The notes below the pieces were generated by a model. It saw only the letters and a list, made by a program, of their open reading frames with translations, had not been told where the DNA came from and searched no databases. Below, piece after piece: positions 1-64,000 of a DNA stretch of 64,000 nt (its first letter is position 1; every line of letters begins with the position of its first letter). The position numbers were made by a program, and so were the translations under genes. The stretch spans positions 21,172 through 85,171 of the forward strand of contig DF237350.1 of assembly GCA_000708835.1 (NCBI GenBank). Reading direction: 5' to 3'. This stretch comes from Klebsormidium nitens. Taxonomy: Eukaryota > Plantae > Klebsormidiophyceae.

Positions 1-1709
1 TTGTGCCACACCATTCGGTTTACGTGCAATTCCGGTATCTGCTGATCGATGCGCGGCGGCTCCTTGCCTCAGGAAGTAGCTTCTAAGATACGTTAGCGGG
101 ATACCCACTTCTTTGCGCCCAAAAACATTACGTTGATTGTTTCGGCGTGGAGGACCCCCAGTCAGGTCACTTGCTGGAAAATCTGACACGTGGTTGGTTG
201 AAAACATCTCTGACGACCAGGTTCCTCAGGCTGGCCTCCTGTCCGGCATCTATAAACACATTCCACTTGGTAATTCGTGCTGCTGCTCAATTTCCGACCA
301 AACTGTTTCGTTTCGGTGTGGCACTGCGTCATGCACTCAAGCACTTCGTTTTGGCGCCGACGCCCCGCCCACGCGCTACGGCTTTGATAGAACGAGACGC
401 TCACCAGGGGCAATCCAACGGGTTTGTTTCTCAAGCAGGCAAGGATTCAAATCGAAAAACCATGCAACTGAAATTCTTGCTCAGACAGTACATTCGAAAA
501 GCTTTTTGCAGCGGGCTGGGTTTGAAGAACCCTTCTCGCGTCTTCAGATTGTCGAGCGGAAACTGCAAAAGCTTGACTGCGAAGTGTATGGCAATGAAAG
601 TGATAACATCGGAATTGGGCACTTCGCGGTGCTCAAAGGAGTTCAGCTGCCGGATTGAGGATGCAGCAGGAGCCATTTCAGGTGTCCTTTTGGAGTCATC
701 TTCATTGATTCTGATACGAAGTCGGTGAGCAAAATGCAGCAGCACAGTATCGCCTTTGGCACGAAGTCCCAGTCAAAGGCGATTCTTCGACTTGAATCAG
801 TGCCTCCAATGCCGTGACTCTCAAAGCTGTTTTTTTTTTAATTCGTAGCTGCGATCACCTCCGTACTGTCCTCCGAATGTAGCCAAGTGTCACTTGACCG
901 CAAAACAAGCGCTCAGCGAGATATACGCGGCACTAGATTCTCGCGGTATATGCTGCCAGCGTGCTTTCTGGATAATTTTCCACCTGCACCGTAAGCGCGC
1001 AGTTTACCCTAGCTGGGTCTCCGACCTTAATTCTTTTGCGGCCCGCTATCAGCTTCTTTGTTGATCTTTACTAACCGTCAATGATCATAGACTCTGGCTG
1101 ACTTCGTTTGAGATGTTTCTGGCACCCGCAAGGGGCAATCATGGAGATCCGAGCGATCATAGGAAGCCTTTCAAGTCCGGATCTCTTTCCCTGCACCGCG
1201 CCTGGCGCATGCACGTACCAGTAGAACACCTAGTCAACGGGTCCCCAAATTTCGTACGCTGATCTTTGATATCTGTTGCACTTTCAGGTATTCTTTTCGT
1301 GCTTTCGTTGGAAAAGTTGGAATCCATTCCCCCAACTTGAACTCTAGGATGTTGCACGTTGTCACATTGATGGCCGTGACGAAGTGTACTTTGTTGGGCT
1401 GTCGAAGCGCGGGCAGCTCAGGCCACTTTCGCTAGGGTCCGATGCCACCATCTTTGTTGACTTAGAACGGGCAAGCGTAGTGACAAGCCGTTCACAATAT
1501 CCAAACTTCAAACAGCCTTCAAAAAAAAATTGAAGCTTTTATCAAGGGGCCGATTTTTTGAGAAGGAACGAAGCCCCTTGCTTGGTTTCTGGCGGTCCCC
1601 GAAATTGATCACTGAGTAGGCCACGGTCCAAATCCGCACCTGTGCACGGGAGAAATATCGTCGCCTCTCCTGATCCCATCATCGCGGAGACCCAAAAAAT
1701 TTCAGCTCC

Positions 1710-2082
1710 CAGGGGGACCAAACACCACTGAAACGTAGCGAACCATGATCCGCACCGTCAGATGAAAATTTTCTTGATTTGGACGGTCAAGATTGCATAT
1801 TCTGGATGTCCCGAGCCCCGATGCGGTCCTCGGTTGGTCTGAGGGGAGGGTTAAGAAGAGTGTTAGAAGAAGGTTAAGGGCTTTTTGGCTGTTAAACCCA
1901 TCTAAACCTGCCCCCAATTCCTCCTAAACGGCGCTTTGCCCGGACCCCAAACTTTGGGTTTGCAATGGTGACCCTTCGGAGGTTCAAACCCACCAGTTTT
2001 CAGTTCCGGGCAATAAGCCGTTTGGCTGCTGGCACATGGTTCAAGTTGCTAACTTGCCTACCTGGGGTGTTTGGTCCCCCTG
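1710..2082. mobile_element. Non-autonomous hAT-type MITE (373 bp)
   Basis: 17-bp perfect terminal inverted repeat CAGGGGGACCAAACACC (1710-1726) / GGTGTTTGGTCCCCCTG (2066-2082). Flanked by a near-perfect 8-bp target duplication TCAGCTCC / TCTGCTCC. An 8-bp TSD with CAG-starting TIRs is typical of hAT elements. No coding capacity. Confidence 0.85.
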
Positions 2083-5000
2083 TCTGCTCCCCTGCATTCG
2101 AAGGAACGAAGGAACCTTTTTGCTTTAAAAACAGCTGAGTTCGTTACGTCTGCCTGTAGTACACCATGTCAATCTAGTAATCAATCGGGCCGTGGACAGC
2201 GGAACGAAGTCCGCGCGTAAGGTTCACGTAAACCTAAGGCTAGCTGATTGTTACTACTGCTGGCCTTTCAAACCTTTCTCTGCGTCTTTTCCGGCTGGAT
2301 CATAGGTCGCGCTAAACTGAATCGTTTAATTATATCACGGCCGGCCGGTCGCCAAAACGATCACCCATAAATTGCTCCGTACCAGCTGTGCACAAGCTGT
2401 CAGGAGACACTCACGATTGGTAACGGGGTTCGGTGCCTGTGTCTTGCACTTTCATTTAAGATACAAACCACTTTTTCATAGCTTGAGCTGTGCGCGGTTA
2501 GTTGAATGATCGGCCCTTCATGAAGTTCAGGGACAATACCTTCATTTGTCTTTTTCATTCTAGAGGCCGAGATCTCTTCTTCCGATCATGACTGTCTGCC
2601 ATCCACGTTTGCACTTCACCAGGTGTTCTGCTACTGAGGTGTTCCGACTCTAGTTATACAAGACACTGGTGTAAAGAATCAGTTCATGTCTTTTCTATGC
2701 CTTTCATAAAGGCAGCTCTTTTTCTTTCTGAAGAAGACTCTAGATACAAAAGATAAGTACAGCCGTCGGCGATGATTGCATAGGATCGCGGATGGGCAGT
2801 GTCTGCTCCAGTACGTGGAGCGGCTCTTGCGCAGAGCCAGATGCGTCACCTCATCTTCTTTGGTCACCCTCGGACCAGCACACGAGGCCTCGCTCCTGCC
2901 CGTGCTGACAACCAACGTCCTTTCCAAATGACCCGGGGAGTCCAAACCTGTCGATTTCTTCATTGTTTGGGTGTTGCCCCTATCAGCGCAGCCGCGGATC
3001 TCTGAAACTTTGACTAGGTGTCGTAATTGTGATTCAATAAGTCGGACTTTCTCTGGGGTCCATTCGCAAGCTATGAGAGTAAAGTTGGGCTGCTGCCAGT
3101 GTGCGTCCACCGGATTGATGAGGGATGAAGGTCCTCATAACGGGCTGCTACCAGCGGAAAGTTAGATGATGTGGAAAGTCTGCTTGGGAGAACGTACGTA
3201 GACGTACAACTAAGTGCTGTAATAAACGGCGCCCAGAGTTGGATACAAAAGCCAAGTGCTGTGAAAACTTAAACCGTTATATCCAAACATGGTTTGTGCT
3301 TGTTTGGAACGTTGCCGTGTTTTTGATCTTCGTTCTGGCACTATGATAAGGATAAGTACCTGAGTATTTCGGGCTACCATTGCGCCGGCCAATAAGAAAC
3401 TTGCAGCACCCGGGCGCTTGAGTTACTCCGAGTAGCTGTCACCCTAATCACTACGGTTCTTTGAGTCAGCCCATCATGCATCTTGACTACAGTAGCATCT
3501 GCTGACGGCTTCAGCGAAATTCGACGGCTACGAGGTTAATCATGCGCAATATGTTGAACAGTTCGCTCGTTTGCTCATCAGCTACTGTGGACAAAACTGA
3601 CGAAATTGTTCTAATTTGTGCGTGGGTTCTGGTAATATTGCCTCAATCCTGGTTCTTCCTTCGGTTGCGCTTTCTGAAAAGTGCGTACAGTGATCTCGTT
3701 TCGAATGTGGACTCAATAAAATACCAGTAAGCCCTCTGATAATTGTCGTAAATCAAGCTCCAAGGTCCATATTCTAGTAGGATTCAGCGTACTAGTCAGC
3801 CGGTCAGTGTGTGGCCATCGGATTGATAAGATGAAGCCCAAGGGCATCTAACCGTGTACTGGGCATTGGGGCAACGACCGACTCTGTTATTTACGGGCAT
3901 CATTGATCGTGTCATGAACCGCAACTTGTGACGTCACAGTGGCGCGGATCACGTGCCCATGTCCAACACATCGTGCAGACCATCTACGGGACCAATCAAT
4001 GCAGCGCCAGTGAAGTTGAAGCAAGGGCGTCATACTACGAGTCGAGGAGTACCTTAAGCAAAGGCTCCCGGCTAGGAGGTCCAGCGTGAGTTTTGGTGAA
4101 GGAAAAACCCGTACGATTGCAAATCATCAACTGTGCAAGCGGATGGCGAAGGATTTTTCTTTTGTGGTGGGCTTTTCGTTCCACATGTAAGCTCCACTGA
4201 ACTTTTCCGTCTTTGAGGTTTATAGAAAGGGCCGTTTGTGGAGTAGAATTCGCAATCACTAAGGAGTTGGGCCGGATTCTTTAACGTTTCTTATTCTTAC
4301 AGAGCGTTTGGACCCGCCTTTCCACCCGTTAGCGGCCTCTGAAGTGGTCCTTTCCGTACCCAACTGACAAGATAAAGAGCGCGTGCTAAGATCGAAGCCA
4401 CTCCTGCATTTACAATCACGAAGTGGTCTTCTGCAATCGCCGTCGGTATTTCCTTCATCTACACTTGCCGGCTTGGAAACTTTATATCCTCGCCATTTAT
4501 GCAAGTCAGAGCAGATCAGCGCCGCGCTCTAACAAAAGAACTCTTCTAGGTCGCCCGGTTATACGCCCATCTTGAGGCTGATGCATTTTTTGCGCTGTGG
4601 CTTTTTGTGGAACCAAGATGTGGCAAGGATGTAATCAAAGTATCGGACCAGAGCTCCAGAGCTCAACCAGGGAGTGTTCCTCAGAGCCACAACCCATGTG
4701 ATGCGGCTTTATTGTTTCGACAGTCTTTCGCCTTGAATGTGGAGACCGGCCCGGGGGTAGCTCCAACGCTGTGGAAGAAACGAAGGCGCGGGTCCGAACA
4801 TCGTGCAAAACCTACCTGGCGATCGTCGCAATGCGCATCATCCTGTGAACGTTTTAATCCAGAGGCTTGTATCTCAAGGAGGGCTTTGCCTGGCCAAGCA
4901 CATCGGCGCAGATCGACCCGAGGCGAGCGGATTAATTTGGTTCTGATTCTGGAAGAGTACACTTCTGTTTTCAGCGTTTCGATCCCCTAAAGTTCGGGCC

Positions 5001-5289
5001 CTAAATGATCCTTACGTTCTGAGTGCTTCAAGATTAGACAGCCCACTTGCCATTTTAACCTAGTCCGAGGCTGCTCCCGCTCATGACACGAGCTTGATGC
5101 CTGGGTTCCGGTGTTGCGTGCTCCAGCAAACGAAGCGGAACTGGGCGTTCATCTCAAATGCATCTCATTGAAACGGGGGCGGTTAATTTGTTGCGCCTTT
5201 TGATACGAGCTCTCTTTGCCTGATTCAGTATCGCCTTCTTTATTTAGTATCGCCTTCTCCAGTTTTGAGACAGGCACTATGGAGGTGAG

Positions 5290-5830
5290 CGGGTGGTCGT
5301 GATGAAACCGCCTGGGCTATATCAAGGGTTCTGCAGCCCACTGCTGGACCAACTTTCTAACCTCGACGCCACCCTTGAAACTTCTTGTATCACTGTTACT
5401 CGGGGGTTGCTTACTGCGAAGTCGTGGATGAAGATGAAATCCTTGCCACTCAGATCGAATCAGTTGGACTTTGAGTCCGGTCAAGGGATTTTGAAGTAGT
5501 TCTTTCACCGACTTTCACCGTTCTTTCATGACGTTTTTGTCTTGTGCCGGTCAAGAAGAAGTTGCCACCGTCTGAGCATGAAAGCGCCCAGCAGTGATCA
5601 GCAAAGTCTGAAGCCGACCAGCGCTTGGGGCGAAGGATTCGTTGCAGCCCAACAAACTAATATGGCATTTGTTCCTTCGAACCAGCGTTCCTGTTCTCTA
5701 GACACTGGGCGGAAAGAGAGTGAACGAGCATCTAATGCAACAGTATTGGGACTCTGAAAGCTGGGGCGCACCTGTGCACCTTCACTTGGTAGTGAAGGCT
5801 GAGTTTCTCCCGTCAAGAAGTTGCCCGCAA
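5290..5830 (-). pseudogene. Decayed paralogous segment, copy 1 of a local family (unknown product)
   Basis: Shares CTGAAGCCGACCAGCGCTTGGGG exactly (5608 vs 9095), plus the CTCGACGCCACC and GCCTGGGCT blocks, with 8790-9300 at similar spacing. Minus-strand translation LQRILRPKRWSAS...GGNFFLTG matches LQLILYPKRWSAS...GGVFFFTG in the other copy. Stops and frameshifts are present. Confidence 0.5.
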
Positions 5831-8369
5831 AATCCTTTCAGCCGGCTTTCCAAATCCAGATCCAACGTGGAACTTGCGGTTGATGACCTTTGTAATTTAC
5901 TCAGCGCTTAGGCAGTAGGACGTGGGTCGTAGAGTCGCATGTGGCGAGGACGAGAGACGGCTGGTTCGAGAATGTCGATCAGCTGTCACCGGTTCTGCTC
6001 TCCCTCTGAAGCCGCAAGTAGGAATGTTCAATGATTGGCATCGAGGTTATCAAAGGGGTATATCGAACCTCTTCTGCGGGTTGATGAAGGACATTCCTTA
6101 CTGTTTCGCCCAGCGAAACGGTAAATTTTCTACCACTCCTTTCAGATATCGTACTTATCGCCCTCGTAGCTTTCGAAAAAGCTTGCCCTGTTTAAAAGCT
6201 TCGCACGAGCAGCCGCGACAATCAAGCACCTCATTAAAATATCTTTCAGAAATGTAGCACGTCCGAGTTCACTGTTTGTTATAGATGAAGACGTCTCTTA
6301 CAGTTATGCTCTGCGCTCGATGCTGCAATGTGTTGGACGACTGCAGAAGCTGGTCTTGTAATGTAGGACGGAGGATTCCGATAGGCAATGATTGTGAGAT
6401 ACGACGTGGGCGCTGCGCCGCTCATAGGAGAACGTTCGATGTGTTTGAGCCGCACGAATCGTGCTCACTACCTTGAAGATCCCGGGGCTTTCCCTGTAGC
6501 CAGACCCTAAAGGACCCCGTGCCATGTATGAACCGTTTCCTGCTGACCAGAATTTGACGGACAAGCTTCGTAGACGCCTCAAAAGAAGGCCGGCGTGTGG
6601 AGCGCTGTTTTCTTTTCATTGGTCCGTTGCATTGATGCTTCGGACTTTCTTATTTGCAGATGTGCCGGTTCATAGCGAAGAAGACGCTTGATTACCGTGC
6701 CAGATACAACAAATGATGCCAATTCAACTTCAAGCCTGCACGTCCTTCTATAGTTAATCAGGGTTGCTTTTGTCTTTGCAAACGTAAAGTATCTGTCTTT
6801 CGGGCCGCACTGCATGTAATGGCTTTCAGTGCTCAGCCGATGATCAGATCTGATGGTCAACCTTCTTGTATGGCCTAACGGTACTCGATTGCGCTCAAAG
6901 GGTTAGCTTGGTTGCTGGCGGCTTCAATCAGGCATATCTAAAAGTTGGGTCTGTCGGACCTGCACGCAATCGTCGTTAGAGTGTCTCGTTTTGCGAAATT
7001 GCGCGCTGGAATTTCATTAGCTTCAGCGTGGCGCCATGGTATTTCATTAGACATTTGCAGATTGCTTCGATGGCCATGGGGAAGCGATCACGACTGGGCT
7101 TTATCTTTAGCAGCTCAGGTACTTTCTGGTCCAGTCCGATGCCACCGGCGGCCAGCTGTCTGGTGCGACATGTTTGGTTTCGCTTCTAAACGGACTGCGA
7201 GATCTTGCCAGAATTTGAGCTAGAAGTATCCGGAGAGTTGGTGAAAAGGGCCGCAATGTGACCGATAGTCTTACTGGAAAATACTGCAAAAACGTCATGG
7301 TGGTGCCCGGTTTCTGGACTATCGTAGGTTGAGCTCTGCATTATTTAGATATACTGAGTGTAGTCTTCACTGCGGAAAGCATTTTGGACAGCTCGTTATA
7401 TACGGAAATTGCGGGCACGTACACATCGATCGGACGCCTTTCCATATCGCGCGTGCGCCCCGCCCATATGATGCGTGTTTCCATCTCTTATAGCAGAATG
7501 CGTTGTTACGATGTTGCTTCACAGCGTGAAGGGCTCATATGCTTGCCAAGCTGCATTTATCTCTCTTTTTTTATGCTTGTGTGACCCGTTGCGGCCATGG
7601 CGAATCGAACAAGGATGGGCTGCCCGCGTCAAGTGGCAACTCAGCAAGCGTCAGGTTGATCACACTGAGCTGCGCTGGGTGCTCGTAGAGAACTGTGGAA
7701 CGCGGGTACCTTATTGCGCAAAGGACCTGAGTGCTGATTGTAGGTCCATCATGTTACAGGAATTGCATTTTTGATGGTGTCAGAAACACCAGGCCAAACC
7801 TGTTCGATTCGATTCCGCACCTATTTATCTCATGTAGTCGTTCTGTTCTTACAACCCCATACGTACGTATGATTATGATTGCACGCCCGGCAAATTAGTG
7901 CAGACCGGCCCAGGGCAAAAAGATTTCTTGCTGAGACGATCCTCTATTACTTTATTTCCATCTATCGGCAGGGTTTCAATCCCCTGTATGAGCAATGATC
8001 GAATGCTTTTTTATGTGCAAACCTTGGTGTGAAATCAGACAGGCCATCTGCTGCTTCGACCTGGTCCACTGCCAGTGGCGGCTGTGCCGTCACAGCTGCG
8101 GTGGCATGGCGCGAGCTTCATGCCTGGAGACTTTGATATTTCTTTCTTGATTGAATAGATTCTTGGAGTCTGGCGCTAAAATCCGTTTGTTTAATCGAGA
8201 CTCGTTATTATGGAACAACTGGGAACTTGGGCGCGTGTCTGAGTTGGGCGTTCGTTCAACGGAATTGGGGTGGAACGGATGGAGCACCTTTTTGATGCAC
8301 TGAATCTGATTCCTTGCAAGATCCGTTGTGGGCTCTTCTTTGACACGATCTTTCTCTGAAAGTGCTTCG

Positions 8370-9300
8370 GTGGTTGTGATGATCAAAAGAGTGGCATGGG
8401 CTGTTGCACCTTCTGCAGCCCACGGCAGCAGAGGTCGCTCTCGACGCCACCGGTCAATTCTGACATCGTGATTAGTGCCGATCTGGGGCTTTCCTCGTCT
8501 GCAAACTGACAAAAGAATCTGCCCAAAGCCGGTTGTACCGTGACTGGTCTGGTGATGTTGCGTTCTGAAAGAAACGCAGCGGCTCTCGGAGCTTTGCTCC
8601 GTGTGTGGGACCCGGACCCAACAATGTTAGAACAGTCTAAAAGTTGGGCGCCTCTCTGAATTGCACGTTCGTTTATGTTTCAGAATCAATTTGGGGGCGA
8701 CTGGATCGAGTACCTTATGTTGCACAAAGCTTATTGATGGCACGAGCCGGTGTGACAATCTTAGACACTTTAGAAATGCTTTGCTTCAAGTGCTTCGATG
8801 GTTGTGATAATCAAACGGCCTGGGCTGTTGCACCTTCTGCGGGCCATGACAGGTATTTCCATTCCTCGACGCCACCCAATCTGACATCGTAGGTGCCGAA
8901 CCTGGGGCTTTTTACGCCTGGAACTTCCTAATTCGGGACGACATGATTTGACATCTGCCCCACGCTCGGGTGGACCGTGATGTCATAGCAGCCTGAATCC
9001 GATCCCGGCGTTTGTGTTCCTGGACCGGTGAAGAAGAAGACTCCACCGATTGAGCATGAGGCGAGCTCAGTGTTGTACGTGGAGATATGTTAAGCTGAAG
9101 CCGACCAGCGCTTGGGGTATAAGATTAACTGCAGCCGGGTTTATCAGCCAGCCTTTTCATCGAACCGTTTTTCATCTCTAAAGAAGCACAGGTGCAGGGC
9201 GCGTCAAGAGAACTTTTCATACTACGTGCATCTCAAAGTTACTCGGACCCTGCGCATTTTGAGGCGCACTTCTAGACAAGAGGGCAGCGAAGACTTGGCT
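8370..9300 (-). pseudogene. Decayed paralogous segment, copy 2, with an internal partial tandem duplication
   Basis: TGGGCTGTTGCACCTTCTGC is identical at 8397 and 8821 and the surrounding ~140 bp are alignable. 8790-9300 is homologous to 5290-5830. Confidence 0.55.
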
Positions 9301-11566
9301 TCTTCTGTCAAGTGGCCTGCGGTTCGCTGCAAGCTGCCGGCTTTCCGGCTTGCAGACTGTATAGTTGTGGCAATCATGTTTTTTCCTCCTGGGCGCCCTG
9401 ACTGCTCTCCGCTTGGAGAGCAGATGTTTCGTTGAATCGAGGTGTAAAGGACGACAGACGAGTACTCTGAGCTTCCAAGGTGCTCATCATCCTCTGTGCG
9501 GCCAGTCTTTTGACAGCCTCAAGCCTCAAGGCAACCTCCATTACAGATGAGTTTGTAAGCCTGGAGCTAAGATCGCGACTTATCTCGTCGGTTGGAGAAC
9601 GGTGTGTCTTGCATCTACTAATTTCCAGAGGAGGATTCTTGAGTGCGTATCAGTCCGTCTTGAAAAGAACTGCAAAGCCAACTGTGCCGCTTTACATCGA
9701 CTCGGGGGCGTCATTTGCTGGATGCAGGTCAATTTTCCTTAACCGGAATTTCTGATCAAGCTCTCAGCGGCCGCGACCGTATCAACAGATTTCAGCTTTC
9801 TTTCAATGATGCAAGCACCGTTTGGAAGAGCGTGTGAGGTCTCTGTTCCTTCCTATGGAGAAATGTGAGAGCTTCGGTGGATTCGGATGTGCTGGATCCA
9901 GGAACCAATCGAACGGATGTAAAAGCTGGTCCTTCGATGCTGGAATATCGATCTCCGATCGGCATTGATTGCGGGGCACATGGGCGCTGCGCTGCTCATA
10001 TACCCCTCTTCTTCTATTTGAGCCGCAGTACTATTTGTAGTGCTTCCTACCTTACTGCTGCTCTTTGCATCCAGACGCCAAGGACGCGCCAAGTATACGT
10101 CTACAGGCCTCGCATCAGGCCTCAATATGAAAGGGCCTTTGAACTCTAAATGTCTGCCCAGCGTCCGCTGATCCTCCGGCCTCCTAAGTTTGCCAACGGG
10201 CCCTTTTGTAGCGGTCAAGACGCTAGACCACGTTGGCTGCCCGCTTTTTGCGGGTTCCTTCTTTAAGTTGCACTGGCTGTCTGTTCGTGGCGTGTGTGGA
10301 TGCAGATCCACTTCGAGGATAGAAATAGCATTTGATGCATCTTCAAGCCGCTAGAATTCCGGATATCGATTGAAAGACGTAAAACATACCTGCACTCGAA
10401 CATTTATTTCTCAAACCCCCAAGTTGATAATAAGAGAATCTTAAACGGACTACGACGTTTTAGAGTCGATGCAGGAGGACGGTTGTTGTGTGTGCCCATC
10501 TTAGCCGTTCGGTCGAGAACTACTGGACGTTCTGTATAATGTATGAAGTGCGGCCGGGACGAGATCATGGGGAGGCTTGAGCAACAGGCTCACTTGTAGA
10601 ATGCTTCCGGAATCCTGAGAACCACCAAGTGTATTTCTGAGTTCTTTCTATTGATCCGCTCCTTTCAACCGCTTCTCGACCTGCCTCGGTTGTTTCATTT
10701 CAAAAGAGCAACATGCATCATTCTGGGCAACCTGCACCCAATGTGCCATTTGAAGGTCGGAGGGCCCCCTGTTCTTATACAACTCTTGAACTAAGCGGCC
10801 CTCGATCTTCTGCACCAACAGCAAGCCTCAACTTGGACGTGACGGGTGTGGAACACAAAGAATGTTGCGTGTCTTTAAGAACATTGGTCCGAACTATCAA
10901 CTTGCATCTGACGTTCCAAGCATACACATCCTCTTCGATCCGTTTCGCCCACAAGAGTGTTCTACCTTCTAGATGCCTCTCGAGGAGGAGAAGAGACCAC
11001 CCATCCAGGGCGCTGGTCTTTACGGGCCACCGCTACAACCTCCTGATCTGAGGCCTTCGGCCGAAATCTCACACCTTTTTGACCCTGTCAAAAGGAATAT
11101 TGCATCATTGCTCCTCCGGGCTTGCTTCGCTTTCTTGCTGCCTGGTCACGCTGTAGCGTAGCCTTTACCGTTTAGGGTCTCGTGACTCGATCAACTCTTT
11201 CAGCACCAGCTTTTGGTTGAAAGATGCCTATACTTTCACGTCGCAGAGGGCCGGCAGTGATTGACGCAGTAAACGAGTTGAGCTGCAACGTGCTCATCTG
11301 TTCAAGGCACAGTTCCAGCTGCTCACGAAGCCAGCCTAGAGATTATTTTTGAAATATGCCATCGATACTAAGTTCTCCTTTCGACGTGCAAGGCGTGCGT
11401 GTTTCCTAACTTTCTTGAATGCAATGGCCTCCGGCCTCGTCTTAAAGATTGTTCTTAGATTATGTTTCTGACCGTCGGCTTTGTCGCCGGCAGTGAAAGG
11501 GCTCATCTCTGTATTCAGCAAAGGACAGGGGTCTCACTTAGAAATGAAAGCAGAGGCGAGCCCGAC

Positions 11567-11611
11567 ACGTCTCGCCAGGGAATCCGCAAAAGAGATTCCC
11601 TGGCGAGACGT
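11567..11611. repeat. Perfect 18-bp hairpin with 9-nt loop
   Basis: ACGTCTCGCCAGGGAATC (11567-11584) + CGCAAAAGA + GATTCCCTGGCGAGACGT (11594-11611). Confidence 0.95.
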
Positions 11612-13544
11612 CTTCCCTTTACAAGCTCGCGAGGACGTCTGAACCTCGGAAGATTGGATCCGGCATTTGCGGTGGATGATTTGGTGTCGTTCAGAATGCA
11701 CGCGCGCGGCCGCGCTGCGCGCCTACCGCCTGGCGCGCGCCCGCGAACTTTGCCCCCAGGCATTCCTAGAAGATCGCCGGGCCGCAGGGCTGATTCGATG
11801 GGCACCCCGCAGTCTCCCAGATTGCACCAACCCGGCGGACCAGCTGCCGTTAGTTCGTCTGTCGTTTGCCGCAAGGCGGTGTCGACTGCGCTTCGTCCGC
11901 AACACGCGGCCTAGTGCGCGACGCTTGTGCAACTTGGGCCCTAGGGCCATAACTTAGTAATAGGCGAGATGACGACCGCGTAAGAAGAGGCAGCGCTGAG
12001 AAAAACAGAACCACAAGTGCTCGTTTGTGATCGGCCAAATCAGCTCACTCTATCTAGGTGGTTCGATGTTGGCACACGGCCTACTAATCTGGCTTCATCG
12101 CCGCCGTTGAATCTCGCAGCCGCATTCAAGTCCAAATCACGTTCGTTTTTTTTCTCAAGGAAAATTCTCTCAGTTTCAGAACCCACTCTTCGTAGTGGGT
12201 TCGTCGTAATCCACATCCAAGCTTTTCAATCAACGCCGCAGCGAGCTGTCGTCGCCAGGTTACGTCACCTGAGGATCCACGGTCTCTTTCCCACGTTTCA
12301 CACCGACGCTTCGTTGTGATTTTTAGTTTGTAGCAATCCCGATTCGGCCTCAACGCGTTAATATTAAGCTTTGACACTGTTTTCATGAGGATTCTCTGAT
12401 TCCTAATCCTCGCATCCAACAGAAACGTGCCTTGTGACTTGAATGATGTATATGCAGCCGTAGGAGAAGGCGTGTCAAGCCTGAAAGACCGGCTGGAAAC
12501 CGTGCGTGCGCTCGCTGGACCGCGTCAAAAACGCCGAGCTTCCAAGTACGCTGGTCCCAATTCCTCGGAATGTGCAAGTCTTTTCCATTATATTCCGTGT
12601 ATCAAGTCCAGTTTGAGAAACAAACCAGGCGAAGACGACACATTGAGAGTCCTGGCGCTATTCGAGAATCCAGGAGTCAAGACCCTGTTCTCCGGCGTTG
12701 TGTACGGACGCCACTAGCCGTAAAATTCTGTGTTTGACGTATGCATTCCAGCGAGATCCTTCTATGTTATTTTGGTGCCACAAGCAAAGCATTCGAGCCG
12801 TTCCAAACAACGCTGTGCTCCATTCTTATACCTGTTGGCTGTGACGAGAAAGCGATGTGGGGTTTAAACTCCGGCGGCTCACATCAGATTGCGTGGTGTC
12901 GAACGCTCCGAAGCCAGCGAAAGCAGCCCAACTTGGAAACGCCTAGAAAAGCAACCAACTACCGTACTCTTGTCCTATTTAACCACGCGGCTACCCACTG
13001 TCATTGAGTTGGCTCAGTGGAACAAGCAGAGTAATCGAAGCTCGTTCTATTCTATGCTTTGGGATGGCGCAGAACCTGTAGACTGACAGCAGATCAAGCC
13101 GTTCGAGATGGGTTGTTCGACGGCACCCTGTTGAATCAGTGATCAATGATCAGAGACGCGACGCGGCTCATGGCAAGTCAAACAACGACCCGTGGAGTCC
13201 GACTTTGATTCGTCATCTTTGTTAGTGCGTTGGCCGGGAAGATTGAATTTCGATGATGTCTGGGCTCCCTCAGTGGAGCTCACGCCTTTATCTGTTTCTT
13301 GAGCCTGCTTCAGTTTGGAAATCAGAGTTGAGGGAACGCACATAACGCGGTATGAACATGTTGGCTAGAATCTTTTCGGTGTCAGATTGATTGGGGGTGA
13401 ATTGATGTTCACTCCAGCATCAGCCCACATTTTACATTGATGATTGGAACAAAGATACCGAGGCAACGATGAACCTGCAAATCTCTACGATGAAGATCTG
13501 AACAACCTGCTGTCGCTCAAGTGTCTTACACCTAAGTTTTATTG

Positions 13545-13700
13545 TGACTGGTCATGGCAGCCTGACTTAGTTTCCGGCGTTTGTGTGCTGGTGTAGATGT
13601 GCCGCTAAAGAAGAAGTTGTGTCAACTGAATATACGCAAGCTCAGGCTTGAAGTACCAACTCTGAAGCCGGCCAGAATTGGAAGAGTCGAAAGGCGCCTG
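13545..13700 (-). pseudogene. Decayed paralogous segment, copy 3
   Basis: CCGGCGTTTGTG is shared with 9005 (here 13574). The GAAGAAG block and CTGAAGCCGGCCAG (13662) follow in the same order as in copies 1 and 2. Confidence 0.45.
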
Positions 13701-16130
13701 CAACCCACAGATTACGAGGACACCGTTTCTTTGGACCATCTTCTCTCTACTCCAGAACCCACAATTGGGTTTTGATAGATGCTATGTCTGCATCCCACCG
13801 GTATCAATAATATGCGCAATCTCGGGTCCACGGTCGGACCAGGGAGCAATAATAAGCTGGATTTTTCTTGACGAACGGCCTGCTCTCTGGCGGGTCTTAG
13901 ATTTTCAGATTGTTTCCAGGGCGCTTGGTACTTGTCGTAAATACTTTGCGCTAGGCACCAGGTACGTCGTGTATCCTAGCGAGGACTATAGGCTGTGCTC
14001 AGCTAGGCCATCAACATGCAGCGGGAGCCTGAAGCCGTGAGAAAAATCCTACGCATTGGTTACTACTGATTGCTTTGTGGAGGAGCGCCAATTCCGACTT
14101 TATCAGTCGAACGTCTTCTGCAGCTGGTTGATGTAAGGGATTTTTATCACTGCGTTCGGAGAAGACATCACAAGTTCAGGTACGCTGCGTCAAGTCGAAT
14201 TGTGGGGATCACTAGTCGCGGAATGTCAACTGGAGCTTAGGCTTACTGAAGTATTATGCCGTGCCGACACCGCTGGTGAATATTTCTTTATATTCATCTA
14301 CCTTTCTGCACCCGTTCAGGTTCTTCGCCGTCTCTCAACGGCAGACCTGTCTAGATCTATCCGAGGATTTGGGCGTATGATCTTGCAGATCGTTCACAGC
14401 AAATGAAAGGAGCGATCGTTTGGAATCGATGCAACTGATCATTGGACTTTATCCCTTTCGTCTGCTATGGTGCTCCGGACTTATGAAATGAATGACCTTG
14501 CCCGGAATCCCCACTCAGGACGAGGTTGCAGAGTTCCCGGCCTGCTGACTGAGATGAGCCCGAGGCTGGTGTAGATCTTTGAAGATGCTCAGTGGCATCA
14601 TTGCTGCCGTCTGAAGTCGGCAATCGATTTTTAGGAATGACGTAAAGCTGGTCGGGAAGATGTTCCCGCTCTTAAAAGAAAGGGTAACTCGCAAAGCCTT
14701 GCCTGTTATTGATATCACGTTCTTGTGCAGTAAATCGGGTTCCACGCTCGAGAGGACTGCTGCCCATCAGCAGCTGAAATGCTCCTGCCATGCGTTTTAA
14801 CAAGTCTTCACGTTTTTGTGTAAGTGCTGGCCCTGACGTCAAGACGTCGCAACGTGGGGGTGACTTTCCAAGGTTATCGTCACTTGGGGGAAAGTCGACT
14901 CTCCCCTTGGCCCGTGAAAAGCTCCAGAAACCAAACAATGTGACCGTGCAACTTAGGCTGATTCACTATTTCGTGTCTCAAGTTGGAATACATCCGTTCC
15001 GTTCTGACCACTTAGCGCCCGCACGCTTGCCGCGGCCAAGGGCGCGTTCATGCGCGCGCGGCCTCTAGCTGAGCATTATTTCTCCGCCGACGATCTTAGT
15101 GAGTCGATCGAGAGGGATCCCCGCAGTCTTGCCAGGTGCCGCGGGATAGCCGCCAGCCGCGCCATCACTAATACAGCGCGTGCGTTGTGAGAGGCGCCGC
15201 GCGCGGTCTGAGTCGCAATTGAAAAAGAATTGCACCAAAAGCTCAAATTTGTAACTAGATCTAGAGTATAGATGTTCGGCTGTGACGAGGCGCCGTTTGC
15301 GTGTCTCATGAGAAGCTCGCAAGAACAAGTGGGGTGGATGCGAGACCACGGAATGATGCCGACCGGCCTGAAAAGCCTCTGGAAAGCCCCTCGATCCCTA
15401 AAGCCGTTTTGGAACCAAACAGCTTCATGTTTGAGCCCGACCTGACCATTTGGCAACAAGCGACAATTCGTTGGATAAAGTTGCTGTTTTGATGGAATTA
15501 ATCTGCGTTTCAAATTGCAAATGGCCTGCGAGAAATCTCAGGTTTCCTCGCAGCCTCGTAAGGCTACTGCCGCTCAAACATGCCTAAAAGGAACCTGCCC
15601 GGATATCGACTCATGTGCAACAGTCTTGACAATAGAAAGGGATTTTCGGGGTGATTAACGAAGTTCAAGACATCTTCCGGTGGTTCCCTGTGACGAGCAA
15701 CTGCCCTATAATGCGCTTCTTTACGCGCAGATTGCTCATAGCTAGTGCGTCATGTCACCGGAGCCAGCCAAACTCTTAGGCGGCCGGCGTCACACAATTT
15801 TAGGAACCTCTCACTCAATGTCGATCGTGGACATTTGAAACGTTCCATTATGTGTGACACAAGTTACAACACTTGAACAAATTGATCTGGGGTCAACTCG
15901 ACGTCAACTCGTAACGCGGGCAAGAAGACTTTCCATGCCGATGCCGACCCATCAGGCACGCCGTTCAGAAGTCAAGAATCTGATGAGTCGCTCTCATCTT
16001 TCAGTCCTGCTTCTTACTTTTTTGTGATCACGAAGCAAAGCTATGTTACGCATGAGATAATTTCTGCTCCGTCAAGCGCCCAAAATCGACCCTTCAAAGA
16101 ACGTTCATTTTGGCAGTCGTTCATCAGACC

Positions 16131-17042
16131 TTAGAACGGCTGAAATTCTTCAAGCTCGTGCGTCGTTGTCGTCTGTTGCAGCGGGATCAAATCGGTACAC
16201 CGTTGATGCTCTCCCGATTTGTCGGCATCCATCAGAGTTCGGCTGAATCCGAACCCCATGACCGTGCAAGAGGCCAGATTCGATTTATTAGGGGGAACGT
16301 ATCCCGTATTCGGAGGCTTCTTTCGCACCTCAGAGGTCGCGAACTGCTCTCGATGGAGCAGATTTTGAGGGTACCGGAATCCTGCCCGCGGCCGCGCGCG
16401 CAGCGCGTCTGGCGCCTTTATAGCGAGGCCCACAGCCACTTAGCTGTTCTTTGGCACATAAAATCGAGCGTCTACGTCGAATCACTTCGTACGCTTTGGG
16501 TGTGCTGCTGCAAGCACCGCAGGGTGGCCGGTTTAAACGATCAGTGCGCAACCGCAATGCAGATCTTGGTCTTGAAGCTTGTGAAGCTTTTCTTGGTGGA
16601 GGCAGCTGCGCGCACGCGCGTGCGTGACAGTGCCCGCCGACCACGCAAGTCAGCCGCCTCGGCCGGTCGCCTTGCGGACTTCAAGGGGGAGCTCGATCTG
16701 GGCGAGCTCCCGGGCCATCAGATTTTTCCACACGCGATCGAGCCGCGGCCGGCCCGCGTTCTGCGCGCGAACCCCAGGAGTGACTCGATCAACGCGCGCG
16801 CCTTTAAAGCAGGCGCGGGCGGCCTGGTCCACGCGGCCGGGGGTGTTGCAGACAGCGCCTTCAGATTTGTGCCCCATTTGGGACGGCTCGGTAACAGTCG
16901 CGCGACAGTTCGACATGGATTGACCCAGTCTGCTGTGCAAGAAGGGGAAATGCGTATCCGCCCATTTCTGAAGGCGCCTTTTCCGGGCCCGTGACAGCTC
17001 AGCAACGTGCTTCGACATGCGCGCAGGAGATACGAGTCTCAT
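16131..17042 (-). pseudogene. Possible decayed coding sequence of unknown family
   Basis: A GC-rich protein-like minus frame (…RVWKNLMARELAQIELPLEVRKA…LHQEKLHKLQDQDLHCG…RFYVPKN…) runs for ~300 codons with a few in-frame stops. Family not recognised. Confidence 0.25.
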
Positions 17043-18624
17043 ATCTGATCATTTTCCTCTAGAACAATACGAGCTTTCTCATGCTTATGAAGTCCTCTCG
17101 AGATCTCCACCTCTTCTCGTCCTTTTGAAATGTGTTCATCGCGGTCGGTAGCGGCTGCAAGTCAGGTGCACCATTCTGACCATTTGCTAGGCGACTCATG
17201 CTGGTGCTAACACGAAGATCAAAAGTGCACGATTGCCGTGGCAAAGACGAGGATCCGAGCCTGCTGTATCAATTGCGAGCCACTTGATGAATGCTCCACC
17301 GATGCCCTATAGATCGATTTTCCCGATGGTGGATTTCCCAAGTCTATAACGAAGCTTTTCCACCTGCCAGCTCAGCCAGCAAAGTAATCTCTCTTTCCTC
17401 CCGGCCCGGTACAATCCTCCTATCAAAATCGACGGTACGCAAGGGATCAGGAGGTTGTGTCTTAAACTTAGATGATGCTTGTGACCTGTTCTGTGAGAGG
17501 CATGCACCTGCCATGCGGGCCTTCCGTGCACAGTTATCCTCGCCCTGCCAGTGGTTGTACATATTCCTCAAATCAGGGGCTCCGATGGCAAGCCTGGTAT
17601 TAGGACATGCCAGAGATCATGCCGGTAAACGTACTCAAAGTTGGGTCCAAGGATTCTATGTAGCTTTTTTTCTGGCGCCCGCAGCTCTCATGCCTTTGTA
17701 TAGTTCTTAAAAATTGTTGAGGACAGGCTACTATCGCTCGTACAGATCATCTTCCTTTTCAAAGGACTCAGGTTTTTTGTTTCAAAGTAGCCCGACACGA
17801 CAGGTTTTTCTGTACGTAGGACCCGAGATTTCAGGTCCAAAAGTAGGGCGATGGCAGCGAATACTACTTACCAATGGGCTCCCCATTCCCTTTGCGTGCT
17901 CAATGGACCTCCTCATTGACAGGACGCCAGTACTGGGATAGTGACCTGCAATATACTTTTCCGAAAGAACCACGTTAAGATTCGGCTGTGCTTATAGAAG
18001 GCCATGGGTCAACAGCAGTGCGCGTGGGCTGACCTTTCGCAGCTCAGTCACCAGACATCCGCTTCTGTGACGCCTTGAGTTTCAGGCTAGTAAACAAGTA
18101 CACTCAATTGCTGTAAGTGGTCAACTAGACGACTCGCCTTTCAGTCGGCTAATTCCAAGAGGGAAAGGACTAGATCTCTGGCTGACTTCGTTGAATACAT
18201 GCAGATTGTGCGTGCAACAACTACTGCATGCTTTTCGAGACTACTGGTGCGTAAAGGGGACATAAGCAGAGTCCACACTCTTAAAGGCGAACCTAATGGT
18301 TGAGTAACGCCCTAGAAAGGTTTAAGCCCACCAGAAAGCTGGTTTATTCCGTTTACACTAGAGCTTGTGGGCGGCCTGACCTTCCATACCCAGGATTGTT
18401 TACGACGTTTGCCAATCTCACCCAAGGCATTTGCGGGTCTGCCGTACTCGTGGGCAGTTACGGGGCAGTCACTCGAACCGCCACCTAGTGCGTGTCGATC
18501 TTCCATTGGTTCAAGGATTTTTGTCATGCTTGCCATCAATCTCTGTTGAGTGGTGCTTGATTCCTCTATAAGTTACAAGCTGTTCCAAATCTGTCGTACC
18601 ATCGGTCCATCTTTAGCACTGAGA

Positions 18625-19119
18625 TCAACTGATGGCCTGCGGGCCTTTCCTCGACTTTTCCAAAACTCTGGCCCTGACCGATACTCCCTCGCTCCTAGTT
18701 ACCTGTGCCCAGCGAAGCTCGTGTTGAATTTCGTCACAGATCATGCGTTGATTGAGTGGACACATAAAGGGAACATAAAAGGTTTTGTACTGCTGTTTCC
18801 GAAGCACGATGCCACCTCGCAATCTGCGCGCGAGCATCTGCAGTACCTCACAGTCTGCACGCGCGCGCGCGCTCATGGGCCAGCGCGCCCGCACTCATGG
18901 ACCGGCATGCATCCCTCTACTCGACCTTGAACGACAAGACGAAGCCCCGTCACTCGCCGACGCAGGAGCCTCCTCTATGGACTGAGCAGAACCAGAGGCA
19001 TTTTGATCCTCTTTCGGGCCTGGGCGACACAACTGCGCTTTGAACTCGGGCCACGTCGCCAGGGAAAGGTAGAGGAAGGCCCAGAAAGAGAGGAGAATCG
19101 CCCACAGAATGTACCACAC
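18625..19119 (-). pseudogene. Possible 5' fragments of a membrane-anchored or secreted protein gene
   Basis: The ATG at 19119 starts a hydrophobic segment (MWYILWAILLSFWAFLYLSLATW) followed by a low-complexity stem. An intron-like GCGCGCGTGCAG acceptor and a second protein-like block follow. A consistent splice frame could not be built. Confidence 0.25.
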
Positions 19120-19781
19120 CTGGGAGGAAACACGGCACGGGGCTCAGCGTACACAAGCTACTGTTAAACATCTGCTTCGACTCTCCAGAATAACAAGAGC
19201 CCCCAAAGCGTTGAAGAGCAAAAACGCTGAGCAGTACAGAAGGGAATTCTTGCAGCCGTATATTCCAATGCGAAAGTGGGTTTGCCAGTATTTGCTTCTC
19301 TTTCCTTCTCACTAACAGTGTGAGAACGTCTGAACGTATCAGCCTCTGCGTAGCGAACTTTTTGAGTTCGCAAGCTGGCGGCAATGATCATTACTCACTA
19401 GCTGGTGGGCTCTTCATTCGTGAGCTCAGGTCTTTTTATGTCATCAAGAAGACGCCGCCAACTCTTTAGAAAGCTTTACTTTCACGTCGTTCATTATAAA
19501 GTCGGCCGTTTTGCTGATCGACGGCCATGACAAAGCACCGACGCATGGGCTGACCGTTCCGCTCAGTAGCTCGTCGTTCCTTGGATGCCAAAGATAAGCT
19601 ACTAAAATAGTTTGCAGTACTCCTTATGATCTAGCACGTGTACGTTTTACAAAACTTTCTAACAAAGGCTGCGAGAAGGCTTGACGTTTCAGTTTTTCCA
19701 AGAACAAGCTGTGGGCATTATGTTATCGTTCGAAGGTTGCTTCCGAGCGATACGGGTGGCTGATTGGGCATCAGCTTTCTC

Positions 19782-20102
19782 CTATTTTACCACACAATTA
19801 TCTCCATTAGTCATACTTCTCCTATGATATTTAGCTAAAGGCAACAACCAACGTTTTGCTTCAAGGCTCCCCAAGACGAATTTTTGAAGTCCACTGTATG
19901 ATATTAAGAAGGTCGCCTGATTCTTGGGTCCCAACTTGGAAGTCGAGCATTGACGGGTCCCTACTTTTCGTCTCAAATACTTGCGACGATTGGGCATCTG
20001 TGTAGTCTTAATCCAAAAGAGCATCAAGGATTCGCGTGTGCATTCTACGAGTCGGTTCGACAAACCCACTTTCACCCCCCTTTCACCCGGTTTGGGCGCC
20101 AT
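19782..20102 (-). pseudogene. Possible Bro-N (baculovirus repeated ORF / phage antirepressor N-terminal)-like fragment
   Basis: NRRKYLRRKV…KNQATFLISYSGLQKFVLGSLEAKRW resembles the Bro-N pattern N.RKAI..HV…Q..FI.ESGLY.LI..S...AK.F. Recognised by eye only. Confidence 0.3.
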
Positions 20103-23100
20103 CAGATGTTTTTCTTGCGTGGAGAGTCTTTGAATTTGACAAGTCGATCCGCTTTGCCTGGGTTCAACCTAGCAGGACAGATGTGGGCTGCTCACCTGCA
20201 AACTGGGAGTTGAGGTATACATCATCCTTGATATCCCGTTGAATTTATCTTAGCGCCCCATAAATTGTGACTGCGGCCATGCGTATGACCTCACTCTCGG
20301 ATCCGCACGTCAACGGGTGTGCTGATCGAGCGCACCCCGATCACCACCCGGGCGGCCGGCGGTGCCGGCTACGTGTGACGGCTGCGCTTATCGATCAGAC
20401 GTCGGCGGGACATTTCCGGGGGGGAAATTTTACCCAGGAACAAGCAACCGGGCTAGCAACGACCGGGTGTTTCTGAAGGGACCGTGTCCGACAATGGCGG
20501 CCTTCAGATGGCGGGCGCCGAAAGAGGGGCGAAAGTCGGAAACCTTTTGCTGTTAAGCTTCGATTACGAGCAGCGTGCACGAAAAGACCCATGGCTGTGA
20601 AGAGACGCGGACTTTTGCGGTGCTCATCTCAAATTCTGCAACAGAATCTTCACAGCGCCTTCTCGGAATGCCGGCATGAACCCGTCTCAAGATCGCATTT
20701 GAGCCTGATGTCTGACGTGCCGTGTATGCAAAAGGGCGGTCGCCCATCTAAGCGTGTCGGCTGGGTGCGGAGGGTACTGCTTTTCCACACCTTAGTAACT
20801 ATATGGCTGGCAGTCTGTATTTTCGCACCCTGGTAAGTGTACGGCTTTTGCCAAGAGTCCAGATTGTGCATCTGGACAACTCATGTCCTAGCACTGATAG
20901 GTTGCAAACTTCAATGCTCAAGATGGAAAGCTCTGGAAATACAGTGGCTGTTTGTGACGATCACTTTGTTCGTGCGAGCATTTAAGGACGCGCATACAAG
21001 TTCTTCCATGCTACTGATGCTAGCAAACCTCAACTCAGAGGTACTTTCCGAGTACATCGATGAACGACGGTAGGGTAATCAACTGTTCCGGCATATACCG
21101 CAACGGCTGAATGCTTGCCACGGCCCTTTTAATCGACTAGCTCTCTTAGACCTGTGACGGCAAGTCTCATTCCCGAAAGAAGCACTGGGTTGCCGGCGCC
21201 CATCACCGACGTCTTCCCCTGCATTGTGATGTGACTGTCACGTGCATATGCGGAAGTAACAAGAAGCGCGCGACCAAAAATGGGAGTTTTAAACCTCGCA
21301 ACTTCTGACGGGCGCCCCTGAACTTACAAGCTCGAGTTGACGAACGTGAATCCATCTTCAATAGCTTGCTTCTTTTGTTGCAATGCTTTCCCTAATGCCT
21401 GGATGCCGGTCGGGTGATGATCGAAAGCGTTCTCAGATCGAAGGGACTACAGGTATCCAGCTGCAGCTGCAAGTCAATTGATTGGTTGCACCAGTTTTGA
21501 GAGTGATCCAAAGAAATTCAAAGCTTTTTTGCGGAGCTGAAGTGCTGAATTGTGCGCTTGTCCGCATGACTCTGGGTTGGGCTTTTGCACCAAGCGCATC
21601 GGCACGAGATTGCACGACTGAAAACAAGGACGAGACGAGTCGCGTGACACACTTTAACTGATGACCTCATATCAAGGATACCCCAATGATAGTAGCTCGC
21701 GGGCGGTGCCCACTCTTCTCCACCCCATCCCATCATTCCGGGTCTCACCGAGTCTTCAAAGTGCCTAAACGGGGAATATAAGTTGCCACGTCGAAAGTAA
21801 GCAGACGTCTTTTGATCTTCTCACACAGGAGCTCTGAGAGGGCGTTATTTATTATCCGGTTTGATAGTCCGAGTCGCGGCCAGTAGGAAGCTAGAATGGA
21901 AGCCCTGTGCAATCGACCTTTGAAGGCTTTGAACGGTCTCGGCTCAGATGCTGTACGGCTGTGACGATCGAGGATGCTGATGCTTCATGCAGTCAGCACT
22001 TCTTGAGCACTCGAAAGCCGTTCAGTAGGAAGCATTATGGAACCTCGGGCCTCCGTCAAAATGAGGAAACCGGCCAGAGAGTTCAAGTGTGCAAGTTCCA
22101 TCTCCTGAGAGCCACAGGGCTTCTTATGGCTAGCAAGATACAGATTACTCAGAGGTTCTGGGGGCAACAAGCCACGTCGGCACGTCTGTGAAATCGCACC
22201 TCGTCTGAATGTCGCTTTCTGACTTGCCGCCGCATATCATCCCTGGTGCGTTGTGGATTCGTTCGTCGGTTGTGGGCATGTGGCTCTAAGCTCGGCCCTT
22301 CGCGGTCAAGAGCTGCTCAGCTGCGCTGCCCCCACGCATGGTCACCTACCATTATGGATTGGGAGAGCGCCCTCTGCGTATTTGCGAACCAAACACGGCT
22401 GTTTCATTGCGCAGCATGAGCTTCTTCATGCATTCAAATCCCGAGAGCAACGTGGCCAGTGTATATGGCGTTAAAAACTTATGGCACGAGCTTCAAAAAG
22501 TCTGGATGAATCAAGCGCCTGCTGTTTCACTCTCAAAAGGACGGAACGGAATCCGCGGACGCATTTTCCGATATCAAAGCCGAATGAACAGAATCAGGAG
22601 ACTCGGGCTTTCTGATCTGTATCGAAATCGTACGCGGTTGGAGCGCCTCTTGCTGCAAAGCCTATTTGCATAGTCTGGTGTGACCATCTTTGGGATACTT
22701 TCTATAAAGCGCTCAGCGGATGGCTGTGATGAAAGGGCTGGCCCTGCATACCTTCTGCAATGTCCCTTTGACTCTTCGAGCGAGTCAATGCCAGTCCTTA
22801 ATGTGGCATCGCATGCCTGCTCTGCAAAGCAATTCCACTACAATTCTGTTCCATAAAGACATGGTCTGCATGCCGCAGTGCACCTAGGCCTTGCATGAAG
22901 TTGACTCAGGCATCTTGTCGTCACTAAATCCTTTCTGGACCCATAAAAATAGATCCCGCTCTGCCCCTCTTCCGTTTGATCATGGCAATGAAGATACGCA
23001 AGGTTGTGAGTTCGAGATGGAGCCCACTTCTGGATTAAATCTTCCGAGCCAATCCGTATGCGCGGAATCTGAGTCCACGTGTACACCTGAGTTAGCTCAT

Positions 23101-24080
23101 TCTTTATACCGGTTTGAGACCTGGTGAAAAGACGCCTTTATGGCTCGCGTGAGTTTCCAACCAAAAGAAATCGAAACGGATCGATTTGATGACGTGCTTC
23201 CCGAGGTTGACCGCTGAAACCTGCGGATACTGAAAGCACAAGGGCAACCAGAGTTCTAAACCTCGCGAAGGCCTGCAAAGGCCCGGACGCGGAGCGACTG
23301 AACCTTCGAGAATGCTCTCTTGCCAAAGTTTGATGATGGAAAGTACGGTGCACTTCTTCGTGAATTGAGCACTTTCGTGACGCGATTCTCATCTTCATAA
23401 TGACCCTGCCTATATAGTGCATCTGGTGGGATACTGAAGTATGAGTAATATGAGTAATATGAGAAATCAATTTATGTGCTGGGGCATCAGAGTTCTGTTG
23501 GCAATTACCGTTGCGGCTGTATGCTCCGACGTTGCTCGAGACGTGTACGTGGATTTTTTCTGACTAGAATAAACCACAAATCTTCTGTGAACCTGCCAAG
23601 CGGCGCCTCGAGATATACAAACGGTCCCGAGATTCGGGCAGGCCCGGATGCCCCGAGACAGTAAACAAGAAGCATTGCATGACTGGGCATATGGGCACAC
23701 ATATTAATGCTTTCCGGTGTTCGAAACGCAGAGGCTGCTTTGCAGGCAATCTATTATAGATGGCCGTTAATTTCAAGGCCCTTATGTGTAACTTAGTCCG
23801 CTATTAGCAATCTATATTGGAGCAACTTTGACTGCGCCACATAAGCGATACTTACTGCAACTCGTCTGCATCATAGAGTCACTCGACTCTTGCAGGCGCC
23901 TCAGACTATCAGCAGACCCAACAGCCGCTGGGGCAGGCCAGCAGAAATTGGGCCTACAAATACTGCTTCCAGGCGCCCACACACTTCATTCCCATCAGCC
24001 GCCTCTCACTCTCATCTTTTGGTCCCCCACAAGGCCCTCTCTCTCGGCTCCTCTGTTTGCGTGAAGAAGCGGCGGAAGCG

Positions 24081-27000
24081 ATGGCGGTGAGTGCTTCTCT
24101 AAATTCAATCCTAAAAATAATCTTCGTCTGGGCACCCTGTTTCTGTTTGTTGTCATAGAAGTGGACCAAGACCGCGTTGGTCGCTCGACGTCAGAGAATT
24201 CTTGGCTGCTATAAAAGGTTCACGGAGCATGTGGCAAGCGATCTTTCTCAACGCTGCCGGGATTCTTTTGAAGAGTCTGCACCTTTTCTATGGTCAATGA
24301 GCATCTGAATGGATGTCCTGGAGATAAGGTTTCCTTCCCTCTTTAGTCTTTGCTAGTCAGCCCACTAGCAGGGCCGTATTTATCTCAAAGGAATGGAGCA
24401 GAATTTGGGCGCTATTGCTTCGCACAAGGTACAACTGGTTTCAGGTGCTTTGCGTCTGCATTCTGCATTGACTTCCTGGCTTGCATACACACTTTGAATC
24501 GAATTCTCAATGTAATGCGAGATTACGGAACTGAGGGTCGTTCTGTTTCCACGCGCGCGCAGCTCGCGTACATGCTTGCTGCGGCGCTCGTGCTCGCGGC
24601 CGCGGGGCCGGCCGCGGCGCAGCCGACGAACGCGCTGCCCGGAAAGCCGCCGGTCGTGTTCAATGGGACGGTGCTTCCCGACAGGACCTTCGTCGAGAGC
24701 ACCTTCCTTCAAGTGGCCAGTGAGTGCCCCCGGTCTCGTTTCCTTGTTGACAACACTTCAGATGTAGCGGGATATGTTTTAAGCTTTCAAACTCGTTAGA
24801 GTGAAGAGTTTTAGAGGTCCATGAGCGAATTCGCAGATCGGAGGGCTTTTGTTGAAGAAAACTTTGCAGAACGAACAAGTGCGGAGCGTCACTGAACGAG
24901 AAGTAAGAAAGCGTCCGAACCTTTCGACGTCTTTCGCACGACAAAGTTTGCGAACGTTTGTGCAGACACTCCCATACCTGTCAGGCTTGCCCAAAAGGAA
25001 CGAGGCTCTTTTAAAGACGGCCGCCAGAAAGCTGGAGTGCCTTTTGAATTCTTCGATCGCTTCTCGCTCACCATTCCCTCCGTTCCCTCACCGTTCCGCT
25101 TGTTCCGTTCCGCGCAGCCGGCTCCGCAGCCCGCCAGAGCTACAACGACTTCGACCTGTACAACTTCCTGACCAACACGGAGTGCCTGGAAGCCAGCTTC
25201 GATTCGTGGGCGGCCTTTGGAGTGCCGCTCGACCCTGTTCTGGTCGCCGGAGGCCCCCCCCCGATCGGCGCCAACCGGGCGAACATCTCCCCCGAGCTGC
25301 TGCCGTTCGCACAGGAGACCGCCCGCGACGAGGCGGGCCACGTCAGGTGAGCGCGCGCGCGCGCTTCGAGCCGGGGGCGGCCGCGCGTTCGCGAAGTTTC
25401 AGTGGGCCGAACTGATCTTTCATGCTGGTGAAAGTCGTGCTGGTGATAGTCAGGAAAATGGGAGCGCAGCTGGTTAGGCATCGGCAATGGGTCCGGAGCC
25501 AATCCCTCAAAACGCGCGGCTTCCGTCTTGTCAGCTACTAACCCGTTTCTAAACCCTGTCGCTTAACCAGGCTGATCCGCGAGGCGATCGCGGATCTGGC
25601 CTCCCCGTGCCCCCTGCTCAACTTCACGGCGTTCGCGGACTACTTCGGGAACGCGGTCACGCGCAAGTTCGGCAAGAAGTACGCGGGGCCCCCCTTCTTC
25701 GACCCCTACTTCGATGACGTCACCATCTTCCTGGCCATCTGGTCGCTCGAGGAGATCGGCGCCACCGGGGATAAGGTGGGCGGTTAATTCTCCAAATTTA
25801 GAGTACTGCAATCATTGGTCAGTGAGTGCAAACAGACTAAGGTTGCGCGTCGACCGAAATCCTACTTGGCCTCCAGTGTTGCCTGTGTAGTACCGCCATA
25901 CGAGGTACGGTACTTTTTCCTGCCGAAGTGCTGATCTGGTACGTACAGTTCTGACCACGTGGATTCATTGGACCTTCCGATTGGCTCAAAGCTCGGAAAG
26001 AATCTGGCAAGCCTCTTGCAGCTTTTCGGTCGATGCGGACCCTAAAAGCTTTTCACTCTAAAAACTTGTGCAATCGTCTGGATGATAGGAATCACGGTCC
26101 CAATGCCACACCTGCTCACATGGTTACTCCCGATCCTGGCCGACCCGGAAGATTACTTAACCCTTTTCAACAACCCACTCGTTTCCACCGATCCGCAGGG
26201 CATCACGGTCCTTATGGAGAACGCGACCATGCGCGACGGCGCCGCGGGTCTGGCGGTGTCGGCGGGCTACCAGGCGGCCGCGCAGCGGTGGATTCTGTGG
26301 GAGCGGCGCAACAGGCTGGTGGAGCCGTTCAAGCTGACCGTTGCCCAAGTCGCGGAGGCCATCTCTGAGTATCGCGACAGCCTGGACGGCCCGCAGGTGA
26401 GCTTTCCGGACCAATCTCAGTTTCTTCTACAATCAATGCTCCGTAGCCCTAAGTTTCCACTTTGAAGATCAGTTCTACGTCGAAGATTCAGAGACGTCGA
26501 GATGGGAGAGCATCTTCTTCTCACATACTCTCCTTCCTTCTGCGTCCCTTCCTTCTTTCTTCCGCCCTTCATTGTGCTTCGCATTGAACTGTTCAATCTT
26601 ATCTTGGAACTCGCGCCTTGCCTTCCAATCTGCTTGAGGTTCTTCTTCGTCGCCCAGAAATCCGTTTTTGGGCTGAATAGAATCATTTCATTGGCCCATG
26701 CAGGATGACGACCAGCCACTGTTCTACAGGGGTGGCATCAACATCGTTCCCACTGACGCGAACGGCGTTACTTACTCGCGCACGCCTCAGCAGGTATTAT
26801 ATGTAACAGTTCTTTCCAAACCCTACCACTGTTTCCAGCATTCAAAAGAATCTGAATCAAAAGAACGAAAAAACGAGCCGCTTGGTTGTGTATCTAGATC
26901 TGGGTCCAAAACTTTTTCGTGAAGGCGTAGTGTCGTATTTGACGGGATCGCCGGATCGGATCGCGACACTCGGGCGCATCTTGCTTTTGAATGATCCTCT

Positions 27001-27667
27001 TTTAGGGTGTCTCGTTTACGAAGCATCTTTTCTGATTCTGGAAGTATTTCCAACTCAGCAGATGGTCATATGCATCCCCATACTTCATCGGGCCCAGTTT
27101 TTTAATGACTTCCAAAATGTCGTTCCTCGACGTATCCTCGGTGCCTCGTGCCTTTTCGTACCCTTTCACCTACGACCTTGTATGCGACTATTCCCACGGC
27201 AGGTCCTGAGCATTCTCACCTTCGGCGCCGAGGACGGCAAGGGCGGCTTCTTCCCCAACGGTGTGAACGGGCGCATCAACCTGCCCACCCCCATCGGCCC
27301 GGTTTACCGCAGCACCCGCCCGGGGACCGTTTACCCGGCCTACGACCAGACCGGTTTCGCTGACCCAAACACGGTTGACGAGCGCTTCGGCGAGACTCCG
27401 TTCCTTCCCGGAACTCCGTTCAACAGCGAGCCTCCGGCGCCGGACGTAGGGATCCCCCCCGAGGCGAAGTTTGACGAGTACCTGAGGCAGAAACGTGCCC
27501 CGACTGTCCCGAAGCTGCCCTTTGGTCCTGCCCCGGGGCCTTCCCCCGAGCGCAAAGAGGAGGAGAAAAAGGAGGAGAGAAAGGAGGGGAGAAATGAGGA
27601 GAGGAAGGAGGAGAGGAAGGAAGGGAAGAAGGACGAGAAAAAGGACAGGAAGGAGTATAAGCCTTAG
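24081..27667 (+). CDS. Desiccation-related protein PCC13-62-like (secreted ferritin-like domain protein), ~449 aa, multi-exon
   Basis: Exons 24081-24086 (ATGGCG|gtgagt), optional 24159-24179, 24563-24719, 25118-25346, 25571-25775, 26199-26396, 26704-26793 and 27203-27667, all GT-AG with consistent phases. Signal peptide LAYMLAAALVLAAAGPAAA. Family motifs NFLTNTECLEASF, GGPPPIGANRANI, QETARDEAGHVR, PPFFDPY, TVAQVAEAISEYRDSL, YSRTPQQVLSIL and GGFFPNGVNGRI. Confidence 0.9.
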
Positions 27668-30584
27668 ATTTGAAGTGTTGAGAGTGCCAGGGACGCTAAA
27701 GGCACCTTGTGTTGAGTTTTGATTAGGCAATAAGATGCCGTCACTGTAAGAGTGCACGGCAGGGTTTGGAAAGGAAGACAGAACTTTGCATTGAGAGCAT
27801 TCAAAGAGTAGACTACCAAATACCACGACACGCAAGCAAGCACGTCGGCAATGACCGTTACTGATTCTGGGCTTCTCATTCCAATAGTGGGCTCATTGAA
27901 GTTCTCCTGACCACGAATACGCCATTTCTAAGTGAAACCTCCTTAGATTTCCACGTCGATTGTTTCGTTCAATGAGTCTTGCGCTAGTAGACCGCCAAGA
28001 CAAAGGAGCGGTACGTTCGTGGGCTGACCTTTCCCAGCTCAAACGAAGCGTCTTTCATTCTCGCTTGATGCCGCCATCAAGCTACGCGGTACATCTTGCT
28101 AAGTTTCGTTGCTACAGAAACTTTTGACCAAGTGAACTGTCAAGATTTCGTGTCTATTTGATCAGAGAACTGCTTGCGGGCTCGGATCGAGACCGGCACA
28201 TTCCATGATTGGACAGAGATGGAAACCTCGGACTAGCATTCCATGATTGTACAGAGATGGAACCTCGGACTATCTTTTTTCGGAAAGGTACTCTCCTGAC
28301 TGTCGGGGGAGTTCCTTGACCAATCGGAAGGTTCGCAATCGACACTTTTGCAACTTGTTGCGCCTGTCAGCCGCACCTGTCACTTTCAACTCCCCGCCAG
28401 TCTGACCTGAATTCGGCAAAACGATGCGTCCTGTCCTGTTGAGGCGGCATGGGTGCTTTGAACCTTGTCGCGCGCGTTCGTTGCGTGCGCATCCCGCCTC
28501 TCATCGGGCGTATGCAGCCGGAGAACAAGCATGCCAAAGAGGAATCATTGCTGCGCTGAACTCGCACAATCCAAAGTTTTGAGTTGCTCGGCACGTCTTT
28601 CATCCAGTTCTTCAAAGCCTCCTTTGATCCTTTGCTCACCCCGCGACCAGCGCGGCGCAGAGTGCTTTCTCATAAAGAAACGCGGGCCGGATATTGCTAG
28701 GGATCGTTCATCTGTGCATGCATCGATGGCAATGAGGTTGGCTTGATTGCTGAGGCTGAGAGCGAGCGCAACGAAATTGTATGAACAGGACTTTCGTCCA
28801 AGTCAAGGTGTTGCCTCTCCGGTGCCTCCTCTCTATCTGTCTTCTGCGCTCGAAACGGTGGTTTAGAAAGAAGCATTGCGGGCAAAGAAGACCTAATTTG
28901 AGGCTGCTGCCTGCCGATAACCTGCACCTGATGTTGTGCTTGCTTGAGCCCGGCCCGTTCTGACCCCGTCGGACTCTTTTGATCCACGAATGTAGCATCA
29001 GAAACATATTCGTTTCACACGCATCGAGTTCTGCCTCGAACCATTCTCGGTTGTACTGCCTCGACCGGCCACTGCGTGATCAGAAACGGTATTGCTTGGA
29101 GGCGTGCTTGGTCCTCCACTCTCAAACAACCTGGCTCGCCGCACTTTTGATCATCTGTTCGCCCCTGTCTTTATGTCTGACGATCGTTGTCGGGCCAGAT
29201 TTCTCTTGGACGCCCGCGCGTGCCTTGCACTTAGCTACCAATCGTCCGAGTTTCTATAGAATCCTCTTGCGTGTCTTCTGTACACCATCAACCACTTGCT
29301 ATTATAGCATCTTATACTTGGGGTACTTTTCGGACCCGGCCTAAAGTAATGTAAGATTCTGATTTTCGACCATCTCAAAGCGCTGAAGGTTTTGTGAGCG
29401 GCCGCGCGCGGGTCGCGCCGAGCGTCCGCGGCCGCGAGGGACCACATGAACTTCGCTTCGGGCCCGGATCTGAGCAAGTTGCGTGCGCGAGCACTGCAGG
29501 GTGACCGGCGAAGATACGCGGACTGGTTCAGATCAGCTGTGCCTCCACAACACAATGCTTAAAGATCTCGCCGCGCCAATCCGGCTCGCGCGCGCGCGCG
29601 CGGTGCGCCAGGCCTCGGGTCCCAGCGACGTGGCCCGCTGGAGACGCGCCGAAGCTGGCGCGGCCGCGCGGCGCGATCCAACTTGTTGACGGCTAGGCTC
29701 GGCGAAGATTTTCTCCAACAACTTTGTCTGGCCTGCTTTTCCTGTAAAGATGCCTCTTCGAAACTCATCTAGCTTCCTTCATGACATGCGGCTCAGATTA
29801 GACGGACGCTGTTAAATTGACACGCTTCAGATCTCCATCAACGGCCTGACGGAGTCACGTTGTCGTAACTTTTTTTCGTTTCCACACCTATAAGAAGCTC
29901 TCGTATCTGCATTCGGGCCTGATCAGGGATTAAAACAATCATTCGTGGTCAGCGTGTGGCCTGGACGTTTCTGCTTGTGCACCAGATACAAGAAAGCGCA
30001 GCGCGTTTCAGAAAGAAGACGATGACTGATTGCGAACGCTGAAGTCAGCCAAGAAAGAATAGGTGACGGGAGCACAAATTTTCTTGAGACTGTTGAATTT
30101 GCGTACTCGCACTGTGAGTAGGGGCAAATCTATTGCAGAACTGTTGCGGTAGAGACGAGTATCTGCTCAACTTGTGGCAATCATACATGCCAAGCAAAAC
30201 TCTCCCGGACGCCGCAAGATACCACCTTTTACACACGCCGTCTCCGGCTGACCTAGTCGACGCGGGTTGTTCCCAGAACGCTCCATTCTCGTCTGGCATC
30301 AGAGCACAGTCGGAGATCGAGTACTCACTGCAATGGACCTGGCCAGTGTCTAATCTGCATACCCAGCCGGCGTGCTTGGATGCGACGCCTCTAACATTAC
30401 TTGCTGGATTCATCTGCTGTTAAAATAAATACTCCACAACGAGAAACTTCAAGAAGCTCTTTGGACGAAGATGACTCTAAGTGGGCTGGTCCCCAAGAGG
30501 AGCGTTGTGCATGCCACCGTCTCTGAAGCCCTCGTGTATCCTTTCCGGAGAAACGGGCCGCTTAAGTTCAACGAGGCCAGCTTA

Positions 30585-30920
30585 CACAGGAAGGAAAGAC
30601 GGTTTGCCCGTTAACGGGCAGGAGGCCGGGCAACGCGTTCCCCGGCCTCCTGCCCGGTCATCGGCCGAAGTCGGGGCAGGGTAGCGCACTGCCCGGTGAT
30701 CGGGCAAACATCACCGGGCAAGCAGGCCGGGGAAGGGCTCATCTCGTGCACGGGTACAAGGCCGGGCAGGAGCGGCCGGATCCCGGGCAGCGACGCCGGG
30801 CAGGGGCTTTCCGCACGTCCGGGCAGGGCGACTGATGAGCGGGCAGCACAACCGGGCAGCCTCCGTTCAAGACCGGGCAACTAGACCGGGGAATGCATCA
30901 TATATGATCGGGCAATAAGC
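30585..30920. repeat. Left TIR plus subterminal array of (C)CGGGCA motifs
   Basis: More than ten CGGGCA/TGCCCG units in direct and inverted orientation. Most inner copies read CGGGCA on +. Confidence 0.9.
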
Positions 30921-31561
30921 ATTGACGGGCGCCACGTCACCGACGTGATGACGTCATATGATGAACCGATGATAGATCGGAAAGAGCAGGACGAGATGAA
31001 TCCGAGAATGTAAAAGAGGGAACAACAGTCAATTAACTTAGTGACAGTTTGAAAGACTTACGGTCCGTCTAGTACTTAGGCTATGCTGTGTCACTATGCG
31101 CCCGCTGCAATACACTATGTCCAACTGAACCTTTGTGCTGGTTCAATTCTGCTGTGCTCTAACTTCTGATCGCTATGCGCCCCGCTACCTCGTCGTCTGC
31201 ACTGCTGACTTCTCAACTCGGAAATCAAACTTGCGAATGCCGAGTCTTGCGTGACGCATGATGCCTCCGAGTCAACCTGCATGCAGAACGCCGATCAGGA
31301 GTTAGCTAGGTCGAACGCACGAAAGACTTTCTTGCCACGCCATCACAAATGTGATCGGCATATCGCGTTGCACACTGTCTAGACTACTCTGTTCAATAAA
31401 CACATAAGGAGTCAGTGAAAAGTTGAAAACAAGGACTTTCGTTGCCCTGTTGTTACCAGCGCTACAGTATTGAAAGCAGCACGCCGCCGTGGAGTGCACT
31501 TGACTGTCACAGACACCTTAGATTCCGGACCCTAAATGACAAAATTGATTCACCAACCTGA

Positions 31562-34500
31562 TCAGAAGCGAACCCGGACATCAGCAGGGTCCAATACGGT
31601 GCCTTCCTCCCGCCACTTCCGGTTCTTGATGACGACCTTCTTCTTCTTGATGAGCCCCTCGCCCAGAAGCTTCAGGAGGTAGTTCTGGTTGAAGCCCGTC
31701 AGATCGGGGGACTTCGAGATGCCCGGTAGCTTGAGCCGGTTGATCGCCTTCTGGAGCGCTCTGGAGGTCAGCTGCGAACAGAAGCGATCGACTGTAGTCA
31801 AGAAAGGGTAGCCTCGTACTCCAAACACTGTGGTCCTCGTAAGGTAACCCGCTCGAGAAAAAGCGGATGTTGGATTCAGATGTGTTTGTGCGTATCACGT
31901 GCAACACCCTGCACTATGAGGAAGACATTGCGACGGCACTTCATCGATTCACGCCAAATTATGCTTCACAAAGCCCACTCAATTTTGCAAGATCGAATCG
32001 GAACTGGAATGGAGTCAGAAGGGAACGAGACCGGGACCGGAACGGGTTGAGACCGAAACGAGACCGGGACAGAAAAAGTCAGAACGGAACGAGACCGGGT
32101 CAGAAACGGAATGAGAACGGAACGAGACCGGAATTGGAACGGGCTCGGAACGGAATCGATTTTAGATCGGAACACGATTTTGACCAGAATCGGAATCGGA
32201 ATCGGAATAGCAACTGAAGTGTAACGAAACTAAGATAAGACTGGAATGGATCTCAGATTGGAGCGGAATTCTGAGTGGAACCAGATCGAAACGGAATCAG
32301 ACCGGAACGGACAAGAGCGAGACCGTCGATCAGACCGGAAAGAAGGTCAGATTGAAGAGATTTTCGACCAGACCGAAGCACGAATCGGAATGGAATCTAG
32401 ACCGGAACCGATTCAGAATGGAACTCGACCGGAATCGGAACGGCTTCCGACCGGAACACGACTGGGACTGGGTCTGATAGCAGTACCAGAACGAAACTCG
32501 GACCTCGCTCTATAAAACATCCCGACGGCTTGTAATTGTGCTCAAGTGAAGTTGGTGTGGGCACTGAAAATACCGTCATTCCGAAGTACTTTTTAAGGAA
32601 ACAAATCGATATCAGTCGACCACGAAGTTCACGGTTCTCCAGGCTAGGTCTTGCTGCAACCCTTGTCGAGGTGACACTTCTGGCCGTTTCGATGGGCAAT
32701 GAGCTTTACCTGGTATGATGCGTTAACTTCCAGGGCGGTCATCGCGATAATCTGGTAGTTGTCGACCATCAACGGGTGCAACTTCTCGTCCTTGTCCTCG
32801 AAGGCGCCCCCAATCGGCAGATCTGACGTCGCCTCTGCATCGGAGTCCTCCTCTTCCGACGACTCGATTGCGGAGCCCGAAAGACTCAGCGACTCCTCGC
32901 TGTCCTCGTCCGACTTGCGCTTCTTCTTGGCCCCAGCCTTGCTCTGCTCCCGGGTCTTCTGTCGAGTGTCGGTTCCTGCCGCTGCCGGCTTGGAGTTCAC
33001 CACGTAACTGTCGTTGTGAATCATCCGGTTCATCTTGGGCGCCCGGTTCGACTGCCGCACGGCTTGGGTTTCCTCAACCGGCTGATCCGTTGGCGGTTCC
33101 TTGTTCTTTTGGCTGGGGCCTCCTGATTCGTCCTGCTCGTTTGGCTCTTCGTTAACGGGGGAAACACCCGCCGCGCGCTTCTTCTTGTTCTTCTCCCGAT
33201 CGCCCTGGCTGCCCTTCCGCTTCGCGGACCCCTTCTTCGTCTCGTCCAGCTTTCCCTTCTCCTCGCGCTCCTCTAAACGTTCCCCCTCGCCAGCTTTCAC
33301 GCGCTCCTCCGAACCCTTTCCGGCAGCCGACACACCCCGGGGGGGCGAGAGCGCAGACCCTGAGAGGACCGCAGCCGGGCGAGCTGCCTGCTGCGCTGCC
33401 TGGTTGATCAGCGCCTCCGCGCAGAGATCCGCTGACGTCTTGTTCTGGGGGCTCGATCGGTGTTGGCCAGATGCCTGCACAGAAAGACTCAGAACGATGT
33501 GAAACACTCTCAGCGTCAGGATATCCATTCCTCCTTTTTTTCCGAGACGAGCCGAAGCGCGCACAAAAGCGCAGGACCTGAATGCCGATGTTTGGCAAAA
33601 AGTCGCGACTTAAAAGAGGCAAAAAGAAAGGACTCGGAACCGGAGCCTTCGATGGCGCAGTTCGATAGCCGCCCGTGCGCGCGCGCACTCGTCTCAATTT
33701 CAGTCGGTTTGAAGAAGGGAGTCATCGGTTTCTGACGAAAGCCAGCGAATGTTAATAAAGACGTGCAGAAAGAACTGGAAAGGACCGTGACCGTTCAAAA
33801 GCGGAGGATTGACGGCGCAGATCAACAGCCACGCGCGCGCGCGCACTCGTCTCAAATTGAGCCGGCCTTGAAGAAGGGAATCACCGGTCTTTGCCAAAAG
33901 CCCGCAACTCTGAGACGCGCAGAAATATTTTGAAAGGAACGTCATCCACAATCAAATAATCGATGGCGCAGATCGACAGCCGCGTGCGCGCGCACTTATC
34001 TCAGATTCAGTCGGCCATGAAAAAGGGAAGCATTGGTTTCTGTCAAAGCCCGCGACTTAAGACGCGCCAAAAGAACTTGCCAAAAGGACCGTGATTCAGA
34101 AGCCGAGAATCGATGGCGCAGATCGACAGCCGCGCGCGCGCGCGCACTCATTTATTCGGCCTCAAAGAAGGAAATCAAGAGCGGTCTAATCACTTCACAT
34201 GGGGGCAAAAAAAGCCTTGGGCGGTCACCTTCTCAAAGCCCAAGGCGCCGGCATGTTCTTGGCACGCAAAACGGCCGCCGTCGTAGCATTCCACGTTGTA
34301 CACCTCGCGAAGGAAGCCTTGGAAGCACAGGTTGTGCACCGGCTCCTTGCAAACGTCGCACCGGTGCTGCGTGGGTTTTCCTGCCATTGCGCACGCTGGC
34401 AAGGTGCACTTTCCGCCCAGTCCCTGAAAAGAAATTGAAGTGGACGTGCAAATCAGGCAGTATCCGAGCATATCAACTGAAAAGTTGAGCGGGAAACCGG

Positions 34501-37500
34501 AGCTAGTAACCCGTGCTAATGAACCGACTCCTATTTGAGAAGCTGGCCCGAGCTGAAAAACCGACCAGAAAACCATCTAAAACGAGCGCCGAAAACCGGA
34601 GACTAAACCCCGTGCGGATGACGTTCATTCAAAATCCAAGAAGGAAAGCGGACCAAGCAAACCTGAGTTTGTTTCGAATGCGAGCAGGAAACTCGAGCAA
34701 ATTATTTGGATTGGAAACCCGGGCAGAACACTGTAGATGATTCAAACCAGACCAAGAGATAGTTTCAAAATGAGCCCGACACCCGTGCAGATGACCCAGA
34801 AGGGAACCCGACCAGATAATCGGAGCCGACAGCCAAATCAAACATGAAACTGCAACCAGGGTCACATGCAGACACCCGAGTTGAAATCCCGAACGGTAAA
34901 CCTGAGCCTTTTCTAACCTGAGCACGAAAAAGAACCCTATCTGTGCCTATGACATGGTTTGCCAGTCCAAGCATAAAGCCGAGCATATAACCTATGTTGC
35001 TAAGCATGAGAACAAGAAAACACCTCCCAGACCCCTCCCAGATGCCCAGAACTGACCTGTCGGAAGCCAAAGTTGCTGTGATGGTTGGCGCAGTAGAGCA
35101 GGTCCCCGTCGTAGTTCGCAACTCCGTACAGCTTTGTCAATAGCGTCTGCATGCACTCCTTGTGCACCGGCTCAAGACACGTCTGGCAGTAACCTGAAGG
35201 CCGCTCCGTCGACGAGCACGTGTCTAACGAGCAGCTCGTTTTCGGCTTTGGCTGCAATAGGAAAAGACTGTAGTGAGTCAAAGACAGCAGCCAGTGCTTA
35301 AATGCTGGCTGAAAAAGGAAGGGACTTTTGAACTGAGGCGCAGGGCTCAAAACCTTTTGGTTTGGGATCTGGTAAGCGAGATATGTTTTCTTCATTGTCT
35401 TCAAAAACGTTGATACAGTGGCGAATCAAAAAGTGGTTATTGAAATCTCGTTGGTTAGCCGCAAAGCAGGGGTTTCTTTGCCAGGCATGTCTACGCCGTG
35501 CCTGGGAAAGAAGGATTTCGTTAGTGGCTCGGTTAGGGGTTTGGACGCGAGACAGCATCTGCTAACGAGGAAAATGAAAAGAGAAGGCTCTGAAGTGCAG
35601 AAGATGGCGGTCAGGCGAAGCAGATCTCAAAATGGAGTGTGCTGACGTCATCAAAACGAGGGCTGTGTCAGTTGGGGGGCTGGAAAGCAAGCAGACATAA
35701 CGGGTCGCGCAATTTCCGGAATTCCTGGGTAAGGCAATTTAGAATAATGTGTGTGTGTGGCCGACGGAAATACAGGTCTGGACTCTCGAGACAAAACGGC
35801 TAAAATTTGCGTCTAAAATTGGGTCTGCAAAGAGGGTTATTTTGAGATGAGTCTGGCTGGAGGTGTCTAAAAGGTGATTTTCGGGGGTGCTTAACGGAGT
35901 GAAAAAGAGAGGTTTAAGCATTTTATCACCATAATCGGATCAAGAAGGTTCAATTAAATCGGGGGCTTGGGTTTTCCGGTCAAGAGTAGGGTGGGGACAC
36001 GTGGCGGCGCAGTATGCGGAAAATGGAGAAAGAGGCAAAAACAAGTGTTTTGAAGCGGGTTAAGGGTGGTCAGGGCGGCTTTTCAAGTCTTCGATAATGA
36101 TCGGAGTACAGAGAAGTTTCGGAAAGCAGGAAATCGGAGTCGGAGTGGACGTGGATAGCCAAACGGACACGTGGCGGGTGTTGCAAAAGCTGGATGTTAG
36201 AGACGGAAGGGGGACGGAAGGTCGTAGAACGCGGTTTTCGGGTTAGCTTTTTCGGGTTCAGGAGACGTCGAATGGAGAGGTAAATTAGGGAAGTTTAAAG
36301 ACTTGCAGATCTGCAAATAAAGTCTGCGGAGACATGTACAAGAGAAGATCGTACAAAAATGGCATGCGCGCTTTTTGGAAAGTGACAAGTGCCAACTTAC
36401 CGTTGTCTTGCCTGCGTCGCTAGCCGGAGCACGTGGTGCTTTTTCGAGGTCGATTCGTACAGCCGATTCGTTTGAGCGCTGGGTTGCCGCAGAGAGGTGT
36501 ACCTGCTTCGAAGACAATCATTCGTTACTTTCAATCTTCAATACATTTTTCTAACGGAGAGTCAACGCAACCCCGGAAACAGCACTTCAGATTTGCAGCC
36601 CTGAGCTCTAAGCCCTGACTTTAAACCACCGCCTCAATATCCACCTTTGATTGAGACGCAAACACAAAATCTTCAAAGCTTCCGTTTCAAAGCTGCCAGA
36701 AATTTTAAAAGTTTAGCTCCAGTACAAGTCTGCCAAAAACGTGGAAGGTTTTGGCACCACGGTGCCAGAAAGAGCAAGAATTTCTCGAAGGTTTCACGGT
36801 TTGAAGGTTCTGGTACCAGACACTTTCAGGATTCTGGCGCAAATCTGCCCCACTCACCTAGTCTGGAGGAGAAGACTCGGTGTTCAACGCTTTGTCAGGG
36901 AAGTTCGCGCTGTCAGGCGAAACGGATCCGCTGTTTTCTGCATCGGGCACCGGCTCCTGTACACATAGCGAGTTCAGGTTTGCCAGCATGTCTCAGCAAG
37001 CGCAAATCTGCAGTGGACGAGGCCGTTGTCTACGAAGAGCACCTGCTTCATCATAAACCACGATCGCGCGAGGTCCTCAAATAAAACCGTAGAGCATTCA
37101 GGTTCTCAGAAGCTTCTTGAAGGATATTGCCTATTGAAGCAAAGTCGACCAAGCAAGTTGAAGACACTTCGAGATACATGTGCTGAGCAGGTCGGATAGT
37201 GACGTGGCGAAAGTCGAAAAATCCCTGACCTCAAGGGGTTCGTTCTTGTCAGCATGCGATGGGGGAAGATTCATGGCCTCTTGACTCTCGGGATCCGGAT
37301 TTCCGCACGATTGGTCCTGCAACGTGAACGGCTTTGGATGAATGACGAGATCAAGCAAGAGAGTGGAACAGAGCGAGAGTATCTTTGGTCAATATGAACT
37401 TGGACATCTTCTACAATCGTTTTTGCACAGGCAAGACACGTAATGTGAATACGCCACAGGTTTGCTTGTGGCGCATGCACATAGGCATGTGACGTATCCG

Positions 37501-39188
37501 ATCAAACCTTTGCCTGATCACACCTATGCATAATCACAGGTCTGCGGGGTATTCACACCTCGCTGATTGGCTTCGCACACTGACCTTCGATGATTCATTC
37601 TCGTTGCAATGATGGGGCTTCTCCTGCATTTCCGGAGCGCCATCTTTTCCAGCTTGAGCTCGCTTCTGCAGCCACGAAACAGCCAGCGCTTAAGTTCATT
37701 CTGGTGGAAAGATCAGGCAAACTGGCTCGAACACGTCAGATGTGTCTATAGAAACACAATAGCACAGCGAATTAGACAGCAAACAAATCAAAGAAGCCTT
37801 ATAACTTATCAGTCTTTGAGTAATTGAACTGTCATAAAAAGAGATTGTGGCACGCAGAAACTGGGATTGCGATTTGAATCTTTGCAGACCTTCTTCGCAG
37901 CATGAGAACAACGCAGCAGTTTATGTGATGGCCGCTTCCCTACCTTTAGTTGCTTGCGGTCGTGGTAGCGTTTCAGCTTGTCAGCCTGGCTCTTCTTGTA
38001 ACGGTCCGCGTGCACCAGCTTCTTTTTCAGGTCGTCAATGATGGCGGTGAATGTGGAGTTGTAGCAAGCTGCAAGTGATACTGTACGCTTGAGCGTCAAA
38101 GTTACATGCACTGCAATAAAACCCTTGCTTACAAGCACTGTGATCAAATCAATTAGACAAGTTGCTTGTTACTAGAAAGCATGACAAATCTCACTTGTTT
38201 CAAGAAGCTGATTGTAACACAAAGCTCCTCAAGCAGTCACAAAACCCTCTGCAATCTACTCTTGGGACTGGTTGATCTTAAAACAAAGAATGAGCAGAAC
38301 GGAGAATATTTTCAACAATGGAGGTGTACGTACGATTTCGAATCCGTTCTGCGAATTCGTCTAACGCCATATGATGCTCAGAGCAAACGTTGGCTTACCT
38401 TTAGGCCACTTGTAGACTGTGCCGTCCAAACCTACAATCTCACCAGCGTGCTCGTCATCTTCTAGAATTGAATCAAAGATCTTGTCTCTCCATTCTTGGT
38501 CCTTTGGATTCTTCTTCAGGTTGATGGACCTCAACCTCGTCAATTCTTCTTCTGAAGGAGTCTCTTTCGCCTTCGTTTCATTAGGCATGTAATCACTCAA
38601 TCCCAGATCCGCTGCAACACGGCTGACCACACGAGCATGAAAGCTCTGCAGCCTCCTGACGCCGTGCTTCCCCACAACCGCTGTATACTTCTTGCTGTGC
38701 CACAGTGTTTTGAAAAGCTTGGATGCAGTCACTGGCGAGCTCGGTGCTGCTCTGCTTTGCGACCTACTCTGAGTATTGTTTCCCCGCTCTGAAACGTCTA
38801 CTTGTTGAGTCAAGTTCTCTGACATGCTTTCTCTCATACCAGTGCTCCCTTGGATGCCTTTCTGCAGATTGACTGCCTGGCCTCCTCCGTCTCTTGTCAG
38901 AGTGTCCCCAGCAGTACGAGCGGTACCTGTGCCTCCATTGGATGCTTCTGATAAAAGCCACGACTTTCTCAGATCTTTCAGAAGAAGTTTGTGTCCTCTT
39001 TTTATCTCAGACCCGCTGTCCAGATCTTTGAAATCTTCAACAAGCGCGTCCCCTTCTGGTCCCTGCGCCAAGAAGACTCTCCCACTAATTGCTTCTTCGA
39101 GGATGTATTTGGTATACAAGTCACTCTCCAACTCTTTTGAAACCTCCTCTGCAAACTCTTGCGCACTTAGACCACGTATGCGACTCAT
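31562..39188 (-). CDS. Transposon accessory gene: SAM-like N-terminus, helical region, two PHD-like Cys/His fingers, charged low-complexity region and C-terminal domain (~855 codons; one in-frame TAG at the end of exon 4)
   Basis: Predicted exons (minus strand) 39188-38399, 38068-37944, 37316-37230, 36956-36858, 36502-36401, 35251-35057, 34423-34229, 33474-32710 and 31771-31562. All are GT-AG and phases join (1, then all 0). The N-terminus LSAQEFAEEVSKEL…YTKYILEEAISGRVFL…IKRGHKLLLKDL fits a SAM pattern. Exons 3-5 are less certain than the others. Confidence 0.72.
31995..32500 (+). repeat. Degenerate GGAAC/GGAAT/GAGACC satellite-like tract in an intron
   Basis: Dense CGGAAC, CGGAAT and GAGACCGG units within the last intron of the accessory gene. 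Confidence 0.85.
33560..34190. repeat. Diverged tandem repeat, ~150-160 bp unit, about 4 copies, intronic
   Basis: GA(T/C)GGCGCAG(A/T)TC…GCGCGCGCACT…GAAGAAGGGA recurs at 33651, 33811, 33962 and 34112. Confidence 0.85.
35320..36262 (-). repeat. Intronic ~950-bp repeat, copy A (inverted relative to 40745-41715)
   Basis: Example: GTGCTGACGTCATCAAAACGAGGGCTGTGTCAGTTGGGGGGCTGGAAAGCA (~35639) matches the reverse complement of ~41340-41392, GTGCTGACGTCATCAAAAACACGGCTGTGTCAAACAGGGGGGCTGAAAAGCA. Collinear matches continue along the whole length. Confidence 0.85.
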
Positions 39189-39921
39189 TGCTCTACCTGT
39201 TTGACCTTGCGCAGTTGCCTTGACAGCAAAGGTCTCATGCACGGACCTGCTTCGTTGTCTTGCAGATGCCTCGAGCAGGTCCTCTTTGAGATGTCGCAAA
39301 GAAGAAGCTGTGCTGCATGCAGAAAACGAAGCAGTCACTTGCAATAGATGCAATTTTACTCTTAGAAACCACGCTCTTTCAAACTTTCTCGCGGGCTTTT
39401 GAAGGCAGTCTACACAGTTTGACAAGACACACGTACGACTCTCCCAAATTCCGAACTTCGGTTCTTGCTGCCGATTTTTGCGGTCCTAAATGCGGTTAAG
39501 ACTTAACCAACCGCATATATATGGTATCGAAGCGGCGTGCATGCTAAAACGGAAATCATGCAAGATCGGGTTTAGATTAACCCTTAGATTGTCGCTTGAC
39601 GATCGCTTGACGATCGTGACACATCTTTCGAGCGACTCAAAGCACATGAGAATTCAAAATTCAAAGCACAGAGCATGCGCGCATCAGAGAACAAAAGATG
39701 ATCGGAGAACAGAAGATGAAGGAAAGAACTAAGGAAAGCGGCCGGCTTTGGAGGTCAGGCCACACATGTTCAAGCAGCAGCGCTTCAAGGTCATGCAGAA
39801 CGCATTCGGGTACTGCAAGTCTCATTCACGACAGAAGATTAAAAAGCACGCAGAATTGAATCAATCTGGAGACAAATTTGATAGTTCGATGGTGACTATG
39901 GAATGATACATCACTAGGAAA
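39189..39921. promoter_or_regulatory. Putative bidirectional promoter between the accessory gene and the transposase
   Basis: ~730 bp between divergent ATGs (39188 on -, 39922 on +). Inferred from gene layout only. Confidence 0.5.
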
Positions 39922-42900
39922 ATGCTTCGTCTAGAGCCTATCAACTCAGAGGGCAAAGTGCTGTGCACATGTAAGTTTTGCACATCGCGAGGGAGTGGGG
40001 CTGCTCCGGGAGGAGGACGGTATATTTGCGCTTCCGCAAGAAGAAAGCACCTTGCACTCGACAGCTCATGCAGGGCTCATGCAGATGTTGCCACTGCAGC
40101 ACGCTTGGAGCAGCTGCAAGGGGGCTCAGAAGATCAAGATTGGGGGTCGGGTGATATTGATGGGGCGAGTTGCCTGGATCCTGCAGATCAGGCTTGTCAT
40201 GAAGAGAAAAGACGGGAAAGCAGCAGGCCCAATCCTTCTGAGTCAGAATCTGGAAGCAGCAGGCGGGCTGAAAGCGTTGCAGGAGAACGGGCAAGCATTG
40301 GCAGCTGGTTCACAGGCGTGCAACTACCAGACTTCGAGTATGCAGATGACTCAGAATCGCATGGAAACGGACCAGCGCAAGGCGCTCCTGTGTCTGAAGT
40401 AGAGCTAAAACTCATGGACTGTCTGGTTGACTTGGTGAAGATTGGAGACAAAGCAGGTCTTAGCAACGAAATCATGGACAAGCTTGTGAAGCTATGCTTC
40501 TCTAGGACCAACTCTATCGCCGCAGCCATCGACCCTCGATGGAAGGAAACGGTGGACAGGCTGAATCTGCCACAGTCTCATGACCAGGTAGGCCCCTACT
40601 GTCCTTGTGTCCGTGTGAAGAGGCAATAATACATATATATAGATGCTGCAACATCTGTAGTCAATATTGCCTGGTTGTGTCCTAGTGAAGTCCATCAGCG
40701 AGTAGTGTTTGAGCTCTTGCCCGTACCTCTCTAGTTGAAAGCAGCTTAACCGACAAAGCCAACGACCTGAAAACCCTGTTTTGTGACTCTTCTCGACCCG
40801 TCTTCTTTGCATCTGCCACGTAGAATCTAAGAAGCTTTTGCACTCTTTGCACTCTTTGCGCTCTTCTCATCCCCAGTTCCTATTCCCCAAAAAGCCTTCT
40901 TGTGGCCCTTTTGACGACTTACTTAACTTCGCCAGGTCCACCTCCAACCAGCTTCCGAAAACCCGTTTCAAAACACCTACTTTTGTCTCCTTTCTCTTTT
41001 TCCGCAGTCTGTGCCACGTGCCCGAACCCTATTTTTGGCTCGATAACCCACGCTCCCAGCTGAATCAAATCTTCTAAATCCGCTGTGGTGTCCAAATGCT
41101 CAACCCCCTGATTTTCTTGTCCGTTAATCACCTCCGAGAACCTTCTTTTCGTCCCCCCCGAGCTGGCAGAGTAGCTCTTAGTTAACCCTCTGCGCAGACC
41201 CGTTTTTTGATCCGATTACCGGACGAAACGATTCGAAACTTTAATTGAATGCAAGTTTCTGGATGGTTGTTCCAGACATACATCACCCTAAATCTCTTGG
41301 CCGTTCGTTTCCGTACAAAGCGGGACCCGTTTTGTCAACATGCTTTTCAGCCCCCCTGTTTGACACAGCCGTGTTTTTGATGACGTCAGCACGATCCACT
41401 CTGAGACGGACTTCGTCCGACCATCATTTTCCGTACTTTCATGTCTTCCTTACAGACTCCAACCTTCGGCCGACCCTATTTCTCAATCGAAACCTCTAAA
41501 CCGACTGTTCACAAAATCCCTCTTCGCCAGGTACGGCCCAGCCATGTCTGGCAAAGTACCCCAGGTTCCGCAGCTAACCGAAAAACACTTACCCACTTTT
41601 TAATTCTTCGACCTTGATAATTTTTAAGAGGGCGTTGAACCGAACACACGTACTCCGCGTTTCAGATCTGAAGTCCGAAAGGTTTTGAATCCGGCGCTTC
41701 AGTTCAAAATCTGGCTCCCATCTTAAGCCTCTCTCCAAACAGCTCGATCTTTGCTGACGTCAGCGCTTCCCACACTGGCATCAGAACCTTCCAAACCCTG
41801 ATATCGACTTTCTGTCTTTCCTATCTCAATTGCACCCCTTTTGGTCAGAGTTTACGGTCCCAGCTCCAGCATCTGAAACTCCGCCCCTCGTATCACTTCT
41901 ACAGAAAACACCGTGAAACGCATCTGTACAGATTTCAGAACCAATCACTCGAATGCCAATTCGGCAACTGCAGCTGAAACGGTGCTGAAAAGGTGCACTC
42001 CTCTTCTTTTGCAGGTGACGAACTACCTCGCAAGGTCGTCACGTCTACTTGGAGAAGTCCAAACGTACCGCTGGCACCCCGGCCCCGAGAAAGGGCAAGA
42101 CAAGGGCCACTGGCATCTTTTTGCACCCAGTTCAGAGGACAACAAGTCCACCCCGTGCCCCGAGTGCGAAGACCGACCAGGCAGGCCAGCGTGGCGCGAC
42201 TGCCCCGAACACCAAGAAAAGTGCCCCGACTGCGGGTTCTTGCGCCGGGATGCCTTTGAACTCCCCTTCATCTCCCCCGAGCTGCATGCTCGCGCAAAGC
42301 TAACCACGGTCGAGGGGTGCAAGGACGCCACGGTCAGAGGGGCTTGGGGCGAGCGAGACCACTGGTTGGGGCAACCGAAAGGGGGGGTACACGAGCCGCA
42401 GTCCGAAGTCTGGGACGGGGAGAGGTGGCGAGACGACGCCGCTTTCTTCGACCCCCAGTCCAGCTTCCTCTTGCCCTTGAGATGCAGTGAGTGCTGCAAA
42501 GCACGGAACGTGTATTGCGCCCAAAATTTTCGACCCCCGTGGTTCACCCGACCGACCCCCCAGATGTGGTGTGCCGAACGGAAGCGCTTCGAAACTCGGT
42601 GTCCGATCTGCAAGAGTGCAGTCGTGGCCACTTTGGAAGAGCTCCAAAAACGGGGGGATCCAAGGAACCTGAAGCTCGGACTTCACCTGGACGGGTTTCC
42701 TGCGGCGAGCACTTCAAACAAGTCGAGCTGCATTATGGACATCTTCCCGATGACAGTGTCGAAGCTGACCCTGCACAAGGCAGCGAGATTGGCTGTGGCC
42801 TGTCATGTACCCCCAGAAGATGCAGATGGTCCCCGGGCCCGACAGCTACGATGCCTTCATGCTGGTCCTTGTCCTCGACGCCCTGAGGCTGTTCATCGAG

Positions 42901-45900
42901 GGCGTCGAACTTGACTACGCCCTTCCCCCCCAAGAGATAAGCGCCCATGTCCCCCCTAGGAGCGGACCGGTCAGAATTCGGATGATGATCTCCAGCGTCT
43001 TCTCCGATCTTCCGGCGCTTGCGGACATGGTAAAGTTCAAGCTCGGGGGTTTTCACGTATCAAGGGGCTGCAAGCATGTCGGCAGCTACGTGGACGGAAA
43101 GCTGGTCTACACGGACGGCCGCCGACTCGCCCGCGACGGATGCGTCCCGAAGACAATGGACGAGGTGGCGGCGGCCATGCTCGAGCAGCTGGGGGCGGAA
43201 ACAAAAGCGGAGCGCGCGGAAATTGGGCACCGGACCGGCATCATCGGGTTTAGCATGTTGCTAATTTTGTGGGCCGCATACGGTCTGCACCTAGTGCTTG
43301 ACGTATGCAGCGACTTTCTGCACTGCGGGCCGGAAAACCTGTGCAAGCACCTGATCCGCGATATGCTGTACGGGGTGAGCCGGAAGCAGGGGGAAACAAC
43401 GGAATTAGTAGAACCCCCCCGGGCGGATCTGAAGGAGTTCGGCAGGCGACTGGCGGGGATTAAGCCCNNNNNNNNNNNNNNNNNNNNNNNNNNNNNNNNN
43501 NNNNNNNNNNNNNNNNNNNNNNNNNNNNNNNNNNNNNNNNNNNNNNNNNNNNNNNNNNNNNNNNNNNNNNNNNNNNNNNNNNNNNNNNNNNNNNNNNNNN
43601 NNNNNNNNNNNNNNNNNNNNNNNNNNNNNNNNNNNNNNNNNNNNNNNNNNNNNNNNNNNNNNNNNNNNNNNNNNNNNNNNNNNNNNNNNNNNNNNNNNNN
43701 NNNNNNNNNNNNNNNNNNNNNNNNNNNNNCGAGATCCGCCACGGGACGGAAGGCCGTCAGACGAGCGGCTTTTAACGAGCATGCGAACGGAGGGGGTGGT
43801 AGTCGGTCAGCTGCCGGAAAATTGGGAGCGGCGGTCTTTTCTGCGCCTCGAGAATCCGCAGCGTCTGGCCGTCGAGAGGATCCTAGACAAAGAGGCGCGG
43901 GCGGCCGGGAGGACGGGCGCCCGGCTGGAAGCCGGTACCGTCAAACGGGCAAAGAGCGTTCAGTTGGGGGAGCACAACTTTGCGGTCGGCGACCACGCTG
44001 TGCTGCGCCCAGAAGCTGCGGGCCGGTCGGAGGAGTACGTGCTCGTGGACTCCTTCTTCACAGCAAAGCCGCAAAATGGTCCCCGGCGGGTGTTCGTTCA
44101 GTTCTCTGCCTTCCAGGCGCAACGGGATGGGGCAACCGGGCTGCCTTTGGGCGGCAGACACCACAACTGCCTCATGCTGCATCCCCTCGAGCAAGCCCAG
44201 AAGCGCGTCCGGCTGGCTCGGGACCTGCGCCGGCACTTCATCCCGTGCCCCGCTCCTGGAGAAACCGTCTTTACTGGGAGCAGCCACGTGATCGAGGTCG
44301 CCCCGAGCGGGTTCGGTTTCGAGGCCCACGACGTGTGGGTGCCGGTTTACCCCCGGGTGAGCAAGCTCGCTTCTCTAGGACACTTCTTAGAGTGGCCTAC
44401 CGGCGTTCCTTCCATCGTAGATGTACAGGTTTCGAAACAATTGAGTTTTCTTTATGCTTTGCTGTAGTGCCGCGGTTCTGATTTTGAAACGGTCGTCTGC
44501 GGTTTGGTATGGGACTTCTGCAGATGCGAGGAGCCGGAAAGTGTGAGGAGGATCATCAAGAGATTCGATGCAGATTAAGAAGCTCTCACTTGCTCGTATC
44601 TTGTTCTTTTTCGTGATTTAGAAACAGCTTTGATGCAAGCAACCGCCGCTTTAGGTCAGGCAGGAAGCTGAGTCTGAGACGCATTCACACGCGAGGACAG
44701 GATCTTCTATGTTGAATTGTGTTCTGTCAACCTCCACGAATCGAAAACCAGCAGCTTTCTCCTTTGTTAGCTGGTACTTATTCAATCAACGATCCTTCAG
44801 CTTTTTCTTGGCGGCCGCTTACTGAAATCCGTTTTTGCCTTGCCGATTCTCTACATCAGTGTCCCTGTCGCTTACTTATGGGTTAAACCGCTAACCAACT
44901 CAATAATCTCTGTTAAGCCGCTAACTGATGTGGGTTATCTGTGGGTTAAGCACCTTACTGCTGACGGCTGCTATGGAATTAAGCTGCCGTTTCCTCTAAA
45001 GCTTAAACCGCTTATTTCTGATCGTTATTTGTAAGATGATGAGCTAACTGCTGTCGATTACCCGTAAGGCCTTGAGGTTTTCCGGTCGTACTCCCTGAAG
45101 AGATTGGGAAGACGCATCAGACTCCTTGGGTCCGTCAGTTTTGGGTCCAAATTTGTCCTCAAATACGTCCGATTCAACTCGGGAGCTTAAAGCATTCTGG
45201 TCTTTAAGCGCCGTTATCTTTAGTGGTGCAGTTGATATGCTCGTACATTTAGTAAGATCTGAGAGGAGCACGTTGACGTGTCATGCTCTCTGATTAGTCG
45301 ATCGTTGACCGTTTGCAAAGTCGAAGACGTCCAAATTAATCCGTTCTCAGCTTGCAGTCAGCTTTGACCGTTTTGGTTGCACAGCTTTCTCTTGCTTTCT
45401 TTCAGCAGTAGACTATTCTTAGAGTGCTTTTGACTGCTCTCCAACTTTAGTCGCTCGTCTTTTTGTGTGACGCGGTCACGATTTGGCAGCTTCTCAGCCT
45501 CACCATCGGATACCAACCCGTGCTTGCAGGTTGGAGACGTGGTGAGGCTGGCGGTCCGTGAACCTCCGGACGTCCGCCAAGAGGGCGTTCAAGGGCAGTG
45601 GGGGTACGGGGCCCCGTACGACATCCTCAAATTTGTGAAACCTGGGTTCTCCCTCTCGTACGCCCTCGTGAAGCAAGTGAGCAGCGGCCGGGGAAGGATG
45701 GCCGTCGTGCAGTGGCTGCGGCGCTCCGAACCCGCTGCACCGGACGGGGAGGAGAGCGACTGGACGCTGTGGCCTATAGCCGGACGCACGGCGATGGACG
45801 TGGATGACGTCAGCGAGAGCGACGCCAGTGAGAGCGAGAGCGAGGACGAGATCGCGGGCGCGTTCGACCTCAAGCGAGTCACGTGGAACTCGATCGTCGA

Positions 45901-45988
45901 CCGCGTGGAGTCGATAAAGGCGTTCGAGGACGAGAGGGGAACGGTGTTCCGCTTCAAGACGCTTCCGCCCGTGAGGGTACGGATTTAG
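39922..45988 (+). CDS. CACTA/EnSpm-family (Tnp2-like) DDE transposase, multi-exon; one frameshift and an assembly gap
   Basis: Exon 39922-40587 has the N-terminal CxCxxC…H zinc motif (CTCKFC…RRKH). The exon from 42015 has SEVWDGERWR, DPRNLKLGLHLDGF (catalytic D1, 42690), VPGPDSYDAF, SDLPAL (D2, 43006) and DFLHC (DxxH). A frameshift lies near 42768-42771. The frame is open after the gap to 44356, and the last exon is 45530-45988 (VYPR|VGDVV). Confidence 0.92.
40745..41715 (+). repeat. Intronic ~950-bp repeat, copy B, in transposase intron 1 (40588-42014)
   Basis: Collinear reverse-complement match to 35320-36262, e.g. CGCTTCAGTTCAAAA (~41695) vs reverse complement of TTTTGAACTGAGGCG (~35326). 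Confidence 0.85.
43468..43729. other. Assembly gap (262 N) inside the transposase
   Basis: Run of N. True length and content are unknown. Confidence 1.
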
Positions 45989-45989
45989 G

Positions 45990-46240
45990 GATAAGCGGAA
46001 GAAAGCGGAACCGGAAACGGAACGGAGAGCGGAACCGAAACGGAGACCGGAAGTGGAATTGGAACGGAAAGCGGAGTTGGAAGCGGAATCGAAAGCAGAA
46101 CTGGCAACGGAACGGAATTGGAGACGGAACGGGTTACAGGGACGGAAGCGTAATCGGATTCGGAAGCGGTATTGAAACCGAAAGCAGTAACGGAAAAGAA
46201 AGCGGATCGGAACGGGAGAGGGAAACGGAGTTCCGGTGAA
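45990..46240 (+). repeat. Degenerate GGAAC/GGAAA tract immediately after the transposase stop
   Basis: Dense CGGAAC, CGGAAA and CGGAAT units, same family and orientation as 31995-32500. Confidence 0.85.
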
Positions 46241-46899
46241 GCAACGGAGGAGGGGGGGAAGACCGGAGGGCGTTGCTTCGAAAAAGTGTTGGGGTTACAG
46301 GTCTGTATACCCTCGAGTTGCAGAAGAGTTGCAAGGGAGTATACTAAGTGATTGAGGACTATTTTGGAATCCATGAGAGCTTGGCCTGTATAAGATGGAC
46401 TACCTTGTTCCATTCATACATCTCCTTAGACGATTCATACATCTCCTCAGGCAAATTGATTCTATCAACATTCAATGTGGTATATCACGTACTTGCTTCA
46501 AGAGTATGGTACGCATGCATTACGGTAGTTTCATTTGCATGATTGGCTCTCGAAATCGAACAATTTCGAAACGTGCTACTGTGTCGAGTTGGATTAGCTT
46601 GTGCCAGCTTCTGTTTGTCACGCCGATTTGTGCAGAGTTGATGAGTGCGCGTGAGTCACACATGTTATGATTGTTCAATTTTGTATGTATGCTCCATCGA
46701 CATAAATCGTTTAACGTACACACATATGCATAGCTGAGACTCCTGACTCCTACCAAAGACTTAGTCTCGTCCAGCTGCACGTGCACATGCGTATTGGATC
46801 TGGAGAACAGATTTACTACGATTGTTTGATTACATACAGCGTTTTGTATGGCTCGTAAGCAATTCACGTTAACAAACACTAGCAACGGTCAAGCAGTTG

Positions 46900-47260
46900 A
46901 TTGCTGCCCGGTCATGTCCTGGGGGCCTTGCCCGGCCTGTCATCCTTCCCCGCTCATCATTCTGCTGCCCGATCTTTTGTTGCCCGATCTCGGCCGATCT
47001 TGTTGCCCGATCATCTTCGCTGCCCGGAGACAACTTCGCTGCCCGGTGTTTGTTGCCCGGCCAGCGCCGTTCTTCCCCGACCACCCGTGTTGCCCGGTCA
47101 TTCTGCAAGTCCGGGCAAGGCAACCTGAAGTTCATTGCCCGGTCATGTGTCCGGGCAGGGATCCGGCATGATCGGGCAGGACACCCGAAGCCCGGGCAGC
47201 GCTGGCGAGCATTGGGGTGGCCGGGCAAGAAGACCGGGCAAACCGGTTTTCCGCCCTGTG
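46900..47260. repeat. Right subterminal TGCCCG/CGGGCA array plus TIR
   Basis: About ten inner TGCCCG units followed by outer CGGGCA units, ending in CCTGTG. Mirror image of the left end. Confidence 0.9.
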
Positions 47261-50200
47261 TTATGGACACGTCATGGTTATGTACACAGCAAACCCCTTC
47301 TAGATGCGGGTAGAAATACCTCCTGATCTCGTCAGGAACTGTCGTCGTTATTCTGTTCCATGTCCGTCCGGGCCCGCAACCGGGGTCTTTCATGGACGCT
47401 GTATGATATAAGGTCCAAAGACCAATACTGCGTCCAGTTGGAAGGCTGACAATTTTGTCGTTAGACCTTAAGCGAAGGAGTTTTCATATCGATTTAGACC
47501 CTTTTGATCCCTCTGCTGAAGGCTCGATCATACGATCACAGCGTTGCAGAGGATTCTTGTAGATTCGACACAGTTGAGGTAGCGTTTGCAGCCGTTCATC
47601 TTTCCATCGAAGACAATGAGGACGTAGGACCGCTAACGCTAAGAGAGAGTGCAATTTTGGCAATCGACCTCCTGAATGCCGCTGGCCGTTCAAGTTGATT
47701 CAGCCGTTAACTGATCAGTGGGTGAACGTATGTATCCAATTATTTGTTGCCTGGGATGTATCCGGATGGATTCAAATACAAAATGTTTGAGAACTAACGT
47801 GGATTGAACAGGTCGAAATTCATTTGATCTGATCTGCCTTGTGCTACGTTGCTACTCACGCCGCTTCATTCGACTTATTCCTCTCTATGCCCACACAGCC
47901 CTTGATCAATTGTTGCAATGCTTCAGTGGTCCGATTTGTGACAGATATGAATCCCAGAACGTGAGCCTTCTCAAGGCTTACCAAATATTTTGTTGAGCCG
48001 CAGTTTTGAGGTCGTGTTTCTCGACTGTCTCCAGGCAACGAATCCTTCACGCGGCCGCGCGGACGCAGCGCGGGAACTGCAGCGGCCACGCCGGCACGTA
48101 TGAAGTTCCGAATCTGCATTGAGATTGAGGCGAAGCGACAGATGGATCAGTTGGCCCACTGACACACAAAGTTCGAGCGCAGCCGCAAAGTCAGCCCCCG
48201 TCGTGCTCAGGCGCGGGGCCCGCGGCCGCGCTGCGGATTTGGGCGACTGCAGGATTATCGCTCGCATTGGGCCGCGGCCGGCCCAGACCCCGAGGGTTTT
48301 GGGCCGCGCCCTCGCCGACGCGTTTGAGCCGCGGCCGGCTCCGACGGCACGCGCCAAAGCTGCCAGCCGCGCGGGTGGGGGTGCAGATAGCCCCGTCAAA
48401 CTTGTGTCACACTGTGGATCAGATGAGATTCGAGTATTGCTGAGCACTAAATGGAGTGACGCAGCCTCTCGGGTCGTCCGAGCAAAGGAACATATCTTTC
48501 ATAACCGTCTTATGATGTCTTTTGGTTGTGCGTTTTCGCGTTACGGAAGTAGATATAGATGCATGTTTTGCTGCGGTATAGTAGCGGCAGAGAAAAGTTG
48601 TCTGCCTACATGTCAAATACAAGGGTATCGAGCGCCTCCTCAGTCCTCTCCAGGGCCGCCGCTGCAAGATGTTTTGAATCTCTCTTGTATAGTGAGGAGC
48701 ATTGATTGCTAGAGCCGAAGGAGGGCGGTTGCGTGTGGGACATCCAGTTTTTCAAACCAAGAAGGCGTTTTAAGACTCTGAAGCAAAATTGACCATATGT
48801 ATTCATGCCTGGCTGCTCTTTTAACATCTCATCCAACGTGTATATTCATGAGACGGCGAGGATGACAAAGTGACGGCCTTGGCACCAGGCTGGGATGCTG
48901 GGTTCAAGCGCAAATCTTTAGGGCAATGGTACTCTGGGGTCGCCGCAGATCTTGAGATTTCTTGGGCGTAAGCGGAAAAGCGGTTTCCTCTCAAGTGTCC
49001 TTCATTACACGGAAGGAATACGTTTTACTATGTTTCCTCAATTCGTATGTGTGCTGGCTGTGACTAGCCAATGTACTATACATAGGGCGGCTTCAAATCG
49101 TTCTTGTGAGTGTGCCGAAGCGAGCGCACCATGGAAATTGTGTGACAAGTGACTAGGCAGCCTCACCTCAAGGGAACGGCTACAAACAAAGAGGCTCATG
49201 GCTGCACGCTGCCTGAGATCCAATGGATCAGCTTTGACCTTATTATGCTGAAAACCCGACCCCTAGCTCGCGGTGCACCGTTGTCAAGTCCGAACCCTTT
49301 ACCCCGTTCGATTGGCTCGTGACGGCAAGCAATGCCAAAGACAATACTATTGGGATTATTGGTGCAAGTCTTGTTGGCTTGTACATATGGATGCCATTAC
49401 AACTGTTTGAGCCTCAGATTCTCTGTTGAGGCGTTTGCGTACGCGTATACGAGGAAAGAGGAGTTATGTCTTGTCGACTACACTGAGGTTTCCTGCCTGC
49501 TCCAAGTGAGTCGCCCTTTACATATATGTAGTGGATAGCTCTGCAGGATCTACCTTACAGTCCATACGGAGACGTTACGTCATCACTCTCTTTGCGAAGA
49601 TGAGCGTTGACACAGAGTCAGTTGACGTACGAAGACATCGGGGCAATGACTAGGATCAGTCGGGCGCTGCATGCTTGCTCAATGACGGTGCTGTTTCTTC
49701 ATCCCGTTCGAAACCTGACAAAGATTATTGACGTTCAGATGTCGGCAAAGTTTTCAAAGCGTTAGGTGTCCGCTTTCTTTACTGCCCACATTCCAACTGT
49801 ATGATGCCAGGACGAAGAAGAGGGCCTTCTAACTGGACGAAGGCCCATCTCATTTTAAGAGGGTCTGAATCATTATCCCTATCGCGAGAAACAAAATCCG
49901 CCAATGACTCTGGATGTCTTCAAAGCCCACAAACATAGAGACGTCTCTGTTTACAACCGTTTCCGAGATCCTGTGTTTTGTTCTATCCTGTCTGCATTTC
50001 AATTTCAGGCCCTCTGCTTCTCTTCCGACTCCAAGATGATGGATTCCGTCTCCGCACAGTCAATCTCCCTTTTTCGATGTCCTTCCGGTGCTCCGGCGAA
50101 GGCATATTGAACGCGTAAGCACAGAACGGTTTCCGGTTGCATAGTACGTACCAGAACAAAGCGTGCACGGAGAAGGGAGCAGAGACAAGGGGCCGGCCTA

Positions 50201-50314
50201 GGTGTGCGACAGAGAACCGGTACCTCGGCGTCACCTCGCCTGAGCCAGGACGGACAAACTACTCTAGCGTTTTAGCGCTGCCCCAACCGAGGACTTGAGC
50301 TTGCCACGGGTAGC

Positions 50315-50790
50315 CAAACGGCACGGAACGGAGCGGAACGGAATGAAATGGACTGAAGGTAATGGATCGTTGAGAAGCGACCTCGAAACCTTGGCCCCTA
50401 GGCGGCGGGACAGCGCCCGCCGGGATCAAGACAACGGAAGACCCTTTGCTCCCTCAGCAACAGGCCGGAATTGGGGAGCAGCGGAACGGTTCGAACTGGC
50501 CGCGCACCATGCTCTTTACTGAAGCCATTCAAACAATGTCAATTTGGGGCAAGCCCGAAAAGCGGACGCTTGTAGACTGACCAGGGCTAGCGGCATGTCA
50601 GCTGGGGGCCGAGTGGGCACTGCGGAAGACCGGTCTGGAGCGGAGCGTGTAGCGGAAGGGCGGAATGGGGGCGGGCGTGCAGCAAAACACCGGACTCGGT
50701 CGCGGGCGAGTGGAACGGCTAGGCCGCGGTTCAGAGCGGAACAACGGAACAGGGGGCGCCGCTCTACTGCTGAGATGATTCAATGGTCTT
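50315..50790 (+). repeat. Degenerate CGGAAC-rich tract outside the transposon
   Basis: ACGGCACGGAACGGAGCGGAACGGAATG and further CGGAAC units. Confidence 0.55.
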
Positions 50791-53579
50791 ACGAAGCGTT
50801 TGAGAAAAATGAGCGGCGGCTCGGGGCTGGCCGCAACAGCAGACAGAGATCAGAGCTAGCTTACTAGGGCCCGGTGAAGAATGTTCAGCCACCGGGCATT
50901 CTCAATGGAAGCGGGGGACCGGGCCGGCTCGCTAGCGTGACAATAATGTAATGACGAACAGGCCACTGCTGGCCGTATTGTGGGCAGCAAGCTGGGCAGA
51001 CATGCAGACATGCAGACATGCAAGGGTCTTTATCAATGTTACATACCTGGCGGTGCATCGTGTCGGAATCATTTGAAGAGTACTTGGAAAAACGTTCTTG
51101 AACGATCTTATCGGTAAGGGCCTGGTCAGGGATCGGTCATGCAGTGATAGAAACGATGCCTCAGTGTCATTCGACAATTAGGCGCTTGGATTGAAGAGAT
51201 TGAGAAACGCTTGCATATGATCGCATGCGGTCAAGCTCTTAGGATCTCGAGCGGCATACGGCCGCCTACTCTGGCACGGTAGAAGGCATGGCGGCGCAGC
51301 GCTGTGCGCGCTCCCACTTTATGGCATACTCGAGAAGCTTGAGAATCGAGCTGATATATATGATGGGATTCCAATGGCAGCTATTGCCAAGCAACACTAG
51401 CTTGCCAGAGCGCGGCCCGCCATACATAGTACGTGCACTTGCTGATGTTTGCCATGCACTGAGGACGTTCTTACTTGGTTAACCTACAAGCGTACGGATC
51501 TGCGCGGTGCGCATCGTCACCGTATCATGCGTCGATAATTATATAGCTATATGCCATGTCGAATTACTGGCATGCTCCGCGGCATTGAAAGTTTGGGAGG
51601 GCAGTGTTGCATTGGCCGCAATATAGCTAGACGGTCATGAATCACGAGATCACATTTTCCTCGCTGGGCCCGCGGGCGTCTGTCATGAGTAACATGCACG
51701 TTAAGGTTAAATGATACTACAGGCTAGTGTAAGTAGTGACCGTCGTGTCTTGTAGAGCTTGCATAAATTGCCGCGCGGGCCTTGGCCGCCATGTTTCAGT
51801 ACGATAAGCACGGGCTTTGTAAACGCCGCGCAGTCAACAACTCATGCCTGCGGAAGCGCATGCCAGGCAAAGTGATCGAGCGAGGCTCTTGGCGCATTGC
51901 AGCATGACAAAAACTCCAATATGGTCCGGGTACAAGTCGGATCAAAGAATTCCACTAGTTGGCATCCGGTCCCGTATCGTCGGCTTCAATGTAGTCCAAA
52001 ACAGGCAGATTTTCGTGATTGATTAGATAAATTACCATGACTTCAGTGCATGTGCGTCCGATGCGGATGGCTCAAATCCTGTTTGCTCAAATAGGTAGCC
52101 AAGCTTTGTCCTACAGGCATATAGGTCCGTGAACTATCCTAGAACTGTCTATTTTAAAGTAAGTTCCATCCTCAGACCTCAGACAGCGCAGACCGCTATC
52201 ACCAGCTCCTAGCACTTACCGTTTGCACGGCCAGCTCTAGCACCCTCACGCACAGACTGAGGTATCACCAATGTAACGACATCACCGTTGAAAGTACTGC
52301 GTCAGGAGCGCCGTTTCGTGGGTCAATTGAGGTCGGCGTTGGCCCTTGACTTGCGGATAGTTTGGCGCGTAGCAAGAGATCTCCTGTTCGGGAAGGAAGC
52401 CCTGTCAAAGTGGACAGTGGAAGGCCAAGTCAGAAGAGTGCAGCTGAACGAAGATATAAAGACAACCTACTCCCAAAATCAAAGATGAATGAAAGCGTCA
52501 CAAGAAAGATCAAAACTTGAAAGCTTATCTGCCGATAACACAATCGGTCCTAAGTACGTCCAGTCTTTCCTGATTCGATGCCCTTTACTGTCGTCTTAAA
52601 GCGAAGGTGCTGACGAACGCCAAAAAGTCCTTCAATGCACGGCCTAAGGGCCACATGGATCACACCGCACTTCAGAAGACTCGCAGGGCTGTAGGCAAGC
52701 AGGAAAGCAAGCAAACGAGGTGGCTTGGACAGAAAAGTCTTGGGCGAAAGGTATCGATCAAAGATTTGGAGATCATCAATACATTTCGAGGGTTTGGCTG
52801 CATCAAGTGGAACTAGAAAACACCAAGGAAGGTGTCCGACAGTGACGATATCTTGGAACATAGCCCGCCGTATTTGCCATCAGACCATCCGTGAGATCCA
52901 AACACTATACGGTGCTCTTGTAAGCGTGGCAAAGCAACCACAAGCGGACGTTTGTGACTTCAGCAACTTCAAAACTACATTAGAAGGAAGTATCAAGATA
53001 ATCAACCAAGGACTGACCAAGTCTTGCAAACGGCGTGTAGAAAAATAGGAAGCTGTTACAGTAGTCAGTTTGTGTGTCCTGGCTCCTCAAAGTGGTGCTA
53101 AATAAGGGCCATTCAGACCTCAAATACTTCAAATCTCCTGACTGGTTAGTTTTTGTTGACCCTGGAATGCTCTTGTTCTGACCTGGTTGCAGAATCAAAC
53201 GAAGGACACGGTGCATATTCTGATGAGCAGCAACCAAAGGAGCTGGTTGGTTAGACATACGCTACTTGGTCAAACCTTGAGTTAACAGACCTCAAAGAAC
53301 TCACCACGCGTTGTCTTCTTATTGCTGCATGAATGAATGAAGCTGCGGCGCATTCCACCTGTGTATGCTGACTCCAACCTTGTCGCTCCCCTTCAGAGTC
53401 AATGCTCAGACTCCTGATGCAAGCTTCTAAATGCAAAACGTCTCCCCTGTGGCCGTGGACCCTCTGGCCTGCTTAAGCCCTGACCTTTTAGAATAAGGGT
53501 ATTACTTGTAACGCACAGTCAGCATATAGACTTCCACAACTCAGACCCTGAGACTGCACTTGCACTTCTGGTCCCTGCC

Positions 53580-54716
53580 CTACTTGGACTCACACGCCAG
53601 CCCGTCTCCTCCCTGGCCCCCTTGCCTGAGAGCCTTTTTGGCCCTCTTTGCAGCACGTGTGTTGCAACCCATGTTGTGTGCGCAGGTCTTGCAGTAGGTG
53701 GAAAGACAGTCCCGGGATGACACATTGTCATGAAAATCGGATGGAGATTTGAGCTGGCCACAGTGGCTGCAGATCTTATCGACCCTCTGCGGTTTTGGGA
53801 TGTGCAACTTATCAACTTGGCTTAAGCTTGCATAGCGCTCCCTGCACCGCTTGGCTGCGCATTGTCTGCATTCAGGGTATAGACCATTGGGCATACGTCG
53901 CGCTTTGGGAAAGGAGCTTGCCGGCTTGACAATGTTGCAAATTCTACATTGCTGAGGAGAGTCTGTCGCTTGCCTGATCGGCATCCTTGCTTGTGCAGCA
54001 GTAACACAGCTCCTACAGGATCTCTGAAGGCCATCCTTTTTTGATCTGTACACCGCAAAGTCACGAAGCTCCTTCTTGAGCCCACACGTCTTGCACTCCT
54101 TTGGCCTCTCCCAGGCCTCCTTCGGAGTAAGTCCCAGGTGGAGCAAGGGCTGCTTCAGACGCCGTGGCTTTAGCACAGCCAGGCAGGCCCGACAGGTGGG
54201 GCTTCTCCTATCAGGATACGCTGCAGTCTCCTTGAAGTCGCAAACCAGCTTTGTGCTCTGGCACTCAATGCACTTCTTGACTGCGCTAGCCGAGTCACTG
54301 GCCCCTTGTGCTGGCGCACTTTGCTTGCTCAAATCGAACCCCTCCTCAATCAAAGCATCCTTCCCTTGCCCGCTCTCCTCACCGCCGTGCTTGCCAGTCG
54401 CATCCCTACTCGCCAACTGTGCAGCTTCATTGCTGAAGACACGGCTACATTCCAGATTTTGAAAGAAAGGCCACGCTGACTGCGGAATGAACTGCTTCTC
54501 TGGATGGGGGAAATTGCTCAATTTTGGTCCTTGTAGTGCTGAAGGAGGGTGGTTTCCTTGAGTGCTGGCCCCAAAGGGTGCGTCTCCGGCCGCGACATCG
54601 AAGATATCTGCTGTGCAGTTCCGCAAACCGAAGCTAACACTCCTGACCAATTGCCCAAAAGTGCCCCTCCCAGTGGAGCGACAGACTCCTAAAAGAGTGC
54701 CAAATAGAGAAGCCAT
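53580..54716 (-). CDS. Intronless 378-aa protein with four tandem C4 zinc-ribbon repeats and a putative mitochondrial/organellar presequence
   Basis: Uninterrupted ORF from a true ATG preceded by in-frame stops. Repeats CIEC…K…F…D…CRAC, CKTC…K…F…DGL…CRSC, CRIC…K…F…NGL…CRQC and CSHC…K…F…D…CKTC. The first ~35 aa are Arg/Ser/Leu/Gly-rich without acidic residues. Confidence 0.8.
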   Translation of the reverse strand: MASLFGTLLGVCRSTGRGTFGQLVRSVSFGLRNCTADIFDVAAGDAPFGASTQGNHPPSALQGPKLSNFPHPEKQFIPQSAWPFFQNLECSRVFSNEAAQLASRDATGKHGGEESGQGKDALIEEGFDLSKQSAPAQGASDSASAVKKCIECQSTKLVCDFKETAAYPDRRSPTCRACLAVLKPRRLKQPLLHLGLTPKEAWERPKECKTCGLKKELRDFAVYRSKKDGLQRSCRSCVTAAQARMPIRQATDSPQQCRICNIVKPASSFPKARRMPNGLYPECRQCAAKRCRERYASLSQVDKLHIPKPQRVDKICSHCGQLKSPSDFHDNVSSRDCLSTYCKTCAHNMGCNTRAAKRAKKALRQGGQGGDGLACESK

Positions 54717-57700
54717 TTATCACGTGCTGTGGGCCTAGGATGAGAAGCCGAGACGCTTCTACTCTGGTTCCACGCAATCTGCATTAGCTGTTGCTCAGGG
54801 ACTTTTTGGTCCCTGCATGATTTCTCTGTTGTGCCAAGCTGCAGCTTCGTTTGAGCGCCTGGGTGTGCATCCCCAGGACCAAATAGACTTCAGGTCACCC
54901 TGTGACCTGAACTGTGGATTCAGCCTCTTTCTTGATCGGTGTTCATCATCATACATACATTGTGCGCAGTTTGGAACGGGCCCCATGCAAGGCTGAAGGG
55001 ATTCCTCATGCGGACGGCACTTTGTCCGAACGCCATTGGCATGTGTAACGCTTTGAACTGTAACCCGACTTGGCGTACGTAGCCGCATTTAAAAGTCCGA
55101 AAATACTGAGCTGCAGCATCAGTGGCGTCCGCGATTTATAGATTAGGGTTTCAACGACGATCTACTATAGCTACCTAGGCCCAGGGAGCCCAATGGCAAA
55201 GGAATCCCTTCAAACGGTGGAGAGAGCCTTTAATGTCAGGAGACGAAGCTGGGTGAGACTCGGAGGCCAGGCGGACTGAAACGCGAAGATGAAGTCTCCT
55301 GGGTAGCGAACTTGAAGCAGGCAGTCCAGCGCCGGAACGGCACCACCAGCACCGGAAAATCGACACCGGAGAATCCCTTCTCTTGGAAGTAAGGTTCAAG
55401 GAGCTCGCAATTCTCATGTGGTTTGGAAGAAGCTGGTGAAGATGATGGAGGCCCGTACGACCACCGCTGATGGGACTGCAGAGATTCCGCCTCTGCGGAA
55501 GCAGTGGTCAGGATGCCTGTGGCCAATGTGTACAGTCGCACTTAGCCAAATCGGATGTCCATTTATCCTGATGCCTCTAACACCTTTTGGTAAACGGTGT
55601 AAGTTAATATGCTAGAAAGGTCCAAGCGAGCGAGCAATTTGATGCAGGATGTGGCAGTTTGCTTTGCATCCACGCTGCGTGCTTGGTGGGTGACAAGCTA
55701 AACTTGCAAGGTTGCTTTATTGATCACTTGACAGCATTGCGTGTTGTCTGTCATGCGGTCTTATGTCGGTGCAATATCATGTCGGTGAACAGACTGCCGC
55801 GCTCAGGCTAACGGCGAAAATGAAAAAGATACGATCTTTCCAGGTCACTCATATGGCATGCACACATCATCCATGATCCCAGTGTTTCGATGCAGGACTG
55901 ATCTTGTGATCCTACATATGATTCAGGACATTGTAGGCCTCCACATGAATACTTCTCTGACTTGACTCTTTGACTTTCGTCATTGGATATGTGGACAGCT
56001 GTGTCTTTTGGCAGTTTTGCGCAGCCAGGTATTCTTGCGATTACCTACTTTTCAGCTTCTGTTGATAGCGCTTACGCTCTCCTAAATCCTGAGTGAGTGC
56101 CTGTTCTGAAAAGAGGGAGTACTAGCGGTTGGTGCTCGCAAACCATCTGTGACGTTGTTCTGGAAAGTTTCAAGCCACCCAAACTTGTTTTGCGAACAGT
56201 CTCATCAGCGCGTTCCATTGGCTTGTACATGGCCATGATCTGGACTATGTTGCTGGCATCAGTGCTTCTACGCCACGATGGAACCCCCGTTTTCCGGCCT
56301 TTGTTTGGAAGTCATACTGTCTTCACGTTTTCCTTCCGCACAACGAGCTTCTCCTTTCCCTGCTTCATCCATAGTTGACGTTTGGGCCTTTCCCTCCTGC
56401 CCCAGAGGCGCCACGGCTTCACAAGGGTTCACGATTGGTTAAGGAAGGCCGGTTTGGCTCCTATCTGAGGCTCTTCTACCAAGTGAAGCTGGTTAAAAGC
56501 TGGGTAGATATCGGTTGATCAGGTTTGATTAGGAGCAATACTCTTTAGTGCTTAAGGACGAGCTTCTTTCAACCGGGAAACTCATCGTTGTGTGCTGGTT
56601 TTGTCGCGCGCAACTTTCTCACGCGCACGCCTCCTGCTCCATTGTTACAGTGACGGACTCCTTGCGACTTTCAGCGCTCCAAAATGTCATTGAAGGCTTC
56701 CTCTACAGCTCTCGTTGGGTACAAAAACTCGATCAAGCCCGCTCAGGTCTGCAGCTCTTTGGACCAGAAGCGCGCCTACCAGACGACTCTGGATGGTCAA
56801 AAGGGCCCCGTGATGGGTTCGCCATGCAGAGGACCACCGGTCGCACATGTCACCAGCTCACAGGATTACAAGGTCCTCGTGTGGGAAGGTGGGATATGCG
56901 CCGAAGGATCTCCAAAGGGGACCTTTACGGTGGCTTGGAAGGTGGCTTCTGTTGTCAATTATGTTCTTTTCGATGGTTTGACACGATTCTAGACTAGGGA
57001 GTGTCTTTTCAATCTCTTATTGAGAAGACGAGCAGGTGTCTTTCCTTGCGACTGATATATTTCTCCTTTGATTCCGATGAGAGTGGGAGGATCTCAACCA
57101 GGGCCGCAAAGTGTGCGGGCTCGAATCCTTTCTCCCTTTCCGTCAGGAAGTCCGCTTCTTCCTGTTCCTCAGAAAGCTCGTCTTTTCTAGAAGGCCGTAA
57201 GAAAACCCGGTTTCCTACCTTCGGGGGGGGTCAAACTGGTTGAAGTGGTGACCCCTCTGGAGTCTGCACGCATGCAGGCTTCCCCCATGCCTTTTGCTCC
57301 TCCAGCAGTGCGCAAGACCGCCATCTCTGTGTCGGGGACTTCGCCACAACCACACAAAATCTAGTTCTTCTGAAGGCTCTCGGGATTCCCTGTCTTCTAC
57401 GTTTCGCCGTGCTTTGTTAGCCCCCAGATCGCTCAAAAAGCCGGCAAGGCTCTTCCAACCCCCAACCCCGTGATCGGGGAAAGCATCGCATAAGCTTGTT
57501 GATCCAATACTTAGGAGCCTGAACTCACGCCTTCTTTTTATCCCCCCAAATTGCCCCAATGTTTCGCGAGGCCCTCCGGACCTCCGGCGTCTCGCAAAAC
57601 CGGGAGAGCTAAGCATCTACTCGACCATGTTCTTTGCAATTGTGCAGACGCATCACTGTTGTAAGTGGACGTTCAAGCCTGACGCGGCCGCAGGGTGAGC

Positions 57701-60569
57701 GCGGCCACGGCCGCGACAGATGCGGGGTCACCCGGCGAGGTTCTCTTTTGCGCACTTGATGAGGCGCTGGCCGTGGGGAGTACCCGGGCGACCAACCGGA
57801 GCATCTCAGGCAGAAGACGGGCGACCGGGGGAAAAGACCCGGGCGGTTGTGGCGGATGCGTCTGGAGTATTCCGAAGAAGGGGATGCAGCTGCAGCGTCG
57901 TTAGTTACAATACCATAGAGGTAAGGACAGGGCACAAAGCTGGCATACCTTTCACCAGATCTTTCACTAGATCAGAAAGGCTGCGTGGACTGCGCTGCTG
58001 GTAAACTTGTCTTACTGCCTAATGTGCACTTTCATTGCCATTACTACACGCTTCTCGAAATCATGTTTTGAACAAGTTGATACCAGAGTAACATTCGGCA
58101 GGCGCGTTCCTGTGAAGGATCAGAGAAAGAACTCACTCGAAGCGCTCCGAAGCAGTACCCCTTACTCCCCCGGGTTCTACTTGCCCCATAAAATATCTGG
58201 ACTAAGCCTCGAGTATCAGACGTCGAAGGCGGGGGACCTTCAGTAATTTTCGCCAGGTCTGCAAGCGCTGCGCTAACCGGAAGCGTCTACAAAGACGCAA
58301 CCCAATCAATAAGCTCTTGAGATTTTTTGATGTTCCCTATTTGATTCTCGTCCCTTCGCATTGCCTTATCTCTTTGCTTCGTCCCTTATCTTGTGGCTTC
58401 GTCTTGAGCCACAACAATAAGCTCTTGAAATAGCGAAGTCCAGACTGGCCCTCTTTCAATGTGTCCCGTGTTCGATACGAAAACGTACGAAGAATCCCCC
58501 TAATAGTCCACGCTAGAAAGCCACTACATTCAAGACTCAGCCGCGAGAGAAGTACTAGAGCTACTGTACTTCTCTCGCTCTACTCAAGGCTCTCGCACTC
58601 CTCCGCAGATCTGATCCCGCTCGTTCGGCTTCCGCCCGCAGTTGTAACAGGAGCGGAAGGACGCGGAGCGGCGTGGGCCAGCTACCGGCACCTAGTGGGC
58701 GACCTGTAGCATGGGTGCGCCGCCTCCAACCTGTTCTAGGCACCGCCTTGGTCGCCCCTCAGGCACTTCTTCTGTCCGCCTAGCAGAGCATAAGCCTTCC
58801 CTGAAAACGAGATTGCTGCAGGGTAATGATTCAGAAGAGCGGCGTTTAGACTGCTTTGTGTCGCCTAAGATCGACCATACCGCCTTGAAAGAATCCAACC
58901 GCGGAGGGCTAAAGTGAGACTTGGAATCTCTCCCCCTTGCAGCATGCAGTGCACGCCATTCTGAACGTTTGCGGGTACATCCGGTCCGCGAGCCCCTCCC
59001 CGCTCGCGTCCCCAGTCGGTGAGCGCCGAATGGGCGCCCAAACTGGTTTGGAAGAACAGTTCGGGCCGTCCCCTTTGGGCGAATGGAGGGGGAGCACAGT
59101 GCGCAGCTCGTGCCGCGATACGCGTGTATTCAAGAATACGGTGTCGGTGGTCGCGGAGATCAACCGGGCAATTCAGGGAGGGTGGGGCGAGAGCCGGAGG
59201 TGCCCAGAAGCTGACGCAGTCGGCGTGGAGGCGCGGTGAGAAAGCTTGATTCGAGAGGCATTTGCTGTGGTTGCAGCAACGATTCTGCTCAGCGACGGAA
59301 GCACTTGTATCTCGCGCTAAGTCCTTGGAGGTGCTATACTGAGTGGCAAGCTTTGCTTGCAGCCTCTTTGAGCATCGATGTGAAAATTTGCATTCCCAAA
59401 TGATCTTTCTTGGGCCTGTGAGCTTTTTGCTGCTGCAACTCCTTCGTGCTCAGACAAAGATGCTAAGAAGTGAACATTTTTCCCACTCGAGACTTCCAAG
59501 ACCAAGGTCACCCTTCACGAATGCAACACACGGCCGCCTATGTGAACTTCCGCAGTCTCACCCTTCTTCCAGCGTCGAATTGCTGCCTTTAGCAGTTTCC
59601 GTGCTTGACTTTTTCCACTTCTCATCTGCGATCACCATCCTTAAAACCTGGCAATTTCCCCGTTCCTCGCAGATGGCGGCCGCATCAAGCACTCCGAACC
59701 CCTCAGCTCTCCTCGCCTTGCAAAGCCAGCGGCCGCGAAGCTAAAACGCCAACCGCCCTCTTTCGCCCGACCGGCTGATGAGCTCCTCTCGGGATCAGCC
59801 ACGTGTCATTCCCTCGTCGACCTTCGGCGCAAAGCTGGCGCCTGAAAAGCCTGCGGTTCCGTCAGCCTCGGCGGGGCGACCTGGGACCCCTTCTTACAGA
59901 GTCGTTTCGTCGCCGGAAAGCATTGGTGTTGTGATTGGAGAGGGACTCAGCTTGGATGCCGATTCGTCGGCAGGAAGGACGAGAAGGGCGACAGAGTAGT
60001 GCGGTGTGCAGCAGGCCGGGTGGCCCGGAAAACCCTCCCGAACGCCATCTCAAGAAGGCGCGAAGGACTGGGCCAGCGCGACGAGCGGAAGAGCCCAGTG
60101 CGGCCAGTGTGAGCGGAACGGAATCAGGTATAGCGAGAGAAAGGCCCGGAGACCAGGGACGCCCGAAAGGAACTGCAATATGGGTTAGCGGCCGCTGAGC
60201 GGCTCCTCCGGAGCGAAGGGATATGAGGTTCCGACTTGGAGTCCGGTTTTCAAGCGAAACGAGCGGGAGGCGTAAGAAACACAAAGCTCGCGGAGCTCGA
60301 GCGACTAAGCGCCGTCTGCGGGGCTGGGAGGACGACGACCGGAGCAGAAGTCTTCGGAACGTATCGGACAAAAGTGACCGGAAGTAGGCTGGAGAGCATT
60401 CCGGCGAGCCTATATGAACGGCTCTGGACGTCGTCTGAGGACGGGCGGAACGCGGACGGGTCGTGCAGTTTCTCGGACCTGATGTCATTGCCGTCGTTCA
60501 AAGAGGCGCTCAAGTCGCGGAGAGGACGATTTCGGACAAAAACTCCGTCTTGGACGGCGCGGCCGGCAA

Positions 60570-63050
60570 TCGTCCGATAATCTAAGGTGGCAGCAAAGTG
60601 CGTCCGAAAATTCGGACCGGGCGGGGATTGCTGGCCGGAAATTTTCACCCGGAAGAGCGGGAAGCCAGAAAAGGTCCAGTCCAAAAGTGGTGTGGACGCT
60701 CGGACGCACAGCTCAGTCCGCTTTGTTGAAACGCTAGTGAGATGTCAGAGCCGACCTTAGAAGAGCGGATCGTCGACGTTTAGGTGGAATCAAGCGGGGC
60801 AAGATTCTGGTGTGAGAGAAATGATGTGGCACGGATGAGGAGTCAGGTACGGACAAGGAGGGGGACAGGAACGTGCCAGACAACGGTCCTATGCAATTCT
60901 GCAACCGCGACGGCTGCAGGTGTGACGAAATGATAAGGGTTAGCCGCAAGAGAAAGGGGCACGCGCGCTTTGGCGCGGCCGCCCCTCTTCGGTAAACCTT
61001 GTAAACCTCCGGCCGGCGTCGACGGGCATGCATGTAACCTCCGGATAAGGTTGACAGGTCGGCAGTCCCGTCCATAGAGCAATCCGGTCCACAGAGTAGA
61101 CAGTGTATTGTGAATCCGGACATGACTGAACTCTAATTCCAATTGACCCAAGGAAGAGGTGTTGAGAAGTAAGGCGCCTTTGGATGCATCTTCTTGTCCA
61201 TGGCCACTGCTCACCAACTACTTAAGCATGAGCATGATGCAATATGAGAGGCTCCGCAGAGTGCCGGTGAATACGGCTGACAGTGTGCATGGTGCGGCGC
61301 CGGAAGCTCCGCCGGAAGTGTACCCCTTTCTTTAGCGGAGACCCGCGTTAATTTGGTGGCGAGAATGGGATCCTCCGAGCTTTGGCACGCCAAGGCCCCA
61401 GTGGGGAGTTCCCAATAGCTCTTTGAGAACTCTTCATGGGTCAAGAGGAAAGTACTCCAAGGAGTACTGATCAGCCGGAGTTCTAGTAGAGGCAGTACTG
61501 TGGCAGGTGCGGAACAGCCCTGGAAGTTCCGGAAGGGATTGGAAAGCAGAAGGAGGAGCTAGGAGGACTTCAAGAAAGCTGCTTCTCCAACTAGACGGCA
61601 AGCTTTGGCCTCCCCTTGTTGGTTTCTGAACAAATTTTAATTGGATCGGAAGTGAAGAGTGAGGTCTTCTTGTCAGGAAGATCATAAAGTGGAGCTGTCC
61701 ATTTGTTGGGATAATTCTCAGTGATTCCGGATGGCCTAGAGCACTTTGCTGGAAGGTTTCACCTTGGGTGTTGCATGCATGGATGGGGGAAGACTCGGTT
61801 ATCTGGGCATCTATGTAAGAAAGTATTTGTGAGGTATTCTAGACTGATCCAGGACTTTTTGCGGAGACTGATCAGATTGCATGTAGTGAGCTCTTCCATT
61901 TTGCATTGAGGCTCTCAAAGTGGAGGATTAAACTTCGGCAAAAGTTAACGACTCTCTGAAGTGGGCTTGAGTACGTGACTTGCCTGAATGAGTTGACCTT
62001 TCAGAGTTTACTTAAGACTTTTGTGGAAGGTCAGGGAAGGGAAAGGTTCCGAAAGAGAATATGTCTCCTTCTAGCATGGCAGGAAGGCTAACTTTTGGAA
62101 AAGCTAACATGTTTCAACACATGTTGTAAGGTCTTTGGTTTGACTTGGCCTGGAGAGAGGAACCAGTTTGAAATCATGTGGAAGGTTGAAAGGATTTTGA
62201 AGAGAACCATTTCGGCTGAGGCTTGATTTGGTGTAACCATTGGTTCAGACTCTTGGACTCTTTTGAAGATCTTTCAGGTTTTCTAGAACGGCTATTGCAA
62301 AGGAAAGGGTTATAACTTGAAGAGAAAGTCTGCTCAGTCTTGCAAAAGCTCTGATGGGCTCTGATGGAGAATATTGAGACCAGCCCATTGAGATGCTGAA
62401 TAGATTATCTCCCCGGAAGTGAGATGTTAAAAGGTGCACCATGCTACAGTGCCTTCCAGCTTTTTTGGTTCTGAGTTCTGGACCCGAGTCTGTTTGAGGG
62501 CACGGGCCTATGCCAGGATACTAACCCGGAGTTTTTCTAAGACTGTCTTCCAGGGAAAACCCGATCCAAGAAGAGATGCTCATGTCAAAGATCATACCCC
62601 TATCTAAGATCTTGGAAGCGACTCTCAAGTTTGCAAGATTGACCCTTTGATGCATCTGATGAAAGAGTGCTTACAGGGTTGCGGATCAGTCTCAAGCTAC
62701 ACTCATTAACCAGCTTCCGCTGACATCAAAGCTGCCACTGATCCTTGCGGTGCGGTAAGGTCTCAAAGCCCTGGAAGGTCTGTGCACTTGACGCATGCAG
62801 AGTTTGATTCAAGGAAGCGTGCAGGCACTGCTTGATGGGCCAATTAGCTTGACTTCCGCCTCTGTTACGATGGAGCGGAAATAGTTGGCAGCAGCAAAAC
62901 GGGTGTGACGTGATCAGCCACGGCTGGAGCGTGGAGTTCTGGTCGGGAGGAAGGGGTGATTGCCATGGCAGTCTGCCCAGTGACTCCGACCGTGACGTCA
63001 ATGTTTGCGGAAGTGCGGAAATGAAACTGTTGTCAGAACGGTTGTTGCAA
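60570..63050 (-). mobile_element. Heavily decayed Ty3/Gypsy LTR-retrotransposon pol relic (protease?-RT-integrase order)
   Basis: Minus-strand remnants in the expected order: protease-like NNRSDNSFIS (~63030); RT EPKKLEGTVAWCTF (~62450), RVQESEPMVTP…LSTF and LQRVVNFCRSLI (~61940); integrase zinc region RVLKELLGTPHWGLGVPK (~61400); LLYGR (~61070); KVG…FWTGPF (~60680). Many stops. LTRs not located. Confidence 0.62.
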
Positions 63051-64000
63051 GATAGAATCAGCCTTTCACCTCGCATGTAGTAAGATGGTTGCGGCGGACT
63101 TACGAGTCCAGCATGCACCGCGCGTGATCATTGAATGGGTTTGCAACGGTGCAAATGCACGGCAGGTCCACTCTGTCATGACTGAGTTGACCTGTCTGAC
63201 TTGCGCCGAGCAGGACAGTGTAAGCGGGATTTCAGGATTTTGTCGAAGGGCGGAATGCAGATAGCAGAGGGTGACTGGCACGGCAGTACTCTTCTTAGTG
63301 ATCGATCCCCGACGTCATTTCTCGCACAAGTGCGGAAGTACGACAAGAGGGCAATGTAGCGGCACGCTGCAATTCCGACAATGATGCTAGGAAGCTCCGC
63401 CGCGCATATCCGCATGCTGTGAACGGTTTGAGAGGGGTGTGACGGACGAGTCCTGCCTGTACTACCGGCGCCGCGGCGAGACACGAGCGGATCCTGCCAA
63501 TGCTTCAAGCTTTTCAGCCAGACAGCCGCTGCATGATTGGTGGGCGGACTCACGAGTTCGATCACCAAATGTATTTGCAAGGTGCAGATGCAGTCTGGCC
63601 CCGGCGGGTCCTGCACTCAGTCACGACTGACTCGGACTACAAGCCTTACTAGCTAGTAGCTGGCTTGCGGATTGAAGCAGGCTCCGGTGGGGCATGTGCT
63701 GTAGAAGTGAGGCGATGATCCAGCTGAATGCGGCATAGCGGATGGCGCGGAAACTCGGCACTGCGCCGAATTTGTGGGCGGCCCAAGTCAGTCTACACTC
63801 AGGGAAAAGTGCGAAGGTGCCCGCCACTTTCCGGAACTGTGGAGTGGCCGGAAGCCGATGTGCGCAAGGGTGACGTAAGGGTGACGCCGGATCTGCGGGA
63901 AGTTGTCGACTTGCATTGCGGCACTGAGTTCGGCATTGCGGAAGTGCGGAAGCCTGTGCATGCGGCAGGCTTTCAGCAGAGCACGGCAGCTTGAGACCGG

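Follow-up and report, generated by a model that had tools for sequence, protein, structure and literature searches.

The locus described here raises the question of what is done by a gene that lies head-to-head with a transposase inside a large DNA transposon. CACTA elements depend on a second protein and, to our knowledge, the biochemistry of this protein is known only for maize TnpA. The analysis was based on scaffold DF237350.1 of Klebsormidium nitens, of which a 64-kb stretch (the window) was studied; all coordinates are relative to this window.

Ends of the element and subterminal arrays

The transposon spans positions 30585–47260 (16.7 kb) and its termini, as read from the sequence, are CACAG...CTGTG. 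The 26-nt terminal inverted repeats (TIRs) agree at 22 of 26 positions, and the repeat search returned the pair (I6) as 27 nt at 85%. The left TIR shows four mismatches both to the right TIR and to the family consensus CACAGGGCGGAA..CCGGTTTGCCCG, which was taken from related loci L002, L003 and L007. A degenerate terminal pattern matched twice in the 64 kb, each time at an end of the element, with zero matches expected. CACAG...CTGTG termini also occur in L002, L003, L007 and L008. Locus L007 is a second complete member of the family, with a 3-bp target site duplication (TSD) GCT/GCT; a clean TSD was not found for L002.

Each end has 15–16 copies of the motif ACCGGGCA in its outermost 350 bp, against a background of about 0.5 CGGGCA/TGCCCG per kb elsewhere, and the motif in its extended form reads A(T/A)G(A/C)CCGGGCA. 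The array copies keep their positions between the window and the corresponding end of L002, although the ends are only 67–74% identical, which is the pattern expected of protein-binding sites. With 5'-CAC/GTG-3' TIRs, a 3-bp TSD and arrays in both subterminal regions, the element is a real CACTA/EnSpm-type cut-and-paste transposon of K. nitens. The exactly defined ends that had been claimed for it are borne out by the TIRs, the TTA duplication and the arrays.

The element also contains an internal inverted duplication, the arms of which are 66.5% identical over 764 bp. Part of the second arm (41433–41762) is common to an intron of L003. A search for inverted repeats of at least 40 nt found none in L002, L003, L007 or L008; the structure was rejected as a family feature or an inserted repeat, being present in this copy only and having no further copies in the fetched loci.

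Table 1. Features of the K. nitens element in window coordinates. Partner exon coordinates are approximate and come from splice-site modelling and conservation.
Feature	Position	Strand	Basis
Left TSD, TTA	30582..30584	none	read directly; same as 47261–47263
Left TIR, CACAGGAAGGAAAGACGGTTTGCCCG	30585..30610	+	sequence reading, repeat search, pattern scan
Left subterminal array, 15 copies CGGGCA/TGCCCG	30605..30914	none	motif count
Partner (accessory) gene, annotated 815 aa in GCA_000708835.1	31562..39188	-	annotation via L006, 100% identical to window
Partner exon, conserved C-terminal domain	31771-31562	-	splice model
Partner exon, charged tail	33474-32710	-	splice model
Partner exon, finger 2	34423-34229	-	splice model
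Partner exon, finger 1	35251-35057	-	splice model
Internal inverted duplication, arm 1, within partner's long intron; pairs with 40960-41709	35326..36061	none	repeat search
Partner exon, tentative	~36500-36401	-	splice model
Partner exon, tentative	37665-37585	-	splice model
Partner exon, conserved helical segment	38068-37944	-	splice model
Partner exon, SAM domain (residues 1-85) and linker	39188-38399	-	splice model
Intergenic region, 733 bp, between divergent start codons	39189..39921	none	conserved ATG positions
Transposase gene, defective copy	39922..45988	+	homology to relatives
Transposase exon, N-terminal CxCxxC...H region	39922-40587	+	homology
Internal inverted duplication, arm 2, within transposase intron 1	40960..41709	none	repeat search
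Transposase exon, DDE core, interrupted by N gap	42015-43467 + 43730-44356	+	homology
Frameshift, 2-bp deletion (~42786), GCG--AGAT vs GCGGAGGAC	42784..42787	+	alignment with L001, L002, L003; tblastn frame switch
Assembly gap, 262 N	43468..43729	none	sequence; relatives compared
Transposase exon, C-terminal domain	45530-45988	+	homology
Right subterminal array, 16 copies CGGGCA/TGCCCG	46905..47240	none	motif count
Right TIR, imperfect inverted copy; reverse complement CACAGGGCGGAAAACCGGTTTGCCCG	47235..47260	-	sequence reading, repeat search, pattern scan
Right TSD, TTA	47261..47263	none	read directly

Transposase gene and its defects

Pfam scans of the raw ORFs of both genes yielded no usable match, and the transposase, too diverged for PF02992, has no direct Pfam match. 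Its affiliation comes from its relatives, which include the ORF of L001 (940 aa) and the products P0003 (1035 aa) and P0153 (1231 aa). A phmmer search of 1.84 billion proteins with the intact L001 ORF found 164 relatives and tied it, at E values of 1e-17 to 1e-35, to proteins matching PF02992 (Transposase_21). P0037 scores 35.6 bits against this profile (cut-off 28.6), while P0021 and P0023 lie just under the cut-off; the match of the product of L009, a locus of the liverwort Riccia, is marked weak. The PF02992-matching distant relatives come from Riccia, Adiantum, Logan or JGI records. Since distant relatives carry Transposase_21, the transposase is of the CACTA/EnSpm type. Residues that are invariant in the alignment include the block GDPRN..H.DGF; D432 and H439 are invariant and the Cys positions are conserved, these being located in the window mostly inside the N gap.

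The original prediction described the element as intact-ended. The ends are indeed intact, but the copy is not autonomous as assembled, its transposase being both frameshifted and gapped. The 2-bp deletion is an additional observation that the prediction did not contain; the public gene model P0004 bypasses it, splicing out the first catalytic Asp. The flanks of the gap, 43467 and 43730, both coincide with codon boundaries in the homologous frame. The same interval measures 624–625 bp in L001 and L003 (208 codons in L001), so the gap length of 262 N is arbitrary. In the relatives this interval includes HMP..GPPDAYWCYAQER, the region where the third catalytic residue lies. Given the frameshift and the unsequenced gap, the copy as assembled would depend for its movement on a transposase acting in trans. 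Both of its ends are preserved, and its accessory gene is apparently open.

Structure of the partner gene

The divergent pairing of transposase and partner that had been proposed holds: the partner starts from an ATG at 39188 on the minus strand and the transposase from a conserved ATG at 39922 on the plus strand. The region between them presumably serves as a bidirectional promoter. In place of the proposed nine exons, the best splice-site model of the partner has eight, and conservation across subfamilies covers six exons. Six-exon models enumerated against the annotated length gave hundreds of solutions and were not decisive. The junction of exons 1 and 2 agrees with the public model P0001, and both finger exons are 195 nt long, in phase 0, with clean AG/GT borders. 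No listed RNA run matched the partner stretch; one run contained two short exact contigs, at a depth of 2–3, which span no intron and could be DNA, and the other pieces were 18-nt chance matches. Pfam searches of the partner exons at E values up to 10 returned only sub-threshold zinc-finger and chance-level matches. The C-terminal domain had been suspected of being a winged helix; Pfam and the protein atlas returned nothing for it.

Structures were modelled for partner exon 1 and for one finger exon. The AF2 model of residues 1–85 comprises five helices (pLDDT about 85). In the VIA comparison, about 35 solved SAM-domain entries match it over the whole domain at Z 5–10, the best superpositions having Z 8–10 and an rmsd of 1.7–2.5 Å, and non-SAM chains fall below Z 3. 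The top Foldseek matches are nearly all SAM domains (TM 0.6–0.77 by target). Sequence-level signals are fainter: Pfam SAM_1, SAM_2 and SAM_PNT gave no match at E values up to 10, the language-model search reached SAM clusters at a score of only 0.85, and the best match of the PDB profile search was the SAM domain of L3MBTL3 (E 0.08). The predicted SAM-like domain is thus well supported as a fold by the confidence of the model, the high Z scores and the sharp drop to non-SAM structures. The polymerising SAM domains of L3MBTL3, Ph/PHC3, Scm and SAMD1 have the same five-helix fold, but identity of the partner to Polycomb-group and related SAM domains is 10–20%, and the Pfam match is lacking.

The fingers have the ligand pattern C4HC2H, with the spacing C-x4-C-x10-C-x2-C-x4-H-x2-C-x20-C-x2-H; in finger 1 of the window and of L003, nine residues separate the second and third Cys. 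All eight ligand positions are invariant in the six aligned fingers. Compared with the C4HC3 pattern of the PHD finger (CxxC...CxxCx4HxxC...CxxC), the first pair is spaced by four residues and the last ligand is His. The description of the fingers as PHD-like is weakly supported: the ligand pattern and the structural matches of the finger model (pLDDT 84), nearly all PHD or RING, speak for it, but Pfam PHD (E 0.02–0.05, below its cut-off), Foldseek (E at least 0.4, TM 0.35–0.5) and VIA (Z at most 3.5) all remain below significance.

These domains could suggest that the partner is a transposon-encoded chromatin reader, the fingers of which read histone tails while the SAM domain polymerises, alone or with host SAM proteins, protecting the element from silencing or steering its integration with no binding to its own DNA. 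Many of the structural matches of the finger are histone-H3 readers, its ligand order is that of PHD apart from the last ligand, and the closest solved SAM domains include those of the Polycomb-group proteins L3MBTL3, Ph/PHC3, Scm and Sfmbt. Against this stand the sub-significant finger scores and the best PDB sequence-profile match of the finger, which is a C1 domain and not a PHD finger. The likeness to Polycomb-group SAM domains is at the level of fold only, with CNK, Shank and DGK scoring equally, and the arrays of about 15 conserved sites per end would be left with no binding protein. Histone reading, anti-silencing and target-site selection are suggestions drawn from the names of the domains, and a role like that of TnpA explains the facts at least equally well; the chromatin-reader role is a tentative and rather unlikely one. 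A stronger version, in which the partner mimics host chromatin regulators, its SAM domain co-polymerising with Polycomb-type or other host SAM proteins and its fingers reading histone tails so that the element evades or exploits silencing or picks integration sites, is quite doubtful.

Linkage and selection

About five copies of the family are annotated in K. nitens. The check on whether the two genes co-occur in other copies was positive: partner and transposase stand head-to-head in each of the eight further Klebsormidium-type loci that were examined (nine with the window), across which transposase identity falls from 87% to 35%. The divergent pair with the partner upstream was found in L001, L003, L007, L008 and the window of K. 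nitens, and in L002, L004 and L005 (one metagenome).

Comparison of the window with L003 gave dN/dS values of 0.14 (SAM domain), 0.18 and 0.15 (the two fingers) and 0.24–0.26 (linkers), compared with 0.08–0.14 for the transposase core, at dS of 0.45–1.4. The partner is under purifying selection. In addition, the finger exon is duplicated and both copies retain all eight ligands.

The pair has its limits. In L001, the distal half of the partner is lost beside the intact transposase ORF, so the pair also decays independently. The Riccia relative L009 has no partner gene, and its co-directional downstream gene bears no similarity to the partner, which indicates that the partnership is confined to the Klebsormidium-type lineage. 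DNA transposons are known to capture host sequences (PMC2528002), and these two loci, together with the RNA search, which showed no transcription, would agree with a passenger captured once by an ancestral element and having no role in transposition. However, the constant divergent position at such transposase divergence, the low dN/dS of the partner domains and the ligands kept in both finger copies argue against cargo, and two database searches found neither a host homologue nor any other relative of the partner outside these transposons. A passenger is consequently improbable, and the partner is not a one-off captured fragment.

Proposed role of the partner

The likeliest reading, of moderate probability, is that the partner is the TnpA-like accessory protein of this family, non-homologous to TnpA. 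The family encodes two proteins, the DDE transposase and this conserved partner, presumably from a shared divergent promoter region. The partner carries the SAM domain at its N-terminus, followed by one or two C4HC2H (PHD/RING-like) fingers, the charged tail and the conserved C-terminal domain. Through self-association of the SAM domain, many copies may load cooperatively on the 15–16 ACCGGGCA sites of each end; the loaded protein would bridge both ends and recruit or license the transposase, with an additional contact to chromatin possibly made by the fingers. We infer in this way that the partner oligomerises, binds the arrays and is required for transposition.

Several observations count against such a role. 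The arrays could instead be read by the transposase, which has an N-terminal Cys/His region of its own. Neither Pfam nor the protein atlas recognised a DNA-binding domain in the partner, and a structural model does not distinguish a polymerising from a monomeric SAM domain. The usual targets of PHD-type fingers are histone tails or proteins, not DNA.

Comparison with known systems

Like the K. nitens element, maize En/Spm has CAC... termini, a 3-bp TSD, arrays of short motifs in both subterminal regions, and a tnp2/Transposase_21-related DDE transposase accompanied by a second element-encoded protein. En/Spm depends on TnpD as well as on TnpA, which binds the subterminal repeats (PMC2613891). 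The termini differ (CACAG in K. nitens, CACTA in En/Spm), and the two proteins are encoded by separate divergent genes in K. nitens, whereas in En/Spm they arise by alternative splicing of a single co-directional transcript. The partner has no sequence similarity to TnpA/TNP1 and no Pfam match, including Transposase_24, and possesses SAM and C4HC2H modules instead; the transposase, unlike the tnp2 family, is too diverged for a direct match to PF02992. Non-homology of TnpA-like proteins is the rule among different CACTA families (PMC2613891), so the K. nitens architecture varies a known theme.

The Myb-like ORF1 of PIF/Harbinger, MURB of MuDR and VANC of VANDAL are accessory proteins that interact with the transposase or the ends or counter silencing, and no SAM or PHD-like domains are reported for them (PMC12973397). 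These systems share with K. nitens the combination of a transposase and a lineage-specific accessory protein, but their superfamilies and accessory folds differ. A literature search found no paper combining CACTA with 'sterile alpha motif'. RAG1/RAG2 and ProtoRAG combine a transposase of the CACTA-Mirage-Chapaev-Transib clade with a second protein. Vertebrate RAG2 has a PHD finger reading H3K4me3 and a Kelch propeller, and lacks a SAM domain. No homology between RAG2 and the partner was seen, and the likeness is conceptual only.

It seems that an algal CACTA lineage uses an accessory protein that is unrelated to TnpA and has recognisable modules. Together, the SAM domain and the arrays, with about 15 sites per end at conserved positions, offer a testable model for the reading of subterminal repeats and the pairing of the ends. 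The family is small, and different copies retain different intact reading frames, so that reconstitution experiments are feasible. Should the fingers read chromatin instead, a transposon would be supplying a chromatin factor in an alga closely related to land plants. Were the mimicry of host regulators true, an early-diverging streptophyte would harbour a chromatin-level module of counter-defence or targeting that might also be a source of host regulators.

Termini and repeats of the element

The termini agree with the original prediction of an exactly delimited element. The left terminal inverted repeat (TIR), CACAGGAAGGAAAGACGGTTTGCCCG, was read directly, and the right TIR is its imperfect inverted copy. 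A degenerate terminal pattern has two matches in the window, both at the element ends, with 0 expected by chance, and TTA is duplicated on either side. The two predicted subterminal arrays are ACCGGGCA arrays, which contain 15 and 16 copies of CGGGCA/TGCCCG, each set within ~350 bp of its end, against a background density in the window of ~0.5 per kb outside the arrays; in its extended form the motif reads A(T/A)G(A/C)CCGGGCA. The copies have nearly matching positions and orientations in the window and in the metagenomic locus L002, a complete 17.2-kb element, at a terminal identity of just 67-74%, and such preservation would be expected of protein-binding sites. A more distant complete member of the family, L007 (17,676 bp), possesses ends of like type and a GCT/GCT duplication.

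Other repeats were also detected. A second short tandem-repeat type, with GAACGGAA-type units of 11-12 bp plus longer periods, is located ~1.2-1.8 kb inward of each element end, one set in the last intron of the accessory gene and the other directly past the transposase stop codon. In the accessory gene, the intron that separates the finger 2 exon from the tail exon contains 3.2 copies of a 150-bp unit with (GC)n runs (74% matches). The element also contains an ancient inverted duplication, 66.5% identical over 764 bp, with one arm in the long intron of the accessory gene and the other in intron 1 of the transposase, on either side of the presumed divergent promoter in the 733-bp region between the two genes. 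A search of the related loci L002, L003, L007 and L008 found no inverted repeats of 40 nt or longer, and the fetched loci contain no further copy of the duplication, which is therefore specific to the window copy and was ruled out as a family feature.

Features of the element and its two genes in the window
Feature	Position	Strand	Remark
Left TIR	30585-30610		direct reading
Right TIR	last base 47260		imperfect inverted copy of left TIR
Accessory gene	31562-39188	minus	annotated, 815 aa
Exon 1	39188-38399	minus	SAM domain and linker
Exon 2	38068-37944	minus	conserved helical segment
Candidate exon	37665-37585	minus	short, phase 0
Candidate exon	~36500-36401	minus	short, phase 0
Finger 1 exon	35251-35057	minus	C4HC2H finger
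Finger 2 exon	34423-34229	minus	C4HC2H finger
Tail exon	33474-32710	minus	charged tail
Last exon	31771-31562	minus	C-terminal domain
Conserved transposase start	39922	plus	ATG
Annotated transposase, P0004	40474-45988	plus	708 aa
Segments spliced out in P0004	42489-42786, 43375-43861	plus
2-bp deletion	~42786
Left gap flank	43467
Right gap flank	43730
Counterpart of P0003 residues 740-1035	~43900-44356, 45530-45988
GAACGGAA-type repeats	32017-32155, 32381-32434, 45996-46117
150-bp repeats	33649-34143
Arms of inverted duplication	35326-36061, 40960-41709

Transposase gene

Neither the raw transposase open reading frames (ORFs) nor an intact 940-aa homologous ORF matched any Pfam family, and an exhaustive phmmer search revealed just 164 relatives among 1.84 billion proteins. 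Long distant relatives from a liverwort (Riccia sorocarpa), a fern (Adiantum nelumboides) and Logan or JGI records match PF02992 (Transposase_21, the tnp2/TnpD family), one of them, P0037, scoring over the curated cut-off. In an alignment of 13 transposase sequences the GDPRN..H.DGF block is invariant, as are further Asp, His and Trp residues. The PF02992 relatives, together with the CAC...GTG termini, the 3-bp target site duplications and the subterminal arrays, place the element in the CACTA/EnSpm superfamily, as was originally proposed.

The conserved transposase ORF starts upstream of the annotated start. L001, L002 and L003 all retain its N-terminal exon (dN/dS 0.27-0.44), which includes a CxCxxC...H region, and the transposase core shows dN/dS of 0.08-0.14 between the window and L003. 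The window copy has a 2-bp deletion in alignment with the same three loci, as well as an assembly gap of 262 N. The homologous reading frame stops exactly at the left flank of the gap and resumes exactly at the right flank. Between these points L001 and L003 contain 624-625 bp (208 codons in L001), which makes the 262-N length arbitrary and the apparent change of frame over the gap meaningless. The sequence absent from the window at the gap includes the region of the third catalytic residue, where L001 reads ...HMPANVRMHGPPDAYWCYAQERYIRKL...

The public model of the window transposase, P0004 (KFL_004010040), starts at an internal Met and attains its 708 aa only because it splices out one segment with LHLDGF, which carries the first catalytic Asp, and another over the gap. 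This model is an artefact that stems from the frameshift and the gap. With these defects the window element, as assembled, is not autonomous.

The related locus L001 (DF237352.1) encodes the uninterrupted 940-aa transposase core (4557-7379, minus strand). Its accessory gene is cut off after exon 2, and the distal half of this gene and the matching left end of the element are missing, a decay pattern opposite to that of the window copy. The part of the related protein P0003 that corresponds to the C-terminal transposase region demonstrated protein-atlas feature matches of 0.91-0.92 to clusters of fungal hypothetical proteins, including one under the name BAH domain-containing. As a lead only, these matches point to a possible chromatin-binding module in the transposase itself.

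Accessory gene and its conservation

The accessory gene is annotated in GCA_000708835.1 (scaffold DF237350.1) divergently from P0004; locus L006, reached through P0004, matches window positions 30474-55988 at 100% identity, with the N run in common. Six of its exons are kept across subfamilies, and the exon 1/2 junction matches the public model P0001. The two short candidate exons are plausible because of their splice signals and an in-frame indel in comparison with L003; the resulting model has eight exons, against the nine originally described, and comprises 812-821 aa, against 815 aa annotated. The RNA searches found no intron-spanning RNA for this gene. Conservation between subfamilies is highest at the C-terminus, where the last exon and the final part of the tail exon (~110 aa together) show 48-55% identity; Pfam and protein-atlas searches assigned this region to no family or fold.

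The original prediction would have failed if the gene were absent elsewhere in the family and matched a host gene, and neither is the case. A search with the exon-1 product found two proteins, and these, with the transposase matches, led to eight further loci, and in every locus reached a homologue of the accessory gene lies upstream of the transposase gene and divergent from it. The K. nitens loci L003 and L001 have the closest transposases (~87%); in L003 the accessory gene, with two fingers, is complete within the locus, whose start lies inside the gene. Both K. nitens loci with a transposase at ~50%, L007 and L008, encode one finger each. The metagenomic loci include L002 (transposase ~78%, two fingers), L004 (48%, the fetched range taking in the SAM region alone) and L005 (35%, with the exon-1 homologue P0160). 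Two database searches, one with a six-copy profile, revealed no relatives outside transposon-linked proteins. The liverwort relative L009 instead carries a downstream gene that runs in the same direction and shows no similarity to the accessory gene. The pairing is thus a trait of the Klebsormidium-type lineage and not of all relatives. L002, L004 and L005 come from one JGI metagenome, 3300060284 (contigs of 50-157 kb); with three diverged family members present, a Klebsormidium-like alga is probably among its sources.

Between the window and L003 (dS 0.45-1.4), dN/dS is 0.14 in the SAM region, 0.18 and 0.15 in the fingers, 0.24-0.26 in the linkers and 0.42 in the charged tail.

Predicted folds of the accessory protein

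The SAM-like domain of the original prediction had no match in Pfam, and its best PDB profile match, the L3MBTL3 SAM (E 0.08), was not significant. The model of residues 1-85 (pLDDT ~85) has five helices. The best Foldseek matches are nearly all SAM domains (target-normalised TM 0.6-0.77), and VIA-align found ~35 SAM entries at Z 5-10 over the whole domain, with a best rmsd of ~2 Å and non-SAM chains below Z 3. The modelled structure therefore supports a SAM fold at the N-terminus.

In six of six fingers from three elements, C6, C11, C22, C25, H30, C33, C54 and H57 are invariant, and L007 and L008 show the identical pattern in their one finger each. That finger is closest to finger 2, and finger 1 therefore probably arose later, by exon duplication. 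In PDB and Swiss-Prot the matches to the finger model (pLDDT 84) are almost exclusively PHD and RING fingers, but every match is weak (E ≥0.4, TM 0.35-0.5, Z ≤3.5), the Pfam matches to PHD and Znf_SCAND3 are sub-threshold, and the best PDB sequence match is a C1 domain (E 0.05). "PHD/RING-like cross-brace finger" is a fair label for the predicted structure.

Possible role of the accessory protein

En/Spm requires both TnpA and TnpD, of which TnpA binds the subterminal repeats (PMC2613891). TnpA-like proteins of different CACTA families have little or no mutual similarity (PMC2613891), and PIF/Harbinger and MULE elements likewise have accessory proteins (PMC12973397). On the simplest interpretation, the accessory protein would be the TnpA equivalent of this family. 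Its SAM module may allow many subunits to load cooperatively on the 15-16 sites per end and may bridge the two ends of the element. No DNA-binding domain was identified in the accessory protein, and the N-terminal Cys/His region of the transposase may alternatively read the arrays. A chromatin-reader or anti-silencing function, as originally suggested, is possible and compatible with the PHD-like fingers, although its one ground is a weak resemblance of folds. Passenger cargo is unlikely, since the gene keeps its position, is under purifying selection and has retained all finger ligands after the exon duplication.

The literature searched contained no paper joining CACTA with "sterile alpha motif" and none with a detailed account of EnSpm elements in Klebsormidium. 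The superfamily is already known, as is the two-gene logic, and accessory proteins that lack homology to one another are known too; new here are an accessory protein that combines SAM and C4HC2H modules and the divergent arrangement of the gene pair.
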